Assembly (NCBI GenBank): GCA_964353135.1 | Contig: CAYGTV010000001.1 | Location: 18,696 to 82,695, forward strand | Source of the DNA: an uncultured Candidatus Saccharibacteria bacterium | GTDB taxonomy: Bacteria; Patescibacteriota; Minisyncoccia; Phycocordibacterales; UBA918 | Length of the DNA stretch: 64,000 nucleotides | Reading direction: 5' to 3' | In this document: one piece after another, positions 1-64,000 of the stretch | Numbering within the stretch: the first letter of the stretch is position 1 | Layout of the letters: each line of letters opens with the position of its first letter | The notes under the pieces: model-generated | Databases searched by the model: none | The model's input: the letters and a program-made list of their open reading frames with translations, nothing else | What the model was told of the DNA's origin: nothing | Made by a program: the position numbers and the translations under genes

Positions 1-374
1 ACTGGTATACAGAAGGTCCGATCAATCTAGGTATTTCTTTTGAAAATACAGGATCAGTACACCTAAATCCCTATGGTGAACTGACGGTGACTAACATCCT
101 TGGTGAACAAGTCGGTTATGTCGAGCTTGAACCCTGGTTTGTGTTACCAAAATCACTCCGAACCCGTGAAGTGGGGTGGGACCGTGAGTTTTTGTTTGGT
201 CGCTACACGGTTGAGGCAAATATTAATCGTGGGTATGACGATGTCATTGATACCGTCAAGACATCTTTTTGGGTGATTCCGTATCAGTTCATTGCTGGGG
301 TATTTGGAGTTCTATTTATTGGTTTCCTGCTAATCAGACTATTTTTCCGGACGTTTGAATTTAAACGAAAATAA
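1..374 (+). CDS. 3' end of a gene that begins upstream of the window; C-terminal TM helix plus basic tail (membrane-anchored hypothetical protein)
   Basis: The frame of ORF 87..374 stays open back to nt 3 with no stop, so the gene starts upstream. C-terminus is FIAGVFGVLFIGFLLIRLFF then a basic tail. It sits directly upstream of the DUF2341/LamG gene. Confidence 0.4.
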   Translation, partial: WYTEGPINLGISFENTGSVHLNPYGELTVTNILGEQVGYVELEPWFVLPKSLRTREVGWDREFLFGRYTVEANINRGYDDVIDTVKTSFWVIPYQFIAGVFGVLFIGFLLIRLFFRTFEFKRK

Positions 375-379
375 TAGAA

Positions 380-2182
380 ATGTGGCTCTTTCGAGACATC
401 GCTTATAGTTCTTTGGTTACCATGCTAGCTATTAGTTTGGTTGGTTTCTCGGCTTCAAGTTTTGCTCAAGTACGCAGTAGTTCAAACTACCAGTTAGAAA
501 GTGACAGTATTAACGTAGGTGGTGGCTTGTCTAACTCTTCAAACTTTAGTCTAGAGAGTACCGCCGGAGAAATTGCTACTGGTAGATCAACCGGCACCAA
601 CTTTTCTTTGCAAGCTGGGTATCAGCAACTTGATTCGGTTTTCATCAGTTTGGCATTTGTGGGCGATCAGGTGTGGCAAAAGGGGGTTGAGCTGACAATT
701 GATGCGGCTAACATTGATGAAACACTTACAGATTTTCCTGTTTACGTGGATTTAGCAGATCTGGGTTCGGAATTTTGGGCTGGCGTACAGTCAGACGGGC
801 GAGACATTCGAGTTACAAGTAGTGATGGTGTTACGGAGGTGCCGTATGAAATAGTGTCAATCAATGCGGTTGGAGAAGCAGGTGAGTTGTACTTCAAAGC
901 TCCGGTGATTAGCTCTAGTACTGATAGTACATTTTTTATCTATTATGATAACGAGGAAGCTATAAGCTACCTAGAAACAGATGAGTTTGGATCTGAAAAC
1001 GTATGGACCAATAATTTTGAGGCGGTATACCACTTGTCCGAAGACCCTTCTGCCACCGCACCGCAAATGAAAGATAGTACAAGTAACAATCGAGATTTGA
1101 CCTCTGAAGGCGCAATGACCTCTGGTGATCTAGTGTCTGGGCAATTGGGTGGTGCGATTGATTTTGATGGAAGTAATGATGCGCTAAGAAATTCTACTTG
1201 GGATTGGCTAGGTAATGAAGTGACTGTAACGTATTGGAACAATATTCTTTCTGGTGAAGTGGTCGAGAGTACACCTTTTGGGTTTACAGACGTTGGTAAT
1301 GTTCGTTTGTCGGCACACTCTCCTTGGACTGATAATAATTTATATTTTGATTATGGGACTTACACAACTGGGGGTCGACTTGCAACTAGTTACGCTGCTA
1401 AACTTAATAAGTGGTCGCATATCGCTCTTTCCTCAACGGGGTCAAATAATACCTTTACTGGAATCTATTTAGACGGAGCGCTCGCTTCTTCACGATTGTC
1501 TTCAGTTAAACCCAATGTGACATTGTCTAACTTTGATTTAGGTAATGGTGATTACCGTGGCCGAATTGATGAGTTTAGAGTGTCAGGAGTTTCTAGGTCG
1601 GCTGCCTGGATTTCTGCTGAGTATATCAATCAATTCACTTCAACTGCTTTCTATGCAACTACTTCAGTAGATACAGTTACCTTCGCGGTCGGTGGTGCTA
1701 ATGTTTTTATGACTCCTGATTTACCGGGACTAACTGGAGGAACTTCAAATGGGTCAACCACGTTTATCGTCACAACAGACAGTCCGACTGGATATCAAGT
1801 CACATTGCAGGCTTCAGATGCGCCAGCCATGCAGTCTCCAACCGGATCATCAATTGGAAATTACAACAACGGTGACATAGCAGGTTTTGCTTTTACTATC
1901 CCTACAGCTTCGGCTGTATTCGGGTTTAGCCCAGAAGGAGTCGATGTTGCTGATCAATTTTTAGACGATACAGTCACCTGTGGCGTTGGTTCGACAGATA
2001 CCCCAGGAGCCTGCTGGGCTGGAGTCTCGACTACCCCAATCACAATTGTCGAAGCTACTGCACCAAACCAGCCAACTGGCGCAACAACAACAATTCAATT
2101 TCAGGTAGGGTTAGCAAGCGGTGCTAATATAGAATCAGGTGTCTATACCGCGACTACTACCTTAACAGCACTGCCATTATGA
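380..2182 (+). CDS. secreted surface protein with DUF2341-like and LamG (concanavalin A-like lectin/glucanase) domains
   Basis: N-terminal signal/TM. The stretch VYVDLADLGSEFWAGVQSDGRDIRVTSSDGVTEVPYEIVS...FFIYYDN matches the DUF2341 pattern. GAIDFDGSNDAL... matches LamG_3. Stop overlaps the next start (ATGA). Confidence 0.6.
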   Translation: MWLFRDIAYSSLVTMLAISLVGFSASSFAQVRSSSNYQLESDSINVGGGLSNSSNFSLESTAGEIATGRSTGTNFSLQAGYQQLDSVFISLAFVGDQVWQKGVELTIDAANIDETLTDFPVYVDLADLGSEFWAGVQSDGRDIRVTSSDGVTEVPYEIVSINAVGEAGELYFKAPVISSSTDSTFFIYYDNEEAISYLETDEFGSENVWTNNFEAVYHLSEDPSATAPQMKDSTSNNRDLTSEGAMTSGDLVSGQLGGAIDFDGSNDALRNSTWDWLGNEVTVTYWNNILSGEVVESTPFGFTDVGNVRLSAHSPWTDNNLYFDYGTYTTGGRLATSYAAKLNKWSHIALSSTGSNNTFTGIYLDGALASSRLSSVKPNVTLSNFDLGNGDYRGRIDEFRVSGVSRSAAWISAEYINQFTSTAFYATTSVDTVTFAVGGANVFMTPDLPGLTGGTSNGSTTFIVTTDSPTGYQVTLQASDAPAMQSPTGSSIGNYNNGDIAGFAFTIPTASAVFGFSPEGVDVADQFLDDTVTCGVGSTDTPGACWAGVSTTPITIVEATAPNQPTGATTTIQFQVGLASGANIESGVYTATTTLTALPL

Positions 2183-3801
2183 TCCGATTCGGGCTTTTGT
2201 TTTTTGGGTGTTTGGTCTGTGTGCCTTTTTTCGTACAAGCCCAGGCAACCGAAGACTTTACCATACGTGTATTTGGTGCAATTGATAACCAGTCACCAAG
2301 CACCACCACCATCCAGTTGATTGTGCCGGTAACCTTCTCACAAATTGACCTTTCGTGGGCTGCATCGACTGACAACTTTAATGTCTTTGGGTATGTTGTC
2401 TCTCGTGATGGTATACCAATTGCGACTACTACCTCACTTTTTTATAGTGACACCGGATTGATGGCCTCGACCACCTACAGCTACTCAGTGGTTGCGTTTG
2501 ATGGTGTACCAAACTACTCAAGTTCATCAGCTCCGGCAGCTACCACTACACCCGATATCCCGGTGGTTATACCGCCGGCATCAGCGACGTCATCAGCAGT
2601 AGAGAACGGTACAGCTGCTAGGGTGGTGCTTGATTCGCTTGTGGTTGATGCTGGTACTGTCTCTGCAAACGTAACACTCCAGACTAGACGTCCAGCGCGG
2701 ATTGAAATCAGAATTGGAGAAACGTCCTCTTATGAGATCGGGTATGTGTCTGGTGCTAGATTTGCTCGTGACCACACGATTCCGATAAGTGACCTGCGTC
2801 CAAATACTACGTATTATTACGAAGTATACGGATACACTCCGTCAGGAGCCCAAACTTTTCTGCGTCGTGGTTCGTTTACGACCATGAGTGACACACTACT
2901 TAGTCCACCAGCAAACGTTTTATATTTTTCCGCAAATGCTGAGGGTTCGGACGCGATTTTACAATGGCAGCTCCCAAATACTATGCCTGAAAACGGTCGA
3001 GTGAGAATTGTGCGTAGTCATTATGGATATCCAACGTTTATAAATGACGGGTTCGTTGTTTATGAAGGAGTTGGCCAGCAGGCTCGAGATATAGGTGTTC
3101 TTGGTCAATATAGTCGTGTGTATTATACGGCTTTTGTTATCGATCCTAACGGACGGGTTTCATCGGGTGCGATTGCTTTGGTGTCAGTACAACCAAACCA
3201 GGATTCATCAGACAGTTCAACCGGGCCGCTTGTGCAGCCTAACTTTGGAGCTGGTGAGCAGTCTGGTCAGGACGACAATAGCAGTACCACAGTTAGTGAA
3301 GTCATTAGTCTAAACATGCCCAAGGAGTCTGACATAACCATCATGCAATTAGACGATCTGTTTACAATGGCTAGTGATACGATACCGTTGAGTAGTAATG
3401 CCGTATTTACTATTGCAGTTTCTGCCGATGTGATAGAGGGTGACTTTAAAACTATCGTTGCCACACTTGCTGATCCTCGTGGTTCGCAAAAGACCTTCTC
3501 GTTCCTGCTGCGATTAAACTCTGACAAGACGAGCTATGAGGCTACAATTGCTTCAGTACAAGTGAGCGGGGTGTCTAATTTTATGGTTGAGATTTACGAC
3601 TATGATTCGCTGGTCGTGGCACGGTACATGACAGAGATCGTATTTACTGCCAGCGAAACAGTTTCCAGTTCAACACTAGAACTGTTGTGGTGGCGCATAG
3701 CAACGGCAGCTTGGTATGCAGCTCTGCTTATTCCGTTTTTGTTTTTGCTTTTGCTGTGGTTTGTGTACCGTCGCCGGGAGCAACAAGAAGTGACAAGATG
3801 A
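2179..3801 (+). CDS. fibronectin type III repeat surface protein with C-terminal TM anchor
   Basis: Signal peptide; FN3-like repeat LSWAASTDNFNVFGYVVSRDG...YSYSVVAFD; C-terminal hydrophobic segment followed by YRRREQQ. Confidence 0.55.
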   Translation: MIRFGLLFFGCLVCVPFFVQAQATEDFTIRVFGAIDNQSPSTTTIQLIVPVTFSQIDLSWAASTDNFNVFGYVVSRDGIPIATTTSLFYSDTGLMASTTYSYSVVAFDGVPNYSSSSAPAATTTPDIPVVIPPASATSSAVENGTAARVVLDSLVVDAGTVSANVTLQTRRPARIEIRIGETSSYEIGYVSGARFARDHTIPISDLRPNTTYYYEVYGYTPSGAQTFLRRGSFTTMSDTLLSPPANVLYFSANAEGSDAILQWQLPNTMPENGRVRIVRSHYGYPTFINDGFVVYEGVGQQARDIGVLGQYSRVYYTAFVIDPNGRVSSGAIALVSVQPNQDSSDSSTGPLVQPNFGAGEQSGQDDNSSTTVSEVISLNMPKESDITIMQLDDLFTMASDTIPLSSNAVFTIAVSADVIEGDFKTIVATLADPRGSQKTFSFLLRLNSDKTSYEATIASVQVSGVSNFMVEIYDYDSLVVARYMTEIVFTASETVSSSTLELLWWRIATAAWYAALLIPFLFLLLLWFVYRRREQQEVTR

Positions 3802-3874
3802 GGATAAAAACAGCGTGAGATTATCAATGCCTTGTATACTAGGGTCAGGTATTTAACTAATGAATTGATCATCT

Positions 3875-4903
3875 ATGAAACGTGTAGCAATTAATGGATT
3901 TGGAAGAATTGGACGAACGTTCCTACGTACGGCTTTTGGGCATAAGGATTTTGAAGTAGTAGCAATCAATGATCTAGGAAGTTTAGAAAATCTTGCCTAC
4001 CTACTTAAGTACGACTCTGTGTATGGACGGGCACCTTTTTCTGTCGAGGTAGTAGATGGAAAGCTAATGGTGCAGGGGAAAGAGATTGCGTTCACACAAG
4101 AGCGAGAACCAGAAAAACTTCCATGGGGTGCAATGAATGTAGATATCGTTGTTGAGTCAACTGGATTTTATACAACCTACGAGGGTTCAAAGAAGCACCT
4201 CACTGCTGGCGCAAAGCGAGTGGTTATTTCTGCACCAGCAAAAGATGATCCTGCTGCAGCCGGTGTACAAGGAGCAACCGTACTGATGGGGGTGAATGAC
4301 GACCAGCTTAAAACCTGTCAGATTTCTTCTAACGCATCATGTACTACAAATGCAACCAGTCCATTGATTGCGATCTTGAAAGAAGCAATTGGAATCGAGA
4401 AAGCAATTTTGAACACTGTTCACGCGTACACATCAACCCAATCTTTGGTTGATGGTCCAGGTAAAAAAGACATGCGTTCTGGACGAGCTGCAGCCCTCAA
4501 TATCATCCCTGCTAGTACCGGGGCGGCAATTGCTACAACCAAAGCTCACCCTGAACTAGACGGAAAGTTTGACGGTATCGCAATGCGGGTCCCAGTTCCG
4601 GTCGGTTCAATTGTAGACGTGACGTTTATCGCTAAGCGAGATACAACAGTAGAAGAAATCAATGCTGCTTTTACCAAAGCAGCTGCTGACCCACGATGGA
4701 AGAACATCTTTGCTGCTACCGACGAACCGATTGTATCTTCTGACATTATTGGATCACGAGTCGGTTCAATTGCTGACTTGTCATTCACTCGTGTGGTGGG
4801 TGGAAACTTGGTCAAGGTGCTTGGGTGGTATGACAACGAAACTAGCTACACACAAACGTTGGTAGAACATGTCGCTGCGTCTGCTCGACACATGCAATCA
4901 TAA
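3875..4903 (+). CDS. gap: glyceraldehyde-3-phosphate dehydrogenase
   Basis: N-terminus MKRVAINGFGRIGR (NAD-binding); the active-site ASCTTN motif is present; 342 aa. Confidence 0.9.
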   Translation: MKRVAINGFGRIGRTFLRTAFGHKDFEVVAINDLGSLENLAYLLKYDSVYGRAPFSVEVVDGKLMVQGKEIAFTQEREPEKLPWGAMNVDIVVESTGFYTTYEGSKKHLTAGAKRVVISAPAKDDPAAAGVQGATVLMGVNDDQLKTCQISSNASCTTNATSPLIAILKEAIGIEKAILNTVHAYTSTQSLVDGPGKKDMRSGRAAALNIIPASTGAAIATTKAHPELDGKFDGIAMRVPVPVGSIVDVTFIAKRDTTVEEINAAFTKAAADPRWKNIFAATDEPIVSSDIIGSRVGSIADLSFTRVVGGNLVKVLGWYDNETSYTQTLVEHVAASARHMQS

Positions 4904-5364
4904 TGAATATTCATCTCGCTACAGATCACGCTGGCTACACACACAAAAATGCGGTGGCTGATTGGTTACAATCAGAGGGGTATGTGGTAGTAGATCATGG
5001 TGCAGCCGTGTATGACGGAGAAGATGATTATCCCGACTTTATTGCGCGAGCCGCAATGGCTATTTCCAGAAATCCAAATGATCGGGCGATAATTTTCGGT
5101 GGTTCTGGGCAAGGAGAGGCGATGCTGGCCAATCGCTTTCCCGCTGTGCGGGCGACTGTGCTGTACAGTGATGATGCAGAAATTGTTGAACTGAGTAGGG
5201 CACATAACGATGCTAATGTGCTATCGATTGGAGCGCGGTTTCTTTCGGTTGACGCTACCAAAAAGCATATTTGGAACTGGCTGCACTCAGAGCGATCAAA
5301 CGTAGAGCGACACAATCGCCGGATAGAAAAAGTGGCAGCTATCACTAAGAACATTCACACATGA
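4903..5364 (+). CDS. rpiB: ribose-5-phosphate isomerase B (RpiB/LacAB family)
   Basis: 153 aa starting MNIHLATDHAGY, typical of RpiB. Start overlaps the gap stop. Confidence 0.8.
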   Translation: MNIHLATDHAGYTHKNAVADWLQSEGYVVVDHGAAVYDGEDDYPDFIARAAMAISRNPNDRAIIFGGSGQGEAMLANRFPAVRATVLYSDDAEIVELSRAHNDANVLSIGARFLSVDATKKHIWNWLHSERSNVERHNRRIEKVAAITKNIHT

Positions 5365-6008
5365 TTTCTATCGTTCCAGCAATCATTCCAACCTCGAAAG
5401 AAAATCTTTTAGAAGGTTTTGAGAAAGTAGCTTTTTCACCTGAAGTGCACGTTGATGTTATAGATGGAAAGTTTACCCCATCGTCGTCTTGGCCGTGTAA
5501 CCCAACCGGCGATCCGGTTTCAGTAAAAGATGCGGCCGATACGTTTACGCTTGAGGTTGATCTCATGATTGAAAATCCACTACTAGCAGCAGTTGATTGG
5601 GTGACTGCTGGGGCTGATATGCTTGTCTTCCATGTTGAGACGATTGGACTAGAGAATTTTAAAAACTTTGCTGAGTATACTCACATCACACTCAGTATTG
5701 CTTGTCACGGTAATACCCCGATCGACACGTTGCTTACATATGCAGAGTACGCTGACGGGGTGCAGCTGATGGGTATAAAACAAATCGGATCTCAGGGTCA
5801 GCCTTTTAACAAGGATGTGCTGGAACAAATTGCGGCTGTTAAAAAAGCGTATCCAAATAAGCCCGTTACAGTTGACGGTAGTGTTAATCCTGAGACGGTC
5901 AAACAGATCGTTGAAGCAGGAGCTGACCGTGTAATCGTTGGTTCTGCTATCATCTTGCAAGATGATCCGTACCTCGCCTACGAAGAACTGTGTGGACTTA
6001 TTAAATAA
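5361..6008 (+). CDS. rpe: ribulose-phosphate 3-epimerase
   Basis: 215 aa; the HVDVIDGKF motif corresponds to the Rpe metal-binding H-x-D...DG motif. Start overlaps the rpiB stop. Confidence 0.7.
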   Translation: MISIVPAIIPTSKENLLEGFEKVAFSPEVHVDVIDGKFTPSSSWPCNPTGDPVSVKDAADTFTLEVDLMIENPLLAAVDWVTAGADMLVFHVETIGLENFKNFAEYTHITLSIACHGNTPIDTLLTYAEYADGVQLMGIKQIGSQGQPFNKDVLEQIAAVKKAYPNKPVTVDGSVNPETVKQIVEAGADRVIVGSAIILQDDPYLAYEELCGLIK

Positions 6009-6034
6009 TTAGCCTTGGTGGTCGGCCAGACCCT

Positions 6035-6949
6035 TTGTATACTATAGTCACTATGCAGTACCTCTCATCAGACCAAATTACTACCCTTGAAAAGCAGGCG
6101 AACGAGATTCGCCAGAGTATTATTGAAATGCTCACTGAAGCAGGTAGTGGTCATACAGCTGGCCCTCTAGGTATGGCTGATGTGTTTACCCTGCTTTATT
6201 TTGCCCTCTTGAAACATGATCCCAAAAACCCCGACTGGGAAGATCGAGATCGACTAATCCTGTCTAACGGACATATCTGTCCAGTTCTGTATGCCACAAT
6301 GGCTCACGCCGGGTATTTCCCAGTTGAAGAACTACTGACACTTCGTAAATTTGGTTCTAGGTTGCAAGGCCATCCTCATCGTGAATCACTCCCGGGGCTA
6401 GAAAATAGTTCAGGACCACTAGGTTCCGGACTGTCTCAAGCGGTTGGAATGGCAATCGCTGATCGGATGGACAATCCGTATACCAGTAAATTTGTCTACT
6501 GCTTGACTGGTGATGGTGAACTACAAGAGGGTCAGATTTGGGAAGCTGCCATGCTGGCTGGAAAAGAAAAACTACACAACCTGATTGTGATTGTTGATCG
6601 CAACGGATTCCAAATCGACGGCTACACTCAAGACGTCATGCCAATGGAACCACTGGCTGAAAAGTGGGAGAGCTTTGGGTTCGATGTGCAAGAAGTCGAC
6701 GGTCATAGTATGCGAGCACTGAACGACGCTATTGGGAAAGCTCAAGCAGTTTACAGTCAGCCTTCAGTTATTATTGCTCACACAATCGGTGGTAAAGGGG
6801 TGGACGTGTTTGAGCGTGATTTCAGATGGCACGGTAATCCTCCAGGCAAAGGGCCAGAAGATCGAGTGCCGAAAAGCGAACAATCAAAGGTCGCGCTGGA
6901 GAAACTCCGGACGTTGGCTGGAACTATTGATAAAGATAATCACGCATAG
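6035..6949 (+). CDS. tkt: transketolase, N-terminal (TPP-binding) subunit
   Basis: 304 aa; GSGHTAGPLGMADV and GDGELQEGQIWEA are the TPP-binding motifs of the transketolase N-terminus; split-gene arrangement. Confidence 0.85.
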   Translation: MYTIVTMQYLSSDQITTLEKQANEIRQSIIEMLTEAGSGHTAGPLGMADVFTLLYFALLKHDPKNPDWEDRDRLILSNGHICPVLYATMAHAGYFPVEELLTLRKFGSRLQGHPHRESLPGLENSSGPLGSGLSQAVGMAIADRMDNPYTSKFVYCLTGDGELQEGQIWEAAMLAGKEKLHNLIVIVDRNGFQIDGYTQDVMPMEPLAEKWESFGFDVQEVDGHSMRALNDAIGKAQAVYSQPSVIIAHTIGGKGVDVFERDFRWHGNPPGKGPEDRVPKSEQSKVALEKLRTLAGTIDKDNHA

Positions 6950-6952
6950 CCT

Positions 6953-7942
6953 ATGTTTACAGACAATATTTCAGACGCAGTCAAAAACGGAGGGGAAGTC
7001 GAGAGTGTTGCGACTCGAAACGGCTTTGGTGAAGGTTTGCTAGAGGCCGGGAAGCGAGACACAAACGTTGTAGCTCTTTGCTGCGACCTGACCGAGTCAA
7101 CCAAAACTCATTTGTTTGCTGAGGAGTTTCCAGAACGGTTTGTCCAAATTGGAGTAGCCGAGCAGAACCTAGCGTCAGTTGGCTCAGGTATGGCGGCAAT
7201 GGGCAAGATCCCTTTTATCACATCATACGCAATGTTTTCCCCGGGACGTAACTGGGAGCAAATTCGGACGACAATTGCATATAACAATGTGAACGTGAAA
7301 ATTGTCGGTTCACACGCCGGAGTGTCAGTGGGTCCAGACGGAGCTACTCACCAAGCGATCGAAGATATGGCAATCATGCGAGCAATCCCAAACATGGTAG
7401 TAATCGCACCGGCAGATGTTCATGAGGCACGTAAGGTTACTCTGGCAGCTGCTCAGTATGAGGGGCCAGTCTACTTCCGTTTAGGGCGATCTGGAACACC
7501 GGTGGTTACCACCGAAGAAACACCATTTGAAATTGGGAAAGCTCAACTCATGTTCACTCGTGACGAGTCACTGGAGAAAAAAGTGGGGATCGTTTCGACT
7601 GGGTCACTTTTATACAACTCATTGATGGCAGCCCACGAACTACAGACTGCTGGAATTGGAGCATCAGTGCTGCACATGGCGACCATTAAACCACTAGACA
7701 CCGAAGCACTAGCGGCCTTTGCAGCCGAGCACAACGCGATTGTGACCGTAGAAGAACACCAGATCAACGGTGGACTAGGAAGTGCAGTGGCTGAATTTCT
7801 GTCAGAAACCAACCCAACCAAAATGGCCCGCATCGGTATCCAAGACCAGTTTGGTCAGTCAGGTGAACCAGACGAGCTAATTGCACATTATGGGATGGAT
7901 GTCCCAAGTATCGTCGCAGCAGCAAAGAAACTGGTAGTGTAA
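6953..7942 (+). CDS. tkt: transketolase, C-terminal (pyrimidine-binding) subunit
   Basis: 329 aa, immediately downstream of the N-terminal subunit; the pyrimidine-binding domain and C-terminal domain are recognisable. Confidence 0.85.
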   Translation: MFTDNISDAVKNGGEVESVATRNGFGEGLLEAGKRDTNVVALCCDLTESTKTHLFAEEFPERFVQIGVAEQNLASVGSGMAAMGKIPFITSYAMFSPGRNWEQIRTTIAYNNVNVKIVGSHAGVSVGPDGATHQAIEDMAIMRAIPNMVVIAPADVHEARKVTLAAAQYEGPVYFRLGRSGTPVVTTEETPFEIGKAQLMFTRDESLEKKVGIVSTGSLLYNSLMAAHELQTAGIGASVLHMATIKPLDTEALAAFAAEHNAIVTVEEHQINGGLGSAVAEFLSETNPTKMARIGIQDQFGQSGEPDELIAHYGMDVPSIVAAAKKLVV

Positions 7943-8182
7943 AAGAAAACGCCCCTCTAAGGAGCGCTCAAGCCAGCAAGAACAGTTATAGTAGGTGGTA
8001 ACGCTCACCGCTAAGCGAAGGATTTTTTCACGTTTGATTCCAGTGAAAAATTGCTTACAAAAACCCCTGGACATATCTGGTCGGCATCGCGGACCCGGAC
8101 TTCGTAAACTCGCACGGCTCTCATCCATATTGCGCTGGTCACAATACTTCTAAGAACGGAGCGAATTAACTAAACAGTATCA

Positions 8183-8216
8183 CAAAACAAAACCACCGAA
8201 AGGTGGATTTGTTTTT
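8183..8216. terminator. bidirectional hairpin between convergent tkt and pfkB genes
   Basis: aaaacaaaaccacc gaaa ggtggatttgttttt. Confidence 0.5.
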
Positions 8217-8233
8217 ACTTGTCCCTAGTCTAG

Positions 8234-9235
8234 TTAAACTTTACTCGGCATATAGTCGTCTGGTCGGTTATCTAGGTGTTTCATCAGCTCCTCTAGTGGT
8301 AGTAGTCCAGCTTGTGCACCAACATGTTGCACCACGTTCATAGAGTTAATTGGACCCCATGAGAGTGCTTCGGCTGGGTCTTTCCCTAGGATAATGGCAG
8401 AAGTAAAGGTTGACGAGAACGCGTCACCAGCACCAGTCCGGTCAACTGGAGCAGCTGGATCCGGGTACATTGGCATATGCCACGCTTGGTCATCAGCATC
8501 CACGGTAAACGCTCCATTTGGTCCGTCGGTTACTACCGGAATAGTTGGTCCTAATTCTCGCATCATTCGTACTAACGTCGGTGTGTCTTGTTCGGTGGTC
8601 TTGAGAATTTCCTGAGCCTCTTCTTTGTTGCAGAAAAAAATCTCGGTGTTTTGATACACATCAGCCAACGCTTCGTGACCTAATTTGATTTGGAAGGTCC
8701 CTGGCTGAAAGGCTAGCTTGGTTTCATTACTTTTTACATACTGCGCGATCTCGTGGTGATAGTCGATCCCATGTTCACCAACCGATGAGAAGTAAAAGAA
8801 TTTAGGTGGCACTGGGAAGTCCGGCAGCGCATACGGGTACGTTTCGTGGTTAATAAGAATGGTTCGCTCTGGTCCGTATCGTAGTACGTAGTGATAGTTA
8901 GTTTTCTTATCTTCATGGATTTTTACAAAATCAGTGTGGATACCTTCATCCCTGAGCGCTTGGAGACATTCCTTACCAAATTTATCGTTACCGATGTGGG
9001 TGACCAGTCCCGTTTCTAGACCGAGTCGGTGGGCTGAACAAGCCGCGTTTGGACTGTTTCCAACTGCTGGTACCACTACTACGTCGTCATAGGGTAGTTT
9101 GCTACCAAATGGCATCTGCAGAGTCTTACGGCCTGTGTCTTGGTCAATCGACACGTCAGCTTGGTCAATATTAAGTTGAATAAATGCATCAATGAGTATG
9201 TCGCCGATAGCGACGAAATCGTATTGTTGTGACAT
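8234..9235 (-). CDS. PfkB-family carbohydrate kinase (ribokinase/phosphofructokinase-like)
   Basis: PfkB signature TGAGDAFSSTFTSAIILG near the C-terminus. Start moved to the MSQQYDFVAIGD ATG at 9235; the ORF-track extension to 9298 looks spurious. Confidence 0.7.
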   Translation of the reverse strand: MSQQYDFVAIGDILIDAFIQLNIDQADVSIDQDTGRKTLQMPFGSKLPYDDVVVVPAVGNSPNAACSAHRLGLETGLVTHIGNDKFGKECLQALRDEGIHTDFVKIHEDKKTNYHYVLRYGPERTILINHETYPYALPDFPVPPKFFYFSSVGEHGIDYHHEIAQYVKSNETKLAFQPGTFQIKLGHEALADVYQNTEIFFCNKEEAQEILKTTEQDTPTLVRMMRELGPTIPVVTDGPNGAFTVDADDQAWHMPMYPDPAAPVDRTGAGDAFSSTFTSAIILGKDPAEALSWGPINSMNVVQHVGAQAGLLPLEELMKHLDNRPDDYMPSKV

Positions 9236-9303
9236 ATGTCCATATTGTAACAGCCGCCGGGTTTGGTTTGGTATGATGTATACATATAAAGTAAACAATC
9301 ACT

Positions 9304-10170
9304 ATGAAGTCACTACGGGAAGTCATCGCAGACGCAGAAGCACAAAAAGTAGCAGTTGGACACTTTAATGTGTCTGACTCTAGTCAGTTATGGGGAATAT
9401 TTAACGCTGCCCGAGCGCTCGATCTGCCAGTAGTGATCGGAGCCTCAGAAGGTGAGCGCGATTTCATCGGGGTGCGAGCATTGGTCGCAATGGTGAAAGC
9501 AATCCGAGAAGAGTTTGATTATCCAATCTACACCAACGCCGACCACACGTATTCATTTGATCGCGTGAAAGAAGCGATTGATGCTGGGTTTGATGCAGTT
9601 ATCTATGACGGAAACAAAGTGTCTCACGAAGAAAACCTCGAGATCACCAAACAGTGTGTCGAATATGCCCGCGCCCAAGACCGAGACGTTTTAGTTGAAG
9701 CAGAACTAGGGAATATCGGTATGTCTTCAAAGTTACTGGATGGAATCCCAGAAGGCGCCGAGATCACCGATGACATGCTGACACTGCCAGAAGAGCTAGC
9801 TGAATTTGTAGCGCACACCGGGGTTGATCTGATTGCACCAGCGGTAGGGAACCTGCACGGTATGATGAAGCATGGTAATAATCCTCGACTCAACATCGAG
9901 CGAATCGCACAGTTGCGCGCGGCTGGTGGAGTACCAATGGTGCTGCACGGCGGATCAGGGATCACTGATGAAGATTTTGTATCAGCAATCCAAGCTGGAA
10001 TTGGAATGGTGCACATCAACACCGAAATCAGAAAAGCGTACCGAGACGGTATTGCAGCATATATTGCAGAGAATCCTGACGAGATCGCTCCGTACCGTTA
10101 CATCCAAGCCGGTCGTGATGCACTGCAAGCGGTAGTAGATGGTCGTATGCGATTGTTTAATAGCAAGTAG
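9304..10170 (+). CDS. fba: class II fructose-bisphosphate aldolase
   Basis: 288 aa; N-terminus MKSLREVIADAEAQKVAVGHFNV and GSG-rich metal-binding region typical of FbaA/tagatose-bisphosphate aldolase. Divergent from pfkB. Confidence 0.85.
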   Translation: MKSLREVIADAEAQKVAVGHFNVSDSSQLWGIFNAARALDLPVVIGASEGERDFIGVRALVAMVKAIREEFDYPIYTNADHTYSFDRVKEAIDAGFDAVIYDGNKVSHEENLEITKQCVEYARAQDRDVLVEAELGNIGMSSKLLDGIPEGAEITDDMLTLPEELAEFVAHTGVDLIAPAVGNLHGMMKHGNNPRLNIERIAQLRAAGGVPMVLHGGSGITDEDFVSAIQAGIGMVHINTEIRKAYRDGIAAYIAENPDEIAPYRYIQAGRDALQAVVDGRMRLFNSK

Positions 10171-10343
10171 CAGCTGAATACTTGCAGAAGTGAAGAAATA
10201 GCGGTTTTCAAATTGAGAGCGTCGGCGGGGATACAGTGCCTATAGAGGTTTGTGAACGTCGGAGCCTGTGAACAATTTGGGAACCGCTATTTCTGTCTTT
10301 GGGTCTGGATATTTTCAGCGTTTGTGCTACAGTAACCGGCATT

Positions 10344-10994
10344 ATGACAACACAAGTAGCAGTAACAGCGCGCGCAGAAGGTACAAACCGTGCAGCGCTA
10401 CCAGCAGGACACATTCCTGCGGTGGTATATGGTCCAAAACAAGACCCAATTTCAATCTCTGTAGAAGAGAAAACTTTTGATAAAATTCGAAAAGAAGCAG
10501 GTGAATCAACCATTCTTGAACTGACTGGGCTAGCAGAGCCGATCGAGGTTCTTATTAAGGATATTGATTTTTCTCCTACTCGAATTGAAATGACACACGT
10601 CGACTTTTTTGCGATCGAGCGAGGAAAAGACATGACAACCCACGTTGCAATTGAACTAGTAGGTGAAGCTCCGGCAGAAAAAAACCACATTGGTTCTATC
10701 ACGAAAGTAATGCAAGAAATCACAGTAACGTGTCGGCCAAGTGTACTACCGTCACACATTGATGTAGATATCTCAGTACTAGTTGCAGCTGATTCTAAGA
10801 TCACTGTGGCTGACCTACCGGCACTCGAAGGAGTGATTTATGACGCTGAACCAGGTGAAACAGTAGTTGTAGTGAGTGTGGCTGACGAAGAAGTCGATGA
10901 AGATTCTGAGGATGTGGATATGGCTGCAATCCCGGTTGAAGGGGGAGACAAAGGAGAAACTGAGGAAGAAAAGAAAGAAGAGGCAGCAGGCTAG
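10344..10994 (+). CDS. rplY: ribosomal protein L25/general stress protein Ctc with acidic C-terminal tail
   Basis: MTTQVAVTARAEGTNRAALPAGHIPAVVYG is an L25 N-terminus. The C-terminus is Glu/Asp-rich. Start chosen at the ATG at 10344; the track ORF begins earlier at 10299. Confidence 0.8.
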   Translation: MTTQVAVTARAEGTNRAALPAGHIPAVVYGPKQDPISISVEEKTFDKIRKEAGESTILELTGLAEPIEVLIKDIDFSPTRIEMTHVDFFAIERGKDMTTHVAIELVGEAPAEKNHIGSITKVMQEITVTCRPSVLPSHIDVDISVLVAADSKITVADLPALEGVIYDAEPGETVVVVSVADEEVDEDSEDVDMAAIPVEGGDKGETEEEKKEEAAG

Positions 10995-11013
10995 TCTAAC
11001 TACAAACCACAAA

Positions 11014-11056
11014 AAGACCGACAATCCACTTGGGCATTTGTCGGTCTTTTTGTTAT
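11014..11056 (+). terminator. rho-independent terminator after rplY
   Basis: aaaaagaccgacaa tccacttgggcat ttgtcggtcttttt. Confidence 0.65.
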
Positions 11057-11065
11057 ACTTGTAGC

Positions 11066-12424
11066 ATGAAGCGCATAGCTGTATTTTTCCTAGTAGTTAT
11101 TTTTCTTGTGCCTCAGACCAGCGTCCTTGCTGAATCAGACGCCGAGAGGCGAGAAAGAATTGAAAACGAATTACAAAACGTTGAGCGACAGATTTTGACG
11201 CAACAGCGCATTGTGGAAGACAAACAGGTTGAGCGTCGATCACTAGAGCGAGACATGGCAATCATTGAAAGCGAGATTACTCAGGCCCAGCTTGGCATCC
11301 AGGCGCGCAACGCAGCCATTGAACAGCTCTCTGATCAGATCGGAGAAAAAGAAGTCGTGCTCGATGTGCTAGAAGAAAAATTGGGTAAGCAACAGGATTC
11401 ATTAGCAGACCTGGTGCGTAAATCTGCCTTGATCGAAGATTATTCATTAGTAGAGGTGATGCTCAGTAGACGAAGTTTCTCTGACTTTTTTACCGACGTA
11501 GCTACGTTTGAAACACTCAAAGATTCGCTAAATGAATCCCTTGATGTGCTGCATGGTATTCGTCGAGATACAATCGACCAGCGTGAGCAGTTATCTGGCA
11601 AGCAGGAAACAGAGGCAGAGATGCGTCGCATCCAAGAACTAGAGAAGCAAAGGATCGAACAAAAAGAGCGTGAAAAAGAACAGGTGCTTACAATCACAAA
11701 AGGCGAAGAGGCTGAGTATCAGGCGCTGCTGAACTCGCAAAAGAAAACTGCAGCGCAACTACGTAGTCAACTCTTTGACCTCCTTGGTGGTGGTGGAGGT
11801 ATTCCGTTTGGACAGGCTGTAGAGCTGGCACAATATGCCCAGCGGGTGACGGGAGTCGAGGCGGCACTCATCCTCGCGATTTTGGAACAAGAGTCTAACC
11901 TGGGAACCAACCTCGGTAGTTGTCTGTTCACCGACAGTACGTCAGCTCGGCCCGTGATGCACCCGACTCGTGACGAACCAGTGTTCTTGGCAATTGCTGA
12001 AATTCTTGGTTTTGATCCAACCACCAGAACTGTGTCATGTCCGATCGTGCAAAATGGTAGTCGAGTTGGGTGGGGTGGGGCGATGGGTCCATCACAATTT
12101 ATCCCGTCTACCTGGGCGGCATACGGTGGGATTGTAAGTGATGGCGCTGGCGGCTTTGTCTACGATCGTAGTTCTGACGCCATTCGGGCCATCAATGGTG
12201 GAGACATCGCCAACCCGTTTAATAATCGTGATGCGTTTATCGCAACGGCGCTACTGATGCGGGACAACGGTGCTCGGGGAACCTATGACAGTGATCGTAC
12301 CGCAGCTTTACGTTACTACGCCGGGTGGGGTGGTGCCAGTAACCCAGCCAATGCATTCTATGGAAACCAAGTAATGCAACGAAAAGCTCGGCTAGCTGAC
12401 GAAATCCAAATCTTGGCAAACTAG
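11066..12424 (+). CDS. secreted coiled-coil protein with C-terminal lytic transglycosylase (SLT-like) domain
   Basis: Signal peptide MKRIAVFFLVVIFLVPQTSVLA, about 200 aa of coiled coil, then ALILAILEQESNLG, which resembles the SLT E-S catalytic motif. Confidence 0.55.
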   Translation: MKRIAVFFLVVIFLVPQTSVLAESDAERRERIENELQNVERQILTQQRIVEDKQVERRSLERDMAIIESEITQAQLGIQARNAAIEQLSDQIGEKEVVLDVLEEKLGKQQDSLADLVRKSALIEDYSLVEVMLSRRSFSDFFTDVATFETLKDSLNESLDVLHGIRRDTIDQREQLSGKQETEAEMRRIQELEKQRIEQKEREKEQVLTITKGEEAEYQALLNSQKKTAAQLRSQLFDLLGGGGGIPFGQAVELAQYAQRVTGVEAALILAILEQESNLGTNLGSCLFTDSTSARPVMHPTRDEPVFLAIAEILGFDPTTRTVSCPIVQNGSRVGWGGAMGPSQFIPSTWAAYGGIVSDGAGGFVYDRSSDAIRAINGGDIANPFNNRDAFIATALLMRDNGARGTYDSDRTAALRYYAGWGGASNPANAFYGNQVMQRKARLADEIQILAN

Positions 12425-12525
12425 TATCTATTGCCAAATTAGCTTTATTTGCTATAGTTGCGGCACCACGGATTAGGTGTGATCGTTTATTATATTCCTT
12501 TGATCACGCCGAAGTATAAAAACAT

Positions 12526-12789
12526 ATGAAAAAAGATATTCACCCAGAAAACTACCGACAGGTAATCTTCCACGATAACTCATCAAACGAGCGAATTTTA
12601 ATCGGTTCAACTATTGAAACAGATAAAACCGATAAGTGGACAGATGGAAACGAATACCCGCTAGTACAGGTTGATGTAACCAGCGCATCACACCCGTTTT
12701 ACACTGGACAAGAAAAATCACTCGACACCGCAGGACGGGTTGATCGGTTTAAGCAGCGGATGGCAAAAGCTGGAAAAAACAAGGCTTAG
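12526..12789 (+). CDS. rpmE: ribosomal protein L31
   Basis: 87 aa beginning [10 protein letters not shown]. Confidence 0.85.
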
Positions 12790-12797
12790 CTACTTCA

Positions 12798-12836
12798 AAA
12801 CCGCAGCGGGCACCAGCGTGTCCGCTGCGGTTTTGT
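12798..12836 (+). terminator. rho-independent terminator after rpmE
   Basis: aaaaccgcagcgg gcaccagcgtgt ccgctgcggtttt. Confidence 0.65.
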
Positions 12837-12855
12837 GTATACTAAACAAATCATT

Positions 12856-13842
12856 ATGGACTACGATCAAGACAAACTTCAAGAATTCAAGGAAAATCAA
12901 AAAACGCAATTTCTCGCGTCGCAGTTTGAGAGTGAGTTGGTGAAATTAACTGACGCCCAAGAGTTGGCCGATAGTGATCCTGAAATGGCAGAATTAGCCA
13001 AAGAAGAAATCGAGCAGCTGACAAAGCAGCTGCAGGATCAGTTTGATGAAATGGACCGGATTGTCGAAGCAAACAAAGAAGAGGAGAAGAAACCATATGG
13101 TGTTATGCTCGAAGTACGGGCTGGGGCAGGAGGTGACGAGGCGTCACTGTTTGCAGCCGAGCTGGCCGGCATGTATTTAAAATACGCTGAGGTCCAAGGC
13201 TGGCCAACCATCCGCAACAACGTGTCAGCTACCGAAGCTGGTGGGTACAAAGAAGCCTCTTTTGAAATTATGGGTAGCGAAGTCTACGACCACCTGCGAT
13301 ACGAAACCGGTGTGCATCGAGTACAGCGAATCCCAGCAACTGAAAAGCAGGGCCGCATCCACACCTCGACCGCATCAGTGGCTATCCTGCCGATGCGTAA
13401 AAAACCAACCATTCAAATCAACCTGGCTGATATTGATACTGAGTTTTCGAGGGCAGGTGGAGCTGGCGGGCAAAACGTCAACAAGGTGGAAACTGCGGTG
13501 CGGCTCGTGCACCGTCCAACTGGGATTGATGTGCGCAGTGAAAATGACCGCTCACAGCTCAAAAACCGTATCAAAGCGATGGAGCTACTCACCGCCAAAC
13601 TAGAAGCTATATTTGAAGAAGAACAAGCTGCCAAACACGCAGCGGTACGTAAAAACCAAATCGGAACGGGAGACCGAAGTGAAAAAATCCGAACGTACAA
13701 CTTCCCACAAAACCGTATCACCGACCACCGCATCAAAGAGTCATGGCACACGGTCGAGGCAACTCTTGGTGGAAACCTCGGTCCGATCGTAGAAGCGATG
13801 CAGGCTGCTGCAAAAGCGGGTGACGAAGCTGTTGCAGAGTAA
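12856..13842 (+). CDS. prfA: peptide chain release factor 1
   Basis: GGQ motif ([14 protein letters not shown]) and PAT tripeptide (RF1-type). Start set to the ATG at 12856, since the track start at 12835 is a GTG inside the L31 terminator T-run. Confidence 0.9.
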
Positions 13843-14121
13843 CCTTATATGTAGTATTGTAGCCGCACTTTGCAGGTAGAACTGCAAGTCTCCAAGCACC
13901 GTAGCTGTCTGTGGCTCGTGTGGCAGGGAGTAGGGAGGGTCTAAGTATCCAAATCCCGCTCAGTCACCTCGATGGATCCACGTATTCTAGCTTTATCAAT
14001 CTAACCGGCAGCTTGGTGAGAATTAAGACAAAATGGACGCATTTACACTGGTTTCCATTTTGACAAAATTCTATGCTAACAACCCTTTTACGCGCTAGCG
14101 TAAATACAATTAATTTAATTT

Positions 14122-14862
14122 ATGTCAGACAAAAACTTAGTCAGCCGACTATTTGAAGCCGGCGCACACTTTGGCTTTAAAAAAGCTCGACGTCATCCAA
14201 CAGTGACACCATTCCTATACACTACCAAAGAAGGTAGTGATGTTATTGACCTTGCAAAAACTAGTGAAGCACTAGTAGCAGCCAAAGAAATGCTAAAAGA
14301 AGCAGGATCAATGGGCAAGACTGTTCTGTTTGTTGGAACCAAAGATGAGGTTGCAAAAATCGTTAAAAAAGCAGCTGAGAAAGTAGAAGCACCATACGTT
14401 ACCAACCGATGGATTGGTGGAATGCTAACAAACTGGTCAGAAATCAAAAAACGAATCAATCGTCTAGAGACACTAACCAACGAAAAAACAACTGGTGAGT
14501 TAGATCGTAAGTACACCAAGAAAGAGCGGGTAGTTATCGGACGAGAAGCAGCTAAACTAGAATTCAACTTCTTTGGAATTTCAAAAATGGCAAAAATGCC
14601 TGACCTAATGGTAGTAGTAGACCCGCGTCATGATCACATCGCGGTAGCCGAAGCAGTTGAGAAAAACGTACCGGTTATGGCCGTGATGAGTACCGATGGT
14701 GACGCAAGTATGATTGCGTACCCAGTCGTGGCAAACGATGCGTTGCAATCAAGTGTATCGCTAATTGTTGATGAACTAGTTGCAGCTTATGCAGAAGGGA
14801 AATCAGCTTTTGTACCAAAAGAAACTGCCCCAGCCGGCAACACCCGACGTCGAACTGCCTAG
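14122..14862 (+). CDS. rpsB: ribosomal protein S2
   Basis: MSDKNLVSRLFEAGAHFGFKKARRHP is a canonical S2 N-terminus; 246 aa. Confidence 0.9.
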   Translation: MSDKNLVSRLFEAGAHFGFKKARRHPTVTPFLYTTKEGSDVIDLAKTSEALVAAKEMLKEAGSMGKTVLFVGTKDEVAKIVKKAAEKVEAPYVTNRWIGGMLTNWSEIKKRINRLETLTNEKTTGELDRKYTKKERVVIGREAAKLEFNFFGISKMAKMPDLMVVVDPRHDHIAVAEAVEKNVPVMAVMSTDGDASMIAYPVVANDALQSSVSLIVDELVAAYAEGKSAFVPKETAPAGNTRRRTA

Positions 14863-14914
14863 ATAACTCTGGTATAATCGACCCGACTTACACACAAACT
14901 AATTGCTATTTGCT

Positions 14915-15499
14915 ATGGAAATTAACCCAACCCTACTAAAAGAACTACGAGACAAAACAGGCATCTCTGTGATGCAGTGCAAAAAGGCGCTTGAAGAAGC
15001 AGAAGGTGACATGGATAAAGCAGTCATCATTCTTAAAAAAAGGCGGGCAGAAGCAGCAGACAAGAAGTCTGATCGAGAGCTTGGCGCTGGTGCCGTTGGG
15101 GTATATGTACATAATACCAACGAAGTAGCTGCTATGGTATTGCTTGCCTGCGAAACGGACTTTGTTTCTAAGAATGAAGAGTTTATTGCGTTAGCAAAAG
15201 ACATTGCTATGCATGTTGCAGCCAGTGATCCAAAGTTCATCTCTAAAGATGAGCTCCCAGCCGATGCTACCGAAAAAGCGAAAGAAGTATTTGCGCCTGA
15301 ACTAGAAGGGAAACCAGAAGAGATGAAAGAAAAAATTATGGAAGGGAAACTGGCTTCATACTTTAAGGATCAGATCCTACTAGAGCAAGACTTCATCAAA
15401 AATCCAGAGCACACAATCGGTGAAATGGTAACTGGAGCGATTCAGAAGTTTGGTGAAAACGTATCTATCGCACAGATCTCTCGAGTGTCTGTAAAATAA
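14915..15499 (+). CDS. tsf: elongation factor Ts (short form)
   Basis: MEINPTLLKELRDKTGISVMQCKKALEEAEGDMDKA is the UBA-like N-terminus of EF-Ts. It directly follows rpsB. ATG at 14915; the track start at 14903 is TTG. Confidence 0.85.
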   Translation: MEINPTLLKELRDKTGISVMQCKKALEEAEGDMDKAVIILKKRRAEAADKKSDRELGAGAVGVYVHNTNEVAAMVLLACETDFVSKNEEFIALAKDIAMHVAASDPKFISKDELPADATEKAKEVFAPELEGKPEEMKEKIMEGKLASYFKDQILLEQDFIKNPEHTIGEMVTGAIQKFGENVSIAQISRVSVK

Positions 15500-15503
15500 C
15501 GTC

Positions 15504-15899
15504 ATGCTACTGATCCCGGTCAGTGTATTTGCCTCAGCTGCAGTTCTATTGACTGTGGCTTTGGTAGTCGTGAGTCGCGAGCAGCGGCGCAACGATCGAC
15601 TATTTTTAGGTCGACTGCGAAACTGGCTAGATCGGGTGTGCGAATCTACAGCAAGAAGTGCAAGGGGGTTTGTTCATGTGATCGCGATTTCAGTGATGTA
15701 TCTAGTTCATCATTTTCGCTCAGCCTTGTCCAAGGCTATTGCGCCCCGACCACGGCGCCCAAAAAAGCAGCCTGATCGATTGCAGTTTGAAAAAACTGAC
15801 AACCACCTTAGCTCAATGCACGAACATAAAAGTGATACCGCACTCACTCCAGCCCAAAAGAAAAAACTGCGCAACCAGAAACTAGAAGAAAGATTATAG
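15504..15899 (+). CDS. hypothetical small membrane protein with basic C-terminus
   Basis: N-terminal hydrophobic helix followed by an Arg/Lys-rich tail; no recognisable domain. Confidence 0.35.
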   Translation: MLLIPVSVFASAAVLLTVALVVVSREQRRNDRLFLGRLRNWLDRVCESTARSARGFVHVIAISVMYLVHHFRSALSKAIAPRPRRPKKQPDRLQFEKTDNHLSSMHEHKSDTALTPAQKKKLRNQKLEERL

Positions 15900-15924
15900 G
15901 CGCCCACGCGTCATAAAAATAACT

Positions 15925-17700
15925 ATGCAAACAGAAAACTACTCTGGAGATATTCCACGTACGCCGCTGCGGTTTATTGCGTACTTATCCAAGCCTTCAA
16001 AATGGTGGGCTATTACTTCGTTTGTAACTGCCGTTGCGGCTCAGTTGCTTGAAGTAGTAGCGCTATACGTTGTTGCTCGGTTTGTTGATGCATTTTCTGT
16101 CGCACAAGGAGTTACTGCGCAGCTAGATGCTTTCTACTATTGGGGTCTTGTCTTTTTGGGTGTGATTGTTGTCGAGCGAGCCCTATGGAGAGTTTCTGGT
16201 TTTACAGGAATCAAGTGGTTAGTTGAGATGAATGCCAATGGCTATAACACTTTATTTGAATATACTGTTTCGCATAGTCATAATTATTTTGCGAGTCGTT
16301 TTGCCGGTTCAATTTCAAACAAGGTTTCAAATGCGGTTGATGGTGCAACACGTCTGTTGGAGCGGCTGCTATGGGGGATGATTCCGCAGATCATTTCTCT
16401 GGTAATTGGTATCTATGTTTTCTTTACTGTTCATTGGTTAATGGGGGTTGGCTTTTTAACCTTCCTGGTGTTGGTGTTTATATTCAATGTTAAATTTACT
16501 TTGTGGCGTCGACCATACGTGGTTGATTATTCTCGTTCATCATCAAAAATGCGAGGAGAAGGGGTTGATCTGATGTCAAACATTTCCGCTGTTCGACAAT
16601 ATGCACACCGCGATAACGAACTAAGTCGTATCGCACTAGCAATTGAAGAGAGGGCTAGAAAAGATAAAAAGCAGTGGTTTCTGGGTGACTGGTTGATGGT
16701 GATCAACACGGTCTTTGGTCTGCTTGTCACAGCTGCAATTTTATACGGTACGTATGTAATGGTTGGGCAAAATGCAATAACGACAGGAACAGTAGTTCTG
16801 ATCCTAACGATTCTTGGGCGGGTTGGCTACGCCTTTACCCATATAGGCAACATGCTCAATAACTTTATTCGCTTATATGGTGAATCTGAAGAAGGCCTTG
16901 ATAGTATTTTGGTCGATCATGAAATTGTTGATACGTCTAATGCTAAACAGTTGGTGGCTGGTGGGGGAGCGATCGAATTTAGTGACACCTCGTTCTCGTA
17001 TGAAAAGAAGACTATCTTTGATGCCCTCAACATTAAAATCGAGCCCGGGCAGAGAATCGGGTTAGTGGGCCCCTCTGGTGCTGGGAAGTCGACACTAGTG
17101 TCACTGCTGCTTCGACAGCATGATATTGATGCAGGGGCGATTTTGATCGATGGCCAAAACATCGCTGAGGTGACTCAGGATTCACTGCGACAAAGCATTG
17201 CTCTAGTTCCACAAGAACCGATGCTGTTCCATCGCACCATTCGGGAAAACATCATGTATGGGAAACCAGACGCAACTGATGAAGAGATGGTGCAAGCAGC
17301 AGAACGTGCGCAAGCACGAGAATTTATCGAAGTCCTACCAAAAGGGTACGACACGCTGGTGGGAGAGCGGGGAGTGAAGCTCTCTGGTGGGCAAAAACAA
17401 CGAGTAGCGATTGCGCGAGCAATGTTAAAAGAAGCTCCTATTCTGGTGCTTGATGAGGCGACTAGTGCGCTTGATAGTGAAAGTGAGGTAGCGATCCAAA
17501 AAGCCTTAGAAACACTCATGGAAGGCAAGACAGTGATTGCGGTCGCACACCGATTGTCGACACTGCGCAAGATGGATCGTATCTTGGTAATCGACAATGG
17601 TCAGATTGTCGAAGACGGCACACATGACTCGCTCGCTGATGCTGGTGGCATGTATTCTAAACTGTGGGCGCACCAGGCTGGGGGATTTCTGCAGGAGTAG
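15925..17700 (+). CDS. ABC transporter, fused permease/ATP-binding protein (MsbA-like exporter)
   Basis: Six TM helices in the N-terminal half; Walker A GPSGAGKST; signature LSGGQKQRVAIARA; Walker B ILVLDEATSALD. Confidence 0.85.
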   Translation: MQTENYSGDIPRTPLRFIAYLSKPSKWWAITSFVTAVAAQLLEVVALYVVARFVDAFSVAQGVTAQLDAFYYWGLVFLGVIVVERALWRVSGFTGIKWLVEMNANGYNTLFEYTVSHSHNYFASRFAGSISNKVSNAVDGATRLLERLLWGMIPQIISLVIGIYVFFTVHWLMGVGFLTFLVLVFIFNVKFTLWRRPYVVDYSRSSSKMRGEGVDLMSNISAVRQYAHRDNELSRIALAIEERARKDKKQWFLGDWLMVINTVFGLLVTAAILYGTYVMVGQNAITTGTVVLILTILGRVGYAFTHIGNMLNNFIRLYGESEEGLDSILVDHEIVDTSNAKQLVAGGGAIEFSDTSFSYEKKTIFDALNIKIEPGQRIGLVGPSGAGKSTLVSLLLRQHDIDAGAILIDGQNIAEVTQDSLRQSIALVPQEPMLFHRTIRENIMYGKPDATDEEMVQAAERAQAREFIEVLPKGYDTLVGERGVKLSGGQKQRVAIARAMLKEAPILVLDEATSALDSESEVAIQKALETLMEGKTVIAVAHRLSTLRKMDRILVIDNGQIVEDGTHDSLADAGGMYSKLWAHQAGGFLQE

Positions 17701-17774
17701 GTTCCAGCACCTGTATGCAAAGCATACACAGTGGCCTCACTCGATAATAAACACGCTTGATCACAGATCAAGCT

Positions 17775-17836
17775 AAACTAAAAGAAAAACTGCCAGAATT
17801 ACACTTATGTAATTCTGGCAGTTTTTCTTTTAGTTT
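17775..17836. terminator. 29-bp perfect inverted repeat (4-nt loop) between the convergent ABC exporter gene and tRNA-Thr; bidirectional terminator
   Basis: aaactaaaagaaaaactgccagaattaca ctta tgtaattctggcagtttttcttttagttt; A-run on the 5' side and T-run on the 3' side. Confidence 0.6.
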
Positions 17837-17871
17837 CTCGCCATTGGCTCGATTTACTATCCTCGTATCGG

Positions 17872-17944
17872 AGCCACCTGTCAGGCTCGAACTGACGACC
17901 TACGCGTTACAAATGCGTTGCTCTACCAACTGAGCTAAGGTGGC
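17872..17944 (-). tRNA. tRNA-Thr (anticodon UGU)
   Basis: The reverse complement folds as a cloverleaf: 7-bp acceptor GCCACCT/AGGTGGC, D-arm GCTC..GAGC, anticodon loop TTTGTAA, T-arm GTCAG TTCGAGC CTGAC, discriminator U; no encoded CCA. Confidence 0.8.
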
Positions 17945-18122
17945 GTATTAAACTGTATATTCTCTTCAGATCTTGTAAGCTTCTACCAACTGCAGCTGCC
18001 GGTGGCGCATTTCTGGTACGCGCCATTATGACCAAAAACAGCAAAAAATGCAACTGGGTACATTGAATTGCGGGTAAAACCCTTTATTTTCTAGCAAAAC
18101 AACGCTATACTCGACATTACTC

Positions 18123-19676
18123 ATGAGCGAAGACTCTCATCTATTGCCATATGCTCGTCGTGCTGATTTTAAAGTCGCTCGGGCAACTGAACTAACGGGT
18201 CGCGACCGTCGGTTTTATCGGTTCCTAGAAATTGTCCCTGGGGTGGCTGCCTGGGGGACATTGATCGGGATAGTGTGGGCATCGATCTATGCGTCCTTTT
18301 TTGCGGCGTACTTCATCATTGCCTTTGCTATCTATTGGGTTTTGAAAACCATCTTTCTGTCCTACCACGTACGGTATAACTGGAAACGCCTCAAACATCA
18401 CATGGAATTGGACTGGGGTGTATTGGTTTCTCGATTTGAATATGATGAATATCATCACTTAGTGATCTTTCCATTTTATGAAGAGCCTTATGAAGTGCTC
18501 GAGGGTGCCATGAAAGGTTTAATAGAAGCCAACTATGATCCGCAAAAACTGATTGTTGTCCTGGCAGCAGAGGGTCGAGTCGGTGCATCAGCTATAGAAA
18601 AAGCAGATCGAATCGCAGCCGAGTTTGGTTCCAAATTTGGAAACTTCCTAGTATCGGTGCATCCCCAAGACACCCCTGGAGAGATCGCTGGAAAAGGTTC
18701 AAATGTGCATTATGCTTTACATCAGGTACATAACAAAGTAATTGCCCCACAACACATCTCACATAAAAACATCCTTGTATCTATTTTTGATGTCGATACA
18801 GTCATTTACCCAGATTACTTCAACTGTCTAATTTGGCATTTTATGACCGCCGAGAATCCATACAAAAGTGCGTTCCAGCCAGTACCGTTGTTCACAAACA
18901 ACCTATGGGAAGCTTCTGCCGTATCGCGTGTGATGGCGATGTCTAGTACATTTTGGCAAATGATCATGCAAGAGCGACCAGACAAAGCCGCAACGTTCTC
19001 GTCGCACTCAGTTAGTTACCAGGCACTGTATGAGATCGGGTATGGCCAAGCCAACGTAGTGAGTGAGGACTCGCGCATCTACTGGAACCTACTTTTGGCC
19101 AACGATGGGTATTTTGACGTGGTGTCACTGTCGTACCCGATTGCGATGGATGCAACCACAGCAGCAAGCACGTGGGGAACAATTAAAAATATCTATAAGC
19201 AGCATCGTCGCTGGACGTACGGGGTAGAGAACTGGTGCTACTTGGTGTATCACTTCTCTAAACACAAGGCGATCCCGTTGCGACGTCGCTGGTCCATCGC
19301 TCTACAGCAAGGGGAAGGGTATTGGTCACTAGTAACCAACCCAATCATGCTGTTTATTTTGGGCTGGACGCCGATTTTCCTCGGGTCACGAGAATTCCAT
19401 GAAACCGTACTATCGTACGAGTTACCAATCATGGTTCGTAACCTACTGACTGTAGCCATGCTCGGTTTAGTTTTTTCTTCAATTATTTCACTGTCACTTA
19501 CTCCGCCGCGGCCTGAGGGATACAGCCGGTTCCGCTACGTCGTAATGGCGCTGCAGTGGATTATGGTTCCAATCACGATGATTGTGTTTAGTGCGATCCC
19601 TGGGCTCGATGCCCAGACTCGCTTGATGCTCGGTCGATATATGGGATTTTGGGTCACACCTAAACGGTTACAATAG
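18123..19676 (+). CDS. processive family-2 glycosyltransferase (membrane-embedded polysaccharide synthase-like)
   Basis: N- and C-terminal TM segments flank a GT2 core with the D,D,D motifs (FDVDT) and the QxxRW motif (QHRRW) typical of cellulose/chitin/hyaluronan-type synthases. Confidence 0.7.
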   Translation: MSEDSHLLPYARRADFKVARATELTGRDRRFYRFLEIVPGVAAWGTLIGIVWASIYASFFAAYFIIAFAIYWVLKTIFLSYHVRYNWKRLKHHMELDWGVLVSRFEYDEYHHLVIFPFYEEPYEVLEGAMKGLIEANYDPQKLIVVLAAEGRVGASAIEKADRIAAEFGSKFGNFLVSVHPQDTPGEIAGKGSNVHYALHQVHNKVIAPQHISHKNILVSIFDVDTVIYPDYFNCLIWHFMTAENPYKSAFQPVPLFTNNLWEASAVSRVMAMSSTFWQMIMQERPDKAATFSSHSVSYQALYEIGYGQANVVSEDSRIYWNLLLANDGYFDVVSLSYPIAMDATTAASTWGTIKNIYKQHRRWTYGVENWCYLVYHFSKHKAIPLRRRWSIALQQGEGYWSLVTNPIMLFILGWTPIFLGSREFHETVLSYELPIMVRNLLTVAMLGLVFSSIISLSLTPPRPEGYSRFRYVVMALQWIMVPITMIVFSAIPGLDAQTRLMLGRYMGFWVTPKRLQ

Positions 19677-19685
19677 TAAATACAT

Positions 19686-20849
19686 ATGCCACAAGAACCA
19701 CAAATCTCAGGAATGTCAGCACGCCGAAGAATGGTATTTTTCTGGGGACTGGTTATGGTGTTTTTGTTCGCACTACCGGTAATGATTTTTTACACGACGG
19801 GTTATCGCCTGACGTTTGAAGAAGATGCTGCAACTATGGTGGTAACTACTGGTGGGGTGTACGTATCTACTCAGAGTACTGACGTAGAAGTGTTTTTGGA
19901 CGAAGAGCAGATTGAACGGCCACGTTTGTTTAGGAGCGCGTATTACATTCAAAACATTGATGCTGGCTTGCGCCGGGTAGTGGTGCAAGGAGAGGGACTG
20001 CAGACATGGGTAAAAGAAATCCCGGTTGACTCGCGGATTGTAACAGAAGCAGCAGCATTTAATTTGCCTGCAACGCCCCAACTTCGACCCGTGACAGAAT
20101 TCCAAACAGTGACCGGCGAAGCGGTATTTTTTGCAAGCTCTACTCCAACTAGACTGTTTGCAAACGCGACCTCTACGCAGGATTTTATTGTCTCTACAAC
20201 GAGTCGTACTACAGGGTATGTGTTAAATCCAGAACATGAATTTGTAGTTAGTCTGTTTGGCACAAGCACCGCGACGTCAACCTCGATTTTTGCTGACTTT
20301 TTACGTGATATGGATCGGTTTAGGTTTGTAACTCCCGAGGAAGAAGTATCCACGACCTCTACCACCACCCCAGAAATAATTGAACGAAACAACATCCAGT
20401 TAGTTGCTCGTGGGTTAGAGCTGTTTGCTGTTTGGCGGGGTGAACCCAATGATGTCCCGTATTATTTCTGTGTCAGTAGTTCAACTCTTGCTAGTACTAG
20501 TGAACGGTATGGTGAGCACGTTGCAGACGCGATTTTTTCACAACTTGGAACCACTACGGCAACCTCAACTTTGGTGACAGTTGACGATCGAATGTGCCGA
20601 ACTGAAATCAAATTGGATCGGCTTCGCCAAGATGTGTACTTGTACGATTTCTTCCCAGGTTCGTCTGACTTGGTGCTGCTACAGCTAGAAAATGGTTTGT
20701 ACGTGACGGAAATCGACGACCGGTCATGGCAAAACTCGCAACTGTTGTACCCGGGCACAAACTTTAGAACGATTATTGAAAACGGCTTGATCTATATTGA
20801 GCAAGGTAACGACTACTTTGAAATTATCCCTGAAATTGAAGCAAATTAA
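19686..20849 (+). CDS. membrane-anchored hypothetical protein with PEGA-like beta domain
   Basis: N-terminal TM; GGVYVSTQSTDVEVFLDEEQ...GLRRVVVQGEGLQTWVKEIPV resembles the PEGA domain pattern; starts 10 nt after the GT2 gene. Confidence 0.45.
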   Translation: MPQEPQISGMSARRRMVFFWGLVMVFLFALPVMIFYTTGYRLTFEEDAATMVVTTGGVYVSTQSTDVEVFLDEEQIERPRLFRSAYYIQNIDAGLRRVVVQGEGLQTWVKEIPVDSRIVTEAAAFNLPATPQLRPVTEFQTVTGEAVFFASSTPTRLFANATSTQDFIVSTTSRTTGYVLNPEHEFVVSLFGTSTATSTSIFADFLRDMDRFRFVTPEEEVSTTSTTTPEIIERNNIQLVARGLELFAVWRGEPNDVPYYFCVSSSTLASTSERYGEHVADAIFSQLGTTTATSTLVTVDDRMCRTEIKLDRLRQDVYLYDFFPGSSDLVLLQLENGLYVTEIDDRSWQNSQLLYPGTNFRTIIENGLIYIEQGNDYFEIIPEIEAN

Positions 20850-20854
20850 GCATA

Positions 20855-21595
20855 GTGCTAGACTACAAATCTATGAACAACCAACCTGGACACCAACATC
20901 CACTTACTCAAATGATTGACGAAATCAATCATATTTTTGCCGAGATCGGTTTTGTGTTTGCTGAAGGTCCAGAAGCGGAAACCGAGCACTACAATTTCGA
21001 TCAGTTAAATGTACCCAAAGACCATCCGTCGCGCGATATGCAGGATACGTTTTGGTTCAAAGATGCAGACGTGGCAGAACCAACTGTGCTGCGTACCCAT
21101 ACCAGTCCGGTTCAAGCTCGATATATGGAGAAACATGGCGCACCATGCAAAATTATCGTTCCTGGAAAAGTGTTTAGAAACGAAACAACTGACGCCACTC
21201 ACGAAGCGCAGTTTTACCAGTTAGAGGGATTACATATCGACAAAGGAATTCACCTTGGTCATCTAAAAGGCACTCTTGAATATTTCTTTTCAAAATTCTT
21301 TAGTGGGAAAACCGAAGTACGTTTTAGGCCGAGTTTCTTCCCGTTTGTTGAGCCTGGAGTAGAGGTCGATATGCGACTGCTCGAAGGTGACAGTAAACTA
21401 GCTGGAAAATGGATCGAAGTGATGGGGGCTGGGATGGTGCACCCAAACGTACTAACAGCAGCTGGTGTAAATCCTGATGAATTCTCTGGCTACGCATTTG
21501 GCATGGGTATCGATCGGCTCGGTGTGATGAAATACGGAGTAGAAGATGTACGAGATTTTTATACAGGAGACCTTCGGTTCGTTAATCAATTTTAA
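20855..21595 (+). CDS. pheS: phenylalanyl-tRNA synthetase alpha subunit (catalytic core only, short form)
   Basis: Class II motifs including FRPSFFPFVEPGVEVD and GMGIDRL; only 246 aa, so the usual N-terminal extension is missing. The track start is GTG; an in-frame ATG follows at 20873. Confidence 0.85.
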   Translation: MLDYKSMNNQPGHQHPLTQMIDEINHIFAEIGFVFAEGPEAETEHYNFDQLNVPKDHPSRDMQDTFWFKDADVAEPTVLRTHTSPVQARYMEKHGAPCKIIVPGKVFRNETTDATHEAQFYQLEGLHIDKGIHLGHLKGTLEYFFSKFFSGKTEVRFRPSFFPFVEPGVEVDMRLLEGDSKLAGKWIEVMGAGMVHPNVLTAAGVNPDEFSGYAFGMGIDRLGVMKYGVEDVRDFYTGDLRFVNQF

Positions 21596-21597
21596 TT

Positions 21598-22245
21598 ATG
21601 ATCGTTATTACAGGAGCGAGCGATGGTTTAGGTATAGAAGTAGCAAAACTATATAAAGAAGCAGGGAAACAGGTAGTTAATTTGTCACGTCGAGAATGTG
21701 AGTACGCAGACGTTAATATCTGTGGATCTTTGAGTGAAGGAGACGGGATTATCTCAGCAGCAAAACAGGTCTTGCAGTTAGACGGAAAACTTGAGGCAAT
21801 TGTGAATTGTATTGGTGTATTTTCTAAGCAAGGCTTTGGAAATCTCGAAGAAGACGAAATCAAAAGACTTATGTCTACCAACGTCAAAGCACCAATGCTG
21901 CTCATTTCTGAATTGATGGAACGTGTTCTCACGGATGAGACCGACATTGTGAATGTGTTATCTACAGCAGCAGTTGATGCAAAAGCAAATGAGCCTCTCT
22001 ATTCTGCATCCAAGTGGGCAGCTCGAGGAATGACTGATAGTTTGCAGAAAAAACTATGGAACACAAAGTCACGAGTAGTGAGTTTTAGTCCAGGAGGAAT
22101 GTCAACCGATTTTTTTGAAAAAGTAAACGTCGAAATCCCTAGAGATGATTTTATGGATCCGGCAGAAATAGCAAAAGCAATCAAATTCACGTTAGATTTA
22201 CCAAAAAATATTGAGGTAAGTAATATTGTGTTAAATAGGAAATAA
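21598..22245 (+). CDS. short-chain dehydrogenase/reductase (SDR) family protein
   Basis: TGASDGLG (TGxxxGxG cofactor motif) and YSASK (YxxxK catalytic motif); 215 aa; wedged between pheS and pheT with 2-nt gaps on both sides. Confidence 0.7.
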   Translation: MIVITGASDGLGIEVAKLYKEAGKQVVNLSRRECEYADVNICGSLSEGDGIISAAKQVLQLDGKLEAIVNCIGVFSKQGFGNLEEDEIKRLMSTNVKAPMLLISELMERVLTDETDIVNVLSTAAVDAKANEPLYSASKWAARGMTDSLQKKLWNTKSRVVSFSPGGMSTDFFEKVNVEIPRDDFMDPAEIAKAIKFTLDLPKNIEVSNIVLNRK

Positions 22246-22247
22246 AT

Positions 22248-24200
22248 ATGATCGTAAACTACAACTGGCTCAAAGAATACGTGGGAGAAAAACTTCCTGA
22301 ACCGTCAAAGGTGGAAGAGCTTTTAACTGAGCATGCGTTTGAAATCGAAGGAGTAGAAGAGGTCGCTGGTGAAACGGTAATCGATGTCGATGTGCTACCA
22401 AACCGTTCGTCTGACTGTTTGTGTCACCGGGGGATTGCTCGAGAGCTCGCTACTATCCTAGATATACAGCTTGAAAAAGATCCGTTAGCAACCGAACCGC
22501 AATTAGCAGAGACTGATAAAATCAGTGTAAACATCGCAGATACAGAAGCCTGTCCACGCTTTAGTGCTTCACTAGTTACAGGGATCAAAGTTGGTGAATC
22601 ACCAGAGTGGCTGAAAGTTCGCCTGGAATCACTTGGGCAACGCAGCATCAACAATATCGTCGATGCAACCAACTACGTCATGTATGCAGTAGGGCAGCCA
22701 TTGCATGCCTATGACGCAGACCTCTTTCCACAGGTAGACGGCACATGGCAGTTTGGTGTGCGGTATGGAAATGAAGGGGAGGTGGTAGAAATCCTTCCCG
22801 AAGGAGGAAGTATAGAACCTCGGCAGGTTATGTGTACAGGGACAGAGCTACTCATCGTTGATGAATCGAGCAACACACCAATTGGGCTCGCTGGCGTAAA
22901 GGGTGGGCAGTTTGCCGGTGTGCATGCAGGTACGACTAACATCATCATCGAAGCGGCTCACTTCCACCCAACTATCACAAGAAAAACAGCTCGCCGGCTG
23001 GGGATCGTTATCGATGCTTCTAAGCGATTTGAAAATGAATGCGCGCGGGAACTGCCACCGTACGCCCAGTTTGAAATCATCAAACTCATCAAACAAATCG
23101 CTGGTGGAGAATATCAGGGGACAATTGATGTCTATGCAGAAGAAAAAAAGAATCCTGCTGTTGACCTGAGAGTGTCAAAAACCAATGCGCTCCTTGGGCT
23201 TGAATTAACCCAAGCTCAAATTAAAGATATTATTTTGCGAACAGGCAGCACGGTAGAAGAAAAAAAACCAGGAACACTTGCATGTACTGGTCCCTGGGAA
23301 CGAACCGACCTGTTGATCGAAGAAGACTTTATTGAAGAAGTGGGTCGTCTGTATGGACTATCTAACATCATTTCGATCGTGCCTGGTACAGACACTGTGC
23401 CAGCAGTAAATCCGCGACAGCACTACTCAGAAAAGATTCGACAGACACTGCTTGGTCTAGGGTTTTCTGAAGTCATCACCTCGTCTTTTCAGAAAAAAGA
23501 TAAAATCCAACTGCGTAACGCTCTTGCTAGTGATAAGTCGTACATCCGCAGCACTCTGGCAAAAAACATGCACCAAGTCCTGGATGCAAACTTCTCACAC
23601 ACGGACCTATTAGGTATTCGTTCAGTCCAAGCATTTGAAATTGGAACTGTGTTTGAAAAGACTGAAAGTGGAGTAGGAGAACATTTGTCACTCGCGATTG
23701 GAGTACGACAAAAAGGGGGAGGCTATACTCCAAAAGACGACGCACCACTTCAGGCAGCTATAGCAGAACTGCAAGAAACACTCGGAGCAGATACTCCAGC
23801 TAACTGGAGTATCGAGAAGGGAGTAGCCGAAGTCAGCTTGTCTGAAGTAATTGATTCACTCCCAGTTCCTGAATCATATGAAGCGCAGGTAGAGCGAGTA
23901 GCTTCTACCTACAGTCCTGTCTCACCTTATCCAGCCATGGCTCGCGACATCGCACTTTGGGTTTCAAATTCTCCGGGGGAGGATTTGAAAAATGATGTGT
24001 TGCAGACTTTAGAAAGTGCTGCTGGTGACCTATGTGTCCGCATTGATCTATTTGATGAATTCACCAAAGACGGCCGAACTTCGTATGCCTTCCGACTAGT
24101 GTTCCAAGCATCTGACCGTACGTTAACTGACACCGAGGTGGGAGAAGTAATGGAAGAAATAAACAGTGTAGTGCGAGATAATAAATGGGAAGTCAGATAG
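22248..24200 (+). CDS. pheT: phenylalanyl-tRNA synthetase beta subunit (short form)
   Basis: N-terminus MIVNYNWLKEYV matches the PheT start; B3/4 and B5 regions are recognisable; 650 aa, about 150 aa shorter than typical bacterial PheT. Confidence 0.85.
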   Translation: MIVNYNWLKEYVGEKLPEPSKVEELLTEHAFEIEGVEEVAGETVIDVDVLPNRSSDCLCHRGIARELATILDIQLEKDPLATEPQLAETDKISVNIADTEACPRFSASLVTGIKVGESPEWLKVRLESLGQRSINNIVDATNYVMYAVGQPLHAYDADLFPQVDGTWQFGVRYGNEGEVVEILPEGGSIEPRQVMCTGTELLIVDESSNTPIGLAGVKGGQFAGVHAGTTNIIIEAAHFHPTITRKTARRLGIVIDASKRFENECARELPPYAQFEIIKLIKQIAGGEYQGTIDVYAEEKKNPAVDLRVSKTNALLGLELTQAQIKDIILRTGSTVEEKKPGTLACTGPWERTDLLIEEDFIEEVGRLYGLSNIISIVPGTDTVPAVNPRQHYSEKIRQTLLGLGFSEVITSSFQKKDKIQLRNALASDKSYIRSTLAKNMHQVLDANFSHTDLLGIRSVQAFEIGTVFEKTESGVGEHLSLAIGVRQKGGGYTPKDDAPLQAAIAELQETLGADTPANWSIEKGVAEVSLSEVIDSLPVPESYEAQVERVASTYSPVSPYPAMARDIALWVSNSPGEDLKNDVLQTLESAAGDLCVRIDLFDEFTKDGRTSYAFRLVFQASDRTLTDTEVGEVMEEINSVVRDNKWEVR

Positions 24201-24367
24201 TCAAAAGGTCTAGTAATTCTGTCTGGGCTTAAAGCCAGAATTGAGACATAAATTCAGAATAGTCGTTCACTCCTTTCTTCATTTAAAACGACGCTCACTG
24301 ATGAGACAGTGAACGCCGTGATGGAACAGGTGAATAGTGCAGCAGAAGAACGTGGTTGGGAGGTGCT

Positions 24368-24610
24368 CTAACTCATAGTGGTAATAAGAAGTGATTCTTC
24401 CTTTGTCACAAGTTGCACAGCACAGCCTTTCCATAGCCAGTCCAGAGCTATTGTTTGGAGGTTCAAAGGATCGTCTGGCTTTAGCTCGTCAGGAGTAACA
24501 TCTGCACGACTTAAATTAGCAAACAATACTAATTTTAGTCGATCGACGTCAGCTTCTGTCTGAAAAACCGCTAACAAATATTTTCCTTCTGCATTGATTG
24601 TATTCGTCAT
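24368..24610 (-). CDS. hypothetical small protein (80 aa)
   Basis: Clean ORF with an AAGGAAGG ribosome-binding site 9 nt upstream of the ATG on the minus strand; no recognisable domain. Confidence 0.35.
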   Translation of the reverse strand: MTNTINAEGKYLLAVFQTEADVDRLKLVLFANLSRADVTPDELKPDDPLNLQTIALDWLWKGCAVQLVTKEESLLITTMS

Positions 24611-24725
24611 CAGAATCTACCTTCCTTTATGGGTCGCTTTTCTCAAAATACTACAGTTTTCAACACTGCACAAGTCCGAATTAATGTTATAATAGCTGCA
24701 TTATTTAGCTTATTCACTATTCCGC

Positions 24726-26810
24726 ATGCCAGAGAAAAAACCAGCCAAAAAGAAAGAAAAAGGATATGACGCGTCGTCCATCTCGGTCCTTGAAGGACTA
24801 GAGCCAGTACGAAAGCGTCCTGGTATGTATATCGGGACCACTGGCCCTGAGGGACTACACCACATGATCTGGGAAATCTTCGACAACTCGCGCGATGAGG
24901 CGATGGGTGGGTTTGCTGATCGAGTAGAGGTAACGCTGCTTCCAGATAACTACATCCGGGTAGTCGACAACGGTCGGGGGATCCCGGTTGATATTCACAA
25001 ACAAACCAAAGTCTCGGCACTTGAAACAATCATGTGTACCCTGCATGCCGGAGGAAAGTTTGGTGGTGACGATTCAGGCTACAAGGTTTCTGGGGGTCTT
25101 CACGGTGTGGGTATTTCGGTGGTAAACGCATTGTCGACTCATACACGGGTAGACGTGCACAAGGATGGTGATCACTACGTCCAGGAATACAACATCGGTA
25201 TCGCTAAAGCCCGGGTGAAAAAACTTGGTAAAACTAAACACAACGGAACGATTGTGATGTTCCAAGCTGACCCGACTATTTTCCCGGAAATTAAATTTGA
25301 ATGGAAGAAAATCGTCAACCACTTGCGGCAGCAGGCGTACTTAGTAAAAGGGATGCGGATGAGCGTGATTGATGCACGTGAGAGTGACGCTAAATTAGAT
25401 GCAAAATCACTCGAGGACACCATTTACCTAGGTGATAGTCATTTGTCTGTACCGCACCAAACCTTCTACTTTGAAGGTGGTCTACGGTCGCTAGTGGCTT
25501 TCAATAACTCATACCAAAAGCCAGTCCATAAAAATATTTTCTACGTAGAAAAAAATGACGTGTCACCAGAAGTGCTGACAGTTGAAGTCGCGCTGCAGTA
25601 TGTGGACGACATATCTCCTCGTATCACTGCGTTTGCCAACAACATCTACAACCCAGAACACGGAACCCATATCACTGGTTTTAAAACTGCGTTGACCCGA
25701 ACCCTCAATAACTACGCCAAGAAAGGAAACTTTTTCTCAGTCAAAGATAAAGATGCCGGTTTTACTGGAGACGACGTACTAGAAGGAATTACTGCCGTGG
25801 TTTCGGTTAAAATGCCTGAGATCCAATTCGAGGGCCAGACAAAGGCTAAACTCGGTTCAGTCGAGGCGCGAGGAGCAACCGAAAGTGTGTTTGCAGAAGC
25901 TTTTGCTGCGTTTCTAGAAGAAAACCCAGACGACGCCAAAGCGATGATCAACAAGGTGATCCTTGCGGTAAAAGCACGAAAAGCAGCCAAAGCAGCCAAA
26001 GATTCTGTACTGCGTAAGGGTGCCCTTGAAGGGATGTCGCTACCAGGAAAACTGGCCGACTGTCAGAGTAAAAAAGCAGAAGATAGTGAACTGTTTATCG
26101 TAGAGGGAGACTCAGCTGGAGGATCAGCGAAAATGGGTCGTGACCGAAAGACTCAAGCGATTTTGCCATTGCGAGGAAAAATTCTCAACGTTGAACGAGC
26201 ACGAATCGACAAGATGCTCGCGAGTGAACAGATCAAAAACCTCGTGATTGCGCTGGGAACCGCTATCGGTGATGTGTTTGATGTATCTAAACTGCGATAC
26301 CACAAAATCATCATCGCCACTGACGCGGACGTCGACGGGGCACACATCCGGACCCTACTTTTGACGCTTTTCTTCCGCTACTTCCGACAGCTGATTGATG
26401 AAGGGTACGTATACATCGCGATGCCGCCGCTATACAAAATCCAAAAAGGAAAGGAAACTCGTTATGCTTACACCGAAGATGAAAAATTTGCAGTCCTAAA
26501 AGATATGGGAGAAGAAGTGACTGATGAAATCGACGAGAGTTCCGATGAGGAAGGGGAGGATGATGATGCAGAGGTGGTTGCCAAAAAAGGTGGAAAGGCT
26601 CGTATTCAGCGGTACAAAGGTCTGGGAGAAATGAACGCCGAGGAGCTTGGTGAAACAACCATGAACATCAACAACCGAATCCTCAAGCAAGTAACGATCG
26701 ATGACGCGCTGGCAGCTGACAAGGTGTTTGATATCTTGATGGGGACAGATGTACCGTCGCGAAAATCCTTTATTCAGAACAACGCCAAAACAGCAAATCT
26801 GGATATTTAA
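24726..26810 (+). CDS. gyrB: DNA gyrase subunit B
   Basis: GHKL ATPase N-terminus (LEGLEPVRKRPGMYIG), Toprim domain (EGDSAGGSAK), and an acidic insertion DEIDESSDEEGEDDDAE near the C-terminus. Confidence 0.9.
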   Translation: MPEKKPAKKKEKGYDASSISVLEGLEPVRKRPGMYIGTTGPEGLHHMIWEIFDNSRDEAMGGFADRVEVTLLPDNYIRVVDNGRGIPVDIHKQTKVSALETIMCTLHAGGKFGGDDSGYKVSGGLHGVGISVVNALSTHTRVDVHKDGDHYVQEYNIGIAKARVKKLGKTKHNGTIVMFQADPTIFPEIKFEWKKIVNHLRQQAYLVKGMRMSVIDARESDAKLDAKSLEDTIYLGDSHLSVPHQTFYFEGGLRSLVAFNNSYQKPVHKNIFYVEKNDVSPEVLTVEVALQYVDDISPRITAFANNIYNPEHGTHITGFKTALTRTLNNYAKKGNFFSVKDKDAGFTGDDVLEGITAVVSVKMPEIQFEGQTKAKLGSVEARGATESVFAEAFAAFLEENPDDAKAMINKVILAVKARKAAKAAKDSVLRKGALEGMSLPGKLADCQSKKAEDSELFIVEGDSAGGSAKMGRDRKTQAILPLRGKILNVERARIDKMLASEQIKNLVIALGTAIGDVFDVSKLRYHKIIIATDADVDGAHIRTLLLTLFFRYFRQLIDEGYVYIAMPPLYKIQKGKETRYAYTEDEKFAVLKDMGEEVTDEIDESSDEEGEDDDAEVVAKKGGKARIQRYKGLGEMNAEELGETTMNINNRILKQVTIDDALAADKVFDILMGTDVPSRKSFIQNNAKTANLDI

Positions 26811-26828
26811 AAGCTGTACTTTGTTGGA

Positions 26829-26895
26829 CTGCGAAAAAAGCCGCTCACTGGACACTTGTCCCATTCGCGGCTTTTTGCATGCCCGCCGCATACAG
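26829..26895. repeat. structured terminator-like repeat element, copy 1 (downstream of gyrB)
   Basis: About 88% identical over 66 nt to 61775..61838. Outer stem AAAAAGCCGC/GCGGCTTTTT encloses inner hairpin GGACActtGTCC. Flanked by a perfect 20-bp inverted repeat at 26792..26811 and 26899..26918. Confidence 0.7.
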
Positions 26896-26940
26896 TAATT
26901 TAAATATCCAGATTTGCTATCAGGACTTCAAAATACAAAC

Positions 26941-26968
26941 AAAGACCGCGTCTTGGGACGCGGTCTTT
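26941..26968 (-). terminator. rho-independent terminator of the minus-strand surface-protein gene
   Basis: aaagaccgcgtc ttgg gacgcggtcttt hairpin just past the stop at 26986, followed by a T-rich run on the minus strand. Confidence 0.6.
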
Positions 26969-26985
26969 GTTTAAAGAGTTAGTTG

Positions 26986-28050
26986 CTAGTTAGCAAATGT
27001 CACTCGTTGTTCGAATGCATCGTTTCGACTGTTTCGGTCGGTTGATTCGTCAACAGAAACTTCAAATGTATGAGAAGCGTCAGATCCGGCTGCAAAGCCA
27101 ATCGTGAGTACTGCTCGTTCATTTGGTTTTAGTGGGACTTGGACTGGTGAGTTGTACGTACCACCATTTGGAAGTGACACCTCAAATGTCCAGTTGCTAG
27201 AAGTCTTGGTCCCAAAGTTCTTGACTGAGAATTGGATTGCTCCACCTTCGTTAGCCTCTACTGTGCCTGGGACAAACCGGTTGCTTACTATATCACCAAC
27301 AGCGATAAACGAAGTCGATAGGTCTGTGACACCATTTGGGTCAGAAGTAGGGATTTCGTATACAAATTCCTGTTCAAACACTGGTGTGCTTGGCGTTGGT
27401 GTAACTGGAGTGATCACCGCTGGTGTCTCTGGTTCTGGTACGGCTGGCACTTCAGGTTCTACTACTACTTCGTTGGTGAGTTCACCTGAGTCAGTATTAA
27501 ATACAAATCCATTTACTTCCTCGTTGATGATAGTTACCACGTCTGAACCCATTGCTCGTGGTTCGGTGTCGTTTGTTGATAGAAATCCAACACTATATGT
27601 GACGTCAGTGTATCGATTTTTTTCAGATTCAATAGCTACAGTGAGTGATGTTACATCACCGACATTGTAATTTGTGTCACACGCTAGCTGTCGTTCAACA
27701 GTTCCTTCAATTTGGTTGACAGCAACTCCATCAATACAGTCATAGGCAAACACGTATGATCCCCTGGCGTTGGCTGATTCCCATTCAATATCAAGCGCTT
27801 CACCTGTTTTCATGAGTGACGTGTTGCTAGTGACAATAATTGGTTCCATCACGTCATCCTCAACCATTGTTTCAGATGCCTGATCGACTCCTTCTGCAAG
27901 CGAAGCGAGTGATGTCAGGGCGTTAGGGAATAATTGAACTAGTTGAATTGAAAGCCAAGCTAGCAGTAGTACGATAGCGACGAATCCTGCAACAGCAAAT
28001 GTATTGAGGATCGACACTTTCTTTTGTGGTGATACGTTATTTGTTTCCAT
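26986..28050 (-). CDS. membrane-anchored extracellular hypothetical protein (Pro/Thr-rich linker)
   Basis: N-terminal signal anchor; PEVPAVPEPETPAVITPVTPTPSTP linker; beta-rich C-terminal domains; divergent from the sortase gene. Confidence 0.5.
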   Translation of the reverse strand: METNNVSPQKKVSILNTFAVAGFVAIVLLLAWLSIQLVQLFPNALTSLASLAEGVDQASETMVEDDVMEPIIVTSNTSLMKTGEALDIEWESANARGSYVFAYDCIDGVAVNQIEGTVERQLACDTNYNVGDVTSLTVAIESEKNRYTDVTYSVGFLSTNDTEPRAMGSDVVTIINEEVNGFVFNTDSGELTNEVVVEPEVPAVPEPETPAVITPVTPTPSTPVFEQEFVYEIPTSDPNGVTDLSTSFIAVGDIVSNRFVPGTVEANEGGAIQFSVKNFGTKTSSNWTFEVSLPNGGTYNSPVQVPLKPNERAVLTIGFAAGSDASHTFEVSVDESTDRNSRNDAFEQRVTFAN

Positions 28051-28149
28051 AGTTGACGTATAGTAGCATAGATTACACGAATGTCAACATTAAAATGTCG
28101 CTTTGTCTAGGTTGGTCATTGACGGGTAAATCTGTAGGGAAGATAAACA

Positions 28150-28178
28150 TTGACAATTACAATAAATAGTGCTACTAT
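28150..28178 (+). promoter_or_regulatory. sigma70-like promoter of the sortase gene (TTGACA-17-TACTAT), implying a leaderless or very short-leader mRNA
   Basis: TTGACA at 28150-28155, a 17-nt spacer, TACTAT at 28173-28178; the first in-frame ATG of the sortase lies at 28189. Confidence 0.45.
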
Positions 28179-28188
28179 CCTATGCATT

Positions 28189-28884
28189 ATGCATTTTTCT
28201 GACACTGTAAAAGCCATCTGGGCTAATAAAATAAGCTTCTTTGGAGTATTCTTCATTATTTTTACCGTTCTATACACGGTACTTTTCCTAGTTGATTTTC
28301 TCCCAGAGGCACCCGAAGCTAGGCCAGCTACAACCGAAGTAACTGAAGTTGCTTCGGCTGTAGACGTTGCGCCAGTGGTAATCCAGACACCAGCGGTTGC
28401 AGAGTCAGAATTGGTAGCTGAAACAGTCGTTAGTGCATCAGCACCTGATATGCCAATTAGTATTTATATTGAACGACTCGACAAGACAATCGATGTGTTG
28501 AACCCACAATCACGATCAATTGCTGATCTCGATAACGCTCTATTGTCAGGAGTGGTGCGACACCCAGACTCTGCGACACCTAATATTGATGGAAATGTAC
28601 TGATCTTAGGACACTCTAGTTATTTGCCAAATGTTCTCAACAAGAACTTTCAGGCTTTTAACGGCGTTCAAAACCTAGAATGGGGTGATACGATCACGAT
28701 AACTTCAGAAAATGCAGTGTATACCTACCGGGTAGAGCGGGTATATGAAGCACGAGCGAGTGAAATCACCGTTCCAATTGCTGGCGACGCAAAACTACTT
28801 ACTCTAGCGACCTGTGATAGTTTTGGAAGTGTAGATGACCGTCACATCGTAGAAGCCAAGCAAATTAGCGTTGAATTGCTGTAA
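28189..28884 (+). CDS. sortase family transpeptidase
   Basis: N-terminal TM anchor; catalytic His in LILGHSSY; TLxTC-type Cys motif LTLATCDSF; conserved Arg 10 residues downstream (VDDRH). Confidence 0.75.
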   Translation: MHFSDTVKAIWANKISFFGVFFIIFTVLYTVLFLVDFLPEAPEARPATTEVTEVASAVDVAPVVIQTPAVAESELVAETVVSASAPDMPISIYIERLDKTIDVLNPQSRSIADLDNALLSGVVRHPDSATPNIDGNVLILGHSSYLPNVLNKNFQAFNGVQNLEWGDTITITSENAVYTYRVERVYEARASEITVPIAGDAKLLTLATCDSFGSVDDRHIVEAKQISVELL

Positions 28885-28920
28885 AAGCGACATTTTACCT
28901 ACATATATTAGAATACAAAA

Positions 28921-28950
28921 GAAAGCACTTGACAAGAGTGCTTTCTTTTG
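28921..28950 (+). terminator. terminator hairpin after the sortase gene, overlapping the next promoter
   Basis: gaaagcact tgacaag agtgctttc followed by ttttg; the 7-nt loop contains the -35 hexamer TTGACA of the downstream promoter. Confidence 0.5.
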
Positions 28951-28957
28951 CTATAGT
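28929..28957 (+). promoter_or_regulatory. consensus sigma70 promoter (TTGACA-17-TATAGT) driving the small lipoprotein gene
   Basis: TTGACA at 28929-28934, a 17-nt spacer, TATAGT at 28952-28957; the downstream gene has an AGGAG ribosome-binding site 7 nt before its ATG. Confidence 0.5.
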
Positions 28958-29022
28958 ACTAGACATAAAGAAACCAAGATCCTTAGGGCAAAGTGCTCAG
29001 ATCTTCAAACAGGAGACGCAAA

Positions 29023-29400
29023 ATGCGTATTACGACAATTTTGGCAGCAGCTGCTGTATCACTCTCTGCTTGTGCATCGTTTGATGGTTCTCGAGGCATC
29101 ACTGCTGCCTACGTCGAAGGTGATCGGGTCATTGTCGAAACGGTCTCCGGACGTATTGGCGATTTTCCAAAATATCGGATGTGCACATGGGCGCACATCA
29201 ACATCGATCAGGAGGAGAGTTACCGGCTTCGCGCTAACCGCGATTCGACCGAACGGAGTATCCTTGGGGTCACAATCGAGGGTCTCGATTGTCCGTTTGT
29301 CAAACCACGCGAAGGTTCGGGCGGCGGCGGTGTCCGGCAGACAGACTTCGTTGAAGACACAAATCCGACCAATGACCAACCATCACGTGGTCAGCAGTAG
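29023..29400 (+). CDS. small putative lipoprotein (Cys-containing, secreted)
   Basis: MRITTILAAAAVSLSAC is a signal peptide with a lipobox-like LSAC; strong promoter and ribosome-binding site; lies in a local GC-rich stretch (about 60% versus about 45% background). Confidence 0.5.
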   Translation: MRITTILAAAAVSLSACASFDGSRGITAAYVEGDRVIVETVSGRIGDFPKYRMCTWAHINIDQEESYRLRANRDSTERSILGVTIEGLDCPFVKPREGSGGGGVRQTDFVEDTNPTNDQPSRGQQ

Positions 29401-29534
29401 TAAGAATACAACCCCTCCAGCAAAACATCGCTGGTGGGGTTGACTTTTTATATTATGTGTGCTAATCTTGTAGAAATCAAGTACAGGACCAAAGAGACCT
29501 TTGACTTCAAATTTTCACAGCCTTGGAGGGCATC

Positions 29535-30065
29535 ATGGAAAAAATCTATACATTACTGGCAGGTGCTTTCCTTACGGTAATCACTTGTGTCGCCGCCGCC
29601 GCGCCGACAACAGTTGAGGCTCAAACAGCCCCAACCACAACTTCTGAATGTGTTTCAGTCGTTGTCGATCTCTACTGCCAAAAAGCTCATGATGGTCTGT
29701 TTATTGGAGACCGGGAGGTAGAAACCGTTCAAATCACGGTTTGTGCACTTCCCGAACACTGGGCCGCAATCCAACGCCAAGACCCCAACGATTCATGGTG
29801 GGGAGAGGCGCTAGCGGACACAGGCCGCCCTGATCTGCGATGGCTCAAGATCCGAGCAATCAAGGAGCAGTGTCGCATTCGTCATGCACCAATCGGTGCA
29901 CGAGTCGGTACGAGATACCTCTGCCCACCAACAGTCGAGGGTTGGTATTGGACAGAGGTTGTGACTGGACCTGGGACATACTTCATGTCTATTCCGGTAT
30001 CAGACACCACTCCAAATCCAGCCAACCCAGACCCGGATGAGAACGTCCCAGCTCTCATTGGTTAA
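29535..30065 (+). CDS. small secreted Cys-containing hypothetical protein
   Basis: MEKIYTLLAGAFLTVITCVAAAAPTTVEAQ signal peptide; GGAGG ribosome-binding site 7 nt upstream of the ATG at 29535 (the track start at 29523 is TTG); same GC-rich patch. Confidence 0.5.
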   Translation: MEKIYTLLAGAFLTVITCVAAAAPTTVEAQTAPTTTSECVSVVVDLYCQKAHDGLFIGDREVETVQITVCALPEHWAAIQRQDPNDSWWGEALADTGRPDLRWLKIRAIKEQCRIRHAPIGARVGTRYLCPPTVEGWYWTEVVTGPGTYFMSIPVSDTTPNPANPDPDENVPALIG

Positions 30066-30199
30066 GTGAAAAGTAGATCGGCTGTAAAGGCCGATCTACA
30101 TGAATCAAACTGGATTCAGACGAGTTGTTACGACAACTCTTTTAATCCGATTTTATTCGGTGCAGACAAATTTAGAAACAAATTACTTACAATATATTT

Positions 30200-33100
30200 A
30201 TGAAAACAATCTCACAATCATTTATTTTCGCTGGAATCGTACTTGCACTACTTGCTGGTGTATTTGCTTTTTCTGCAATGACTGCTGATGCCTATGGTTC
30301 AAGTTGTGGATCATGTGATGCACCTGACACAGGTGGAGGAAGTATCGGTGGTGGAGGCGGTGGATCTACTCCACCTTCTGTTACACCCCCAGTTTGTGAT
30401 ATCGATGTAGATCTAGACGTTGTAGCAGTTGGAGAATTTTACACCATTGACTGGAATGTTATTTCAGCATCTCCAGTTAACGTATACATCAACGGTGACC
30501 ATGTAGAAAAGACAGGGGAAGCAACTTATGATTTTCTTGCCTCAACACCAGAACTAGAATTTTTCAATCTAACAGCAGAAAATGCTGGAGGTACATGTTC
30601 TGATCGAGTTGAGATTAGAAAAAAAGTAGTCGAAGAAAAGAAATGTGAACTTGAAATCACAAAATCTGTCGACAAGCACTCAGCTACACCTGGAGAAGAA
30701 CTAACGTACGAGATCAAAGTTGAAAACATTGGTACAGCTGACTGTACTGGAGGAGGGGTTAAGATCGAAGACGTTCTAGACACTAACTTTGAGTACGTAA
30801 GTAATACCTACACCAGTAACCTGACAGAAGGCTACGGATCTGCACCCGTTTATACAGCCTCTACCCGAACAATTCGATTCAATGGAAACACTCTTACTCC
30901 AGGTGAATCAGGAACTATCGTACTATTTGGAAAAGTGGCGACACCACACACATGTGGAGACTTTGAAGTAAAAAACCAAGCTTTTGCCACGGCTTTCGAA
31001 CTAGATAACTTTAATGACTGGGTATACAGTAATGTCGTAAAGACTAACGTTGACTACGATTGTGAAGTGCCTGCGCCACTATGTACGTCATTTACAGCTA
31101 CACCTGGAACTCTTCCAGCAGCTGGTGGAACAGTGGTTCTTGATTGGGACCTACTAAACGTAGCGACTGCTGTAATCGACAACGGAGTTGGAGAAGTGCT
31201 TGCTAATGTTGGATCAAATTATGGTTCAGTTTCTGGGTCACAAACAACGGTCGTAACACAATCAACTACATTTACCTTAACGGCAACAGATGTGGACGGA
31301 GACAAAACTACCTGTAAAGCGCCAGTAACTGTACCAACAGACAATCCTACACCACCACAATGTCCACTAGTCGCAAAAGACGGTCGAACAATTGTAAATT
31401 TCTCAGGAATGAAACTGCGAACTGACCGAACTGCTAACGATGCAGTAACAGCAATCCAATCAGCCGCATTCCCAGTTGGGGAGTATGACATCACGCTTGT
31501 TTCTTGGGACGGATACACCAATCGTGTAAACGCTTCACAGCCAAACGAACAGTGGAAACTAGAGTTCATGAACGGTTCAGCAGTGATTGCTGGATCAGGA
31601 ATCATCGGTGATCTAGCTGATAACGTGATCGAAGCAACAAAGATTGAGCAGGTGAACACGGATTTCACGTTAGCAACTGCAGCGACCGGCGTACGAGCAA
31701 TCCACCCATTCTACCCAGCGTCATCACCAAACAGTCTGTACCCAATTTGTGCAGCAATTGATGAAAAACCGAAAGAAGTAGTGCCACCATCATGTGATAT
31801 GTTCACCGCTACACCGGCGACTATCACAGTTGGAGGAACAGCTACCCTTGCATGGGAATCAACCAACGCTGTCCAAGCATTCATCAACAACGCAATCGGC
31901 GCAGTGGATGTAGACGGAACTATCGAAGTGTCACCATTAGCTGATACAACCTACGTCCTAACACTGATCGGTGCAGAAGATAATACTGTTAACTGTAACG
32001 TACCGGTGAAAGTTGTAGATGAGCCAGTCATGGAATGTGTCGCATTTACTGCGAGCCCATCAGCTCTACCAGTAGGAGGTGGAAACACAACTCTTGCGTG
32101 GGAAGTAATCAACGCAGTATCGGTATCAATCGATAACGGTATTGGCGCGGTTGCACTAACTGATACGCGGGTTGCAGCAGTAACAGAGTCAACGACCTAC
32201 ACCCTCACAGCAACTGATGCTGATGGTGATACAGTTTCATGTATCGCGCCAGTGGCTGTAGCTGATCCGGGAGTGTTTACGTGTGAAGACAACGTCTCAT
32301 TCTCTGCAAGTGATACATCTATCACTCGAGGACAAAGTTCAACTCTTAATTGGGATGTAACAGATGCTGATTCAGTATCTATCTCAGGAATTAGTGCTAC
32401 TACCTTTACTGGTTCACAATCAGTATCACCATCAAGTGACACTACCTATACACTGACAGCAACAAAATCAGGCTTTGAAACTATCTCATGTCCAGTAAAG
32501 ATCAACGTATCTACTGGCGGTGGGGGAGGTGGTACACCAACACCACGTTGTGAACTAGAGATTTCTGACACTCGGATCAACGCTGGAGACGAAATCACAC
32601 TAACGTGGGATTCAACTAACGCTCGAGAACTGACCCTAACTGATAACTTTGGCAACACCCTCGTTACGACAGAAGATAAACTAAGTCGTGATAAAGATGA
32701 TTTGTTTGAAGGAAGTATTGATTTGAACCCAACTCGAAACACAACGTATACACTCCTAGTTGAGCGAGGTTCACGAGATCGAGAATGTGAAGTTAAAGTT
32801 GAAATGGATGATGACGTTGTGCTACTACAGGTTCGAGACCAAGCTCCACTAGTGTCAGGTATCTCGCTAACGCAAGTGCCGTACACCGGATTTGAAGCGG
32901 GACCAATCATGACAGTACTGTTCTACATGCTACTTATCACGTGGGCGCTATACATCACCTATGTACTGGTGATGCCAAAAGCACAGCTTGCAATGGTTCC
33001 AGTAAAGAACAGTTCACTGCGAACTAACGAAGACCTCATGCAACATGCAGAGCAAATTCGACCAGATGTGTTTGCCGCCGTATCAGCCGCACCAGTTGTG

Positions 33101-33703
33101 GAGGTACCAGCTAATCTACCGGTTGCGACTACTCATGTAGCGATGCCAGTAGTTGCCGAAATTCCAGACACAAACACAATTGAAAACCAGGCACATGCAT
33201 TGCAAGCACTTATTTCAAGTGATGCGGCGCGAACTATTGCTGCTATGACTAACGAGTCAAACCAAGCAGAAGTGCTACGGAAAATTGTAAATGATGCGAA
33301 GGGACAATTCCCACTAGAAGACGGATGGGTTGTAATCAACCAATCGCGTCTAGCACAAATCACAGATACTACTACTACAACAGTGTCTCCGTCACCAACA
33401 GGTGCTGGTTCACTAGCGGAAGCTATCGTGACTGGTAACGTTGTTGCAGCGTACAATCTAGTTGGCACTCGACCAATGATCGCGCTAGCAGATGCCGCTG
33501 CTGACCTTGATGCAGTGTACCGAATTAAAAAAGGTGCAGACGCAACAGTTTCAGACATGCTTGCTACAGAAACAGAAAATCTTTCAGAAGGAAAGATCGC
33601 AGAAATGATTGCTGCCCTAACTGGAGCCCTCGACGGAACCTACACCGACGAAAGCTCAGCTGTGAAAATGGCTATCATGAAAGCGGTACAGATTGCTGGA
33701 TAA
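30200..33703 (+). CDS. giant cell-surface protein: signal peptide, DUF11-like domain, at least 6 Cys-bracketed Ig-like repeats, VPYTG sorting-like motif plus TM, then a ~230-aa C-terminal extension
   Basis: Signal peptide; KSVDKHSATPGEELTYEIKVENIGTADCTGGGVKIEDVLDTNFEYVSNTYT resembles DUF11/TIGR01451; repeats of the form C..F.A.P......G...L.W...NA....I.NG.G.V......TTY.LTAT...G....C.APV.V; SLTQVPYTGFEAGP followed by a TM helix at about aa 900. Confidence 0.7.
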   Translation: MKTISQSFIFAGIVLALLAGVFAFSAMTADAYGSSCGSCDAPDTGGGSIGGGGGGSTPPSVTPPVCDIDVDLDVVAVGEFYTIDWNVISASPVNVYINGDHVEKTGEATYDFLASTPELEFFNLTAENAGGTCSDRVEIRKKVVEEKKCELEITKSVDKHSATPGEELTYEIKVENIGTADCTGGGVKIEDVLDTNFEYVSNTYTSNLTEGYGSAPVYTASTRTIRFNGNTLTPGESGTIVLFGKVATPHTCGDFEVKNQAFATAFELDNFNDWVYSNVVKTNVDYDCEVPAPLCTSFTATPGTLPAAGGTVVLDWDLLNVATAVIDNGVGEVLANVGSNYGSVSGSQTTVVTQSTTFTLTATDVDGDKTTCKAPVTVPTDNPTPPQCPLVAKDGRTIVNFSGMKLRTDRTANDAVTAIQSAAFPVGEYDITLVSWDGYTNRVNASQPNEQWKLEFMNGSAVIAGSGIIGDLADNVIEATKIEQVNTDFTLATAATGVRAIHPFYPASSPNSLYPICAAIDEKPKEVVPPSCDMFTATPATITVGGTATLAWESTNAVQAFINNAIGAVDVDGTIEVSPLADTTYVLTLIGAEDNTVNCNVPVKVVDEPVMECVAFTASPSALPVGGGNTTLAWEVINAVSVSIDNGIGAVALTDTRVAAVTESTTYTLTATDADGDTVSCIAPVAVADPGVFTCEDNVSFSASDTSITRGQSSTLNWDVTDADSVSISGISATTFTGSQSVSPSSDTTYTLTATKSGFETISCPVKINVSTGGGGGGTPTPRCELEISDTRINAGDEITLTWDSTNARELTLTDNFGNTLVTTEDKLSRDKDDLFEGSIDLNPTRNTTYTLLVERGSRDRECEVKVEMDDDVVLLQVRDQAPLVSGISLTQVPYTGFEAGPIMTVLFYMLLITWALYITYVLVMPKAQLAMVPVKNSSLRTNEDLMQHAEQIRPDVFAAVSAAPVVEVPANLPVATTHVAMPVVAEIPDTNTIENQAHALQALISSDAARTIAAMTNESNQAEVLRKIVNDAKGQFPLEDGWVVINQSRLAQITDTTTTTVSPSPTGAGSLAEAIVTGNVVAAYNLVGTRPMIALADAAADLDAVYRIKKGADATVSDMLATETENLSEGKIAEMIAALTGALDGTYTDESSAVKMAIMKAVQIAG

Positions 33704-33726
33704 TATAATCTAGTAATTGTATAAAC

Positions 33727-33758
33727 AAAAAGCCGGTGCCTTAGGGCACCGGCTTTTT
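33727..33758 (+). terminator. rho-independent terminator after the 1167-aa surface protein gene
   Basis: aaaaagccggtgcc ttag ggcaccggcttttt, a perfect 14-bp stem with an A-run before and a T-run after. Confidence 0.7.
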
Positions 33759-33819
33759 GTTTTAGGCTTATTAAATTATCACGCTGACAGAAAACTCAAT
33801 GCGTATTATGATGTAAGTA

Positions 33820-35607
33820 ATGCGGGCAATCTTATTACTCTTTTTTGTATTTGCGACCTTTGGAGGTTTCTTGATGCAACCACAAACAGCAATGGCTGCA
33901 CCGGCAATATGTGATTTTTTCTATGTCACTCCCCAGGTAGTAGCTCCGGGTGATCCAATTACTTTGAATTGGGAGACTACTGATGCCACATCGGTATTTA
34001 TTGATAATGGCGTGGGTGCGGTTGCGGTCGACGGGACAACGGGTGTAAACGCACCTGGCGCTGTGGGCGAACAGGTATACGAAATGACGCTTACCTATAC
34101 TGCATATGGTGTAGAACGAGTCACTTCGTGTGCAGCTTCGGTGCAAGTGGTGGCTGCGATTACTCCAACCACACCAGTTTGTGATTTTTTCTATGCGTCG
34201 CCTGCAAACGGTAACCCTAGCCAACCATCAACAGTATTTTGGGAGACTACCAACGCAACACAAGTAGAGCTCAACACTGCTGGGATACAACCACTTGATG
34301 GTTCTTTTGGGGTAGATTTTGACTCGGTAGCAGGTTATTTTGCTAGTGGTCTTGATATCAGTAACTTTGATGGAGTGTCTACCACAACAGCGTTTTGTAA
34401 CGCCGAGCTCAACATCTTCTCGCCGACCGCTTTACGTTTTGCACCGTCAGTCGCGACGGTCGCACCAGGCGGAGATTTTGATCTAGAGTGGGATGTTTTT
34501 GGTACCAGCGTGATCACAATTTTTGATGACGACGGTGCAGAAATTTATTTTGAATTTTTTCCAACTAGTAACGATGCTGACAGCCTATCACTAACTGCTC
34601 CAGTTGCGACCGGTACGTATTCATACGTACTACAAATGTATGAACAATTGTCTGAGGGTGATGCGTATGTGTATGCAACCAGTACTGTAACTGTAGGTAC
34701 AGTAGCTCCTTCTCTTCCAATCTGCAACGCATTTACGGCCACCCCAGCTACGTTTGTAGGGAGTGGTACGACGACGTTAAATTGGGATATAGGCAATACT
34801 GAAACCGTTAACATTGATAATGGTCTGGGGCTGGTCGACTTTACAACCATTGGGCCTTCGAATTTGGTTGGTAGTCTCGACGTATTTGTGTCTGCCAATA
34901 CAACCTTTGAACTCACTGCAACTAACCCAGATGGTTCAACGTTATGTTCTGCAGCTGTGTCGGTGACGGATCCTGAACCACAATCGTCAAGTGGAGGATC
35001 ATCTGGTACAAAAGTACCTCAGCCACAGTGTGTGTTTTTTAAAGCTTCTGCTGATGATGTGATTGAAGGGGCTGCAGTTACACTTTCCTTTGAGACTAAA
35101 AATGCTGACTTAGTTACTATTTACGAAGGAAAAGTGTCTGACAATAAGATTGTATACAAGGTGGCACCAGGAGCTAGTAAGGCCGGAGCAGCTGCGGTAA
35201 CTGTCTCCAAGGACTCGACGTTCACATTGGTAGCTGAAAAAGGTCGCCGGTCAGACGAGTGCTCAACCTCGGTTGCTGCCCTTGATCCGTTTGCGTTTGG
35301 AGGAGCAGGTAGAAACGAAGCAGGAATATTACTGACCGAAGTTCCCGAAACTGGATATGAAATGTCATTCGCTACCAAAATAATGCTGTATGTCATGCTA
35401 GCCAGCGGGACGCTGTTCGTACTGTTTATGGTGATGCACGTGGGGCGCCTGGGAATATTTGCTACGCAGTCTACCGTGAAATATGGTCGGTTCACCCCCA
35501 TTTCTGCCGCCGCTGACCACGCTCTGCGTGTGCATCGGACACGTTCGTTGTTGGTGATAGCAGCCTTGGTGGTTTGTGTCGTGTTGCTGGGGATTCAACT
35601 GCTGTAG
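33820..35607 (+). CDS. cell-surface protein with about 5 Cys-bracketed Ig-like repeats and a C-terminal VPETG sorting-like signal plus TM
   Basis: Signal peptide; repeats CDFFYVTPQVVAPGDPITLNWETTDATSVFIDNGVGAV... paralogous to those of the upstream giant protein; LLTEVPETGYE followed by a TM helix and basic HVGRLG. Confidence 0.7.
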   Translation: MRAILLLFFVFATFGGFLMQPQTAMAAPAICDFFYVTPQVVAPGDPITLNWETTDATSVFIDNGVGAVAVDGTTGVNAPGAVGEQVYEMTLTYTAYGVERVTSCAASVQVVAAITPTTPVCDFFYASPANGNPSQPSTVFWETTNATQVELNTAGIQPLDGSFGVDFDSVAGYFASGLDISNFDGVSTTTAFCNAELNIFSPTALRFAPSVATVAPGGDFDLEWDVFGTSVITIFDDDGAEIYFEFFPTSNDADSLSLTAPVATGTYSYVLQMYEQLSEGDAYVYATSTVTVGTVAPSLPICNAFTATPATFVGSGTTTLNWDIGNTETVNIDNGLGLVDFTTIGPSNLVGSLDVFVSANTTFELTATNPDGSTLCSAAVSVTDPEPQSSSGGSSGTKVPQPQCVFFKASADDVIEGAAVTLSFETKNADLVTIYEGKVSDNKIVYKVAPGASKAGAAAVTVSKDSTFTLVAEKGRRSDECSTSVAALDPFAFGGAGRNEAGILLTEVPETGYEMSFATKIMLYVMLASGTLFVLFMVMHVGRLGIFATQSTVKYGRFTPISAAADHALRVHRTRSLLVIAALVVCVVLLGIQLL

Positions 35608-35610
35608 TAT

Positions 35611-35654
35611 AAAACAAACCAGCCGGCGCCCTTGGGCGCCGGCTGGTTTGTTTT
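35611..35654. terminator. bidirectional terminator between the convergent surface-protein gene and thrS
   Basis: aaacaaaccagccggcgccc ttg ggcgccggctggtttgtttt: a long GC-rich stem flanked by an A-run and a T-run. Confidence 0.7.
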
Positions 35655-35676
35655 ATGTGTACACCTCTCCACTTTT

Positions 35677-37428
35677 TTATACGTTTGTCTCCTCAGTTAA
35701 TTTCATTAGGAAATCTTCGATACTCATGGCTACTGATTCACCAGTGTCACGGGACTCAACCGTAACGGTGTTGGCTTCGATGTCTTTGTCACCGATGATA
35801 ACAAAGTAGGGGAGTCGGTCCTTTTTAGCATTACGTACCTTTTTGCCCATAGAGTCATTACTAGTGTCGATCTCTGATCGGAAGCCAGCTGCCTCGAGTT
35901 TATCATGGACTCCTTGTGCATACTCGTTGTGCGCTTCAGCTACGGGGATGACCGCCACCTGTCCTGGCGAGAGCCAGAGTGGGAAGTTGCCAGCAAAGTG
36001 CTCGATCATGATGGCCATAAACCGTTCGAGTGATCCGGCAATAGCACGGTGGATCATGACAGGTGTTTGTTTGTTACCTTCGTGATCTACGTACTCGAGC
36101 CCAAATCGTCCTGGCATCACAAAATCAAGCTGCGCAGTGGCTAGTTGACGTTCCCGTCCAATGGCGTCATAGAACATGAAATCGAGCTTAGGTCCATAGA
36201 AAGCTGCTTCACCCTCAACTCGTTTGTATGGCAGTTCTAGTCGCTTGGCGACATCTTCTAGCATTGCTTCGGCTTTCTCCCAGCCTGCTCGGTCACCAAG
36301 GTAACCCTCTGGATCAGTTGGATCACTCACTGATAGTGACACCCAGAATTTACCCTCTTCGTACATACCTAGTGTTTGGTAGAACTCTTTGATCACGTTC
36401 ACGATCGCCTCGACTTCTTGGTCGATTTGGTCAAACGTGCAAAACGCATGGCCGTCGTCTTGAGTGATGCTTCGCACTCGACCAAGCCCAATCAGCTCAC
36501 CAGCCTGCTCGTCCCGGTACACCATAGTAGTTTCTGCATACCGAATTGGTAGCTCTTTGTATGAGCGAGGTCGACTGTCAAAGATCTGGGTGTGGTGCGG
36601 GCAGTTCATCGGCTTCATGACAAACTCAGCATCACTTTTGCCTTTCACCTTAAACAACTCATCGCCAAACTTTTCCCAGTGACCTGATTTTTTGTACAGG
36701 TCACTTTTTGTTATGTGTGGAATGGTCACTTTTTGATAGCCGTACTTGGCCTGGATCTGCATGATTTTATCTACGACGAGGTCGCGCATGAGGGTGCCTT
36801 TGGGGGTGAACAGGGGAAGTCCAGCGCCTACCAATTCAGAGAACGTAAACAGATCTAACTCCTTGCCAATTTTTCTATGATCACGCTCTTTGGCTTGTCG
36901 CATTTGTTCTTCGTACGCTGCCAGTTCTTCTTTGGTGTCAAACGCTAGTCCGTAGATTCGGGTGAGCATCGGGTTTTTTTCGTCACCACGCCAGTACGCA
37001 CCAGCGATCTTGTCTAGCTTAAATGCATCCATGGTGATCTCTTCTTTTGGATTTTCGACGTGTCCACCTCGGCACAGGTCGGTAAAGTCGCCGCAGGTAT
37101 ACAGCGTGATAGTTTCTCCCTTACTTTCAATTTCGTCGATTAATTCTAGTTTAAATTCATTACCAGCAAATCGTTCTCGAGCAACACTAGCTGATACTTC
37201 CTCGTGGGTAAATTCAGTCCACTTGTTGACCAGCTTCTTCATTCCTTTCTGAATGGATTTCAGGTCTTCTTCTTTTGGTGATTCTCCAGCAGAAAAATCG
37301 ATGTCGTAGTAGAAACCATTATCAATCGCTGGTCCCAGAGTTAGTTTGGCGTGCGGGTACTGCTCAACAACCGCCGCAGCGAGCAGGTGGGCTAGGGTGT
37401 GTCGTTTGTGTTCGAGGTGTTCGTTCAT
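35677..37428 (-). CDS. thrS: threonyl-tRNA synthetase (lacks N-terminal TGS domain)
   Basis: Begins at the N2 editing domain (HTLAHLLAAAV, H-x-x-x-H); class II core and C-terminal anticodon-binding domain. Start chosen at MNEHLEH (37428); the track ORF extends to 37542 without homology support. Confidence 0.9.
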   Translation of the reverse strand: MNEHLEHKRHTLAHLLAAAVVEQYPHAKLTLGPAIDNGFYYDIDFSAGESPKEEDLKSIQKGMKKLVNKWTEFTHEEVSASVARERFAGNEFKLELIDEIESKGETITLYTCGDFTDLCRGGHVENPKEEITMDAFKLDKIAGAYWRGDEKNPMLTRIYGLAFDTKEELAAYEEQMRQAKERDHRKIGKELDLFTFSELVGAGLPLFTPKGTLMRDLVVDKIMQIQAKYGYQKVTIPHITKSDLYKKSGHWEKFGDELFKVKGKSDAEFVMKPMNCPHHTQIFDSRPRSYKELPIRYAETTMVYRDEQAGELIGLGRVRSITQDDGHAFCTFDQIDQEVEAIVNVIKEFYQTLGMYEEGKFWVSLSVSDPTDPEGYLGDRAGWEKAEAMLEDVAKRLELPYKRVEGEAAFYGPKLDFMFYDAIGRERQLATAQLDFVMPGRFGLEYVDHEGNKQTPVMIHRAIAGSLERFMAIMIEHFAGNFPLWLSPGQVAVIPVAEAHNEYAQGVHDKLEAAGFRSEIDTSNDSMGKKVRNAKKDRLPYFVIIGDKDIEANTVTVESRDTGESVAMSIEDFLMKLTEETNV

Positions 37429-37870
37429 AAGTATAGTTTCTAAGGAATTTTCTGGCGAATTAAAATAGGGAAACATCTGCGCGCGACCAATTTTCAAGAA
37501 GCGAATGCGGCTATGAAAATGGAAGTACTCCTGTGGTGACAATGCTCGGAGCGAAGCCGTTGAGTCTTTTTAGTTCACCAGAAGATTACGTACGTCCTTA
37601 TGAATTACATTACTGCTCTCAGCGGCTTCGCCTACGGTAGCCGGCTGCAGATGCTTCGATCAGCAATGTAATTCAACGGACTAAATTGATAAAAGAAAAA
37701 TCGCCCAAGTGAATATACGAAAAATCGTAGACTCACTCGGACGATCAAAAAGTTCCATCGCGGTTCCACCGAGCTTCGGGCAGGTATACCTGCACCGCAC
37801 TTCATTAACAGGTTAGGGGAGTGTTCCCGCGCAGCTGATGATTGGTAGTCATCACAATCCCTGTCTAGCT

Positions 37871-37899
37871 ATCGTACAGCCGATATAGATTTTTGGCAA
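37871..37899 (-). promoter_or_regulatory. candidate sigma70 promoter for the thrS leader (TTGCCA-17-TACGAT on the minus strand)
   Basis: On the minus strand: ttgcca aaaatctatatcggctg tacgat, immediately downstream of the terminator of the preceding minus-strand gene. It implies a ~400-nt leader. Confidence 0.35.
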
Positions 37900-37902
37900 A
37901 TG

Positions 37903-37937
37903 AAAACCGCGCCGGAAACCGGCGCGGATAGCTTTTT
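37903..37937 (-). terminator. terminator of the dnaE-150aa transcription unit
   Basis: ccgcgccgg aaa ccggcgcgg stem-loop; T-rich runs on both strands (gctttttgg on plus, ttttcatttg on minus). Confidence 0.6.
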
Positions 37938-37941
37938 GGTT

Positions 37942-38394
37942 TCAGTATATGATCAACGATGACATTCGCTCTTCACTGATCAATGCGGACCACCCTTGCA
38001 AAAGTCTAAGCGCCTGTTTTTCCTGTTCTTCTGTCTGCATAGCCTGGCAAGCTTCGAGGTTGTCAATTTGGCTACCTACCCAAACAAATGCACCAACTTT
38101 AAACTGACCAAGGTCAGATGTCTCAAACCAATTAGTCTTAAACTGCTGTGAGAAATGAGCCCAGATCACTATTTCTGTAGGATAGGCTCCACTTGATGGT
38201 TTCCAAGCGTAAAGTTCTGCTTTGAGTTTAGCAAGACTGTCGATGCAGGCCTGTAGTGGATCACCACTGTAGTGATCAGTGTACCCAAGGATTTGGCTTT
38301 GGGCGCCCACTGGTGCGGACACTACATCTTCGTGTTGCGGTAGCAGGCAGAAAGGTCTTGAGTGAATTAGTAAGTCTCGATCTTGATTGGACAT
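37942..38394 (-). CDS. hypothetical protein (150 aa) co-transcribed downstream of dnaE
   Basis: The ORF starts 34 nt after the dnaE stop on the same strand and is followed by a terminator; no recognisable domain. Confidence 0.45.
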   Translation of the reverse strand: MSNQDRDLLIHSRPFCLLPQHEDVVSAPVGAQSQILGYTDHYSGDPLQACIDSLAKLKAELYAWKPSSGAYPTEIVIWAHFSQQFKTNWFETSDLGQFKVGAFVWVGSQIDNLEACQAMQTEEQEKQALRLLQGWSALISEERMSSLIIY

Positions 38395-38427
38395 TACGTC
38401 CTCCTTTGTGACTGTTCTAGCTTAAAA

Positions 38428-41400
38428 TTACGCTCTAATAGTCTGCGTGTCAACCGACTCAACAAATTCCGGCTCTGGCCCCAACCGTTTCATTCGGTCT
38501 ACCAAAATACTTGGTTCGTCGTTGCGGATGTTGAGCTTGCCTTTGACGGCAACACAGGTGCCTGGGACGAGCATTTCGCGGTGAGCTTCGAAACACTCAG
38601 GGAAGGTGACCATTTCCATCGACTCGTCCTTGGTCGCCAGCTGTACAAACGCCATTTTGTCGCCTTTTTTAGTGATCAACTCACGAACCGCCTGGATCAT
38701 ACCGGCCGTTACAACTGGGATACCTTGTCGACCATCAGCTTTTACCGTCGAGAGAGGTGAGCGTTTTTTGATTTCATCGGTAAAAGCATCAAGCGGGTGA
38801 CCAGACACGTATACTCCAAGTAGGTCTTTTTCCCAGATCAATTTTTGCTCTTTGCTGATGTCTGTCGCTGGGTACAGGGTCAGTCCGCCGACTTCCGTCA
38901 TCGCTCCAAATAGTGAGTCTTGATTGGCTGCTTTGCCAGCCACTTGTTCTTTGTTGTAGGACAGGAGTACCTCTAGGTTGCCGTACAGCGTGTCACGGGT
39001 TTCAAACCGATCAAACGCTCCGGTGCAGATCAGGGCTTCCATTGATTTTTTATTGAGAGCTCGATCATGAATCCGTTCCAGGAAATTTTGCATGGATGTA
39101 AACGGTCCGTTAGCTTTTCGATCATCAATGATTGTTTGTGCGATCCCCGCACCAAAGTTTTTGATAGTAGTTAAACCAAACCGAATGGTTTGGGTACCTG
39201 GTACCACGGAAAAGTCAGCGAATGATTCGTTGATGTCTGGCGGTAGTACGTCGATACCCATTCGTTCACATTCATGGATCGAGTCGTAAATCCGGTCGGT
39301 ATCACCCGAGTCAGCCGTGAGTACCGCTGACATGTATTCGACGGGAAAGTTCGCCTTCATATAAGCAGTCTGGTAGGCAACTCGACCGTATGACGCCGCG
39401 TGGGCCTTGTTAAATCCGTACGCAGCAAATGGTTCGATCAGTTTCCATAACTGTTCAGCTTTTTGTTCGGTCATGCCGTTGTCGATCAATCCTTGGAAGA
39501 GTTTATCTTTCTCGGCGGCCATTACTTCGGGAATTTTCTTTCCCATCGCTTTACGCAATTTGTCAGCCTCAAGCCAGCTGTAGCCAGCTAGCTTAATCGC
39601 CGTCATCATCACGTCATCCTGGTAGGTGATCACCCCGTATGATCGATCAATGATTTCTTCCAGACGTGGGTCGAGGTATGTCACTAAACTAGGGTTGTGT
39701 TTTCGTTCAATATATTGAGGGATCATTTCCATCGGACCAGGGCGGTATAGGGCCACCATCGCGTTGATGTCGTGAATGGTGGTTGGTTTCAGTTGTTTCA
39801 GGAACGACGTCATTCCGGTACCGTTCAATTGGAATAGTCCCATCGTTTCACCCCGAGCCAGCATCTCAAACGTCTTTTGGTCATCGAGGGGAATGTTTTC
39901 AATATCGACGTCGACGTTACGAATTTTCTTTACTCGCTTTACTGCATCAGCCAAAATCGCCAGGTTTTTAATCCCCAGGAAGTCGAATTTAAGGAGACCA
40001 ACTCCGTCTTCACCCACACTATGCATTTCGTACTGGGTGACGTATTTACCAGTTTTCGAGTCGGGCTGGATTGGGACATATTGGTTGAGTGGAACAGGAG
40101 AGATAACCACCCCCGCGGCATGAACCCCAATGTGTCGGACACGACCCTCGATTTGTTTGGCAAGGTCAATCACTTCGCGCGACTCAGCGTCTTTTTTGTA
40201 TAACTCAGCCAATTCTTTTTCTTCTACCAGCGCGCGCTCAATGGTCATCGGGAACCCCTGGGCGCCCAGGGGGATTAGTTTCGAGATCCGGTCACCAGTA
40301 CTGTACGGGTGACCAAGGGCGCGCGCCACGTCACGTACCGCCGCTTTGGCGGCCATGGTTCCAAAGGTACCGATCTGGGCTACTTTGTCTTCACCATATT
40401 TTTGTTTGGCGTATTCGATAATTTCATCACGTCGATTATCGGCAAAGTCCATGTCGATGTCAGGGGCAGACGGACGCTCAGGGTTAAGGAATCGTTCAAA
40501 GGGAAGTTTGTATTCGAGCGGGTTTACGTTCGTGATCCCCAGCACGTAGGTCGTAAATGATCCCGCCACCGAACCACGAATAGTGGTGAGGATTCCTCGT
40601 TCACGCGCCTCGCGCAGCAGGTCACCTACCACGAGAAAGTACTTGGCGTAGCCCTTCATCTTGATCACATCCAGCTCGTAGTCGAGACGGGTTTTTACCT
40701 TCTCATCAGTAATGTCGAGTCCGCGCCACTTCACTCCAGCGTACGCGGTGATTTGTAGCTCTTCGTCCGGCTCGCGCCCGCTTTCGATTATAAAATCAGG
40801 AAATACCCAAGCATCCATCCCGAGGGTGATTTCGACGTTACACTGGTTGGCAATTTTGACAGTATTAGAAAGCGCTTCTGGAGTGTCTTTGAACCACTCT
40901 TTCATGTCGGCTTGGGTTTTGAAAGAGAAGTCTTCGGCTCCATCGTGATCAGACGATGTATCAACCACACCGCCACTTTGAATCTTGATCATTGTCTCTC
41001 GAGCGATGCGATCCTCTGGCTTCATATAGTAAATATCGTGCGCGGCGACCAGTGGAGTTTTTGTTTCAGCTGCCAATTCTTTGATCAGCTTCTGGTTACT
41101 CATGTGACCAAAAATCTCTGGGTGGTGACTGATTTCAAGGTAGCAATCCGCGCCGAACGTTTTCTTGTACCAATCAAGCCGCTCCGCTGCGCGTTCTGGT
41201 AGCGAGTCTTTGAGGGCTTGGGCAACTTCGCCGGCAAACGAGGGGATGATGCAGATGAGGTCTTCTTTGTTTTTCTCCAGCAGTTCATCATCAATCCGGG
41301 GTTTGTAGTAGAAGCCTTCGGTGTTTGACTTGGTGACCAGCTCAATCAGGTTTTGGTAACCCTTAAACGTTTTAGCCAGCAAAACCAGTCGTGACCGTGG

Positions 41401-41673
41401 TCGGTCAGTAGGGTTTTCCTTATCAAAGCGGGTGCGAGGGGAGAGGTACGCATCTAGGCCGATAATTGGTTTGATACCTTCTTTTTGACAGGCCTGGTAG
41501 AAATCAATCGCACCATAGAGCGCCCCGGCGTCGGTGATCGCCAGCGCATCCTGACCATCTGCCGCAGCCGCTGCAGTCAACTCTTTTGGCCTTGGTACCG
41601 CCTGCAGTAGGGAATACATACTATGTGTATGCAAATGTACGAACTCAGCATTTAGTTTGGACGATTCAGACAT
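38428..41673 (-). CDS. dnaE: DNA polymerase III alpha subunit
   Basis: N-terminal PHP domain (HLHTHSMYSLLQAV), the polymerase core and a C-terminal OB-fold; 1081 aa. Confidence 0.9.
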   Translation of the reverse strand: MSESSKLNAEFVHLHTHSMYSLLQAVPRPKELTAAAAADGQDALAITDAGALYGAIDFYQACQKEGIKPIIGLDAYLSPRTRFDKENPTDRPRSRLVLLAKTFKGYQNLIELVTKSNTEGFYYKPRIDDELLEKNKEDLICIIPSFAGEVAQALKDSLPERAAERLDWYKKTFGADCYLEISHHPEIFGHMSNQKLIKELAAETKTPLVAAHDIYYMKPEDRIARETMIKIQSGGVVDTSSDHDGAEDFSFKTQADMKEWFKDTPEALSNTVKIANQCNVEITLGMDAWVFPDFIIESGREPDEELQITAYAGVKWRGLDITDEKVKTRLDYELDVIKMKGYAKYFLVVGDLLREARERGILTTIRGSVAGSFTTYVLGITNVNPLEYKLPFERFLNPERPSAPDIDMDFADNRRDEIIEYAKQKYGEDKVAQIGTFGTMAAKAAVRDVARALGHPYSTGDRISKLIPLGAQGFPMTIERALVEEKELAELYKKDAESREVIDLAKQIEGRVRHIGVHAAGVVISPVPLNQYVPIQPDSKTGKYVTQYEMHSVGEDGVGLLKFDFLGIKNLAILADAVKRVKKIRNVDVDIENIPLDDQKTFEMLARGETMGLFQLNGTGMTSFLKQLKPTTIHDINAMVALYRPGPMEMIPQYIERKHNPSLVTYLDPRLEEIIDRSYGVITYQDDVMMTAIKLAGYSWLEADKLRKAMGKKIPEVMAAEKDKLFQGLIDNGMTEQKAEQLWKLIEPFAAYGFNKAHAASYGRVAYQTAYMKANFPVEYMSAVLTADSGDTDRIYDSIHECERMGIDVLPPDINESFADFSVVPGTQTIRFGLTTIKNFGAGIAQTIIDDRKANGPFTSMQNFLERIHDRALNKKSMEALICTGAFDRFETRDTLYGNLEVLLSYNKEQVAGKAANQDSLFGAMTEVGGLTLYPATDISKEQKLIWEKDLLGVYVSGHPLDAFTDEIKKRSPLSTVKADGRQGIPVVTAGMIQAVRELITKKGDKMAFVQLATKDESMEMVTFPECFEAHREMLVPGTCVAVKGKLNIRNDEPSILVDRMKRLGPEPEFVESVDTQTIRA

Positions 41674-41734
41674 TGCGTACAGTATAACAAATGTGGCGCC
41701 GACCCCCTACAACAGGGTTCGGCGCCAATGATGA

Positions 41735-42058
41735 TTATTCTTGAGCGAGCAACGCCTGGTTTCCGTTAGCCCAAACATTTAGATTTTGTCCTTTTTGCAT
41801 GTTGATCCGCAAGGTCACGGTTCCATCAACGTTGATGTAAAGGCGGTTTGGCGTGCACTCAACTGTGACCGAACCTTCTGATGTGTTTTGCCACATGATG
41901 TGGTTCATCGCTAGATCTTCAAGTTGTTCAAGTACAATCAGACCTGGCTGATCGTTATAGTGGATAGTGATTTCACCAGGTGAGCAACTAGAACGATTCT
42001 CCTGAGCTCCAGCTATCGATGGTGTAACGAGAACAAGCAGTAACAATAGTGTCCGCAT
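41735..42058 (-). CDS. small secreted hypothetical protein
   Basis: Signal peptide MRTLLLLLVLVTPSIAGAQE; 107 aa; no recognisable domain. Confidence 0.4.
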   Translation of the reverse strand: MRTLLLLLVLVTPSIAGAQENRSSCSPGEITIHYNDQPGLIVLEQLEDLAMNHIMWQNTSEGSVTVECTPNRLYINVDGTVTLRINMQKGQNLNVWANGNQALLAQE

Positions 42059-42106
42059 GAATGTGCTCCATTTCGTTGATGGTACAATGCATCATACTTT
42101 TTTCTT

Positions 42107-42700
42107 ATGAAATGTAAATGGATAGTTGGGGTGGATGAGGCGGGGCGGGGGCCGCTGGCAGGGCCAGTGACGGTTGGGTTGGTTAAAATTCCGGTTGATT
42201 TTGATTGGGAACTGGTTCCGGGTGTGCGTGACTCGAAAAAAATTAGCGAGAAAAAGCGCGAGGTTATATATAAACGAGTGATTGAATTGCACGTGCAGAA
42301 AAAATTGTCGTATGTCGTGAAATCAGTCTCAGCCAAATCAATTGATAATAAAGGAATCTCTCCTGCTATACGGCGTTCGATTGCTGCTGGAATTGAGGAT
42401 CTAGAGTGTGATCCAAATGACACATATATAAAACTAGACGGTTCACTCAAAGCCCCAGCTAATTACGCTCAAGAAACTATCATCAAAGGTGACGACAAGG
42501 AAATGGTGATTGGACTGGCGTCGATTATGGCCAAGGTCACTCGAGACAGATATATGGTAGAACAAGCCGCACTCTACCCAAAATACGGCCTAGCCAAGCA
42601 TAAAGGCTATGGCACCAAAGCGCACCGCGAAGCCATCGCAAAGCACGGATTTACACCTATCCACCGCCAGAGCTATTGTAAAAACATTGTTTTGTTGTAG
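42107..42700 (+). CDS. rnhB: ribonuclease HII
   Basis: VGVDEAGRGPLAGPV is the active-site motif; 197 aa. Confidence 0.85.
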   Translation: MKCKWIVGVDEAGRGPLAGPVTVGLVKIPVDFDWELVPGVRDSKKISEKKREVIYKRVIELHVQKKLSYVVKSVSAKSIDNKGISPAIRRSIAAGIEDLECDPNDTYIKLDGSLKAPANYAQETIIKGDDKEMVIGLASIMAKVTRDRYMVEQAALYPKYGLAKHKGYGTKAHREAIAKHGFTPIHRQSYCKNIVLL

Positions 42701-42777
42701 AGTAAAGATTCCTCAAGGAACAAATCAGGACTTCAACCTAACCCATAAATGAAATATCGGGACAAAAGGATACCTGA

Positions 42778-42969
42778 ATGACCAACGAGGGAAAAGAAAC
42801 GGATGAATGTGGTCCATGCACATTCAAAACAACAGGCTCTTGCTCTGAACTACATCAGCCTCCTGAGAAAGGTACGTGTTGTCTGGAAAGAAGACGAATC
42901 CAAGTACGTCTAGTTACCGACGCTCGAAAAGCGGTTCAGAAAAGTAAGCAAAAACAGTCCGTGGCGTAA
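42778..42969 (+). CDS. possible small Cys-rich protein (63 aa)
   Basis: AAGGA ribosome-binding site 9 nt upstream; CGPC...SC...CC cysteines; an intrinsic terminator lies about 60 nt downstream (43029..43058). It could instead be a non-coding transcript. Confidence 0.25.
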   Translation: MTNEGKETDECGPCTFKTTGSCSELHQPPEKGTCCLERRRIQVRLVTDARKAVQKSKQKQSVA

Positions 42970-43028
42970 GCTTGCAAGGCGGATTGAGTTCATTATAGTG
43001 GTCATTATATGACTGCGTCACTAGTTTT

Positions 43029-43058
43029 GGCCGGATCTCGCAAGAGACCGGCCTTTTT
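43029..43058 (+). terminator. rho-independent terminator downstream of rnhB/small ORF
   Basis: ggccggatctc gcaa gagaccggcc followed by ttttt. Confidence 0.6.
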
Positions 43059-43116
43059 ACTTGCACCCTCCGAGCACTGCCATTTTATTGTCGTACTTCA
43101 TACTCTGTAAAAAGGG

Positions 43117-43144
43117 TTGCCTTTTTCATATGATTTGCTATAGT
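43117..43144 (+). promoter_or_regulatory. sigma70-like promoter of rpmF (TTGCCT-16-TATAGT)
   Basis: TTGCCT at 43117-43122, a 16-nt spacer, TATAGT at 43139-43144; the ATG follows at 43169. Confidence 0.45.
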
Positions 43145-43168
43145 TCTGCCCACTAATACAAATTATCT

Positions 43169-43555
43169 ATGGTAGTACGAATGCGTCACACGCGGGCTCA
43201 CACCGCAAATCGTCGATCTCATCACGCGCTAAGCGCGCCGACTTTAGCAGTGTGTGGTAACTGTGGTTCACACCACCGACCGCATCACATGTGTCAAGAA
43301 TGTGGTTTTTACAAAGGTCGAATGGTGATTGACATGAAAGCAAAGTCAGACAAACGAACAGCTCGGATGACTGCTAAAAAAGAAGCCATCAAAGGACAGC
43401 AAGCAGACGCTGAACAAGAAGATATGCCAGAAGCAATTGCTCCAGATTCAGGAGTAACTCCAGACAAAGTAGCAGGTGACAAAATGAAAACAGTTGCCGC
43501 CCCATCTGTAGCAGCTGAAAAAACAGCTTCTCCTCGAAAACATCAAGGATCATAA
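43169..43555 (+). CDS. rpmF: ribosomal protein L32 with ~70-aa Lys/Ala/Glu-rich C-terminal extension
   Basis: RRSHHALSAPTLAVCGNCG...CQECGFYKGR is the L32 zinc-ribbon core (about the first 55 aa); the remainder is a low-complexity tail. Confidence 0.7.
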   Translation: MVVRMRHTRAHTANRRSHHALSAPTLAVCGNCGSHHRPHHMCQECGFYKGRMVIDMKAKSDKRTARMTAKKEAIKGQQADAEQEDMPEAIAPDSGVTPDKVAGDKMKTVAAPSVAAEKTASPRKHQGS

Positions 43556-43643
43556 TCCACAAAAACACCGTCAGCTGACGGTGTTTTTGTCTGAGGACTC
43601 TGGTACAGTAGTAGACAGTAATAGTTAAGTACATTTCGTAGAT

Positions 43644-44555
43644 ATGGCCAACCGACATTTATCCCGTAGCATCGTTCTTCAGTCACTCTTTGAGTGGGAT
43701 TTAAATGCGCTTGAGAAGAAAGCCGTGCACGAAGTGCTTGACCGAAACGTTGCAGAATTCGCACCTAATAAAACCGACACTCCATTTATGGCAAAGTTGC
43801 TCGATGGTGTGATGTCAAAGCAGTCTGAATTGGATCTGGTGATCGAAAAGGCTGCTCCAGAATGGCCAATTGATCGAATTTCTCCTGTCGATCGAAATAT
43901 CCTCAGACTTGGTCTATACGAACTACTCTTTGCAGATCGCAAGGAGGTCCCAGCAAAAGTAGCAATCAACGAAGCAATTGAACTCGCTAAACAATTTGGC
44001 GGTGACAATAGTAGTCGGTTTGTTAACGGTGTACTAGGTGCGGTGTACAAAGAAATTGGTGAACCAGGCAAAGATGAACAAGGTGCAAAGCGTAAAAAGC
44101 AAGTTGCCTTTGAAGACATGCCCATTCAGCGACTGGCCGGTGCGGTAGTGTACGCCCAACACGAAGGACAGATGTATCTGGCTTTAGTACACGACATTTT
44201 TGGACACTGGACCCTATCAAAAGGAAAAATTGAAGATGGCGAGACGGTCGAGGCTGGTGCAGCACGTGAACTCAAAGAAGAAATTGGGCTTGATATAACA
44301 ATCGAAGCTGAGCTAGGTAATAATGAATACGTTGCTAGCAATCCAGAGTTAGGCAAGGTTCGCAAGCAAGTGCACTATTTCCTAGCAAAAGCAGAGTATC
44401 GGGAACTAGTGCTGGAACAAAAAGGTGGACTAGATGATGCCAAGTGGTTTAAAGTAGCCGAAATCCTTGACCTTAACTTTTATGAGGATATTCTGCCGAT
44501 TGTTACCAAGGCCATTACTATGCTCGTCGGTCGAGGAACACAAGAAATGAAATAA
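43644..44555 (+). CDS. nusB: NusB transcription antitermination factor fused to a C-terminal Nudix hydrolase domain
   Basis: aa 1-140 are NusB-like (ILRLGLYELLF...AINEAIELAKQFGGDNSSRFVNGVLGAV); aa ~155-300 carry a Nudix box GKIEDGETVEAGAARELKEEIGL (GX5EX7REUXEEXGU). Confidence 0.75.
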   Translation: MANRHLSRSIVLQSLFEWDLNALEKKAVHEVLDRNVAEFAPNKTDTPFMAKLLDGVMSKQSELDLVIEKAAPEWPIDRISPVDRNILRLGLYELLFADRKEVPAKVAINEAIELAKQFGGDNSSRFVNGVLGAVYKEIGEPGKDEQGAKRKKQVAFEDMPIQRLAGAVVYAQHEGQMYLALVHDIFGHWTLSKGKIEDGETVEAGAARELKEEIGLDITIEAELGNNEYVASNPELGKVRKQVHYFLAKAEYRELVLEQKGGLDDAKWFKVAEILDLNFYEDILPIVTKAITMLVGRGTQEMK

Positions 44556-44704
44556 CTTCTTCGTTGTACGGCGTATTTTTTCATTCACCGTACCTCTGGA
44601 CGACTCATTCAAAAATACCAATACGCCCCGAATTTAAATTCATTCATTGCGTCCCTAAAGCCAAAGCTAGTAAAAGAATATTAATTTGATACTGTATACA
44701 CAAC

Positions 44705-45415
44705 ATGGCAGATTACGAACCAAACACAGATTTACATAAACTACAGACAATCCTTGGGACGCAATTCAACGACCTAGATTTGTTGCGGTCAGCTGTTACC
44801 CATCGATCGTATTTAAACGAACACAAGGAAGCCACCTGGGAGCATAACGAGCGTCTAGAATTCCTAGGTGATGCAGTGCTAGAGCTGGTGGTGACCGATT
44901 TTTTGTTCAAGAAGTACACCGATAAACCAGAAGGTGAGCTAACTGCAGTGCGGGCTGCTCTAGTGAACACGGTTTCGCTGTCAGCAGCGTCAGAGGCACT
45001 TGGGGTCAATGAATTCCTAATGATGAGTAAAGGGGAAGCGAAAGACATGGGTCGGGCGCGACAGTATATTCTCGCGAATACGTTTGAGGCCTGCATCGGA
45101 GCGATGTACATGGATCAAGGGTACGACGCTGCCCAGCAGTTCATAGCGACCCATCTCTTTCCAAAGACTGATGAAATAGTTGCCAAAAGACTATGGCAAG
45201 ACCCCAAGTCACGGTTTCAAGAGTTGGCCCAAGAGCACCACAGTGTGACACCGACATATGAGACGGTTGCACAAGAGGGTCCTGATCATGATCGTATATT
45301 TACCGTTGGGGTATTTCTACGCAAAGAGCAGGTTGCCGCTGGGACTGGCCGCTCCAAACAAGAGGCCGAGCAAGCCGCCGCCCTAGCTGCTATGACCGTC
45401 AAAGGTTGGGACTAG
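44705..45415 (+). CDS. rnc: ribonuclease III
   Basis: RNase III signature ERLEFLGDAVLELVVTDFLF; C-terminal dsRBD. Confidence 0.9.
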   Translation: MADYEPNTDLHKLQTILGTQFNDLDLLRSAVTHRSYLNEHKEATWEHNERLEFLGDAVLELVVTDFLFKKYTDKPEGELTAVRAALVNTVSLSAASEALGVNEFLMMSKGEAKDMGRARQYILANTFEACIGAMYMDQGYDAAQQFIATHLFPKTDEIVAKRLWQDPKSRFQELAQEHHSVTPTYETVAQEGPDHDRIFTVGVFLRKEQVAAGTGRSKQEAEQAAALAAMTVKGWD

Positions 45416-45435
45416 CGACATGCTAAAATAAAAGC

Positions 45436-45876
45436 ATGTATAGCAAACGTCTAGGTTTTACATTGATTGAGATTCTCGTTGTTATTTCAATTTTGGCAAT
45501 ACTCCTGTCCATCGTTGCTTTTTCTGGTTCTGAAGCGCGCTCTACTGCCAATGCAACGGTGGCTGATCAGGATGTTCAGCAAATTGGACTAGCGATGCAG
45601 CTGTATCTAGAAGCTAACAATGACCTCCCTCCAGATGCTACTTGGAGTGATGCTGTTGATGCGCTGTACCCGACCTATTTATCAAAGCGCATCGATGTCG
45701 ATCGGTGGGGAAATGCCTTTGAGTACCAAAACAACTATGGTGGCGGGATTTCCAGTCGGGGGTCCCTGGTTTGTAGTTCTGGTCCTGATGGAACATTTGA
45801 TACTACTGACACTGATCTAGCTGTATACGAAGCTGGCGGGGATGATATCTGCCGATTTATTTTTGATGAAGATTAG
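45436..45876 (+). CDS. type IV pilin / pseudopilin (prepilin-type N-terminal cleavage/methylation domain)
   Basis: MYSKRLG|FTLIEILVVISILAILLSIV is a class III signal peptide with the G/F cleavage site and Glu+5. Confidence 0.7.
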   Translation: MYSKRLGFTLIEILVVISILAILLSIVAFSGSEARSTANATVADQDVQQIGLAMQLYLEANNDLPPDATWSDAVDALYPTYLSKRIDVDRWGNAFEYQNNYGGGISSRGSLVCSSGPDGTFDTTDTDLAVYEAGGDDICRFIFDED

Positions 45877-46615
45877 TATGTTCCTACGCTCATCCAAAAG
45901 AGGTTTTACAATAATTGAATTGCTAGTGACAGTTTCTTTGTTGGTTATTTTGCTCAGCATTGCAATTGCAAGTTTTGGTCCAGCAAGAGAGAAATCACGA
46001 GATACCCAACGGCAGACAGACTTACGAACGATCGAAGCAGCGTTGGCTCTGTATAAAAATAAATATGGTGTATATCCAGAAGGTTGCAATGGTCCGACTA
46101 CCAGTGCAACTCCCGTGTGGTCAGGTCAATTGGGGTCTGATTATGAATGTACGTCTGGAGGACGTCAGTTTATCATTGGTCTTGCTCCAGAGTTTTTACC
46201 GAAATTGCCAATCGACCCTAAACTGAATGGTACTGATTCTGGTTATGTGTATGCGGTAAACAGCGAGCGATCGGTATACAAAGTCATGGCTCTAAATACC
46301 GTTGAAACTGAGGTGGTTGGTTACGGTGATGAGTTTTTCCGTTGTGGACAAGAGTTTAATCCTGTCTTGGTATCAACTGATAGTAGTGTCGGTGCATCCT
46401 ACAATGATCCTGAAATATGCGAACGAGTTCCACCGACCCTTCCAGGTGGATATAATCCAGGAGGTTACACCGCTCCGACTGTGTGTACTGGTGTTGATGG
46501 TTATGGTGCCACGTATGCCGTATCTGCCGGATTTTCTAATGATGCCAGGGGTCTCTCTGGTGTTAATGCTAATAAGGGTCGTGAATACGACACTGAAAAC
46601 GTACGGTGTCGGTAA
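45866..46615 (+). CDS. type IV pilin-like protein
   Basis: MKISMFLRSSKRG|FTIIELLVTVSLLVILLSIAIA prepilin signal. Start uncertain: ATGs at 45866 and 45878; the track ORF begins at 45842. Confidence 0.65.
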   Translation: MKISMFLRSSKRGFTIIELLVTVSLLVILLSIAIASFGPAREKSRDTQRQTDLRTIEAALALYKNKYGVYPEGCNGPTTSATPVWSGQLGSDYECTSGGRQFIIGLAPEFLPKLPIDPKLNGTDSGYVYAVNSERSVYKVMALNTVETEVVGYGDEFFRCGQEFNPVLVSTDSSVGASYNDPEICERVPPTLPGGYNPGGYTAPTVCTGVDGYGATYAVSAGFSNDARGLSGVNANKGREYDTENVRCR

Positions 46616-46664
46616 GGGATAACTGTTTTAACCCGTTCAGCTACAGTGCTATCATGAGTATATT

Positions 46665-47258
46665 ATGCAACGGCTAAGAGGCTTTACTCTGATTGAAATT
46701 CTCGTCACAATTTCGATTATTGCGATTTTGGCTAGTATTATCTATGTTAGTTTTGGGGAGGCTCGGGTTAATGCCCGCAACAAAGCTATGACAGTTGAGT
46801 TGAAAGAAATCCAGCTGCAGCTCGAGACCTACCGGGCTCAAAATAATTCTTATCCATTGCCAGAACCTGGCTGTGGTAGCGCAACTGGGGGTCAGCTAGT
46901 GGCACGTAGTAATGGTTCTGGTAGTTGGTGTTCAAATAACTACTTCAACACCAGTGCAGCCCGACAAACTCCGTTATTTGTACCTGAATTTGTCACCAAA
47001 ATACCAAAGAACGCTGATTCTGCAAATTCGGACTGTGTGATTGAGTACCGCACCGACAGCGCAGCTACTTGGTATAAACTAACTGCGATTAACTGCCTTG
47101 CTGGTGTAGATAGTAGTACTGGGATTGACCCGGGAGAGCCGCTGTCACGCTGCTCCTCATCTTGTCCTGAGGGGTCGTCAGGTGATACTTGTTATCCAGA
47201 TGATCCAGAATACTATCAGTCATTTGCGGTCTACAGCCTCGGCGGTCAGTGTGAATAG
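46665..47258 (+). CDS. type IV pilin-like protein
   Basis: MQRLRG|FTLIEILVTISIIAILASIIYV prepilin signal; C-terminal Cys pairs. Confidence 0.7.
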   Translation: MQRLRGFTLIEILVTISIIAILASIIYVSFGEARVNARNKAMTVELKEIQLQLETYRAQNNSYPLPEPGCGSATGGQLVARSNGSGSWCSNNYFNTSAARQTPLFVPEFVTKIPKNADSANSDCVIEYRTDSAATWYKLTAINCLAGVDSSTGIDPGEPLSRCSSSCPEGSSGDTCYPDDPEYYQSFAVYSLGGQCE

Positions 47259-47260
47259 GT

Positions 47261-49504
47261 ATGTATTTAAAAGAACTCACAATCAACGGTTTTAAGTCGT
47301 TCGCTAAAAAAAGCGAGCTAGAATTCTCATCCCCGATCACTGCTATCGTTGGACCTAATGGTTCGGGAAAAAGTAACGTCGCTGAATCATTTCGGTTTGT
47401 GCTGGGTGAACAGTCGGTCAAGTCACTGCGGGGTAAAAAGGGTGAGGACCTCATTTGGGGTGGTTCAGAGAGCAGCGCTCGTGGCAATAGGGCAAGTGTC
47501 TCGATTGTGTTTGATAACAGTAGCCGAGCATTTGCGCTGGATTATGACGAGATCACCATCGAACGCATCGTGCATCGCGACGGTCAAAATGAATATAAAT
47601 TGAACGGAACAGCTGTTCGACTTAAAGATATTCACGAATTGTTGGCTGAAGCGCACATTGGATCGACTGGTCATCACATTATTTCTCAAGGTGAAGCTGA
47701 TCGAGTGATTTCAGCTGGCACCAAAGAACGTCGGGAAATGATCGAAGATGCACTCGGACTCAAGGTGTACCAAATCAAGAAAGCTGACGCGGCGCGTAAG
47801 CTGCAAAAGACCCAAGAAAACATTACTCAAGTTGCGTCACTGCGTCGTGAAGCCGCCCCTCATTTAAAATATTTAAAAAAGCAGGTCGAGCGAGCTGAGC
47901 GCTCTTTAGCAGTACAAACGGAATTAAAAAATGTATACGCCGAGTATCTGAAACGAGAAGATCTATATCTCGCTCAGCGATATGACGAGTTGATCACTAA
48001 CCTACGAGTGCCCAAATCAGAGTTGCAGACCGTGACAGAGAGTATTGCAAAACTCAAAGTTGAACTGGCTGAACTAACACAGGTCCAAGATACTACAGCT
48101 CGTGACGCAGCCGATCAAACCCTGCAGCAAGTACGAACAGAGAGGGTTGCTGCTGAGCGTGCCTTAAGCACCTTAGAGGGTCAAATTGCTCTGCTAGAGC
48201 GACGGATTGCCCAGTCTCAGCAACCAGCGGCAGAAGCGCCACAACTCATCCCTCGGGCGAAACTGCAGGCCCTGGTTGCGAGTATTAAAGCTTCAGCTGA
48301 AAAAGCCCTCAATCGTCAGGATGCTAGTACTGTAGAGCGGACATTGCGTGACGTAATTAGTCAGTTGACTCAATTTATCGATCGTGAAGAAGTATTCAAG
48401 GTTGATACAAGTGCGGCTGACCAGGCAGAGATGCAGTCAGTTTTGAAACAAATCCCAGCAGCCAGAGAAGAACTCGAGCAGGTACAGCAAAGGGAGGTCG
48501 AAGCAAGTGCGGCTTTGGCTGCCGCTCGTCAGGACTTAGAGCAGCAATCTAACCAGCATCACGAGTCGGAACGAACCTTGTTTTCACAACTGGGAAGAGA
48601 GCGTGAATTGCAACAAGAGGTTCGTTCGATTGAGACTGAATTACAAGTGATTGAACGTGATCGTGACGAATTTAAACGCGAATTACAAGAAGCCGTTACG
48701 CTGCTCGGTCGTGGAGCCTCAGACTATTTGTCATACGTAGTAAAAAACGAAGCTGGAGAACCTCAACCTGATGAGGAGATTATGTCAGAGGACCGGCAAG
48801 TACAGCGCGAACGTAGACGTAACCTAGAGCGACTCAAAATTCGTTTGGAGGAACTTGGTGTAGGAGCGACCGATGACCTGTTAAAAGAATACAAAGAAGC
48901 GCAAGAACGAGATGAATTCTTGGCCAAAGAAACCGCAGACCTTGAATCTTCGGTAGAGAACCTTAACTCTTTGGTGGCAGATATGGACGCTCAACTACAC
49001 GAGCAGTTTGTAGCTGGTATTGAAAAAATCGCTACCGAGTTTAACCGGTTTTTCACACTTATGTTCGGTGGAGGTGAAGCGAAACTAGAGCGTGTAAAAC
49101 TTAAACAGACTAGTGAAGATGACGAGGAAGCCGACCAGTCGCTTATCGAAGAGGGGGTTGATCTACACGTAGCGCTACCTAATAAACGCGTGAAAGGATT
49201 GCAGATGTTGTCAGGCGGGGAGCGAGCACTGACTTCAATTGCGCTTATTTTTGCGATGAGTCAGGTAAATCCTCCTCCGTTTATTATTCTTGACGAGACT
49301 GATGCGGCGCTCGATGAGGCTAACAGTCGTCGCTATGGTGACATGATTGAAGCGTTAGCGCAGAAATCTCAGCTGGTACTCATTACTCATAACCGTGAGA
49401 CCATGAGTCGAGCCGGAATCCTCTATGGAATTACGATGGGAAGTGACGGAATTTCAAAAGTGCTGTCGGTTAAGTTCGATGAAGCAGCTGCAAATGCGAA
49501 GTAA
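47261..49504 (+). CDS. smc: SMC-family chromosome segregation ATPase (short, hinge not recognisable)
   Basis: N-terminal Walker A GPNGSGKSN; QGEADRVISAGTKERREMIEDALG matches the SMC N-head motif; C-terminal LSGGERALTSIALIFAM...ILDETDAALD signature/Walker B; about 450 aa of coiled coil between; only 747 aa. Confidence 0.75.
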   Translation: MYLKELTINGFKSFAKKSELEFSSPITAIVGPNGSGKSNVAESFRFVLGEQSVKSLRGKKGEDLIWGGSESSARGNRASVSIVFDNSSRAFALDYDEITIERIVHRDGQNEYKLNGTAVRLKDIHELLAEAHIGSTGHHIISQGEADRVISAGTKERREMIEDALGLKVYQIKKADAARKLQKTQENITQVASLRREAAPHLKYLKKQVERAERSLAVQTELKNVYAEYLKREDLYLAQRYDELITNLRVPKSELQTVTESIAKLKVELAELTQVQDTTARDAADQTLQQVRTERVAAERALSTLEGQIALLERRIAQSQQPAAEAPQLIPRAKLQALVASIKASAEKALNRQDASTVERTLRDVISQLTQFIDREEVFKVDTSAADQAEMQSVLKQIPAAREELEQVQQREVEASAALAAARQDLEQQSNQHHESERTLFSQLGRERELQQEVRSIETELQVIERDRDEFKRELQEAVTLLGRGASDYLSYVVKNEAGEPQPDEEIMSEDRQVQRERRRNLERLKIRLEELGVGATDDLLKEYKEAQERDEFLAKETADLESSVENLNSLVADMDAQLHEQFVAGIEKIATEFNRFFTLMFGGGEAKLERVKLKQTSEDDEEADQSLIEEGVDLHVALPNKRVKGLQMLSGGERALTSIALIFAMSQVNPPPFIILDETDAALDEANSRRYGDMIEALAQKSQLVLITHNRETMSRAGILYGITMGSDGISKVLSVKFDEAAANAK

Positions 49505-49756
49505 CTTTTTGTTTTATCTAGCAGTTACAGTATTTCGGGTGTAACAAAAAGTGAGGTGATAATCGTGGCAGCTAATTCTAAAGTCCAGGTTGATAGTGGA
49601 GGTGATAATCCTCGATTCTCAGTTTTGGGTCAAAGCAGGCTTCTTCGTAGTCGTCTACCCAAAGAGGTAGACAAACAGCCAGAAGACAGTGGTGTGTCAC
49701 AGACTGTCTCTGTCAGGAAAAACAACACTGACTTGTGGCTAGAGTTATAGCAAACA

Positions 49757-49784
49757 GGCGCGCAAGGAAATCTCCTTGCGCGCC
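49757..49784. terminator. bidirectional hairpin between convergent smc and rnr
   Basis: ggcgcgcaagga aatc tccttgcgcgcc, a perfect 12-bp stem. Confidence 0.55.
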
Positions 49785-49803
49785 TAAATCGTTTCGATAG
49801 TAA

Positions 49804-51738
49804 CTACTGAACCATCTCAAAATCCAACTGTCTCTCTTCTGCATCAGCTCGAACTAGTTTTACCTTTACTACGTCACCGAGTCGGTATACCTTGCCGGTC
49901 TTCTGGCCTTTGATGTGGTATTTCTTGGCGATGTGTTCAAAGAAATCTCCCTTGAGACTAGAAAGTTTCACCATCCCTTCACAGAGGGCTTCTTGCTCTT
50001 GGACATAGATACCCCAATCAGCTACCCCAGTAATGATGCCTTCAAACTCATCCCCAATCTTGTTCATCATGTATTCAACTTGCTTGAATTTGATTGAGTC
50101 ACGCTCAGCTTTTGTAGCTTCATTTTCTTTTTCCGAAGAGTGTAGACATGTCGTTTCAAGCGCTCCCAGTGCCTGCGGTCCGATGTTGACGCCGTCTAGG
50201 TGCTTTCGTAGTAGTCGGTGAGCTAGTAAGTCAGGATACCGCCGAATAGGCGAGGTGAAGTGTGAGTAGTACTTAAACGCTAGTCCAAAGTGACCGATAT
50301 TGCGGGTAGAGTAGATCGCCTTGGCCATACTCCGGATAGCAGCAGTTTTGATCAGGTTTTCTTCGGGTTTGCCTTCAACTGCGTGCATCAGTTGGTTGAT
50401 GGCTTTGGCCCCAACCATTCCTTTGTCGGTTTCAAAGTCGTACCCAAGAGCACGGACAAATGTCGCCAGTTCTTCAATCCTGTCTGGGTTTGGGTTGTCG
50501 TGGATTCGGTACACAAACGCCAGTTCTTTGTCGAGTTTCTTTCCTAGGTCGTTCACGTGTTTTGACACTTCACGGTTGGCGAGCAACATAAAGTCCTCGA
50601 TCATCATCATAGTTTCAGTTCGATCTTTTTTGTAGGCTCGGATTGGTGCTCCCCGTTCATCTAGTTCGAATTTAACTTCTGGTTGTTCAAAGGCAATTGC
50701 TCCGTCTTTGTATCGTTGGGTTCGTAGTTTTCGCCCGAGCGTCATCATGGTTGTTAGTTCGTCAAAATATTCACCAGCACCATCATCAAGGATTTTCTGG
50801 GCGTCTTGGTAACTAAACCGTTTGTCAGAGTGGATCACGGTTTGTCCGTACCACTCATCTACAACTTCTGCCTCTGGAGTCAATTCAAAAATCGCTGAAA
50901 AGGCCAATCGGTCTTCGTTTGGACGAAGTGAACACAGGTCGTTACTAAGGATCTCAGGCAACATCGGAATCACTCGGTCTACTAGGTAGATCGAAGTTGC
51001 TCGCTCTTTTGCTTCTTTGTCGAGGATTTCTCCCTCGACCACATAGTGCGATACGTCCGCAATGTGAATTCCAATAGAGACGTTTCCATTTGGCAAAGTT
51101 TCTATCGATAGAGCATCGTCAAAGTCTTTGGCATCATGCGGGTCAATGGTCATTGTTGTAACTCCTCGGACATCGCGTCGTTTTGGATCAGCTAGAGCGT
51201 CAGCAAAAATCTGGTCCTGGCGGTCGTACAGATCCTGGGCAGCTTCTTGGACAGCAGTAGGGAAATCAGTACCAAAACCACCAGAACGAATAATCGCCTG
51301 CATTTCAGTTTCATGGTCTCCGGCTCGTCCTAGTGTCTCGACAATTTTTCCAATCGGGTCGGTGTGCGGGCTGGTCCAGCTTTCGATCTCGACTGCGACT
51401 TTCATGTCCATATCGTTTACGTCAGTGTCAGGAAGCAGGGGACGGATGTGGATTCGGTGGTTATCAGGTGCAAGGTATCGCATTGGCTGGCCATCGACTT
51501 CTTTTTCTTTTACAACTCCGATCAGCTCGCGGTGCGCTTGGTGAATTACTTTCACAACTTTTCCACCCGCTCGTCGTCCAAGTACTGGTGGATTGATTTC
51601 TAATTCAACCATGTCACCATCAAGTGCAAACCCTAAATCTTCCTTGTTAACAATCAGGTCCTCTTCGTAGTCGTCATGCTTTACAAATCCGGTACCTTTC
51701 CCTCGGACAAGAATCTGTCCCTCAATAGTTGTAGTCAT
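49804..51738 (-). CDS. rnr: ribonuclease R / VacB (RNB-family 3'-5' exoribonuclease)
   Basis: N-terminal cold-shock/OB region, central RNB catalytic domain, C-terminal S1 domain; 644 aa. Confidence 0.85.
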   Translation of the reverse strand: MTTTIEGQILVRGKGTGFVKHDDYEEDLIVNKEDLGFALDGDMVELEINPPVLGRRAGGKVVKVIHQAHRELIGVVKEKEVDGQPMRYLAPDNHRIHIRPLLPDTDVNDMDMKVAVEIESWTSPHTDPIGKIVETLGRAGDHETEMQAIIRSGGFGTDFPTAVQEAAQDLYDRQDQIFADALADPKRRDVRGVTTMTIDPHDAKDFDDALSIETLPNGNVSIGIHIADVSHYVVEGEILDKEAKERATSIYLVDRVIPMLPEILSNDLCSLRPNEDRLAFSAIFELTPEAEVVDEWYGQTVIHSDKRFSYQDAQKILDDGAGEYFDELTTMMTLGRKLRTQRYKDGAIAFEQPEVKFELDERGAPIRAYKKDRTETMMMIEDFMLLANREVSKHVNDLGKKLDKELAFVYRIHDNPNPDRIEELATFVRALGYDFETDKGMVGAKAINQLMHAVEGKPEENLIKTAAIRSMAKAIYSTRNIGHFGLAFKYYSHFTSPIRRYPDLLAHRLLRKHLDGVNIGPQALGALETTCLHSSEKENEATKAERDSIKFKQVEYMMNKIGDEFEGIITGVADWGIYVQEQEALCEGMVKLSSLKGDFFEHIAKKYHIKGQKTGKVYRLGDVVKVKLVRADAEERQLDFEMVQ

Positions 51739-51921
51739 AGATGAGCGAAGTATAACAGGTAAGCCTTGTTTTTCCAGCTTTCTTTTTCTATTGACCTTTC
51801 TACATATTCTTGCATGAATAAACGGGTGTAGCGATTATTATGAATTTAGTTCCAAATTTACTTATTTCCTAAAGTAAATTTCTGGAACATGTCGTATTGC
51901 ATTACATTGGTGATTTAGCTA

Positions 51922-51949
51922 TTGACGTGTCTTATTTATCTGATAAGAT
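51922..51949 (+). promoter_or_regulatory. sigma70-like promoter of the rpsP operon (TTGACG-16-TGaTAAGAT extended -10)
   Basis: TTGACG at 51922-51927, a 16-nt spacer, TAAGAT at 51944-51949 preceded by TG; the first ATG of rpsP is at 51959, implying a very short leader. Confidence 0.45.
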
Positions 51950-51958
51950 TCGCGCACT

Positions 51959-52411
51959 ATGTTAATGATGCGTTTACAACGAGTTGGTCGAAAGAACGAC
52001 CCTGCCTACCGTATTGTCGTTACAGACAAGCGGACTGGTGTGAAGAGCGACAAGCATGTCGATCGAATTGGCTCATACAACCCAAAACTGGGTACTATTA
52101 TTCTAGATAAAGATAAAGCCAAACAATGGCTGTCTCAAGGTGTTCAGGCGTCTGGAACTATGCACAATATTCTTGTGTCTGAAGGTGTGATTGATGCTAA
52201 AAAGATCAACGTTCTACCAAAGAAATCTCCAATTATCGACGAAGAAGCGATCAAAAAAGCTGAGGAAGAAGCAGCCGCAAAAGCAGCCGCTGAAGCCGAA
52301 GCAGAAACTCCAGCCGAAGAGGCTGCAACAGAGTCAGCAGAGGAAACTCCAGCCGAAGAACCAGCCCCAGAAGCTGAAACACAAGCAGCTGAGGAAGAGG
52401 TAAAGGCGTAA
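51959..52411 (+). CDS. rpsP: ribosomal protein S16 with Ala/Glu/Pro-rich C-terminal extension
   Basis: MRLQRVGRKNDPAYRIVVTDKRTGVKSDKHVDRIGSYNP is the S16 core, followed by a ~70-aa low-complexity acidic tail. Start uncertain among ATGs at 51959, 51965 and 51968. Confidence 0.8.
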   Translation: MLMMRLQRVGRKNDPAYRIVVTDKRTGVKSDKHVDRIGSYNPKLGTIILDKDKAKQWLSQGVQASGTMHNILVSEGVIDAKKINVLPKKSPIIDEEAIKKAEEEAAAKAAAEAEAETPAEEAATESAEETPAEEPAPEAETQAAEEEVKA

Positions 52412-52521
52412 CCTACGCATCATCTTGTGCACCGACCGTACGTTGACTCGTGCGGTCGTGTTGCGTATTATTTTAGTAGCCAGCACATATTTTGTGTAAA
52501 GCTTATACATAACGATAAGAA

Positions 52522-52887
52522 ATGAATATGGATCAGCACGAAGATAAGCAATTTCTAGAAACGGTAGTAAAATCACTGGTAGATTACCCTGAATCAGTCA
52601 AAATCAATCGAACTGTCGACGAGATGGGTGTTTTGCTCACGCTCGACGTACACGCGGACGATATGGGTAAAATCATTGGTCGCAGCGGAAACACCGCTAA
52701 AGCCATCCGAACTCTCTTACGAGTAGTAGGGATGAAGCACGACGCCCGAGTCAATCTCAAAATCAACGAACCAGAAGGAGGACGACAAATGGACGAAGAA
52801 ACCGCACAAGTGATGCAAGAAGATAATGGTGGTTCAGCAGACGTTGAAAAAAGCCTCGATGATGCCATTGCTGACCTCAAAATCTAG
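52522..52887 (+). CDS. KH-domain RNA-binding protein (KhpA/YlqC-like, UPF0109)
   Basis: VDYPESVKINRTVDEMGVLLTLDVHADDMGKIIGRSGNTAKAIRTLLRVVG is a KH fold with the GxxG loop; conserved position after rpsP; extended C-terminus. Confidence 0.75.
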   Translation: MNMDQHEDKQFLETVVKSLVDYPESVKINRTVDEMGVLLTLDVHADDMGKIIGRSGNTAKAIRTLLRVVGMKHDARVNLKINEPEGGRQMDEETAQVMQEDNGGSADVEKSLDDAIADLKI

Positions 52888-53029
52888 CCAGAAAAGTAAA
52901 ATCGACGAACTTCTTTGTCAGCTAATCGTAAAATAGTCTTCACCGTACACTTGTACGACTCAAACTATTTTTCTCAGCTTCCTCGAGTTTCATTCAATTA
53001 TACTTCTCTGGAAATGTAGAGATATATAC

Positions 53030-53065
53030 AAAACAAGCGCGACCCTTCGGGTCGGGCTTGTTTTG
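53030..53065 (+). terminator. rho-independent terminator after the KH-protein gene
   Basis: caagcgcgaccc ttcg ggtcgggcttg followed by ttttg. Confidence 0.55.
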
Positions 53066-53080
53066 TGCTAGAGTTTCAGT

Positions 53081-53347
53081 ATGAAAAAGGTCGCCATCAT
53101 CCTCAATACAATTGTTTTTTGCTTCTTTATTTTTATTGTTTTAAATGAAGGTTCAGGATTTGATTACCTCTGGGAATTTGTAATGTTTCTGATCGTTATC
53201 ACTTCGCCTTTGCTCAATAACTATCTATTGATTTCATATAAAGAACACACTTCCAAAAATAATAAGGGATATATCGCTACATATATTGAACGAAAGAAAC
53301 TTGAGGAAGAAAAAAAGATCGCAGACCTCAAAAAAGACATTCCATGA
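53081..53347 (+). CDS. hypothetical small membrane protein
   Basis: Two predicted TM helices; 88 aa; its stop overlaps the trmD start (ATGA). Confidence 0.4.
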   Translation: MKKVAIILNTIVFCFFIFIVLNEGSGFDYLWEFVMFLIVITSPLLNNYLLISYKEHTSKNNKGYIATYIERKKLEEEKKIADLKKDIP

Positions 53348-54021
53348 ACTTCCACGTCATCACATTATTCCCAGACATCTGTAAAGCGTATACTGACGCG
53401 AGTGTTTTAGGCCGGGCGCAGAAGACTGACAAAGGGAAAGGGGCCAAGGTGCGTGGGAAGAAGATCGATGTTAGTTACTACAACCCACGAGACTTTGCGA
53501 ACAACAAACACAAAAAGGTGGATGATAAACCATATGGTGGTGGTCCAGGGATGGTGATGGCTGCAGAGCCAGTCCTCAAAGCCTGGCAAAAAGCAGTGGG
53601 GAGGAAGAAGGACCAAAAGAAGGTGAAGACACTTATTATGTCTCCTCGTGGGACAGTATTTACCCAAGAGTTGGCGAAACAGTACGCTAAAAAATACGAT
53701 CACTTAGTGCTGATTTCAGGACGGTATGAAGGAATCGATGCTCGGGTAAAAACAGCGCTCAAAGCAGAGGAGGTAAGCGTGGGTGACTACATCCTCACCG
53801 GGGGCGAACTACCAGCTCTTACAATCATCGACAGTGTCTCACGCCAGGTGCCTGGCGTGCTTGGTGACATCGATTCGCTCGAAGATGACCGAAACACAAT
53901 CGGTGAATGCTACACACGCCCAGAAACAATTGAATTTAAGAAAAAGAAATATAAGGTTCCTGAGGTTTTTTTAGGAGGGAACCATGCTGAAATTGAACGT
54001 TGGCGTTCTGGGGAGAAATAA
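53344..54021 (+). CDS. trmD: tRNA (guanine37-N1)-methyltransferase
   Basis: MNFHVITLFPDI N-terminus; VDDKPYGGGPGMVM SAM-binding loop; 225 aa with a Lys-rich insertion. Confidence 0.85.
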   Translation: MNFHVITLFPDICKAYTDASVLGRAQKTDKGKGAKVRGKKIDVSYYNPRDFANNKHKKVDDKPYGGGPGMVMAAEPVLKAWQKAVGRKKDQKKVKTLIMSPRGTVFTQELAKQYAKKYDHLVLISGRYEGIDARVKTALKAEEVSVGDYILTGGELPALTIIDSVSRQVPGVLGDIDSLEDDRNTIGECYTRPETIEFKKKKYKVPEVFLGGNHAEIERWRSGEK

Positions 54022-54035
54022 TCAGACAGTAGAAA

Positions 54036-54060
54036 GAGCGACCTAGCGGGTCGCCCTTTG
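54036..54060. terminator. hairpin between convergent trmD and the 121-aa gene
   Basis: gcgacc tagc gggtcgc followed by cctttg on the plus strand. Confidence 0.4.
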
Positions 54061-54080
54061 TTCTGTGTGTCAATCAAAAC

Positions 54081-54446
54081 TTAGCTCTCGATACCACACT
54101 CTACTGAGAAAAACTCTTCAAGTGTGTCGTAATGCTTAACGTTTTTATGTTCAACAGCAGTTAGTGAACCTTCTAGAGGTCCAACATAGAAAAGCTTCTT
54201 ACCAAGACCGAAAGCAATTCCAAATTCTGCCCAAGCGCCTTTTTGGACATCTCCAGGCTCTGAATACAGCAAAAGTCCTTCAGACCCTTGTATATCTCTC
54301 AGGATATTGTCCCAGTGTCCAGTCTGATCAGTCAAACGACCTTGATCAAATTTATCTAACCAGCTTGAGGTCACCTCAACGCCCCGACTCTTCCAGTCCA
54401 TCCAGATGGGCGCATGTTTGCTTTTTGATGCACAGTATACTTTCAT
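54081..54446 (-). CDS. hypothetical protein, possibly nucleoside 2-deoxyribosyltransferase-like fold
   Basis: 121 aa. KVYCASKS...LLLYSEPGDVQKGAWAEFGIAFGLGKKLFYVG loosely matches the NDT-family pattern D.G...E.G.A.A.GK.V; low confidence. Confidence 0.35.
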   Translation of the reverse strand: MKVYCASKSKHAPIWMDWKSRGVEVTSSWLDKFDQGRLTDQTGHWDNILRDIQGSEGLLLYSEPGDVQKGAWAEFGIAFGLGKKLFYVGPLEGSLTAVEHKNVKHYDTLEEFFSVECGIES

Positions 54447-54500
54447 ATTATTTCCCTAATTTAACTGTTTCAAAATTTACACTATCACTATTTTTTAAGC

Positions 54501-54528
54501 TTGCAAACATTTTGATATGCCGTATACT
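54501..54528 (+). promoter_or_regulatory. sigma70-like promoter upstream of rpoB (TTGCAA-16-TATACT), giving a ~300-nt leader
   Basis: TTGCAA at 54501-54506, a 16-nt spacer, TATACT at 54523-54528; the leader contains a weak GCGC/GCGC hairpin with a T-run and a GC-rich structured segment before the rpoB ATG. Confidence 0.4.
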
Positions 54529-54837
54529 GCTGTCCACATACGCAGTGATGCATTCTCGGATGAGTTGTGATTGGGAGATGTTCAAAGCGGAGGTATATTC
54601 ACACGTCAGTGATGTTTTTATTATTCCGATAGAACAGAATAAACTATACGTAAGCGCCTCAAGCGCCGATTTTTGTTTGTCTGTTTTGTCTTTATTTCAT
54701 TCATAAATTGGATGGAGGTGCGCTGGTTGCTGTATCCGGAGCGAGGGAGACGTGTCGAGCACACGGTGACCGAGCGACTGATGCAACACCAGTGCAGATC
54801 CGCCGATTTTGGAGGAAATAATTAAGTCGCACTATAT

Positions 54838-57800
54838 ATGGAACAACGAGAAGAAATGTCTGTAGGACACATGCCCCAAAAGCGATTTGAGAAAGCGCAC
54901 GCTCCTCGAATCCCGCTGCCAGACCTCATTGAACCACAACGTGAATCATTCACGTGGTTTGTAGAAACTGCCCTCAAGGAAATTTTCAAAGAATTTTCTC
55001 CAATTGCAGACTACTCTGAAAAGAAATTTGAATTGGCCTTTAAAAAGTATGAATTGGGTGAGCCAAAATACACACCAGATTTTGCCAAAGCCAACAAGCG
55101 AACCTACGAAGCACCACTACGTGCGACAGTAGTTTTGAAAAACAAAACGTTTGAATCAGAGAAAGAACAAGAAATCTTTATGGCGGATGTGCCAGTGATG
55201 ACAAACAACGGTACGTTTATCATCAACGGTGTAGAGCGTGTAATCGTGCCGCAACTCGCGCGATCATACGGTATCTTTTTCACCGCCGCTGACGTCAAAG
55301 GAAAAACTATGTTTGGTGCGAAGATCATCCCGGCTCGTGGAGCCTGGGTTGAAATCGAATCAGAAGCTGGTGGTATCATTGTTGTTAAAATCGACCGTAA
55401 GAAGAAGTTCCCAATCACTTCACTTTTGCGAGTCCTTGGTGTCGAAAAAGATGCTGACATGATCAAACTCGTAAAAGGGGTTGATCGTGGGGAGGAATAC
55501 ATCAAAGCAACTCTAGAGAAAGATCCCGCAAAAACCACTGACGATGCGTACATCGAAATCTATAAACGATTACGTGACGGTGACCTTGCAACTGTAGACA
55601 ACGCGCGAGAGTTCGTAAAATCTATTTTTGCACCAGAGCGATACGACCTGTCTGAAATCGGACGGCATCACTTTAACGAACGAAACGGCCTGCCAACTGA
55701 TGCAAAAGCAACTGCACAGCGAACCGTGTCTATCGATGACATGCGACTGATCCTCGAGCACATCATCAAGTCAAACCACGACATTAATGCGACACCAGAC
55801 GATATCGACCACCTCGGGTTCCGTCGAGTGCGGTACTTTGGAGAAATGTTGCAACAGCGGGTACGAGTTGGTATGACTCGAATGAAGCGAAACATTCAGG
55901 ACCGAATGTCGACTATCGAGGCAGAAACATCACTCCCGATGCAAATCGTAAACCCGCGCCCACTGCAGGCTGCAATCAAGGAATTCTACACAACTAACCA
56001 GTTGTCACAATTCTCACAACAGCAAAACATTTTGGCTGAAGTTGAACATTTGCGGACACTATCAGCGCTTGGACCTGGTGGACTAACTCGGGAACGAGCT
56101 GGGTTTGAAGTGCGTGACGTTCACCCGTCTCACTACGGACGATTGTGTCCAATCCATACTCCAGAAGGGCCAAACATTGGTCTGATTTTGCGACTCTCAA
56201 TGTACTCTCGAGTGAACCGATTTGGGATCATTGAAACGCCGTACATGAAAGTGGTCAAAGGAAAACTGACTGACGAAGTTACCTACATGAACGCTCACGA
56301 AGAAGAGCACTACACAATTGCACACTCAGCAATCGAGGTAGACGATAAAGGAAAAATCAAACCTGACTTTGTTGAAGCTCGAACAAAAGGCGAGCCGCGC
56401 TTAGTTGCGCGAGACGAGGTGCAGTACATCGACATTGCAACCAACCAGCCATTCTCAGTAGCAACATCAATGATTCCGTTTTTGAACCATGACGACGCGA
56501 ACCGTACGTTGATGGGATCAAACATGCAGAAGCAGTCGACACCGTGTATCATTCAAGAAGCACCGATTGTGGCGACTGGAGTAGAGGGAATGTCAGCGCG
56601 TGACGTTGGACGAGTTATCTACGCACATGACGCAGGGGAAGTGGTTGAGGCAGATGCGCAACAAGTAGTTATTAAAGAAAAGAACGGCAAAACTCGAGCG
56701 TATCCACTCTCACAACTACAGCGAACCAACGACTTTTCAGCCTTTCAACATCGACCGGCAGTGTCAGTGGGCACAAAAGTAAAACGAGGCGACCTACTTG
56801 CAGATACAACTTCAACTGACAACGGTCAGATTGCGGTTGGGCAAAACGCGATGGTGGCATTTATGTCATGGAACGGAGCAAACTACGAGGATGCGATCAT
56901 CATTTCTGAGCGATTGGTGAAAAAGAGTAAGTTCTCTTCAATCCACCTCGACGAACTCGAAGTAGCGGTGCGAGATACAAAATTAGGGCCAGAAGTCACA
57001 ACTCCTGACATTCCTAATGTGTCAGAACTGAAACTACGAAACCTGGACGAAACTGGAGTAATTCGAGTTGGAGCAGAGGTGCGACCAGGTGATATTCTGG
57101 TTGGAAAGGTAACTCCAAAGGGAGAAACCCAGCTAACTCCAGAAGAACGATTGCTACGATCGATCTTTGGTGAAAAAGCCAAAGACGTGAAAGACACATC
57201 TTTGCGGCTTGAAGCAGGGAAGCGTGGTCGCGTAATCGGAGTAAAGATCTTTACTCGGGAAAACGGAGACAACCTCGAAAGTGGTGTGATCAAAAAAATT
57301 CTCATTACTGTGGCTCAGGTACGAAACGTATCAGTTGGTGACAAGCTAGCTGGACGTCACGGTAACAAGGGTGTTATCTCTCGAATTCTGCCAGAAGAAG
57401 ATATGCCATACACAGCTGACGGAACTCCGGTCGACGTCCTGCTGACACCACTTGGAGTACCATCACGTATGAACCTCGGACAGATTCTAGAGCTTCACCT
57501 AGGGATGGCTGCAAATACGCTTGGATACCAGGCGATCGTGCCACCGTTTGCTGGAGCAGACGAGAACGATATTAAGGCCGAATTGAAAGCTGCAGGTCTA
57601 CCAGAAGACGGCAAGATCCAGCTACGAGACGGTCTAACTGGAGAAGAATTTGCCGAACGAACAGCGGTTGGATTCATGTATATCCTCAAACTTCACCACA
57701 TGGTAGAAGACAAGATCCACATGCGATCTATCGGACCATACTCTCTTATCACACAGCAGCCACTGGGAGGAAAGGCTCAGATCGGTGGACAGCGGTTTGG

Positions 57801-58056
57801 AGAAATGGAAGTGTGGGCACTCCTGGGATATGGAGCAGCCTATACACTACGAGAAATGCTCACTATCAAATCTGACGATATCATCGGGCGATCAGCGGCA
57901 TTTGACGCTATTGTGCGAGGAGAGAAGATCAGTCACCCCCATACACCAGCCGCGTTTAACGTTCTGTTGAACCAGCTGCGAGGATTGGCGCTTGATGTGA
58001 GACTAGAAAAAGATGAACGACCACGACGAAATTACCAGGAAGCTGAATCAGCTTAA
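54838..58056 (+). CDS. rpoB: DNA-directed RNA polymerase beta subunit (short form)
   Basis: Conserved RpoB blocks throughout, for example [14 protein letters not shown] and [20 protein letters not shown]; 1072 aa. Start uncertain among in-frame ATGs at 54838, 54856 and 54871. Confidence 0.9.
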   Translation: [1072 protein letters not shown]

Positions 58057-58067
58057 TTAGTTTGCTT

Positions 58068-61000
58068 ATGTCTGAAGAATCAACATTCAAAAAAACTGAG
58101 TTCAAGAAGCCGCCGATGATCCCAACAAACTACACCAGTGTTGGACTAAAATTAGCTGATCCAGAGACTATCCTAGAGTGGTCATGGGGAGAAGTTACCA
58201 AACCAGAAACTATCAACTATCGAACCCAACGTCCTGAAAAGCACGGTTTGTTTGATGAACGAATTTTTGGTCCTGTAGAAGACTACGAATGTAGTTGTAA
58301 AAAGTACCGAGGAATCCGTTACAAAGGAATCATTTGTGAAAAATGTGGAGTTGAAATCACTCGAGCAATCGTACGACGTGATCGAATGGGACACATTGAT
58401 CTGTGTGTACCAGTATCACACATCTGGTTCCTGCGTGGAGTTCCTTCACGAATTGCTATGATCCTTGGGATTACTGCATCATCAGTAGAAAAGGTAATTT
58501 ATTTTGCCGGCTACATCATCACAAAAGTAAGTGAGGCTGACCGAGCGCGTATTTTATCTGAACTAGACACCGAATTTAAAACCAAGCTGAAAGCGCTACA
58601 AAACGAAGAAGCACGTGAAGCCCTCAAAGTGCGGGCAGACGAGACTGCAAAGGAGATTAAATCAATCCAGCAGGGAACTGTTTTGGATGAAGCAACATTC
58701 CATAAATTCTCAATCAAGTACTCGACTTTGTTTGAAGCACGAATTGGTGCCGAAGCAATTTACGATCTGTTTAAAGAAATCGATCTAACCGTATTGGTAC
58801 AAGAACTAGAAGAGCGATACACCAAGGCTGGAGCAATGGAACGACTAAAAATCGACAAGCGGCTAACCTTGATCCGAGGGATGCTGCACGCGGGCGTTCG
58901 ACCAGAGTGGCTGTTCCTAACCCGACTCCCGGTGGTACCACCAGCGATTCGACCGATGGTTGCACTGGAAGGTGGGCGACATGCGTCATCTGACCTCAAC
59001 GATCTCTACCGTCGAGTAATCAACCGAAACAACCGTTTGAAAAAGCTGATCGACATCATGGCACCTGACGTGATCCTACGAAACGAAAAACGAATCATGC
59101 AGGAGGCTGTCGATGCATTGATCGACAACTCTATCCGACATGGTGGCGGTGCGTACTCAGCCATGAGTCAGGCACAACGCCGACCACTCAAGTCACTATC
59201 TGACTACCTAAAAAGTAAGCAAGGATACTTCCGACAGAACCTGCTTGGAAAGCGAGTGGACTACTCTGGACGATCAGTGATTGTTATTGGTCCTGATCTA
59301 GCGCTTGACCAAGCTGGTCTACCAAAACACATGGCGCTGGAACTGTTTAGACCATTTGTGATTGCGCAACTACTGAAGCAAGAGTTGGCCTACAACATCC
59401 GTGGAGCAGGACGTCTGATCGAAGACGGAGTGCCAGAAGTGTGGGCAATCCTTGAGGACATCATCAAGCATAAATATGTGATGCTTAACCGTGCACCGAC
59501 CCTTCACCGTCAGGGTATCCAGGCGTTCCGTCCGGTTCTTATTGAAGGTAATGCGATCCAAGTTCATCCACTCGTGTGTAAGGCTTTTAACGCCGACTTC
59601 GACGGAGACCAGATGGCGGTCCACGTGCCACTGTCTGACGAGGCGCAGTTGGAGGCAAAGATGATCATCTCTGCCAACAACAACATCCTCAAGCCAGGGT
59701 CTAGTGAACCAGTTGTATCAGAAGGACTCATGGACATCGCCCTTGGAGCGTTTTGGATGACGCGAATGGTTGATGGGGCAAAGGGAGAAGGTAAAGCCTT
59801 TTCTTCACCAAACGACGCCATCAACGCGTACGACTATGACGTTATTGATCTGCGAGCCAAAGTAAAAGTGCTAGCTACCGATACACCTAAATATGCCCAG
59901 TACGAAGGAGGCATCTTTGAAACAACCGTTGGTCGGCTATTGTTCAACGCAGTACTACCAAGTGACCATGATTTTGTAAATGAACAATTAGGTCAACGTG
60001 AACTATTCCAAATCATCATTGACTTGATTGATGAACAAGGAACAGAGATCGTTCCAAAAATGGTCGACAAGATCAAAAAGAACGGGTTCAAGTTCGCTAC
60101 AAAATCAGGAACTACCTGGGGAATTGACGAGGTGGTCATCCCGGCAGAAAAAGCAGCTTTGGTAGCCGAAGGACGAGAGAAAGAGCGAGAAGTGCTCGAG
60201 CACTACAACGAAGGACTTCTTTCACGAGAAGAGCGAAAACGGCAGATTACTGCAATCTGGCATGTTACCAAAGACGCCATTGAAAAGAAGATCGAAGAGC
60301 AAATGGAAGTCGATGGTTCAGCGTACACGATGTGGAAATCAGGAGCTCGAGGATCAATCCGACAGATCTCGCAGATGACTGGTATGAAGGGTCTTATTCT
60401 AAACACTCGAGGTGAAACGATTGAAGCTCCGGTTATTTCTTCTTTCAAAGAAGGTCTTTCACCGATGGAGTACTTCAACACGACTCACGGTTCACGAAAA
60501 GGTCTTGCTGACACTGCACTCCAGACTGCAAAGGCTGGGTACCTAACCCGACGACTCTTCGTGGTAGCGCAAGATGCGATTGTGACTGAGGCTAACTGTA
60601 AAACGAAAGCGGGAACACTGATCAGTCGAATTTCAGCTTCTGGAATCGAGATTGCATTCAGTAAAGCGATCAAGGGACGAATCCTAGCAGCAGACGCAGT
60701 CGATTCAAAAGGAAATGTGATCTTTAAAAAGGGTCACCTGATGACAAGGCGGGATGCTATCGCAGTTGAAGAAACAACCTGTGAATCAGTAGAGGTGCGA
60801 TCACCAATGACCTGTGCGACACTCCGAGGAGTGTGTCAGCAGTGTTATGGAACTGACCTCACAAAGAATGAGCTGGTAGACATCGGAGAAGCCGTTGGAA
60901 CAATTGCCGCTCAAGCGATTGGTGAGCCAGGAACGCAGCTAACGATGAACACCAAGCACAAGGCTGGTACAGCAACTGCTGAAGGTGACGTAGCACAGGG

Positions 61001-61754
61001 TCTTCCTCGAGTAGAAGAAGTGTTCGAAAAACGACAGCCAAAGATTCCAGCGGTTATCGCCAAGTACAACGGTCTCGTTACAGAAATTCGAACCGAAGGA
61101 CGAGAGCGGACAATTGTGGTTGCGCCTGACATGACTGCAGAAAAAGCTCCATCTAAAAAGGATTCGACTGAATACACTGTTGACTATCGTCGACAGGAGA
61201 CAGTATCAAAGGGTGATACGGTCAAACGAGGTCAGCTACTAACAGACGGTTCAGCTCTACTGCCGGAACTCTTCAAGTTCGCTGGACAAGAAGCAACTCA
61301 GGACTACATCATTTCTGAAGTGAACAAGATTTACGAACTGCAAGGTGTGACAATCTCACGAAAGCACATCGAGCTGATCGTAAAACAAATGATGTCACGA
61401 AAGAAAATCACGCACCGAGGTGACTCACGATTTACTCCAGGAGAAGTGGTGGAAGAGTGGGTAATCGAGGAAGAAAACACCAAACTAAAAGCAGAAGGAA
61501 AGGATATTGCTAAAGGTGAGCGACTCATTATGGGTATCACTGAAACATCACTATCACGAAAATCATTCCTTTCTGCAGCGTCATTCCAAAATACCACCCG
61601 AGTGCTTATCAACGCAGCCGTTCGCGGAAGTGAAGATAACCTCGCCGGTTTGATGGAAAACGTGATCATCGGAAAACTAATCCCAGCCGGATCAGGATTC
61701 AAAGGGTCAAAGAAATACGACATGATCAAAGAGCTACAAGCGAATCAGGACTAA
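58068..61754 (+). CDS. rpoC: DNA-directed RNA polymerase beta' subunit
   Basis: Zinc-binding N-terminus [23 protein letters not shown]; catalytic NADFDGD motif; 1230 aa. ATG at 58068; the track start at 58062 is TTG. Confidence 0.9.
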
Positions 61755-61774
61755 TACCACCTACTTCGTTATGC

Positions 61775-61838
61775 TACGCAAAAAGCCGCTCACTGGGCAT
61801 TCGCCCCATTCGCGGCTTTTTGCTTGCCCTCCTTACAG
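61775..61838. repeat. structured terminator-like repeat element, copy 2 (downstream of rpoC)
   Basis: Outer stem AAAAAGCCGC/GCGGCTTTTT with inner hairpin GGGCattcGCCC; paralogous to 26829..26895 with compensatory inner-stem changes. Confidence 0.7.
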
Positions 61839-62058
61839 GAGCTGTACATCTTTTGGCTTTTTTGTTCGCAAGCTCCAAAATATCTCAAAAGGTCTTGCGA
61901 AAGTCTCCCAGACTTTCTCACCTCGTATCTGACATCATCCTGATTCACTTGTTTCCAGGAGCTTATTTAGATAAAACACCCTGGCAGCTATTTTGGATAC
62001 GCTGCAGCGATAATGCTCTGAGCGAGGACTCGGATTCAAATAGCCGCCAGAGTGTGCG

Positions 62059-63159
62059 CTACAGGCTCGCTTTTACACTCATCACTCGGTTATACGCCTC
62101 AAATACTCGTTCGCGTGATAACTCGCCAGTCTCTACCGCCTTGATTACAGCAGCTACTGTGCTGCTGGCATTTTCTGGCTCGGCTGCGAGCATGATCATG
62201 TCTGCACCGGCTTGGAGCGCCAGGACAGCCGCTTCCTCATAGCTCCAGCGGTCACTGATGGCTTGCATGGCAAGGTCGTCTGTAATGATGATTCCATCGT
62301 AACCGATGCGATCGCGTAGGTCAGTCAGAACAATTGGTGACACAGTAGCAGGGAAGTCAGGGTCGAGTGCTGGTACCAAAACATGAGCCGTCATCAGCAT
62401 TTTTGTGTCACCTAGTGCGATTAGGTCAGTAAACTGTTGGGTATGCAAAATGTATTCCTTGGTTGTCATATCAAGACGAGGAAGGGCGAGGTGTGAATCA
62501 TCGCTGGTGTCAGGGTGACCAGGAAAGTGTTTAGGGACGGCGACCACACCATTTTCCAGATAACCGCGTACCATCGCATCTGCTAGCGGTGCAATCATCT
62601 CAGGGTCTCGAAAGACTCGTGGATACATAAAAGAATCAGACGACACGCTACTATCCAATACCGGCGCATAGTTAGCATTGATACCGAGCATTTGTAGAGC
62701 AGTTGCTCGCTCACTTGCTACATCATACGCTGTAGCTTTGTCGGTAATGCTTCGCTGAGCTGTCTGAATGTGGGCACTGCCACGCAATCTCGATACCACC
62801 CCACCTTCCTGATCAATACTGATGAGCAATGGAGTTTCTGCTGTAGCTTGCCAGTTCCTGGTCCAGTCAGCTACTACTGATTCACTCCCAGGCGCTGACA
62901 TAATAATCACACTCCCTAGCTGCAAATCGCGCACCCGGGCTGCAGTAGTGCTCGCTTCCATGTTTGCCCAGTGTCCAACTGCAAATAATTGTCCCACCTG
63001 GGTTTCTAGTGGAATGGATTCATATTCAGGGGCAACAGCCTGTTGAACAAGCTCTGGAATCAGATTGTGGTGTTCTGTCTCAAAATTAAAATAAAGCAAT
63101 ATTCCGAGGGTTCCGATGAATAGAGCAATGATAGCGAGGATTTTTGTAAACATGTCCAT
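62059..63159 (-). CDS. glycoside hydrolase family 3 protein (NagZ-like beta-N-acetylhexosaminidase), membrane-anchored
   Basis: N-terminal TM; the KHFPGHP motif matches the GH3 KHFPGHG motif; GH3 N-terminal catalytic domain. Confidence 0.75.
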   Translation of the reverse strand: MDMFTKILAIIALFIGTLGILLYFNFETEHHNLIPELVQQAVAPEYESIPLETQVGQLFAVGHWANMEASTTAARVRDLQLGSVIIMSAPGSESVVADWTRNWQATAETPLLISIDQEGGVVSRLRGSAHIQTAQRSITDKATAYDVASERATALQMLGINANYAPVLDSSVSSDSFMYPRVFRDPEMIAPLADAMVRGYLENGVVAVPKHFPGHPDTSDDSHLALPRLDMTTKEYILHTQQFTDLIALGDTKMLMTAHVLVPALDPDFPATVSPIVLTDLRDRIGYDGIIITDDLAMQAISDRWSYEEAAVLALQAGADMIMLAAEPENASSTVAAVIKAVETGELSRERVFEAYNRVMSVKASL

Positions 63160-63341
63160 GTAATTGTATCAAAAATACCACCCGTGGGTGGCAGTGACAC
63201 ATTCTCTATGCGTCAAGGATGAGCGTCAGACTAAACTTACAAACCTGACGTGTGAGTTGTTGAATTGATTCAATTCTACCCTAATCATACCTAAAGCTGG
63301 CTTTCGCATCAAACTGAATATTCGCGTATACTGTTATCAAT

Positions 63342-64000
63342 ATGTCAGACGCGGTTCAGCAAATCAAAGATAAACTCAGTATTGTCGACATTATCTCACC
63401 GTATGTCGAGTTGCATAAAGCGGGGAAAAACTACAAAGGCCGCTCGCCATTTTCAGCCGAAAAAACTCCATCTTTTTATGTTTCTCCAGACCGAGGGATG
63501 TACTACTGTTTCTCTACCTCTCAGGGTGGCGACATGTTTAACTTTGTCCAGGTTATGGAAGGAGTTGATTTTCGTGAGGCGCTCAAAATTCTAGCTGACA
63601 AAGCTGGGGTGGAGCTAGTGAAAGAAGATCCAAAGAAACGAACTGAGCGTGATCACTGGTATGCAGCGCTAGATGAAGCAACCACGTTTTACCAAGCTGA
63701 GCTAGAAAAAGAACCAGAAGCATATGAGTACCTCAAAAATCGTGGGGTCACTGCGCAGACGGTTGCAGCATGGAGAATCGGCTACGCACCAGGTCCACCA
63801 AAAGGTGGTTGGCGTGAAGTGAAAGAAGCCCTGGAGCCAAAAGGGTACACGTCAGAAGAATTGCTTACCGTTGGTCTCGTTAAAAAAACTGAAGGTGGAA
63901 AAGAACCGTTTGATGTATTCCGTGATCGGATCGTATTCCCGATGGCTGACAGTAGTGGAAAAGTGGTGGCGTTTTCTGGACGGATTTTGCACCCAAATGA
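63342..64000 (+). CDS. dnaG: DNA primase (5' part; continues beyond the window)
   Basis: MSDAVQQIKDKLSIVDIISPYVEL...GRSPFSAEKTPSFYVS is the zinc-finger CHC2 region; the TOPRIM domain begins before the window ends. Confidence 0.8.
   Translation, partial: MSDAVQQIKDKLSIVDIISPYVELHKAGKNYKGRSPFSAEKTPSFYVSPDRGMYYCFSTSQGGDMFNFVQVMEGVDFREALKILADKAGVELVKEDPKKRTERDHWYAALDEATTFYQAELEKEPEAYEYLKNRGVTAQTVAAWRIGYAPGPPKGGWREVKEALEPKGYTSEELLTVGLVKKTEGGKEPFDVFRDRIVFPMADSSGKVVAFSGRILHPN

Follow-up and report, generated by a model that had tools for sequence, protein, structure and literature searches.

A conserved pair of genes for a cellulose-synthase-like glycosyltransferase and a membrane-anchored surface protein in CPR bacteria

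Hardly anything is known of the envelope of CPR bacteria (Patescibacteria), a group with very few cultivated members. The locus described here, part of a 64,000-nucleotide stretch of DNA that was analysed as a whole (the window), raises the question of whether two neighbouring genes encode a system that makes and exports a surface polysaccharide, as an earlier sequence-only reading had proposed. Both open reading frames on which that proposal rested are present. An ATG-start frame at 18123..19676 encodes a membrane-embedded, cellulose-synthase-like glycosyltransferase of 517 aa (GT2), and 9 nt past its stop codon a second ATG-start frame, at 19686..20849, encodes a single-pass surface protein of 387 aa (N-in, C-out), here called the partner; all features lie on the plus strand unless otherwise stated. 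Because their relatives are so numerous (more than 4,300 database relatives for GT2, 473 for the partner, and 2,165 representatives in a partner profile search), both are real genes rather than chance frames. Together they form a unit of two genes that is strongly conserved among the ultra-small bacteria of the CPR/Parcubacteria. In the literature within our scope, outside which most subscription journals lay, we found no description of the pair, or of any cellulose-synthase-like enzyme in CPR bacteria.

Fold, motifs and membrane segments of the glycosyltransferase

Searches of all PDB chains (phmmer and hmmsearch) with both proteins and with GT2 profiles built from 6 and from 144 sequences returned no significant match, so that fold and profile-profile methods were needed. 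No NCBIfam family matched GT2 or its partner, GT2 scores 30 bits against a Pfam cutoff of 27, and its sequence similarity to characterised synthases is marginal. Its best structural match is BcsA, at an identity of about 15-16% in structural alignments and with no plain PDB match alongside; hhalign pairs it with E. coli BcsA at a probability of 87.7% (E 3e-6, 215 columns); the value for PgaC, aligned over the TED and QxxRW regions, is slightly higher (90.2%). Hyaluronan synthase (HAS) aligns structurally over 370 residues, and the transmembrane (TM) helices that flank the GT2 catalytic domain superpose on those of solved synthases.

FDVDT (222-226) and QHRRW (360-364), two of the features from which a processive synthase had been proposed, are both present, and SEDSR (314-318) was found besides. 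The DxD motif D223-V-D225 (18789..18797), which lies inside FDVDT as a metal/nucleotide-binding motif on a GT-A catalytic domain, is invariant in 144 family sequences and lines up with FDCD in E. coli BcsA. S-E-D 314-316 (19062..19070) is the counterpart of the TED catalytic-base motif, aligning with TED of both BcsA and PgaC; in the same 144 sequences D316 is invariant, and S314 and E315 are at least 90% conserved. QHRRW (19200..19214) is the QxxRW motif, carried on a long helix (350-380); hhalign sets it against QRIRW of BcsA and QRLRW of PgaC, and Q360, R363 and W364 are invariant across the 144 sequences. SED and QxxRW are thus in register with both synthases. The sequence-only interpretation is supported, and the outcome named in advance as its refutation, a core closest to polyprenyl-phosphate GT2 enzymes in which QxxRW is absent, did not materialise. 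KGSN 191-194 aligns with the KAGN motif of BcsA in hhalign. The QxP region is represented by QPVP 252-255, of which Q252, P253 and P255 are invariant, and is placed by hhalign against SPDP, not QTPH, of BcsA.

Hydrophobic segments lie on both sides of the core (~36-82 and 386-502), in agreement with the sequence-only reading. The first is a TM hairpin identified by hydropathy (residues ~36-82; 18228..18368), preceded by a basic cytosolic segment and modelled by AF2 as helices 26-56 and 58-95; 17 of its 47 positions are at least 90% conserved, including E36, W44 and W72. The second comprises helices 386-411, 429-457 and 470-502 of the AF2 secondary structure (19278..19628), in which 38-42% of positions are conserved at that level and in which polar or aromatic residues are among the invariants (S402, T405, N406, W415, Q478 and W479). 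The membrane helices are conserved to the same degree as the catalytic core. Three residues from the C-terminus, after the last helix as in BcsA, stands FWVTPK 509-514 (19647..19664), which follows the FxVTxK gating-loop pattern defined for synthases of the BcsA/CesA/CrdS/BgsA type, where it comes after interface helix 3 (PMC10592267, PMC6821405). E. coli BcsA has FNVTAK at 617-622. Within the GT2 family, 142 of 144 members have [FWY]x[VI]TxK in their last 35 residues, with 2-19 residues following it, and a distant clade spells the motif YKVTEK. From the charges of the loops alone, FWVTPK would be cytosolic. With a hydropathy of 2.05, helix 470-502 is rather hydrophobic, and if it spans the membrane then the C-terminal motif would lie outside, where no gating-loop role is possible.

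The second-best structural match is PcManGT (Pyrobaculum calidifontis, PDB 6yv7), which we take to be a non-polymerising archaeal mannosyltransferase of N-glycan assembly and not a polymer exporter. This match favours an alternative that we consider unlikely, in which GT2 is a non-processive or briefly processive glycosyltransferase with a 'minimal cellulose-synthase-like fold'. Working at the cytosolic face of the membrane, it would then transfer a single sugar or a few to a glycan linked to polyprenyl-(pyro)phosphate, or else make a glycolipid by glycosylating a membrane lipid, its membrane helices binding the lipid acceptor rather than forming a channel, and another component would flip or finish the product. 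GT2 is 170 residues longer than PcManGT, with an extra N-terminal TM hairpin and an invariant FxVTxK tail. Against the alternative, the GT2 family keeps the whole motif set of processive synthases, including the acceptor Trp of QxxRW and an invariant gating loop whose described role is in polymerising beta-glucan synthases (PMC10592267). The ranking of BcsA as best match and the length of the HAS alignment argue in the same direction, as does the observation that DPMS, ArnC and GtrB match structurally only the GT-A core (ArnC at 1.5% in hhalign). A WecA neighbour would also fit the elongation of a lipid-linked primer by a synthase, and the main clade lacks such neighbours. Were the single-sugar alternative true, GT2 would represent a core step of envelope-lipid glycosylation in a lineage thought to scavenge lipids.

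The partner protein and its place in the gene order

The partner is a surface protein that had not been described before. It is anchored in the membrane and, as had been noted, has one N-terminal hydrophobic helix and is beta-rich; its Ser/Thr content is 18.6%, and some 350 residues lie outside the membrane. The TM anchor (residues 15-36; 19728..19793; hydropathy 2.6; helix 12-38 in the model) is preceded by RRR and contains the invariant residues F19, L22, F26, P31 and Y36. Directly past it is a PEGA-like domain (residues ~47-116; 19824..20033), recognised by homology to relatives, in which PF08308 scores 23.9-26.1 bits (cutoff 20.8; residues 46-112) and is found at E<=1 in 29 of 83. The partner encoded in the window gives no PF08308 match even at E<=1, and AF2 models this segment with low confidence; its PEGA membership is therefore by homology transfer, since the relatives match and this copy does not. 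Of the 'PEGA-like domains' proposed earlier, one PEGA-type domain stands; the plural was imprecise, and the window copy falls below Pfam significance. A variable, Ser/Thr-rich middle region follows (residues ~117-231; 20034..20378), which is the least conserved part of the protein and is shortened or missing in variants of 280-300 aa that match the profile in two to three separate stretches. The C-terminal domain (residues ~232-387; 20379..20846) is beta-rich, resembles beta-propeller blades and contains an invariant Cys262/Cys304 pair.

Upstream transcription units are closed by a bidirectional terminator hairpin with a 20-bp stem (17782..17829, no strand assigned), past which the unit of the module begins. 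Intergenic gaps from GT2 through pheT are 9, 5, 2 and 2 nt, and no plus-strand terminator was found between 18123 and 24200. In all testable main-clade loci the partner lies directly downstream of GT2. Because the order rpsB-tsf-...-GT2-partner-pheS-pheT-gyrB is conserved as a whole block, however, this adjacency is partly inherited gene order and by itself weak evidence of a functional link. It might be that GT2 is a synthase and the partner an independent surface protein, of the wall, S-layer or host-adhesion kind, adjacent only by virtue of the conserved housekeeping block, a prospect that we regard as doubtful. PEGA domains are typical of proteins of the surface-layer type generally, the partner has evolved much more quickly than GT2 (median identity 48% versus 76%), and GT2 relatives at 31-49% identity have no partner next door. 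Likewise, no relation of the partner to BcsB was detected, in domain homology or in a C-terminal TM anchor, and none to PgaD (hhalign 0.2%); nor does the partner share the build of PgaD/IcaD, small proteins made up almost entirely of TM helices. Against independence, the pair remains adjacent and co-directional where the other flanks have changed (L058, L065, L045, L049, L021 and L057), and the gap between the genes is tiny (median 8 nt) or becomes an overlap (-31 in L062, -14 in L082). The slot upstream of GT2 varies freely, unlike the partner side, holding an ABC exporter and a tRNA in the window, glycoside hydrolases in L074 and a 630-aa protein in L076. Further, few parts of the partner are as conserved as its TM helix and juxtamembrane segment, which would be unusual for a mere anchor.

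Additional components were sought upstream. A small conserved ORF (15504-15899) was rejected as a third subunit, as it keeps a fixed short distance behind tsf and lies 155 to 4,624 nt from GT2; an MsbA-like ABC exporter (15925-17700) was rejected as the export component of a conserved module, as it sits in the variable slot and occurs in 4 of 71 loci (L001, L002, L016 and L064). The glycoside hydrolases beside GT2 in L074 and L075 are GH1 beta-glucosidase-like, below the NCBIfam cutoff; in that same variable slot they are weak evidence only, and were set aside as a pointer to a beta-glucan product.

In its slow rate of evolution GT2 is on a par with PheS, EF-Ts and GyrB. This ranking is unchanged in loci found through the protein database, which disposes of the explanation that it is an artefact of how loci were found. 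Conservation at housekeeping level is atypical for exopolysaccharide synthases, which counts against such a role, and differs from that of BcsA-BcsB; the cells seem to need the putative polymer and to be unable to do without it. The slow evolution, the thousands of Parcubacteria-type sequences and the lineage-specific partner make the pair a testable candidate for the source of a core wall or surface polymer.

A candidate minimal system for polysaccharide synthesis and export

We propose, with a probability of roughly 0.55, that GT2 and its partner form a minimal polysaccharide system, of the synthase-dependent kind, in a CPR bacterium with a single membrane; the pair probably builds and exports a sugar polymer. 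The reality of the genes, the fold class, the correspondence of the motifs, the conserved adjacency and the slow evolution are shown, while processivity, export, contact between GT2 and the partner, and the product are inferred. GT2 would be an inverting enzyme of the cellulose-synthase type, with a cytosolic N-terminus and two TM helices followed by a cytosolic GT-A domain that binds the nucleotide sugar via DxD and KGSN. D316 of SED would act as catalytic base, W364 of QHRRW would hold the growing chain by its acceptor end where the membrane helices begin, and, as in BcsA and CesA, the FWVTPK loop may fold over the active site and clamp the nucleotide in the intervals between rounds of elongation. 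The conserved membrane helices would be the path along which the chain is pushed outward. The continuous transmembrane conduit and the coupling of polymerisation to export are predictions, and GT2 lacks the pair of helices found past the gating loop in BcsA, so that a complete channel within it is putative. Since GT2 ends after that loop and has only some four to five TM helices, the TM helix of the partner may pack against it and complete or stabilise the conduit. The PEGA beta-sandwich would then sit directly over the exit, and the distal, propeller-like domain could guide, bind or organise the polymer in the wall.

Comparison with known systems bears on this proposal. BcsA has four N-terminal TM helices where GT2 has two, and its TM7-8 and PilZ domain have no equivalent in GT2, which ends 3 residues past FxVTxK; because PilZ is missing, there can be no c-di-GMP switch of the BcsA type. 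The partner, anchored at its N-terminus, is unrelated to BcsB, and no BcsC or BcsZ genes were found nearby. For glycobiology, GT2 is a naturally truncated cellulose-synthase-type enzyme with no PilZ domain and a non-BcsB partner, and the pair could help to define the minimal parts for coupled synthesis and export. PgaC-PgaD and IcaA-IcaD resemble the CPR pair in that the synthase is small, has 2 + 3 hydrophobic segments and depends on a co-transcribed membrane partner, itself small; PgaD (137 aa), however, lacks an extracellular domain and is not similar to the 387-aa partner. The closest architectural precedent for the CPR pair is CslA-GlxA of Streptomyces, a wall-bearing single-membrane bacterium in which translation of a BcsA-like synthase is coupled to that of a protein encoded downstream (PMC11022532). 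GlxA combines an N-terminal TM helix with a large beta-rich domain outside the cell, lacks BcsB homology and is required for synthase activity (PMC11022532). Unlike the partner, which has no sign of a redox cofactor and instead bears a PEGA domain together with a few propeller-like blades, GlxA is a redox enzyme, a radical copper oxidase of 645 aa (PMC11022532); CslA in turn differs from GT2 in its seven predicted TM helices and partial PilZ domain.

A bolder extension of the minimal-system proposal, speculative and improbable as a whole, is that Parcubacteria-type CPR bacteria depend on a hitherto unrecognised core envelope polymer, probably beta-glucan-like, as indispensable to them as translation factors and made by the smallest known machine of the cellulose-synthase type. 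GT2, ending at the gating loop, would borrow the partner's TM helix for its export path, the two-to-three-blade C-terminal modules of the partners may form a ring above the synthase, and the polymer could serve host attachment or survival without lipid synthesis of the cell's own.

In the weakest step of the argument, KxxN, SED, QxxRW and FxVTxK would suggest that the product is a homopolymer with beta linkages, like a beta-glucan. That the product is instead built of N-acetylhexosamines, as a polymer or oligomer resembling PNAG, chitin or hyaluronan, we consider distinctly unlikely, although Foldseek puts hyaluronan synthases first, the hhalign probability slightly favours PgaC over BcsA, the GT2 stretch EIGYxxxxVSEDSRIxW resembles PgaC EVGYWSDDMITEDIDISW, and the EDxR spelling recalls the EDR motif of chitin synthases and NodC. 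PgaC, unlike GT2, has no FxVTxK. Class I HAS enzymes (CvHAS, XlHAS1), at 11-14% identity to GT2, work without a partner. Their gating loop is WGTR/KG, not FxVTxK (PMC10592267).

The glycosyltransferase: family, fold and membrane domain

Both ORFs are real genes, and lie where the sequence-only reading placed them: a 517-aa membrane glycosyltransferase (GT2; 18123..19676, plus strand) is followed after 9 nt by a 387-aa single-pass surface protein (the partner; 19686..20849, plus strand). Database relatives of GT2 number more than 4,300, the best 120 clusters of which are at 77-90% identity; for the partner, a word-seeded search gave 473 relatives and a profile search 2,165 cluster representatives. 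Automated labels for GT2 are 'glycosyltransferase family 2' or 'cellulose synthase/PNAG synthase-like', the partner is annotated 'hypothetical' in every database relative, and no account of the pair turned up in literature searches. The pair is a solid, testable finding that bears on the poorly known CPR envelope, and is conceptually unsurprising. We put a probability of roughly 0.55 on its being a minimal synthase-dependent system, the closest precedent for which is Streptomyces CslA-GlxA (PMC11022532). GT2 would use chemistry and gating of the BcsA type to polymerise a nucleotide sugar, and would thread the chain through its own membrane helices; the partner TM helix would complete or stabilise this conduit, with the PEGA domain at its exit.

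The FDVDT (residues 222-226) and QHRRW (360-364) motifs of GT2, and the hydrophobic segments on both sides of its central region, are as first described; an E-D motif, SEDSR (314-318), can be added. GT2 scores 30 bits against Pfam PF13632 (cutoff 27), falls in no NCBIfam family, and matched no PDB chain even when profiles of 6 or 144 sequences were used, so that by sequence it appears nearly an orphan. Structural matching was more informative (score, residues matched): BcsA (25.2, 359), PcManGT (22.6, 321 of 346), Chlorella virus HAS (20.1, 370), Xenopus HAS1 (18.7, 376), CesA (16.6, 369), CslF6 (16.4, 361), cyclic glucan synthase (15.0, 370) and chitin synthases (12.7-13.3, 341-344), followed by the polyprenyl-phosphate GT2s DPMS (12.6, 198), ArnC (10.4, 192) and GtrB (10.0, 196), whose match is limited to about 190-200 residues, approximately the size of the GT-A core. 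An independent Foldseek ranking placed hyaluronan synthases, BcsA and PcManGT on top, and chitin synthases after them. Profile-to-sequence alignments against E. coli proteins gave 87.7% for BcsA (E 3e-6) and 90.2% for PgaC (E 1.5e-6), as against 1.5% for ArnC and 0.3% for OpgH. The motifs stay in register in the BcsA and PgaC alignments (PFYEE/PTYNE, KGSN/KAGN, FDVD/FDCD, FSSHS/FFCGS, SED/TED, and QHRRW with QRIRW or QRLRW). Because of this register and the fold ranking, a dolichol- or bactoprenol-phosphate transferase without QxxRW, the case that would have undone the original proposal, does not describe GT2, which by motif and predicted fold would work like the D,D,D,QxxRW membrane synthases.

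The strongest rival, though a doubtful one, is that GT2 is an enzyme of the PcManGT type, transferring one or a few sugars to a glycolipid or a lipid-linked acceptor. PcManGT stands high in both structural rankings.

Positions at least 90% conserved make up 36-42% of the GT2 membrane helices and 35% of the catalytic core, and the helices contain polar and aromatic invariants, a pattern that suits a working membrane domain better than a simple anchor. Residues 1-35 (18123-18227), the basic N-terminal segment on the cytosolic side, carry conserved A21, L24, G26, D28, Y32 and R33, with R29-x-x-x-R33 spacing, and are possibly a regulatory or interfacial element.

The partner and its pairing with GT2

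As proposed, the partner has a single strongly hydrophobic N-terminal helix, preceded by RRR. The window copy gave no Pfam or NCBIfam match, but partner relatives score 23.9-26.1 bits for PEGA, above its gathering cutoff of 20.8. The match is at residues 46-112 in every case, right behind the TM helix, and 29 of 83 relatives match PEGA at E<=1. The earlier description of PEGA-like domains therefore stands for one domain, by homology transfer from relatives, and not for the rest of the protein, which forms a family with no structurally solved relative. The TM helix, juxtamembrane segment, PEGA-like domain and C-terminal beta domain are conserved, while the Ser/Thr-rich middle is variable and largely missing from 280-300-aa variants; Ser plus Thr total 18.6%, and the only two cysteines, 262 and 304, are invariant. 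These cysteines and the RRR-TM start agree with a surface protein whose N-terminus is inside and C-terminus outside. The partner is neither a BcsB nor a PgaD.

The 71 related loci fetched were drawn from as many GTDB species. A GT2 of at least 54% identity is present in 65 of them, and for one of the 65, L064, no sequence downstream is available. A complete partner ORF lies directly 3' of GT2 on the same strand in 63 of the remaining 64; in the last (L050) the ORF is partial because the contig stops within it. Gaps between the two genes have a median of 8 nt, and overlaps also occur. Pairing is also kept in relatives at about 50% identity found via the protein database (L072-L077), and was seen again in the reciprocal search from distant partner representatives (L082-L084). 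As the entire rpsB-to-gyrB block is syntenic, adjacency is weaker evidence than these counts imply, and the partner may, at slightly slimmer odds than the PcManGT-like alternative, be an unrelated surface protein held there by frozen gene order. Mere inheritance of gene order is disfavoured, because GT2 and partner stay together where flanks differ (L058, L065, L045, L049, L021, L057), the slot immediately 5' of GT2 is freely variable, and a small upstream ORF tracks tsf rather than GT2.

No adjacent partner was found beside GT2 relatives at 31-49% identity. In the 31% clade, GT2 heads operons (L067 2228-7703, L068 7415-12909, L071 7528-12928) that continue with a 548-569-aa multi-TM protein without family match (its start overlaps the GT2 end in L067 and L068), a 121-131-aa three-TM protein, a WecA-like GT4 transferase, a decaprenyl-phosphate phosphoribosyltransferase and a PMT-type GT-C; the gene set resembles an arabinan-like pathway of polyprenyl-phosphate glycan synthesis, here in a CPR genome.

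Across the 36 loci having all genes, median identities to the window proteins were 81% for GyrB, 79% for PheS, 77% for EF-Ts, 76% for GT2, 65% for S2, 58% for PheT and 48% for the partner. GT2 exceeded S2 and PheT in 36/36 loci, and the ranking was unchanged for loci reached by a route independent of GT2 peptides. As such conservation is unusual among exopolysaccharide synthases, it argues for a core function.

The gating loop and the nature of the product

GT2 ends GFWVTPKRLQ, and the FWVTPK within it, absent from the original description, corresponds to the FxVTxK gating-loop motif of BcsA and CesA, which follows interface helix 3, makes contact with UDP and is needed for activity (PMC10592267). 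The pattern [FWY]x[VI]TxK occurs 2-19 residues from the C-terminus in 142 of 144 aligned family members, with YKVTEK in the most distant clade, and no segment of the protein is more strongly conserved than its C-terminal tail, where 60% of positions reach at least 90% conservation. The element order (QxxRW helix, two TM helices, one further helix, FxVTxK) is that of BcsA through the gating loop; in E. coli BcsA, FNVTAK (617-622) lies between the sixth and seventh hydrophobic segments, whereas GT2 stops at the loop and lacks counterparts of the last two TM helices and the PilZ domain. We infer a cytosolic C-terminus, with which the loop charges agree (458-469 and 503-517 positive, 412-428 slightly acidic), yet helix 470-502 is hydrophobic.

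The gating-loop signature of GT2 is that of the beta-glucan branch; the architecture is not, and sequence similarity to that branch is only borderline. The motif set leans, as a weak step, towards a beta-glucan-type product. An N-acetylhexosamine polymer, to which the PgaC alignment and the high rank of hyaluronan synthases might point, is the least likely of the three alternatives. Hyaluronan and chitin synthases have WGTR/KG in place of FxVTxK (PMC10592267), and the PgaC sequence has no FxVTxK. Since each alternative addresses a different step of the explanation, their likelihoods do not add to one. In L074 (1799-4936) and L075 (910-4047), a GH1 beta-glucosidase-like gene, a 298-aa protein and a GH10/42/35-like gene lie directly 5' of GT2, a possible but weak hint of a beta-linked glycan.

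Genomic setting

The source names of the relatives (Candidatus Kaiserbacteria, Nomurabacteria, Zambryskibacteria, Paceibacterota, Minisyncoccales) place them in the Parcubacteria branch of the CPR/Patescibacteria. In gene content the window is typical of a reduced chromosome, with glycolysis, pentose-phosphate, rpoBC, dnaE and thrS genes, pilin-like proteins, large CARDB/DUF11 surface proteins and a sortase, the last of which fits a single-membrane, wall-bearing cell. What looks like a sortase-anchored surface protein cluster (26986-33703) comprises a CARDB-domain protein (26986-28050, minus strand), the sortase (28150-28884) and a 1,167-aa DUF11-repeat protein (30200-33703).

The neighbourhood runs rpsB, tsf, a small ORF, an ABC exporter, a bidirectional terminator (17782-17829), tRNA-Thr (minus strand), GT2, partner, pheS, SDR, pheT and gyrB. 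Because no plus-strand terminator was found between GT2 and pheT, and the gaps from GT2 through pheT are 9, 5, 2 and 2 nt, the pair is probably co-transcribed with pheST. The small ORF (15504-15899, plus strand; 131 aa, one N-terminal TM helix, no family match) was rejected as a companion of GT2: it is kept directly 3' of tsf in 49 fetched loci and the window, at 155 to 4,624 nt from GT2. The variable slot between tsf and GT2 is filled here by an MsbA/ChvA-like ABC exporter (15925-17700, plus strand; below all NCBIfam cutoffs), present in only 4 of 71 loci (L001, L002, L016, L064), and by the terminator, with its 20-bp stem, and tRNA-Thr(TGT), which together span 17782-17944.

The window PheS, PheT and EF-Ts are reduced translation proteins: PheS (20855-21595; 246 aa) matches only positions 64-322 of TIGR00468, PheT (22248-24200; 650 aa) matches positions 158-600 of TIGR00472, below its cutoff, and EF-Ts (14903-15499) is 198 aa. 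The 215-aa short-chain dehydrogenase between pheS and pheT (21598-22245, plus strand; 2-nt gaps) occurs in 0/71 related loci, and L072 has a DUF1653 gene in its place. In the Zambryskibacteria-type loci L074 (8344-10767) and L075 (7455-9878), an 807-aa PheT carries an NlpC/P60 peptidase match between B3_4 and B5, an unusual fusion for a subunit of a tRNA synthetase, and a Peptidase_C39_2 gene comes next.

Follow-up and report, generated by a model that had tools for sequence, protein, structure and literature searches.

The CPR/Patescibacteria are uncultured bacteria with genomes of about 1 Mb and very short intergenic regions, and almost nothing is known of how they regulate at the level of RNA or of which small mobile elements they carry. 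Imperfect palindromes with conserved asymmetric mismatches are typical of IS200/IS605 ends and of REPs. The REP/REPIN and IS200/IS605-derived repeats lie between genes, after coding regions; REPs can terminate transcription or stabilise mRNA, and their proposed mode of movement is as a single-stranded hairpin. They are 20-40 nt long with a conserved tetranucleotide at the 5' end, reach hundreds of copies and flank a RAYT gene. The sib/tI site of phage lambda is a terminator hairpin nested in a longer duplex, which forms in read-through RNA only and is an RNase III substrate. Repeats of the Correia/ERIC/IRU, RUP and BOX type are short, non-coding, present in many copies and polymorphic in insertion between strains. 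They are co-transcribed with their neighbours and form long RNA hairpins, and CREE hairpins bind RNase III, are cut by it and alter the expression of adjacent genes (PMC2649163). In all these families the terminal inverted repeats are conserved, the target is duplicated directly (TA for CREE) and insertion takes place in either orientation. Published cases show hairpin stems that arose, or were homogenised, through template switching; a perfect reverse complement may arise beside an existing hairpin in a single event, with later homogenisation of the arms (PMC8794818, PMC13100816, PMC7202029). Such mutations are known as sporadic events and are not described as the regular companion of a dispersed element or as a systematic capture of stop codons. 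Canonical intrinsic terminators, co-oriented with the gene behind which they lie, have a U-run after a GC-rich stem.

Here we describe a family of about 86-nt rod-shaped hairpin elements which exists in a group of Paceibacteria (CPR/Patescibacteria). As far as our searches reached, the family has not been described before. Four copies were found with covariance models in the window, by which we mean the whole stretch of 64,000 nucleotides that was analysed, after gyrB, a nusB-NUDIX gene, khpA and rpoC. The conserved unit comprises four helices, P1-P4; a further basal helix, P0, encloses most of the copies. The features are located as follows.

26792..26811, plus strand: left arm of P0 of the gyrB copy, with the last six gyrB codons, the stop TAA (26808-26810) and one further base
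26813..26898, plus strand: element copy A (after gyrB), full 86-nt core; covariance model 90-92 bits, E about 1e-23
26813-26819/26890-26896, plus strand: P1 of copy A
26823-26829/26881-26886, plus strand: P2 of copy A
26833-26844/26867-26878, plus strand: P3 of copy A
26845-26849 (TCACT)/26862-26866 (CATTC), plus strand: internal loop of copy A
26850-26853/26858-26861, plus strand: P4 of copy A, with the loop at 26854-26857
26899..26918, plus strand: right arm of P0 of the gyrB copy, the inverted copy of 26792-26811; missing in element-free relatives
26937..26972, no strand assigned: ordinary bidirectional terminator of gyrB and the convergent CARDB-domain gene, with a 16-bp perfect stem (terminator scan)
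26986-28050, minus strand: CARDB-domain gene, convergent to gyrB
44553..44638, plus strand: element copy D (nusB-NUDIX gene, 43644-44555); 35 bits with R2, 68 bits with R3
52907..52993, plus strand: element copy C (after khpA, 52522-52887); 35 bits with R1, 76 bits with R3; AU-rich P3, subtype II loops (UCACC/GACUC), and an imperfect P0 (15/18) whose score of 21 is above all non-cognate pairings
61758..61843, plus strand: element copy B (after rpoC); covariance model 87-95 bits; P1 and P2 degenerate, without P0 (P0 score of 11, equal to background)
61778-61789/61812-61823, plus strand: P3 of copy B
61795-61798/61803-61806, plus strand: P4 of copy B

A preliminary description of this DNA had noticed the gyrB and rpoC copies. 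Both are present where it placed them, and the similarity of their core (44 nt at 26835-26878 and 61780-61823, pattern AAAAAGCCGCTCACTGG[9]CCCATTCGCGGCTTTTTGC) is far beyond chance, with matches in 0 of 100 shuffles. The identity of about 88% over 66 nt given there turned out to be slightly lower, 55 of 64-67 positions; BLAST aligns the two copies with 45/50 identical positions. The outer stem and the inner 4-bp hairpin fold as described, with a 5x5 internal loop, and both copies end in TACAG. One true pair in the inner stem is compensated (A-U to G-C), but the fifth 'pair' which had been counted lies in the loop. The stem was correctly seen, but the unit is larger; with P1-P4 it spans 86 nt and starts about 20 nt upstream of that stem. 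The octamer AGCTGTAC does abut both copies, but with modest significance (shuffle p of about 0.02), and it is also found at 38639.

The census covered about 276 kb, that is, the window plus sampled loci from several genomes. Where the preliminary description allowed that just two copies might exist, with none in relatives, the covariance models add ten copies in related Paceibacteria contigs to the four in the window, 14 in total; the density in the window is about one per 16 kb. With the filters off, the window copies score at least 68 bits and everything else at most 18 bits, and matches to the reverse strand score no more than 19-28 bits. The element cores are near-identical across loci and genomes (window A and B; L001 and L003). 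All 14 copies have the orientation of the upstream ORF, and 13 of them lie at a distance of -3 to +19 nt from its stop codon. Copy D begins on the TAA that ends the nusB-NUDIX gene, and 67 nt separate its 3' end from rnc (RNase III, 44705-45415; Pfam assignments).

Two further matches were dropped, the metagenome match L006, whose outer stem is not complementary, and the single viral pattern match (L017, a giant-virus bin), a chance match of 21 bits inside a coding region whose outer stem cannot pair. A scan of the whole window against Rfam 15 at the gathering threshold gave one tRNA and no match to the element; permissive Rfam scans with both copies reached no more than pieces of NrrF and Thr_leader that resemble terminators, far short of the threshold. 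The literature search yielded no relevant account of a CPR element of this kind. This covariation-supported structure of about 86 nt, absent from Rfam, is therefore worth considering as a new RNA motif or a new family of elements. We also considered attC sites, group II intron domain V, boxA, parS, CsrA sites and DNA uptake sequences; their defining sequence features are missing from the alignment.

The four helices of the rod alternate with conserved internal loops rich in pyrimidines. In the model alignment 87.6% of the cells are paired, versus 61.9% in shuffles and about 40% in slid controls, and double-sided (compensatory) changes are found in 25 of the 29 pairs. An independent run with MAFFT and RNAalifold recovered P2-P4, with 18 of 20 pairs compensated. 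Judged from these alignments, the secondary structure has evidently been maintained by compensatory changes, and the selection on structure which had been proposed from two copies holds across the family. The sequence of P3 is wholly different between copies (GCCGC/GCGGC, GACCC/GGGTC, GGCCC/GGGCC, AAAUUUUGAU/AUCAAAAUUU). The P1 arms share a weak consensus only and co-vary. G.U cells (15) and A.C cells (13) are about equally frequent in P1-P4. The two copies noticed first have fold-energy z-scores of -4.2 and -5.2, and the whole 141-nt gyrB region folds at -61 kcal/mol (z = -8.8).

The stem bears a conserved 26-nt apical module. This module alone (the loops and P4) might be a mobile unit which enters the loops of ordinary terminators, an idea that we set aside as no more than a possibility; when filled and empty sites at rpoC and khpA are aligned, they share only a generic A-tract, stem and T-tract. 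For the strand on which the element acts, the main evidence is the conservation of the pyrimidine-rich loops and the orientation shared with genes. Either feature could just as well mirror the direction of replication, because 36 of the 43 window genes are on the plus strand.

Around the gyrB copy the preliminary description had reported a 20-nt inverted repeat which includes the gyrB stop codon. The repeat (26792-26811 and 26899-26918) is indeed perfect and spans the stop TAA, and with it the gyrB copy forms a hairpin unit of about 127 nt overlapping the coding 3' end. In the window the repeat is an outlier, since the best stop-proximal inverted repeat of the other 47 ORFs has at most 8 nt. 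The 20-bp repeat does not belong to the element as its terminal inverted repeat but is a basal helix peculiar to the locus. In P0 the 3' arm repeats, in inverted form, the 13-27 nt before the element, which hold the last codons and the stop of the host gene, and the P0 sequence differs completely from locus to locus. The complementarity of the cognate flanks is larger than in all 156 non-cognate pairings for 10 of the 13 testable copies; at gyrB the cognate score is 40 and the non-cognate maximum 18. P0 abuts P1 and takes in the stop codon throughout, save that in the khpA copy it begins right after the stop. It is perfect over 20 bp in the window gyrB copy and over 16 bp in L005, is missing at rpoC and at rpsG (L004), and has decayed at the nusB copy of the window. 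The mismatches in P0 are 3 G.U and 8 A.C; this lack of a G.U preference fits a mechanical creation followed by decay. Being locus-specific, directly adjacent to P1, variable in length and perfect when young, P0 fits the pattern left by template switching.

We suggest, and on balance consider it probable, that the element is a structured 3'-UTR or intercistronic RNA module which spreads by copying and insertion, acquires P0 by fold-back template switching and serves in termination and in RNase III-type processing or stability. The hairpin would be copied into a new site. Then or later the nascent DNA strand could fold back on the stem of the element, copy the upstream flank as reverse complement and return to the template, which would leave P0 behind. 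The element would be transcribed with the upstream gene, as the 3' UTR of its mRNA or as an intercistronic segment. Where a GC-rich P3 comes with a U-run (gyrB, rpoC, rpsA, rpmE, rpsG), P3 could be an intrinsic terminator, and P2, P4 and the pyrimidine-rich loops might constitute a dsRNA module recognised by a protein, most plausibly a site of RNase III-type processing or an obstacle to 3'-exonucleases which sets the stability of the upstream message. It speaks against this reading that in the terminator-like copies the U-run lies inside the rod; a terminated transcript would lack the 3' arms of P2, P1 and P0, and these helices would matter only in read-through RNA or in DNA. We infer fold-back synthesis from its fit to the pattern; by itself it would leave the insertion at stop codons unexplained. 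P0 would then illustrate clearly, in nature, how a long perfect stem can form beside an existing hairpin in a single step, and the element a concrete case joining helix creation by template switching, the evolution of terminators and control by RNase III.

The predicted 29 pairs plus the 13-27 bp of P0 reach the size of an RNase III substrate (about 20 bp or more of largely continuous dsRNA, in many cases with internal loops). A gene for RNase III with a dsRBD is present in the window, and one copy of the element lies in its leader. An identical RNase III (P0241) is encoded on a 380-kb contig, and the GyrB of the window has no exact match on record. In E. coli rnc is autoregulated through cleavage of a 5'-UTR hairpin (PMC5371410). 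We rejected an ancient autoregulatory site at this position; the nusB-rnc spacer of L020, L021 and L022 is free of the element and has 31-32 nt versus 149-158 nt in the window and in L018. The copy in the rnc leader is a lineage-specific insertion.

It is possible, though in our opinion doubtful, that P0 is itself a selected RNA helix which sequesters the stop and the last codons, the read-through duplex being cut by RNase III (retroregulation) or coupling translation termination to 3' processing. Selection could explain why P0 is present with the stop codon included in 10 of 13 copies, but not so easily why it is missing at rpoC and rpsG and decayed at nusB. The visible part of the P0 right arm is conserved at 10 of 12 positions between the window and L002, with synonymous sites 59% identical. 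Between the nusB copies of the window and L018 (9840-9926) the helices are kept at just 61% identity, and the stop-codon pair has shifted from UAA/UUA to UGA/UCA. This change looks compensatory, but recurrent template switching also yields apparent compensatory changes (PMC8794818). The stop codon is TAA at 12 of 14 filled sites, and at orthologous empty sites TAG is found in 14 of 22 (Fisher p = 0.006, kinship ignored); the enrichment of TAA agrees with a structure that matters to ribosomes at termination. At gyrB the terminator hairpin is predicted to be nested in a duplex of 20 bp or longer, and this geometry is shared with lambda sib/tI. Lambda sib, though, is a single phage site without stop-codon pairing, whereas the element is dispersed and half of its copies lack a terminator. 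A selected RNA helix is further at odds with mismatches that show no wobble preference, and perfect arms of 16-20 bp are hard to attain through point mutation.

Copies differ between close relatives at three orthologous sites. At gyrB the site is empty in L013-L016, in which GyrB is 86-93% identical; here 50-83 nt separate gyrB from the convergent gene, with one ordinary terminator each. The window has retained such a terminator and has about 108 nt extra compared with these relatives, and 26937..26972 is the ancestral terminator, kept downstream of the insertion. At rpoC the site is empty in L008 (92% identity), L009 and L012 (82%) and L010 (77%) and filled in L003 (82%). The third site is the nusB-rnc spacer mentioned above. 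The khpA copy has a counterpart at the equivalent position in L010 (2709-2796). The empty orthologous sites show that copies were gained or lost among close relatives.

This polymorphism is what a selfish DNA element would show, and the preliminary description had sensibly listed a MITE- or REP-like element next to an RNA-level module. The element is short, non-coding, multi-copy and polymorphic at the gyrB, rpoC and nusB-rnc sites, as MITEs are. It might move as a single-stranded DNA hairpin served in trans by a transposase or HUH nuclease, with the loops as protein contacts and a function for the host that is nil or incidental. The near-identical cores at different loci, the imperfect palindrome with conserved asymmetric mismatches, a strand bias that could mirror replication direction and the lack of G.U enrichment over A.C all agree with such an element. 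We nevertheless regard it as unlikely. Pfam reveals no transposase or HUH domain among the approximately 43 window ORFs or in the labelled genes of loci L008-L016 and L018-L022 (within the roughly 276 kb sampled), though a transposase may be encoded elsewhere in these genomes; RAYT/Y1_Tnp has no match among the window ORFs, TnpA was likewise not seen, and we know of no cognate transposase. Conserved terminal inverted repeats common to all copies were not found among the 14, nor were the direct target-site duplications that the preliminary description had proposed to look for; the flanks are inverted copies instead. Unlike Correia-type repeats the element has a locus-specific outer helix, follows the orientation of the upstream gene and is tied in position to the stop codon. 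With 86 nt and four helices it differs from REPs; its loop asymmetry, with pyrimidines on both arms of one strand, is conserved, and an inverted REP doublet would not give that. An integron attC origin finds no GTTRRRY/RYYYAAC at the arm ends and no integrase, and the hosts are core housekeeping genes in conserved synteny. Orthologous copies also outlast saturating synonymous divergence. Between the window and the Ga0208544 genome the gyrB copy retains 91% identity, with third-codon positions of gyrB at 59%, and the nusB copies keep compensated helices; neutral junk would not persist in this way. The composition of P3 likewise follows transcriptional context. Were the element purely selfish, it would still be a useful marker of strain-level variation, and our searches show no earlier small palindromic repeat family described for this lineage. 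At some junctions a short TTTAAA/TTAA palindrome is seen, which is indistinguishable from the inner end of P0.

More speculative, and about as improbable as a selfish element, is a spread that is independent of any transposase. The element would be copied to a stop codon and prime fold-back synthesis from its own stem, by which the last codons and the stop of the host gene would become the base of a long helix. The host would keep it as a protein-recognised (RNase III- or KH-type) 3'-end or intercistronic signal which couples translation termination to mRNA processing. If this is true, the CPR bacteria would possess a mobile cis-regulatory RNA of a kind not seen before.

The preliminary description had also considered a terminator family for highly expressed operons. 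Plain intrinsic terminators might resemble each other through vertical descent or convergent constraint, and seven of the 14 copies, among them those after the housekeeping genes gyrB, rpoC, rpsA, rpmE and rpsG, do have a GC-rich stem and a U-run. Ordinary terminators of the window use the same A5-GCCG...CGGC-T5 design (for example 33726-33759). By sequence a terminator role is plausible for half of the copies. In the other seven P3 is AU-rich or the 3' U-run is missing; they lie within operons, flanked by co-transcribed genes (nusB|rnc, khpA|trmD, GT2|next gene), so that termination is not the shared function; P3 is terminator-like at operon ends and AU-rich within operons. In copy D the U-run of P3 is on the 5' arm, and this copy is therefore not a terminator. 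The restriction to highly expressed operons fails, as copies also follow genes for a glycosyltransferase, a transglycosylase and a surface protein and the nusB-NUDIX gene. The gyrB and L016 copies lie upstream of a separate ordinary terminator, and orthologous sites of relatives use unrelated simple terminators. Canonical terminators have neither the conserved 26-nt apical module nor conserved flanks that pair together, and in the element it is the loops, P2 and P4 that are conserved and not the terminator stem. A simple terminator scan does not call the element, whose 'loop' exceeds 8 nt. We thus give a plain terminator family little credence. Chance similarity or a single local terminator duplication, suggested by the two near-identical copies which alone are visible by eye in the window, is refuted for practical purposes by the core pattern in 0 of 100 shuffles, the ten further copies in other genomes and metagenomes, the separation of the four window copies by covariance-model score and the strong covariation.

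Perfect hairpins of at least 7 bp centred on the stop codon occur in 4.4% of 181 genes versus 1.1% at coding controls. Short palindromes lie on the stop codon at two of the empty sites (L020 9960-9979; window 12413-12437). As an indication that P0-like palindromes are a general feature of stop codons or a pre-existing insertion target, this is suggestive but not significant, and we keep it as a lead only.

The structured sequence first noticed after gyrB and rpoC is a multi-copy element, and its real unit, with about 86 nt, is larger than the roughly 65 nt of the preliminary description. Diverged copies were found by three rounds of covariance models. With the filters switched off, the model finds exactly four copies in the window, each with at least 68 bits, and the next match has 18 bits.

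Copies of the element in the window (covariance model)
26813-26898, strand of gyrB: copy after gyrB
44553-44638, strand of nusB-NUDIX: copy after nusB-NUDIX
52907-52993, strand of khpA: copy after khpA
61758-61843, strand of rpoC: copy after rpoC

The family thus extends beyond the two copies first described, with 14 copies in total in 276 kb (the window and the fetched loci). Three of the 14 lie on a single 9-kb metagenome contig, L005, a density much above that of the window: two bracket rpmE (2769-3378), one after an SLT-domain gene and one after rpmE, and the third (8250-8337) follows a glycosyltransferase gene. When 185,579 species-representative genomes were scanned with the exact pattern, one more copy was found, in a Candidatus Paceibacteria MAG, where it follows an S1-domain (rpsA-like) gene. 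A looser pattern retrieved from metagenome contigs copies after gyrB (L002, a close relative), rpoC (L003), rpsG (L004, identical to L007) and rpmE (L005); a match on contig L006 was rejected as a chance match. Among the pattern-found copies the outer stem co-varies (GCCGC/GCGGC, GACCC/GGGTC, GGCCC/GGGCC) and the likeness reaches about 20 nt beyond the stem on both sides. Those protein homologues that have names are labelled Candidatus Kaiserbacteria, Paceibacterota or Parcubacteria, which places the window in a CPR bacterium of this group. No Rfam family matches the element, and we found no account of such an element in CPR bacteria in the literature. What emerges is a clean, undescribed family of elements, supported by covariation, from a lineage about which little is understood. 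The single Rfam gathering-threshold match in the window is a tRNA gene (17872-17944, minus strand).

The two original copies sit where they had been placed. A pattern search of the window locates a 44-nt core, AAAAAGCCGCTCACTGG-N9-CCCATTCGCGGCTTTTTGC, at 26835-26878 and 61780-61823; this pattern occurs in 0 of 100 dinucleotide-preserving shuffles. BLAST aligns the two copies with 45/50 identical positions, and at the coordinates first proposed 55 of 64-67 positions agree, where about 88% over 66 nt had been claimed. In the fold of either copy an outer stem of 12 bp leads through a symmetric 5x5 internal loop (UCACU/CAUUC) to an inner hairpin of 4 bp; the fold-energy z values are -4.2 and -5.2. 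Of the compensatory changes described for the inner stems only one genuine pair (A-U to G-C) distinguishes these two copies. The 20-nt inverted repeat at gyrB (26792-26811 and 26899-26918) is indeed perfect and includes the gyrB stop codon; of 48 window ORFs, no other has an inverted repeat exceeding 8 nt close to its stop. The original observation is confirmed and its interpretation partly supported.

The conserved unit is rod-shaped and consists of the following parts.

Anatomy of the element, from the base to the tip
P1: 7 bp, sequence variable
Loop between P1 and P2: 3x3, UUY/CUY
P2: 5'-GUUG-NNN / NNN-CGCC-3', with a conserved U.G pair
P2-P3 junction: short
P3: 12 bp, any sequence
5x5 loop: UCACU/CAUUC in subtype I, UCACC/GACUC in subtype II
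P4: GGAC/GUCC or GUAC/GUAC
Terminal loop: 4-6 nt

At the central position of the 5x5 loop most copies have A-U, and the copy of the distant relative L010 has G-C. In a model-fitted alignment of 12 copies 87.6% of the cells are paired, against 61.9% in shuffles (0/500 reach 87.6%) and 38-48% with slid partners, and in 25 of 29 pairs both partners have changed. Since such an alignment is biased towards the model, MAFFT and RNAalifold were applied as an independent check; they recovered P2-P4, with compensatory changes in 18/20 pairs. The unpaired positions of the sense strand are about 80% pyrimidine, and matches on the reverse strand score far lower.

Outside P1 most copies have a locus-specific basal helix, P0, whose right arm is an inverted copy of the end of the upstream gene; the 20-nt repeat at gyrB is one instance of it. 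As a test, the 35 nt before each copy were aligned with the reverse-complemented 45 nt after it, and all 156 non-cognate flank pairings served as the null. In 10/13 copies the cognate score (19-40) exceeds every non-cognate score (maximum 18). The P0 segments adjoin P1 on both sides and always cover the stop codon, and their sequences are unrelated between loci. P0 is perfect in two copies (20 bp at the window gyrB, 16 bp at L005 2769); by this flank alignment it is missing at the window rpoC copy and on L004, and weak at the window nusB copy. Because the left arm is coding, with a conserved C-terminus (GyrB ...ANLDI*), the right arm is the derived copy. The mismatches comprise 3 G.U and 8 A.C as well as transversion-type mismatches (L002 included); judged from these sequences, they are without the wobble bias expected for an RNA helix maintained by point mutation. 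This missing bias and the perfect cases of 16-20 bp point to a mechanical origin of P0. We suggest that the element's own hairpin primes fold-back or template-switch synthesis, by which the left flank would be duplicated in inverted orientation; afterwards P0 would decay or at times be re-homogenised. Template-switch events are known to create stems, and to repair them, in a single step (PMC8794818, PMC13100816, PMC7202029). This mode of helix formation is unusual and testable.

All 14 copies lie on the strand of the upstream ORF, a strand bias that is inseparable from replication direction, and 13/14 begin at a position of -3 to +19 nt relative to the stop codon; both nusB copies start on the stop codon itself. 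The upstream genes are varied (gyrB, rpoC, khpA, nusB-NUDIX and the genes for an S1 protein, L31, S7, a DUF11/CLIPPER surface protein, an SLT-domain transglycosylase and a family-2 glycosyltransferase) and are not limited to highly expressed operons, as had been considered. Seven of the 14 copies resemble intrinsic terminators, with a U-run behind a GC-rich P3. In the other seven P3 is AU-rich, or the U-run is on the 5' arm (nusB copy), and these copies sit between close, co-directional genes (nusB|rnc, khpA|trmD, GT2|next gene). A plain terminator family, one of the readings first considered, is therefore very unlikely. At gyrB and on the related locus L016 the element is preceded by the stop codon and followed by an ordinary bidirectional terminator that is separate from it. 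The stop codon is TAA in 12/14 filled sites, while the orthologous empty sites have TAG in 14/22 (filled against empty, Fisher p = 0.006, phylogeny not corrected); 22/43 stops in the window are TAA. The excess of TAA may be due to preferred targets, or to selection of the strongest stop ahead of a stable structure.

Comparison of filled and empty sites shows that copies are gained and lost on the time scale of species divergence. In four relatives (86-93% GyrB identity over the C-terminal 299 residues) gyrB is followed by 50-83 nt with one ordinary terminator before the same convergent gene; the window keeps the ordinary terminator (26937-26972) and has about 108 extra nt. The rpoC site is empty in relatives at 92, 82, 82 and 77% RpoC identity, which have simple, unrelated terminators, and filled in L003 (82%). 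L020, L021 and L022, where the element is absent, have 31-32 nt between nusB and rnc; in the window and its close relative L018, which contain it (44553-44705 and 9840-10001), the spacer measures 149-158 nt. The khpA site is filled in the window and in L010, with related P3 sequences (AAAAUAGU and AAAAUAAU), and no copy was detected there in L018, L020 and L021. The SLT, rpmE and GT2 sites are filled in L005 and empty in the window.

Downstream of khpA, where the window and L010 have the element, L018 (18098-18284) and L020 (17974-18160) have a palindrome of a different kind, which is long and nested and stands between direct ACTCATTC repeats. Two empty orthologous sites have short stop-centred inverted repeats, GGAAAATAG-tg-CTATTTTCC (L020, 9960-9979) and TTGGCAA-11 nt-TTGCCAA (window, 12413-12419 and 12431-12437), which could be excision footprints or insertion targets. 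Such repeats show only a weak general enrichment that falls short of significance (4.4% of 181 genes vs 1.1% at coding controls).

Between the window and the Ga0208544 genome (L002/L018) the GyrB protein differs by 7.5% and third-codon positions are 59% identical; the gyrB element is identical at 78/86 positions (91%), and its differences concentrate in the P2/P3 junction and the terminal loop. The nusB copies are only 61% identical, yet P1, P2 and P4 are kept; where the stop codon went from UAA to UGA, the partner arm went from UUA to UCA. Neutral junk would not, on this sequence comparison, behave so, which speaks for constraint at the host level, although recurrent template switching can mimic compensation.

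The element is dispersed, structured, strand-specific and tied to stop codons, and its site-specific basal helices are built from the end of the host gene. We rate it among the structured dispersed intergenic repeats. Functionally it resembles REP elements and small repeats of the Correia, ERIC and RUP type, which form hairpins as RNA and influence the genes beside them (PMC2649163). Unlike these families it has no conserved terminal inverted repeats, its orientation is fixed, no direct target-site duplication is seen at the copies, and there is no transposase among the window ORFs; a trans-acting nuclease or transposase may lie beyond the sampled DNA. One trait is unusual: the stop codon is regularly captured by an inverted duplication.

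We suggest that the upstream message carries the element as its tail, that P3 and the U-run terminate transcription at the gyrB and rpoC copies, and that the conserved core could be a double-stranded RNA module bound by a protein. The putative terminator inside a longer helix that could form only upon read-through mirrors the geometry of lambda sib/tI retroregulation, where a terminator is nested in a longer helix formable only in read-through RNA. For the recognising protein RNase III is the most concrete candidate, on three grounds: together with P0 the rod would give 40-55 bp of duplex with interruptions, the window encodes an RNase III that has a dsRBD, and one copy lies in the leader of rnc itself. 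This long hairpin brings to mind E. coli rnc, whose autoregulation works through a hairpin in its 5' UTR (PMC5371410). The copy in the rnc leader was inserted recently, which weakens the link. In our view the link to RNase III is plausible, the function being the part that we infer.

Some further observations concern single loci. The 3' neighbour of the rpoC copy (61840-61856) reads AGCTGTAC-ATCTTTTGG and the 5' end of the gyrB copy (26812-26827) AGCTGTAC-TTTGTTGG; the sequence after the rpoC copy looks like a partial second unit, head-to-tail. The shared octamer AGCTGTAC (shuffle p about 0.02) also occurs at 38639. The 3' flank of the rpoC copy (61828-61841) contains CCTCCTTA, 8 nt that also form the canonical 3' end of 16S rRNA, followed by AGGAG able to pair with it, and this is missing from the other copies. 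In several relatives rpoB, rpoC or gyrB, single ORFs in the window, are called as two adjacent ORFs (L010 4682-11620, L012 1-2299, L015 8915-10996), for which the cause could be a true gene split, an intervening sequence, a frameshift or an error in assembly. The NusB-NUDIX hydrolase fusion (window 43644-44555) is conserved in L018, L020 and L021.

Follow-up and report, generated by a model that had tools for sequence, protein, structure and literature searches.

A sortase gene and an adjacent Ig-repeat protein with an internal VPxTG motif: a candidate sortase/substrate cassette in Paceibacteria

The canonical LPXTG sorting signal, used by class A housekeeping sortases (class E enzymes use LAxTG and class D enzymes LPNTA), lies at the extreme C-terminus of its substrate, with about 30–40 residues from motif to stop. 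In the window studied here (a stretch of 64 kb), a sortase gene lies near the genes of two large secreted proteins in which a VPxTG motif precedes a transmembrane (TM) helix, in one of them far from the C-terminus. This raises the question of whether the motif is a sorting signal read by the neighbouring sortase. To our knowledge, an internal motif–TM–tail layout is absent from textbook sortase substrates. Sortases are enriched in CPR/Patescibacteria, with a sortase family present in more than half of the members (PMC6744442). We found no description of CPR sortase clients in the literature.

The locus and its sortase

The features of the locus are as follows (coordinates, strand, description, basis).

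26986–28050, minus: divergent 354-aa membrane protein (Pfam CARDB, 24.8 bits)
28150–28884, plus: sortase (Pfam PF04203, 63.7 bits, cut-off 26.6)
28612–28614, 28813–28815 and 28840–28842, plus: putative catalytic residues His155, Cys222 and Arg231 of the sortase (sequence)
28993–29400, plus: small ORF; lipoprotein-type signal MRITTILAAAAVSLSAC when read from ATG 29023 (sequence)
29523–30065, plus: 180-aa secreted protein, encoded after the sortase and before the main candidate substrate (signal-peptide-like N-terminus)
30200–33703, plus: main candidate substrate, 1167 aa (sequence, Pfam)
32834–32905, plus: juxtamembrane linear motif RDQAPLVSGISLTQ-VPYTG-FEAGP, residues 879–902 (orthologue conservation)
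32906–32974, plus: conserved TM helix IMTVLFYMLLITWALYITYVLVM, residues 903–925 (AF2, conservation profile)
32975–33169, plus: cytoplasmic linker, predicted to be disordered, with an NLP motif (ANLPVA, nt 33110–33127) (AF2, conservation)
33170–33703, plus: predicted cytoplasmic tail domain, about 177–180 aa (fold similarity)
33820–35607, plus: second candidate substrate, a lineage-specific 595-aa paralogue (sequence)

The cassette consists of the divergent CARDB membrane protein, the sortase and the Ig-repeat surface protein. A sequence-only reading of the window had placed the sortase between a divergent surface protein and two giant Ig-repeat secreted proteins. The order stands, with the addition of two small ORFs that intervene before the 1167-aa gene. 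"Giant" is a generous label, and the repeats are Ig-like at the level of fold (an AF2 beta-sandwich with Foldseek matches to CD4, titin and SoxY), Pfam naming DUF11 alone.

The CARDB protein has an N-terminal TM helix (residues 12–38, nt 27937–28017) and a CARDB domain in its extracellular region (residues 254–337); its sequence lacks a C-terminal sorting signal. A homologue lies directly upstream of the sortase, in divergent orientation, in 84 of 87 loci, which makes this protein the third conserved cassette member. The small ORF with the lipobox had a homologue in none of 86 related loci, and we doubt that it is part of the sortase system. Weak homologues of the 180-aa ORF were found at the equivalent position in L063, L070, L077 and L081 only, and this slot between sortase and main substrate varies among loci.

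The PF04203 match to the sortase spans profile positions 1–124 of 125. The ORF opens at TTG 28150, but the start is probably ATG 28189, because orthologue N-termini align to this ATG and a promoter-like element (TTGACA-17-TACTAT) overlaps the TTG. An N-terminal TM helix follows (residues 28–48, nt 28231–28293). The active-site His and Cys that had been read from the sequence are present (LILGH155S, LTLATC222DSF), and the triad is completed by DDR231, the Arg lying nine residues past the Cys and not 10 as first counted. All 88 orthologues compared have these three residues. Judged by profile and triad, the enzyme is a bona fide member of the sortase superfamily, with putative transpeptidase activity. 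No curated class A–F or GN model fitted it: the best score was 40 bits against cut-offs of 140–165. Individual NCBIfam scores, all below their cut-offs, were 40.1 bits for SrtD (140), 39.4 for class D (165), 37.1 for class E (160), 23.9 for class C (160) and 18.8 for class GN, TIGR03784 (158). The closest PDB entries were the class D sortases 2LN7 and 4D70 (E about 1e-7); class D sortases are wall-anchoring enzymes.

Motif, membrane helix and tail

Both large proteins are secreted and carry VPYTG or VPETG directly ahead of a TM helix, as the sequence-only reading had it; their signal peptides, judged by inspection of the sequence, are MKTISQSFIFAGIVLALLAGVFAFSAMTADA and MRAILLLFFVFATFGGFLMQPQTAMA. 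When the 64 kb were scanned in six frames for VPxTG followed by a hydrophobic stretch, only these two sites came up. In the 1167-aa protein, the signal peptide (nt 30200–30292) is followed by an ectodomain with DUF11 at residues 151–270 and Cys-bracketed Ig-like repeats at residues ~63–130, 293–379, 528–612, 613–692, 700–770 and 782–874. After these come a conserved linker, the motif, the TM helix and the predicted cytoplasmic tail.

SLTQ-VPYTG-FEAGP occupies residues 889–902 (VPYTG at nt 32876–32890), and the candidate sortase substrate peptide is SLTQVPYTGFEAGP. Among 72 distinct orthologues, the family segment RDQQPLVAGISL[ST]Q-VPYTG-FEAGP showed at least 90% column conservation, compared with 30–50% for the adjoining Ig domain, and the AF2 model places it in a disordered linker (pLDDT < 50). 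Such conservation beside a variable fold reads, at the level of alignment, as the signature of a linear motif recognised by a partner. The TM helix has the family consensus FYxLLxxWALYIAYxLV followed by P-K and was modelled as a helix (model residues 121–143, pLDDT ~87). The five-residue spacer between motif and TM, the 23-residue TM and the K/R that follows match the arrangement of a sorting signal. In ordinary sorting signals, the residues around the motif and in the TM are conserved to a much lesser degree.

The 595-aa protein has a signal peptide (nt 33820–33897), about five Cys-bracketed Ig-like repeats and the motif AGILLTE-VPETG-YEMS (VPETG at nt 35341–35355), with 88 residues past the motif. 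Its first TM helix (residues 517–539, nt 35368–35436) leads through HVGRLG and a loop of about 30 aa to the second TM helix that had also been noticed, which lies at the extreme C-terminus (residues 577–595, nt 35548–35604). In an alignment of its motif and TM with those of the family, L, V, P, T, G, Y and L do not vary. No orthologue besides the protein itself was found among 5.8e9 proteins, and the paralogue is missing from the closest genome (L007). The second substrates of L038 and L040 share the motif–TM–loop–TM layout, with LPDTG or LPETG.

Across 141 representatives, the motif was VPYTG in 122, LPYTG in five, VPHTG in five, TPYTG in three, IPYTG in three, and LPQTG, MPYTG and IPHTG in one each. 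P, T and G are invariant; position 1 is mostly V, else L, I, T or M, and position 3, adjacent paralogues included, is Y, H, E, D or Q. Leu at position 1 occurred in only six of the 141, plus the L038 and L040 paralogues. The LPXTG-anchor models TIGR01167 and PF00746 gave no match, even at E ≤ 10, to the C-terminal segments of either window protein, to the 38-residue version in L077 or to the LPETG paralogue of L040. The proposal of an LPXTG-type signal with Val in place of Leu is supported as regards TM helix, basic residues and export; the pentapeptide agrees in part, with P/T/G fixed and Leu rare, and the failure of the anchor models and the lack of a C-terminal position speak against it. 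The string "VPXTG" gave no hit in a full-text literature search, and neither the motif module nor the tail falls under a curated Pfam or NCBIfam model.

That motif and TM of the 1167-aa protein lie away from the C-terminus was confirmed: 242 residues follow the TM, and about 270–275 follow the motif. A frameshift or fusion had been suspected at about 32900–33000. This did not hold up: the full tail is present in 112 of 148 orthologues, and the window's motif–tail junction has no poly-A run. A half tail was found in 16 orthologues and a continuation in the –1 frame in 20; in no orthologue (0/148) did the protein end canonically without a cytoplasmic continuation in either frame. In the 20 frame-broken loci, the continuation lies behind an A7 or A9 run, and the break recurs across independent assemblies (L003, L004 and L005, all A9). 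Even the shortest orthologues keep the NLP motif, which in them can be read only by way of the –1 frame. One lineage has kept TM and tail while ectodomain and motif are gone, and a sortase with an intact triad is retained in a lineage whose neighbouring protein lost the motif. Comparison of these sequences indicates that the layout with a tail is ancestral in the family, not a frameshift or mis-fusion, and that tail and ectodomain can be separated, given the 20 –1-frame loci and the ectodomain-less lineage. As an observation pointing away from cleavage, the universal continuation may mean that ectodomain and tail must stay connected.

A predicted-structure check of the C-terminal region gave a fold like that of an AAA+ lid or clamp-loader delta domain; sequence-level searches of Pfam and PDB gave no match to the tail. 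An alpha/beta subdomain (ENxAH...LLSSDA...EDGWVVIN) resembles the AAA+ lid and is accompanied by a helical subdomain (GSLAEAIVxGN...RPMxALADAAADLD...ALDGTYxDE..AVKxAIMKAV). Unlike AAA+ lid and clamp-loader delta/tau domains II–III, the tail comes without a P-loop ATPase core; sequence identity is 8–17%, and the resemblance is at the level of fold, to lid and collar only. This likeness points to a protein-interaction module and not to a clamp loader.

Linkage and distribution

The substrate family (558 clusters at 50% identity, E ≤ 1e-3) belongs to the Paceibacteria, ultrasmall members of the CPR. Sortase and substrate were linked in all loci with enough flanking DNA among 167 related loci. The co-location first seen in the window held in both search directions: the substrate was downstream on the same strand in 74 of 74 genome loci with enough DNA (of 87), and a motif-first search found the sortase upstream in 36 of 36 such metagenome loci. 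At least one other gene neighbourhood, that of L003, contains the pair as well. The flanking genes were nearly as conserved as the cassette, with gyrB upstream in 45 of 48 loci and thrS downstream in 30 of 36, so the adjacency of sortase and substrate is partly frozen synteny. Around the roughly 120 sortase loci, no further candidate client came to light. Within the loci examined, gene content thus points to a dedicated sortase/single-target arrangement.

According to the sequence-only reading, a motif restricted to two paralogues would be a feature of those proteins rather than a sorting signal. VPxTG is indeed essentially confined to one orthologous family and its adjacent paralogues, but this is not decisive, as a dedicated one-sortase/one-target system looks alike. 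The cassette belongs to the core genome of Paceibacteria and is apparently near-universal there, which makes the substrate a good candidate for their main covalently attached surface protein. Paceibacteria are symbionts whose way of life depends on attachment to other cells.

Dedicated sortases have counterparts elsewhere. SrtB–IsdC is reportedly such a single-target pair (motif NPQTN), and the class GN "marine" sortase (TIGR03784) is said to have an adjacent single target. The SrtB–AbpA locus of oral streptococci is a further dedicated pair (PMC4974636). The Paceibacteria locus resembles these three in that the sortase lies beside a single cognate substrate with a motif limited to its family. 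It differs in that their targets end at the sorting signal, whereas here a cytoplasmic tail follows, and in that it is a core-genome cassette between gyrB and thrS with a CARDB partner.

Proposed wall anchoring and its alternatives

We consider it fairly probable that this locus of the Paceibacteria core genome is a cassette of a dedicated sortase and its substrate, in which the sortase cleaves VPxTG between Thr and Gly and anchors the ectodomain. The substrate would be exported via its N-terminal signal peptide and held by the TM helix; by topology rules, the basic residue and the tail would be cytoplasmic, with the unstructured SL[ST]Q-VPYTG-FEAGP segment presented on the outer membrane face. 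The membrane-anchored sortase (His155/Cys222/Arg231) would recognise [V/L/I/T]-P-x-T-G and cut the Thr–Gly bond, putatively Thr896–Gly897 in the 1167-aa protein. The acceptor of the Ig-repeat ectodomain would be an amine, most probably that of a peptidoglycan precursor, and the enzyme would also act on the 595-aa paralogue (VPETG) as its second client. The remnant would be a conserved membrane-tethered module made of GFEAGP, TM, NLP linker and the AAA+-lid/clamp-loader-delta-like domain, or, for the 595-aa protein, a TM–loop–TM hairpin. This module presumably has a protein–protein interaction role of its own in the cytoplasm, candidates being the positioning of precursors and reporting on, or coupling to, surface-protein processing.

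Like LPXTG systems, the cassette combines an N-terminal signal peptide, xPxTG in an extended segment, a hydrophobic helix and basic residue(s) with a membrane-anchored Cys transpeptidase bearing a His/Cys/Arg triad and a TLxTC-type motif (here LTLATC). Unlike them, it normally has Val at position 1 and almost always Tyr at x; conservation extends to about 14 residues before the motif, five after it (GFEAGP) and the TM; the signal lies inside the protein, with 88–330 residues following as a conserved cytoplasmic domain or second TM; and neither the anchor models nor any sortase class cut-off is reached. An internal sorting signal joined to a conserved cytoplasmic domain would widen the definition of a sortase substrate, and predictors that expect a C-terminal motif overlook the whole family.

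The cassette also offers a testable case of a functional sortase remnant. As summarised in PMC11502775, the C-peptide left when sortase A cleaves a Streptococcus gordonii adhesin is sensed by a histidine kinase, which establishes that a membrane remnant of sortase cleavage can be functional and not waste. That remnant is an ordinary TM peptide of about 30 residues, whereas the one proposed here would have about 270 residues and a folded, strongly conserved cytoplasmic domain, with no kinase nearby.

Under an alternative that we consider unlikely, no cleavage occurs and the protein acts as a type I transmembrane adhesin or receptor, its Ig-repeat ectodomain staying joined to the cytoplasmic tail through the TM. 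VPYTGFEAGP would then be a structural or interaction stalk (for example, for oligomerisation, CARDB docking or glycosylation), with the sortase adjacent through frozen synteny only and serving other clients. The cytoplasmic continuation in 148 of 148 orthologues fits this, as do TM and flanks conserved far past the need of a sorting signal, the equal synteny of gyrB and thrS, the failure of the LPXTG models and the retention of the sortase where the motif is lost. A mere stalk, however, sits poorly with a conserved core that is exactly xPxTG, five residues before a TM and basic residue, with Leu replacing Val in some members and LPDTG or LPETG in adjacent paralogues. It also sits poorly with the predicted lack of structure in the segment and with the lack of another candidate client near the roughly 120 sortase loci. 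Moreover, 20 loci have a zero-frame product without the tail, so a permanent connection between ectodomain and tail is not obligatory.

Within wall anchoring, a tentative elaboration, which we also judge unlikely, is that the sortase cut makes two products from one gene, a wall-linked Ig-repeat ectodomain and a membrane-tethered cytoplasmic module. The state of the module (uncleaved or cleaved, present or absent) would couple surface-protein assembly to a cytoplasmic process, and recoding would set how much tail is made, with ribosomes shifting to the –1 frame or transcription slipping at A AAA AAG or A9. The recurrent poly-A recoding sites raise the question of dual-isoform expression in reduced genomes. 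Poly-A runs arose independently at three gene positions in different lineages.

We regard as improbable a polymerising or ligating sortase that would join the Ig-repeat protein to another protein, giving a membrane-anchored fibre or heteromer with a lysine or the N-terminus of the CARDB protein, or another copy, as acceptor. The divergent CARDB partner (84/87 loci), the Ig-like ectodomains, as in pilins, and an enzyme that fits no class would suit it. The locus, however, lacks a pilin motif, an E-box and multiple pilin genes: no pilin-family Pfam match marks a sortase-assembled pilus, and there is one large protein (450–1450 aa, not a small pilin) with an occasional paralogue. The class C model reached 23.9 of the required 160 bits, and the closest solved sortases are of the wall-anchoring class D.

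Finally, the layout is non-canonical and related loci have poly-A frame breaks, but an assembly artefact that falsely joined a canonical substrate to an unrelated downstream gene can be practically dismissed, given the in-frame fusion in independent assemblies (112 of 148 orthologues), the window junction without a poly-A run, frame breaks that themselves recur in independent assemblies (L003, L004 and L005, A9) and P0001, with 85% identity across 99% of the region.

Locus layout and neighbouring genes

The locus is surrounded by housekeeping genes of a Patescibacteria (CPR) genome, with pheT and gyrB on one side and opposite-strand thrS and dnaE on the other; genes for GAPDH, transketolase, RF, SMC, RNase R and rpoB/rpoC were found elsewhere in the window. 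GC content was even across the window (0.44–0.50) and thus gave no hint of a mobile element. All ORFs of the sequence-only reading were found, together with two small ORFs missing from its description:

26986–28050, minus strand: CARDB-domain protein, 354 aa, with an N-terminal TM
28150–28884, plus strand: sortase
28993–29400, plus strand: small ORF, secreted or lipoprotein-like
29523–30065: second small ORF, secreted or lipoprotein-like
30200–33703, plus strand: Ig-repeat protein, putative substrate, 1167 aa
33820–35607, plus strand: second putative substrate, 595 aa

The 28993–29400 ORF carries a lipobox (LSAC) after MRITTILAAAAVS; no homologue of it was present in the related loci, and the best promoter-like site of the region (28929–28957, 11/12 matches) precedes it. 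The promoter scan performed no better than chance (16 sites versus 14.1 expected from shuffled sequence), and terminator-like sites were slightly enriched (12 versus 7.3). Their results were drawn on only for the sortase start and for a hairpin before the 1167-aa gene.

The sortase and its putative recognition segment

The sortase matched Pfam PF04203 with 63.7 bits (cut-off 26.6). Its triad consists of LILGH155S, LTLATC222 and R231, with H, C and R unchanged in 88 of 88 orthologues; the Arg, initially placed 10 residues downstream of the Cys, is 9 residues away. The best NCBIfam class scores were ~40 bits (class D, SrtD) versus cut-offs of 140–165. The proposed profile match thus held for the superfamily, but every curated class cut-off was missed and, judged by these scores, the enzyme is a member of none of the curated classes. 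Among solved structures, two class D enzymes, 2LN7 and 4D70, came closest, with E-values of just ~1e-7. Since orthologue N-termini align at ATG 28189 and a promoter-like TTGACA overlaps the listed TTG, we suggest that this ATG, rather than the TTG, is the true start. The promoter-like site (TTGACA-17-TACTAT with a TG extension) includes the listed TTG (window 28150–28189), and the 5' leader would then be very short or absent.

Both the 1167-aa and the 595-aa proteins possess signal peptides and ~85-aa repeats, each bracketed by a Cys pair; a DUF11 domain was the sole Pfam match. The final repeat in the 1167-aa protein was modelled by AlphaFold2 as a confident beta-sandwich, with Foldseek neighbours among Ig-like domains including SoxY, CD4 and titin. 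The stretch GISLTQVPYTGFEAGP, which contains VPYTG, is the putative recognition segment of the sortase. In the same model, 27 residues including RDQAPLVSGISLTQVPYTG had pLDDT <50, and this part is predicted to be a disordered tether from the last Ig domain to the confident TM helix. Across loci, the conserved segment reads RDQQPLVAGISL[ST]Q-VPYTG-FEAGP, followed by the TM (FYxLLxxWALYIAYxLV) and then K/R. Column conservation was at least 90% over the pentapeptide and GFEAG, versus 30–50% in the adjoining Ig domain.

Among 141 newly retrieved representatives within the top 150 of the profile search, the motif was VPYTG in 122, LPYTG in five, VPHTG in five, TPYTG in three, IPYTG in three, and LPQTG, MPYTG and IPHTG in one each. 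With the paralogues described below included, P, T and G of the pentapeptide were constant while position 1 was V/L/I/T/M and position 3 was Y/H/E/D/Q, the pattern expected for a sortase recognition pentapeptide. VPHTG had at least four independent origins, and no sortase column followed it convincingly (covariation test, n = 4). In a six-frame scan of the whole 64 kb, VPxTG followed by a hydrophobic stretch occurred in the 1167-aa and 595-aa proteins only. LPXTG HMMs did not match the substrates. Other C-terminal sorting systems were rejected, as no NCBIfam model for PEP-CTERM, PGF-CTERM, GlyGly-CTERM and similar signals matched the C-terminal segments.

The motif and TM of the 595-aa protein could be aligned to those of the main family, L, V, P, T, G, Y and L being unchanged throughout. 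A search of 5.8e9 proteins found only the protein itself, without an orthologue, and the genome nearest to the window's (L007) lacks it, which marks it as a paralogue specific to its lineage. The layout of its C-terminus (motif, TM, G-x-L, a ~35-aa loop and a terminal TM) was repeated in the second downstream proteins of two related loci, L038 and L040, which carry canonical LPDTG or LPETG as the motif. The second protein of locus L076 carries VPHTG.

The predicted cytoplasmic tail and A-runs after the motif

The continuation of the 1167-aa protein beyond the TM had raised the suspicion of a frameshift or fusion; instead, the tail-bearing layout is that of a whole family. A search with the 295 C-terminal residues retrieved 155 proteins, and all source-named ones came from CPR lineages (Kaiserbacteria, Pacebacteria). 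On the strength of these relatives and of a motif-to-stop comparison of the 148 orthologues in which that region is complete, an assembly frameshift or fusion in the window was rejected.

The full tail (at least 230 residues post-motif) was present in 112 of the 148. Another 16 (L014, L023, L032, L038, L040, L041, L043, L046, L067, L080, L083, L085, L104, L105, L129, L163) had 144–196 residues post-motif and ended directly after an AAA+-lid-like first subdomain (...EDGWVVIN..R...L), so the two tail subdomains are separable. The tail domain was modelled with confidence (pLDDT 86.3) as an alpha/beta and a helical subdomain, and we read it as a putative cytoplasmic protein-interaction module. One lineage (proteins P0085/P0088; locus L087, 1198–2885, also on a 15-kb contig) retained gyrB, CARDB, an intact-triad sortase and a 328-aa protein in which the ectodomain and VPYT are gone; this protein keeps GF.GAG, TM and tail behind an additional hydrophobic helix at its N-terminus. 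The membrane-tethered tail therefore has a value of its own, apart from the ectodomain.

The remaining 20 orthologues (L003–L006, L033, L034, L042, L044, L050, L052, L060, L062, L063, L070, L077, L081, L125, L132, L134, L147) stopped 38–106 residues post-motif, and each contained an A7 or A9 run downstream of the TM. Beyond the run, the -1 frame resumes the orthologous linker (NLP motif) and, in most cases, the tail domain, with the same correction needed in 20/20: one extra A, equivalent to a -1 shift. Thus, none of the family members is a canonical protein with a C-terminal sorting signal. The runs occupy three places that differ by lineage: right after the TM (VIKKKVS*, A9); ~55 codons past the motif at CGAAAAAAAGT, in a clade of eight loci whose -1 extension ends with a conserved DDTPPNLPIGEKPDYLK; and just ahead of the tail domain in a marine lineage, where an identical A9 was found in three independent assemblies (L003, L004, L005). 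A AAA AAG, as in dnaX, is the textbook slippery heptamer of bacteria, and phase variation, transcriptional slippage or -1 ribosomal frameshifting could each account for the runs. In marine loci L003–L005, the one case of "stand-alone" tail proteins with DNA context examined, the 181-aa product (P0109) is the downstream half of such a site. The window has no A-run at 32975–33000.

Linkage of sortase and putative substrate, and its interpretation

Four of the 155 relatives showed the same gene order: gyrB, divergent CARDB, sortase, variable small genes, Ig-repeat/VPYTG/TM/tail protein and thrS. A sortase-led scan of species-representative genomes yielded 80 loci, all from Paceibacteria-type MAGs (sortase identity 46–74%), with a same-strand large protein bearing the conserved motif-TM-K/R downstream in 74 of the 74 having enough downstream DNA. 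A motif-led scan of metagenome contigs added 80 loci; a same-strand sortase lay upstream in all 36 with >3.5 kb upstream. Among 1.84e9 representatives, the 64-residue module profile matched 558 clusters (50% identity, E<=1e-3), 230 of them at E<=1e-10. Synteny with gyrB and thrS was nearly as strict as that of the cassette itself (45/48 and 30/36 loci), so that in this clade adjacency by itself says little about function. The order pheT-gyrB-cassette-thrS-dnaE, shared by the window (22248–41673) and most related loci, is frozen in Paceibacteria at 46–74% sortase identity. The sortase/substrate pair occurred in a different context in a few loci only (L003, L139).

The simplest interpretation is a sortase with its own dedicated substrate. 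The protein would be exported and kept in place by its TM, the disordered conserved VPYTG segment would be offered to the neighbouring membrane-anchored sortase, and cleavage at T|G would move the Ig-repeat ectodomain to an acceptor. This acceptor is probably peptidoglycan; SLT-type and GH3 wall-enzyme genes are encoded in the window. Enzyme family, triad, anatomy, conservation, linkage and fold similarities are direct results here, whereas topology, cleavage, acceptor and any function of the tail are inferred. In 84 of 87 loci, the gene diverging from the sortase is that of the CARDB protein, whose juxtamembrane segment LAWLS.Q...AP.A..SLA is conserved and which may take part as a third working element, e.g., for docking or as the acceptor.

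Such a pair would act like an LPXTG/sortase pair and more specifically resembles the one-sortase/one-target systems SrtB-IsdC, SrtB-AbpA and the class GN sortase with its target. Unlike in LPXTG systems, the signal is not in the defining C-terminal position; the sortase falls short of every class cut-off and the substrates fail the LPXTG anchor model. What is new is that the sortase remnant would be a conserved protein, not a short peptide. A functional remnant has precedent in the streptococcal C-peptide, as summarized in PMC11502775, and the enrichment of sortases in CPR has been published (PMC6744442). Our literature search found no description of the motif, tail family or recoding sites.

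Flanks and a TM that are so extremely conserved, and a cytoplasmic continuation in every case, would also fit an uncleaved type I receptor or adhesin, an alternative that we consider fairly unlikely. A pilus locus was rejected, as the Pfam and NCBIfam class results speak against it.

Other features of the window were recorded. Two secreted proteins of 600 and 540 aa (380–2182 and 2179–3801, plus strand), overlapping at the start of the second, are practically without Pfam annotation; the latter was rejected as a sortase client, having a C-terminal TM and RRR (RRREQQ tail) but no PxTG motif. A 303-aa protein (43644–44555, plus strand) combines NusB and NUDIX hydrolase domains, a fusion also called in related locus L002. 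Adjoining type IV pilin-like genes (45842–46615 and 46665–47258, plus strand) share the N-terminal methylation motif GFT[IL]IE[LI]LV, and in L002 the syntenic position is occupied by an N_methyl gene.

Follow-up and report, generated by a model that had tools for sequence, protein, structure and literature searches.

Two small exported-protein genes from the variable slot that separates a sortase gene and a giant surface-protein gene in a Paceibacterota bacterium

Two small genes, ORF1 and ORF2, separate a sortase gene from the gene of a giant surface protein in a Candidatus Paceibacterota (Parcubacteria, CPR) bacterium. We read them, with a probability of roughly 60%, as separately transcribed genes for exported proteins, ORF1 a lipoprotein and ORF2 a Sec-secreted protein, which would occupy a recurrent variable slot, act as accessory proteins of the envelope and have no recent foreign origin. 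Comparison with related genomes defines a locus in which a sortase is followed by an optional slot for small exported proteins and then by a giant VPxTG protein, and it also defines an unannotated five-cysteine family that appears restricted to the slot. The two supply concrete candidates for factors that act at the surface or in host contact. Our literature search found no description of the slot or of the ORF1 and ORF2 proteins. In other respects the pair itself is unremarkable, its products being hypothetical exported proteins and its terminator/promoter modules compact and conserved.

Gene content of the sortase locus

The window, that is, the whole 64-kb stretch of DNA that was analysed, contains the core-genome block pheS-pheT-gyrB-CARDB protein-sortase-[slot]-surface protein-thrS-dnaE, which is kept from gyrB to thrS-dnaE in four related genomes (L006, L008, L092 and L094). 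The upstream border of the slot is the sortase gene (28189-28884, forward strand), for which the ATG at 28189 is a likelier start than the TTG at 28150 given in the ORF list. Its product matches the Pfam sortase family (PF04203, E = 1.8e-17), scores under every NCBIfam class cut-off (classes A-F), and is 74-78% identical to the sortases of L012 and L002 and 45-58% identical to those of ~80 Paceibacterota genomes. The downstream border is the gene of the giant surface protein (1167 aa; 30200-33703, forward strand), which carries DUF11/CARDB-like repeats and a VPYTG motif with a transmembrane helix at residue 893. The protein runs on for ~250 residues past the helix, which sets it apart from a canonical sorting signal. 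We presume that this protein is a substrate of the sortase and is anchored by it. Large homologues of it come after the sortase or the slot in nearly all related loci.

Between these borders, a reading of the DNA from its letters alone (the sequence-only reading) had proposed that two genes encode small exported proteins with cysteines, one protein being lipoprotein-like, and selection, export signals and conserved position all support the genes as genuine. The dN/dS values of ORF1 and ORF2 (0.07-0.19) are comparable to that of the sortase (0.11), and identity by codon position agrees; as judged from these substitution patterns, both are shown to be real genes subject to purifying selection. 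Relatives carry the pair in the same place at 63-74% amino-acid identity, with the order sortase-ORF1-ORF2-giant protein kept in L001, L002, L003 and L005. The strong ribosome-binding sites that had been reported are likewise present (AGGAG at 29011-29015, 7 nt 5' of the ORF1 ATG; GGAGG at 29525-29529, 5 nt 5' of the ORF2 ATG), as are all three overlapping stop-free frames (28871-29443 and 28993-29400 on the forward strand, 29059-29379 on the reverse).

ORF1 (29023-29400, forward strand, ATG start, TAG stop) encodes 125 aa and is predicted to be a membrane-tethered lipoprotein. Its N-terminus, MRITTILAAAAVSLSAC, combines positive charge, a hydrophobic stretch and LSAC at residues 14-17, which matches the lipobox pattern [LVI][ASTVI][GAS]C, with the cysteine (Cys17) as first mature residue. 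In these features it resembles bacterial lipoproteins of the Lgt/LspA pathway; unlike them, it has no sequence relative in known lipoprotein families. The lipobox reads LSAC in the homologue P0002 and TAGC, a looser match, in P0003. The mature protein has two conserved cysteines (C54 and C90), a small domain rich in beta structure and a disordered tail in which G, T, P, N and Q are frequent. A search of curated families (Pfam, NCBIfam, PADLOC, PHROGs and PDB sequences) gave no Pfam match and nothing beyond a hit to one PHROG family of unknown function (E = 5e-4), which aligned in a glycine-rich region where no stretch passed alone. ORF1 is an orphan: against 1.84 billion representatives its profile matched its own cluster only, and by this search it is confined to the immediate lineage. 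Profile-profile comparison with other first-in-slot families gave nothing significant, and we therefore discount as evidence of homology a MAFFT pairing of 'GLDCPFVK' with 'GVTCPVIK'.

ORF2 (29535-30065, forward strand, ATG start, TAA stop) encodes 176 aa. By inspection, its N-terminus has the n-h-c layout of a signal peptide with an AxA-like site, consisting of MEK, a 20-residue hydrophobic stretch and VEA (residues 27-29) followed by Q. Cleavage would probably occur after VEA; VEA or AEA followed by Q is kept in P0005 and P0006. We thus take ORF2 to be a Sec-secreted protein, and its five cysteines, conserved in its unannotated family (C39, C48, C70, C113 and C130), are probably disulfide-bonded.

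A search for homologues of both proteins, which the sequence-only reading had suggested, gave ORF2 a family but left ORF1 an orphan and yielded no curated-family assignment. Profile iteration recovered 15 ORF2-family members, the window's own included. The other 14 lie just 3' of this sortase or, where a short contig lacks it, next to a homologue of ORF1 or to the giant protein, and two further members from a protein database have the same context; to judge by these neighbourhoods, the family occurs only in the slot between sortase and giant protein. ORF2 has no match in Pfam, NCBIfam, PADLOC, PHROG or PDB, and profile-profile comparisons of its family with the second genes of L012/L039 and L026/L034 were non-significant. 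AF2 models built on 3-sequence alignments reached pLDDT values of 37 (ORF2) and 57, neither of them usable, and no fold match was obtained.

The nearest homologues of ORF2 are 67-74% identical to it, with dN/dS of 0.07-0.15. Across the family, pairwise identity correlates with that of the adjacent sortases (Mantel test, p = 0.001). For example, the L054-L092 pair shares 91% identity in sortase and 54% in the ORF2-like protein, and the L075-L094 pair 73% and 78%. These sequence comparisons show that ORF2 identity follows sortase identity among close relatives, yet that ORF2 diverges several-fold faster.

Hairpins and promoters in the spacers

Each gene appears to have its own module of hairpin and promoter packed into a short spacer, as shown by matches to consensus elements. 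The first hairpin (28913-28954, forward strand) follows the sortase stop codon and is terminator-like, with a folding energy of -20.8 kcal/mol (z = -6.9; none of 200 shuffles as stable). The sequence-only reading had called it the sortase terminator. A stable hairpin does lie at that spot, but a consensus terminator scan made no call there, because the T-run is partly within the stem: most of the U-run pairs with the upstream A-run. Its loop of 5 nt (GACAA) together with the two uppermost U pairs forms the -35 hexamer of a candidate sigma-70-type promoter of ORF1 (28929-28957, forward strand; TTGACA, 17 nt, TG-n-TATAGT), which has 11 of 12 matches to the TTGACA and TATAAT hexamers, a spacing inside the 16-18 nt range and an extended -10. 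The promoter sequence described earlier, with its -35 at the hairpin apex, is thus present, and the arrangement is kept in L002, where the -35 hexamer is identical and the stem carries a single compensatory change from G-C to A-T. The -10 block, TGCTATAGT, is identical in L002 and in L001, whose contig starts 3' of the -35. This is the best sigma-70-like match on both strands of the 64 kb and the best of 10 strong sites. It would drive ORF1, and its nearness to consensus suggests strong expression.

The 5' leader of ORF1 (28958-29022, forward strand), which carries the Shine-Dalgarno sequence, contains the conserved blocks CATAAAGAAA and GATCTT in a three-taxon alignment; the leader gave no consensus RNA structure with covariation support and matched no Rfam family, Rfam yielding nothing but a tRNA. 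After ORF1 comes a second terminator-like hairpin (29409-29442, forward strand; -23.2 kcal/mol, z = -6.3) with a T-run at 29445-29449; L001 and L005 have the identical hairpin. This hairpin shares its final 3 nt with the TTGACT of a candidate ORF2 promoter (29440-29468, forward strand; TTGACT, 17 nt, TG-n-TAATCT), read from the sequence and the alignment. Its -10 is weak in the window and reads TAGTAT in L001 and L005; we infer a promoter here, although it falls under the threshold of the promoter scan. A third hairpin follows ORF2 (30073-30099, forward strand; -19.4 kcal/mol, z = -7.6); it has a T-run on the reverse strand and none on the forward strand, and the scan calls it terminator-like on the reverse strand.

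Variability and base composition of the slot

Small ORFs separate the sortase from the giant VPxTG protein in 28 of 66 related loci with a downstream large ORF. The slot holds one ORF in 14 of these loci, two in 11 and three in 3; it is empty in the remaining 38, and slot proteins are therefore dispensable for sortase function. Slots measure ~0.7-2.2 kb, and their content falls into many unrelated sequence families. Most slot proteins have hydrophobic N-termini and 2-10 cysteines, and at least 8 have a lipobox. Comparison of the locus in relatives gave a divided picture: L001-L005 carry the window's genes at 63-74% identity, but L012, with a sortase 74% identical, has two unrelated small exported proteins in its slot (no flanks in the comparison were more than 90% identical). 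Slot content therefore changes over longer times, and inheritance is not purely vertical on those longer time scales.

The sequence-only reading had marked 28990-30070 as a GC-rich patch on the strength of 60-nt counts. The counts hold (patch maximum, 66.7%; 43.3% at 45481-45540), but the description was overstated, as values of 62-67% are local peaks that dnaE equals. Overall, the patch has 51.2% GC against 46.2% for the window (~+2.3 SD, top 0.7% of same-size windows), and dnaE (~39700-41300; GC3 0.54) is as GC-rich. A check of GC and codon usage within the 64-kb window came out on both sides. ORF1 and ORF2 have the highest total GC of its 48 ORFs (53.4% and 52.7%), but their GC3 values of 0.49 and 0.46 (z = +1.3 and +0.7 against the genes of the window, mean 0.416, SD 0.06) are no outliers and lie in the housekeeping range. 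Most of the excess sits at codon position 2 and so reflects amino-acid composition (z = +1.9).

Across related genomes, the GC of the slot genes is above that of their own genome in all 27 of 27 loci (GC3 +0.18), and their GC3 exceeds that of other small ORFs of the same locus at 23 of 24, with slot ORFs in other loci picked mechanically, so that some may be non-genes. Slot GC3 follows host GC3 with a slope of 0.94, that is, about 1. Expression-linked codon bias was considered as a cause and rejected: the genes of S2, EF-Ts and L32 have low GC3, and ordinary codon selection fails to account for the excess because such highly expressed housekeeping genes are GC3-low. The window's own GC excess is mainly a matter of amino-acid composition and marks the weak end of a clade-wide GC3 excess in the slot. 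This excess is a clean, testable compositional anomaly, and it warns against equating a local GC peak with horizontal transfer.

Origin and role of the slot genes

The composition of the patch had earlier been taken to suggest horizontal acquisition. A recent insertion of a foreign, GC-rich 1.1-kb cassette into the surface-protein locus would fit the top total GC of the two ORFs, an ORF1 without relatives outside its immediate lineage, the patchy distribution of the ORF2 family among related genomes and the different slot proteins of L012, the nearest genome by sortase. It is nonetheless unlikely, because slot genes are GC-rich in nearly every related genome, with GC3 that follows that of the host. 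Indeed, much else speaks against it: the same genes lie in the same place, with conserved regulatory spacers, in three to four relatives that have diverged to dS above 1, ORF2 tracks the sortase among close relatives, GC3 is ordinary for the host, and no homologue outside the slot context emerged from 5.8 billion proteins (ORF1 and ORF2) or 1.84 billion (ORF1 profile only). Nor does the patch bear marks of mobility; no repeats touching 28900-30200 were found, neither a tRNA nor an integrase lies at the patch, the window's only tRNA is at 17870-17944, and the neighbours are housekeeping or surface-protein genes. Recent acquisition is thus not supported. We also considered the patch as a target of a diversity-generating retroelement and dropped the idea because of the lack of repeats, none of at least 30 nt involving ORF1 or ORF2; the annotated neighbours include no reverse-transcriptase ORF.

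Exchange on a longer scale is harder to dismiss, if still doubtful. The slot could be a hot-spot at which homologous recombination through the conserved flanks (sortase and giant protein) swaps cassettes of small exported-protein genes between Paceibacterota lineages, GC3 being lifted by GC-biased conversion or by cassettes drawn from a shared pool. The many unrelated families in slots of zero to three genes, the nearly universal GC3 excess that codon selection does not explain, and the unrelated slot genes that flank close sortases in the window and L012 are all in line with this. Against it, the excess in the window's own genes is small, some mechanically picked slot ORFs elsewhere are perhaps not genes, and ORF2 identity follows sortase identity in the three closest pairs; exchange would therefore be infrequent on short time scales. 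A related and similarly tentative possibility is that the slot is a dedicated site of surface variation, where small exported-protein genes of unrelated families are gained, lost and replaced while a slot-specific process keeps GC3 ~0.2 above the host, whatever the host GC. Recombination with GC-biased conversion, or selection on slot transcripts, could be that process, and ORF1 and ORF2 would be one lineage's current set, tuning the cell contact of a presumed episymbiont.

Under our preferred reading as envelope accessory proteins, ORF1 and ORF2 would act in the envelope or surface layer beside the sortase-anchored giant protein, to which gene order links them. Their site of action would be the cell surface, probably where the presumed episymbiont meets other cells, and their exposure there may be why they evolve fast. 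Cultivated CPR/Patescibacteria are described in PMC11623550 as living attached to other microbes. Surface molecules of CPR are poorly known beyond type IV pili. An envelope toolkit for exported proteins is enriched in CPR and includes the sortase family fam000526 and an MdbA-like thiol-disulfide oxidoreductase with VKOR (Meheust et al. 2019, PMC6744442). It offers a possible route to oxidise and display exported cysteine proteins, and the five cysteines of ORF2 would fit a client; that paper does not describe the ORF1 and ORF2 proteins or the slot, and no such oxidoreductase was found among the scanned ORFs of the 64-kb window.

The slot also invites comparison with more distant systems. Replacement-type flexible genomic islets encode exposed surface structures and combine conserved flanks with variable content. 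Likened to them by its gene content, the slot shares the conserved flanks, the zero to three genes of unrelated families, all apparently exported, and a deviant composition; it differs in being very small and in deviating towards higher GC that tracks host GC3. With Gram-positive sortase and pilus clusters it shares a sortase beside a large, repeat-rich protein with xPxTG and helix, and genes for small exported proteins between the two. Unlike in those clusters, the sortase scores under the class A-F cut-offs, the host is a CPR bacterium, and the small proteins lack sorting signals and are neither pilins nor substrates.

Other functions are less probable than an accessory role in the envelope. 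ORF2 might be a secreted toxin or bacteriocin-like effector directed at hosts or competitors, with ORF1 as its lipoprotein partner or immunity factor. Both proteins are small and secreted, stabilised by cysteines, fast to evolve and specific to their lineage, each gene has strong expression signals of its own, and several loci, L012, L026 and L075 among them, likewise place a second small exported-protein ORF after a lipoprotein. We nevertheless think an effector pair improbable: genes of the ORF2 family often lack an ORF1-like partner (L057, L061 and L066), dN/dS among close relatives is low and not diversifying, the locus contains no gene for maturation or export (ABC transporter with peptidase), and toxin, immunity, defence and phage families gave no match.

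Least probable by far is that the two proteins are sortase substrates, or sortase-polymerised pilus or accessory subunits. They do lie between the sortase and its presumed substrate, and minor pilins have a similar placement in Gram-positive pilus loci. The earlier suggestion of a pilus subunit or an adhesin tip is improbable, since sorting signals are missing from both proteins: a search for [LVISA]PxTG in ORF1 and ORF2 found none, and both lack a C-terminal hydrophobic helix and a charged tail. By canonical criteria applied to the predicted proteins, the pilin or substrate reading is already refuted. Any xPxTG string occurs in only 2 of 49 slot proteins, in neither case at the position of a sorting signal, whereas both large neighbours, of 1167 and 595 aa, do carry VPYTG or VPETG with a helix.

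Two exported-protein genes in a variable slot

The GC-rich patch (28990-30070) lies in the slot between the sortase gene (28189-28884) and a giant surface-protein gene (30200-33703, 1167 aa). It holds ORF1 (29023-29400, + strand, 125 aa), a predicted lipoprotein with an LSAC lipobox, and ORF2 (29535-30065, + strand, 176 aa), a predicted secreted five-cysteine protein. As a sequence-only reading had proposed, both have strong ribosome-binding sites, AGGAG 7 nt ahead of the ORF1 start codon and GGAGG 5 nt ahead of that of ORF2. Homologues at 63-74% identity were found on short metagenomic contigs. Identity to these was 0.42-0.52 at the third codon position and 0.75-0.86 at the first and second, and dN/dS was 0.07-0.19, near the 0.11 of the adjoining sortase, with dS above 1. 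This pattern matches coding sequence, and ORF1 and ORF2 are genes.

The compositional observation of that reading was partly confirmed. Values of 62-67% GC do occur, as 60-nt local maxima only; the whole patch has 51.2% against 46.2% for the window (among the top 0.7% of same-size windows), and dnaE (~39700-41300) is as GC-high. The total GC of ORF1 and ORF2 is the highest among 48 window ORFs (z = +2.6 and +2.3), an excess mainly at codon position 2 (z = +1.9); their GC3 is 0.49 and 0.46, respectively, and that of window ORFs averages 0.416 (SD 0.06). The three overlapping long stop-free frames are present; local GC content gives rise to the alternative ones.

Loci of relatives were gathered by a genome scan with alignment of the adjacent sortase. 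This yielded 80 loci, nearly all titled Candidatus Paceibacterota, Paceibacteria, Parcubacteria, Kaiserbacteria, Nomurabacteria or Patescibacteria, and part of them labelled "uncultured Candidatus Saccharibacteria". Among the 66 loci having a large ORF after the sortase, the slot contained no small ORF in 38, one in 14, two in 11 and three in 3. A typical slot ORF has 100-280 aa, a hydrophobic N-terminus and 2-10 cysteines, with a lipobox in at least eight, and BLAST divides these ORFs into many families. The largest is that of ORF2, with 15 members including ORF2 itself after profile iteration over the fetched loci, among them the second small ORF of the related locus L008; its members have four invariant cysteines and one more that is almost invariant. 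Searching 5.8 billion proteins with a profile added only a few unnamed proteins, none with a Pfam domain, and the two whose contigs were read both lie in the same slot. ORF1 is an orphan: HMMER, run in full against 1.84 billion representatives, matched its own cluster alone, and no other first-in-slot family showed significant similarity when profiles were compared. In L012, the closest locus by sortase (74% identical), the slot encodes a lipoprotein and a secreted protein unlike ORF1 and ORF2. The ORF1/ORF2 pair is of a familiar kind: exported proteins, specific to their lineage, at a surface-protein locus of variable content.

Inheritance and GC3 excess of slot genes

The composition had also been read as a sign of horizontal acquisition. 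While the genes, signals and hairpin-embedded promoter of that interpretation stood, recent import is not supported: the order sortase-ORF1-ORF2-giant protein is maintained on relatives' short contigs, ORF2-family and sortase identities correlate (Pearson r = 0.51, Mantel p = 0.001), and the patch is not marked by repeats, a tRNA or mobility genes. The correlation rests on close pairs, with sortase and ORF2-like identities of 73% and 78% (L075-L094), 79% and 68% (L066-L067), and 91% and 54% (L054-L092). The ORF2 family is therefore passed on with the locus over short times, diverging several times faster than the sortase. Over longer times, replacement of slot genes, as in L012, is supported.

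The part worth following up is a clade-wide GC3 excess of the slot. We defined the slot region in 27 loci (L008, L012 and L026-L090) as the sequence from the sortase stop to the next ORF of at least 400 aa (28885-30199 in the window); a caveat is that slot ORFs of the other loci were chosen mechanically. Slot ORFs exceeded ORFs of at least 200 aa from their own locus in GC in 27/27 genomes (on average +0.09 GC and +0.18 GC3), and slot DNA including spacers exceeded the rest of the locus in 26/27. Against the remaining 95-280-aa ORFs in each locus, the excess was +0.16 GC3 (23/24). Slot GC3 followed 0.94 x host GC3 + 0.195 (r = 0.46, p = 0.004); the offset follows the host and is no fixed donor value. 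ORF1 and ORF2 are weak examples of this trend. The usual expression-linked bias was ruled out as the cause, since the window's S2, EF-Ts and L32 genes have low GC3; one candidate cause is GC-biased gene conversion during recombination of the slot.

Transcription signals

ORF1 is preceded by the window's best sigma-70-like site (28929-28957; TTGACA-17-TATAGT with a TG extension), which scores 11/12; only 10 sites on both strands of the 64 kb score at least 10/12. Folding bears out the proposed nesting of this putative promoter in the long hairpin after the sortase gene (28913-28954; -20.8 kcal/mol, z = -6.9): the -35 hexamer is formed by the GACAA loop (5 nt) plus the two uppermost U pairs. In the sortase-ORF1 spacer of the related locus L002, TTGACA and TGCTATAGT are unchanged, and the hairpin is kept via one compensatory G-C to A-T change. 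A second hairpin follows ORF1 (29409-29442; -23.2 kcal/mol) and is identical in L001 and L005. TTGACT (29440-29445) shares its last 3 nt, with a T-run next, and a candidate ORF2 -10 element, TG-n-TAATCT (TAGTAT in L001 and L005), lies 17 nt downstream. ORF1 and ORF2 therefore look like separate transcription units, each putative terminator packed together with the following promoter, as judged from consensus matches and conservation. The ORF1 leader contains conserved blocks, with neither a supported RNA structure nor an Rfam match.

Strong promoter-like sites at 28087..28060 (-), 28150..28178 (+) and 33784..33812 (+) stop 8-11 nt short of the starts of the CARDB-like (ATG 28050), sortase (ATG 28189) and 595-aa surface-protein (ATG 33820) genes, which suggests leaderless mRNAs; ORF1 and ORF2, in contrast, have leaders of ~60 nt with strong Shine-Dalgarno sites. 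A 71-nt element occurs twice in the window (26817-26887, directly after gyrB, and 61762-61832, after a 1230-aa ORF; 83% identity). It carries a GC-rich hairpin between A5 and T5 (AAAAAGCCGC...GCGGCTTTTT) and looks like a bidirectional terminator.

Surface-protein neighbourhood and possible function

The window is core genome, with pheT, gyrB, thrS, dnaE, RNase HII, L32, NusB, RNase III and type IV pilin-like genes. Relatives share the order gyrB, CARDB-like protein (-), sortase, slot, giant surface protein, thrS, dnaE; between them and the window, GyrB identity is 91% but sortase identity just 52-56%. The 1167-aa and following 595-aa proteins carry VPYTG or VPETG and then a hydrophobic helix, a combination absent from ORF1 and ORF2.

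Neither ORF1 nor ORF2 matched Pfam, NCBIfam, PADLOC, PHROGs or PDB sequences. AF2 models were poor (pLDDT 37 for ORF2 and 57 for ORF1; the ORF1 model shows residues 26-86 as a beta-rich core, followed by a disordered tail). Both proteins carry export signals and conserved cysteines and diverge fast; from this and from their position, we infer that both would act as envelope accessory proteins at the cell surface, alongside the presumably sortase-anchored giant protein; less probably, they are secreted effectors or toxins. Sortase is enriched in CPR bacteria, as is an MdbA-like disulfide oxidoreductase that serves exported proteins (PMC6744442).

The window's sortase scores at most 40 bits against NCBIfam cut-offs of 140-165 for classes C, D, E and GN, has a conserved block "LGHSSYLPNV...FQAFNG", and may represent a CPR-specific class. 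In the giant protein, residues 893-1167 comprise VPYTG, the hydrophobic helix and then ~250 further residues, a presumably cytoplasmic tail that makes this region differ from a canonical C-terminal sorting signal. The tail terminates in a conserved "FPLEDGWVVIN" segment; the same is seen in L006 (14491-16119) and L008 (15742-18408). In L006 (GyrB 91%), the slot position is occupied by a 542-aa surface-protein paralogue (14491-16119), whose C-terminal module (GGGGGSSSPRCELYVSDASINAGD...) is near-identical to that of the next, 800-aa protein (16348-18750), suggesting a recent internal duplication. Elsewhere in the window, three consecutive genes (45436-47258) carry N-terminal methylation motifs of the type IV pilin-like kind.
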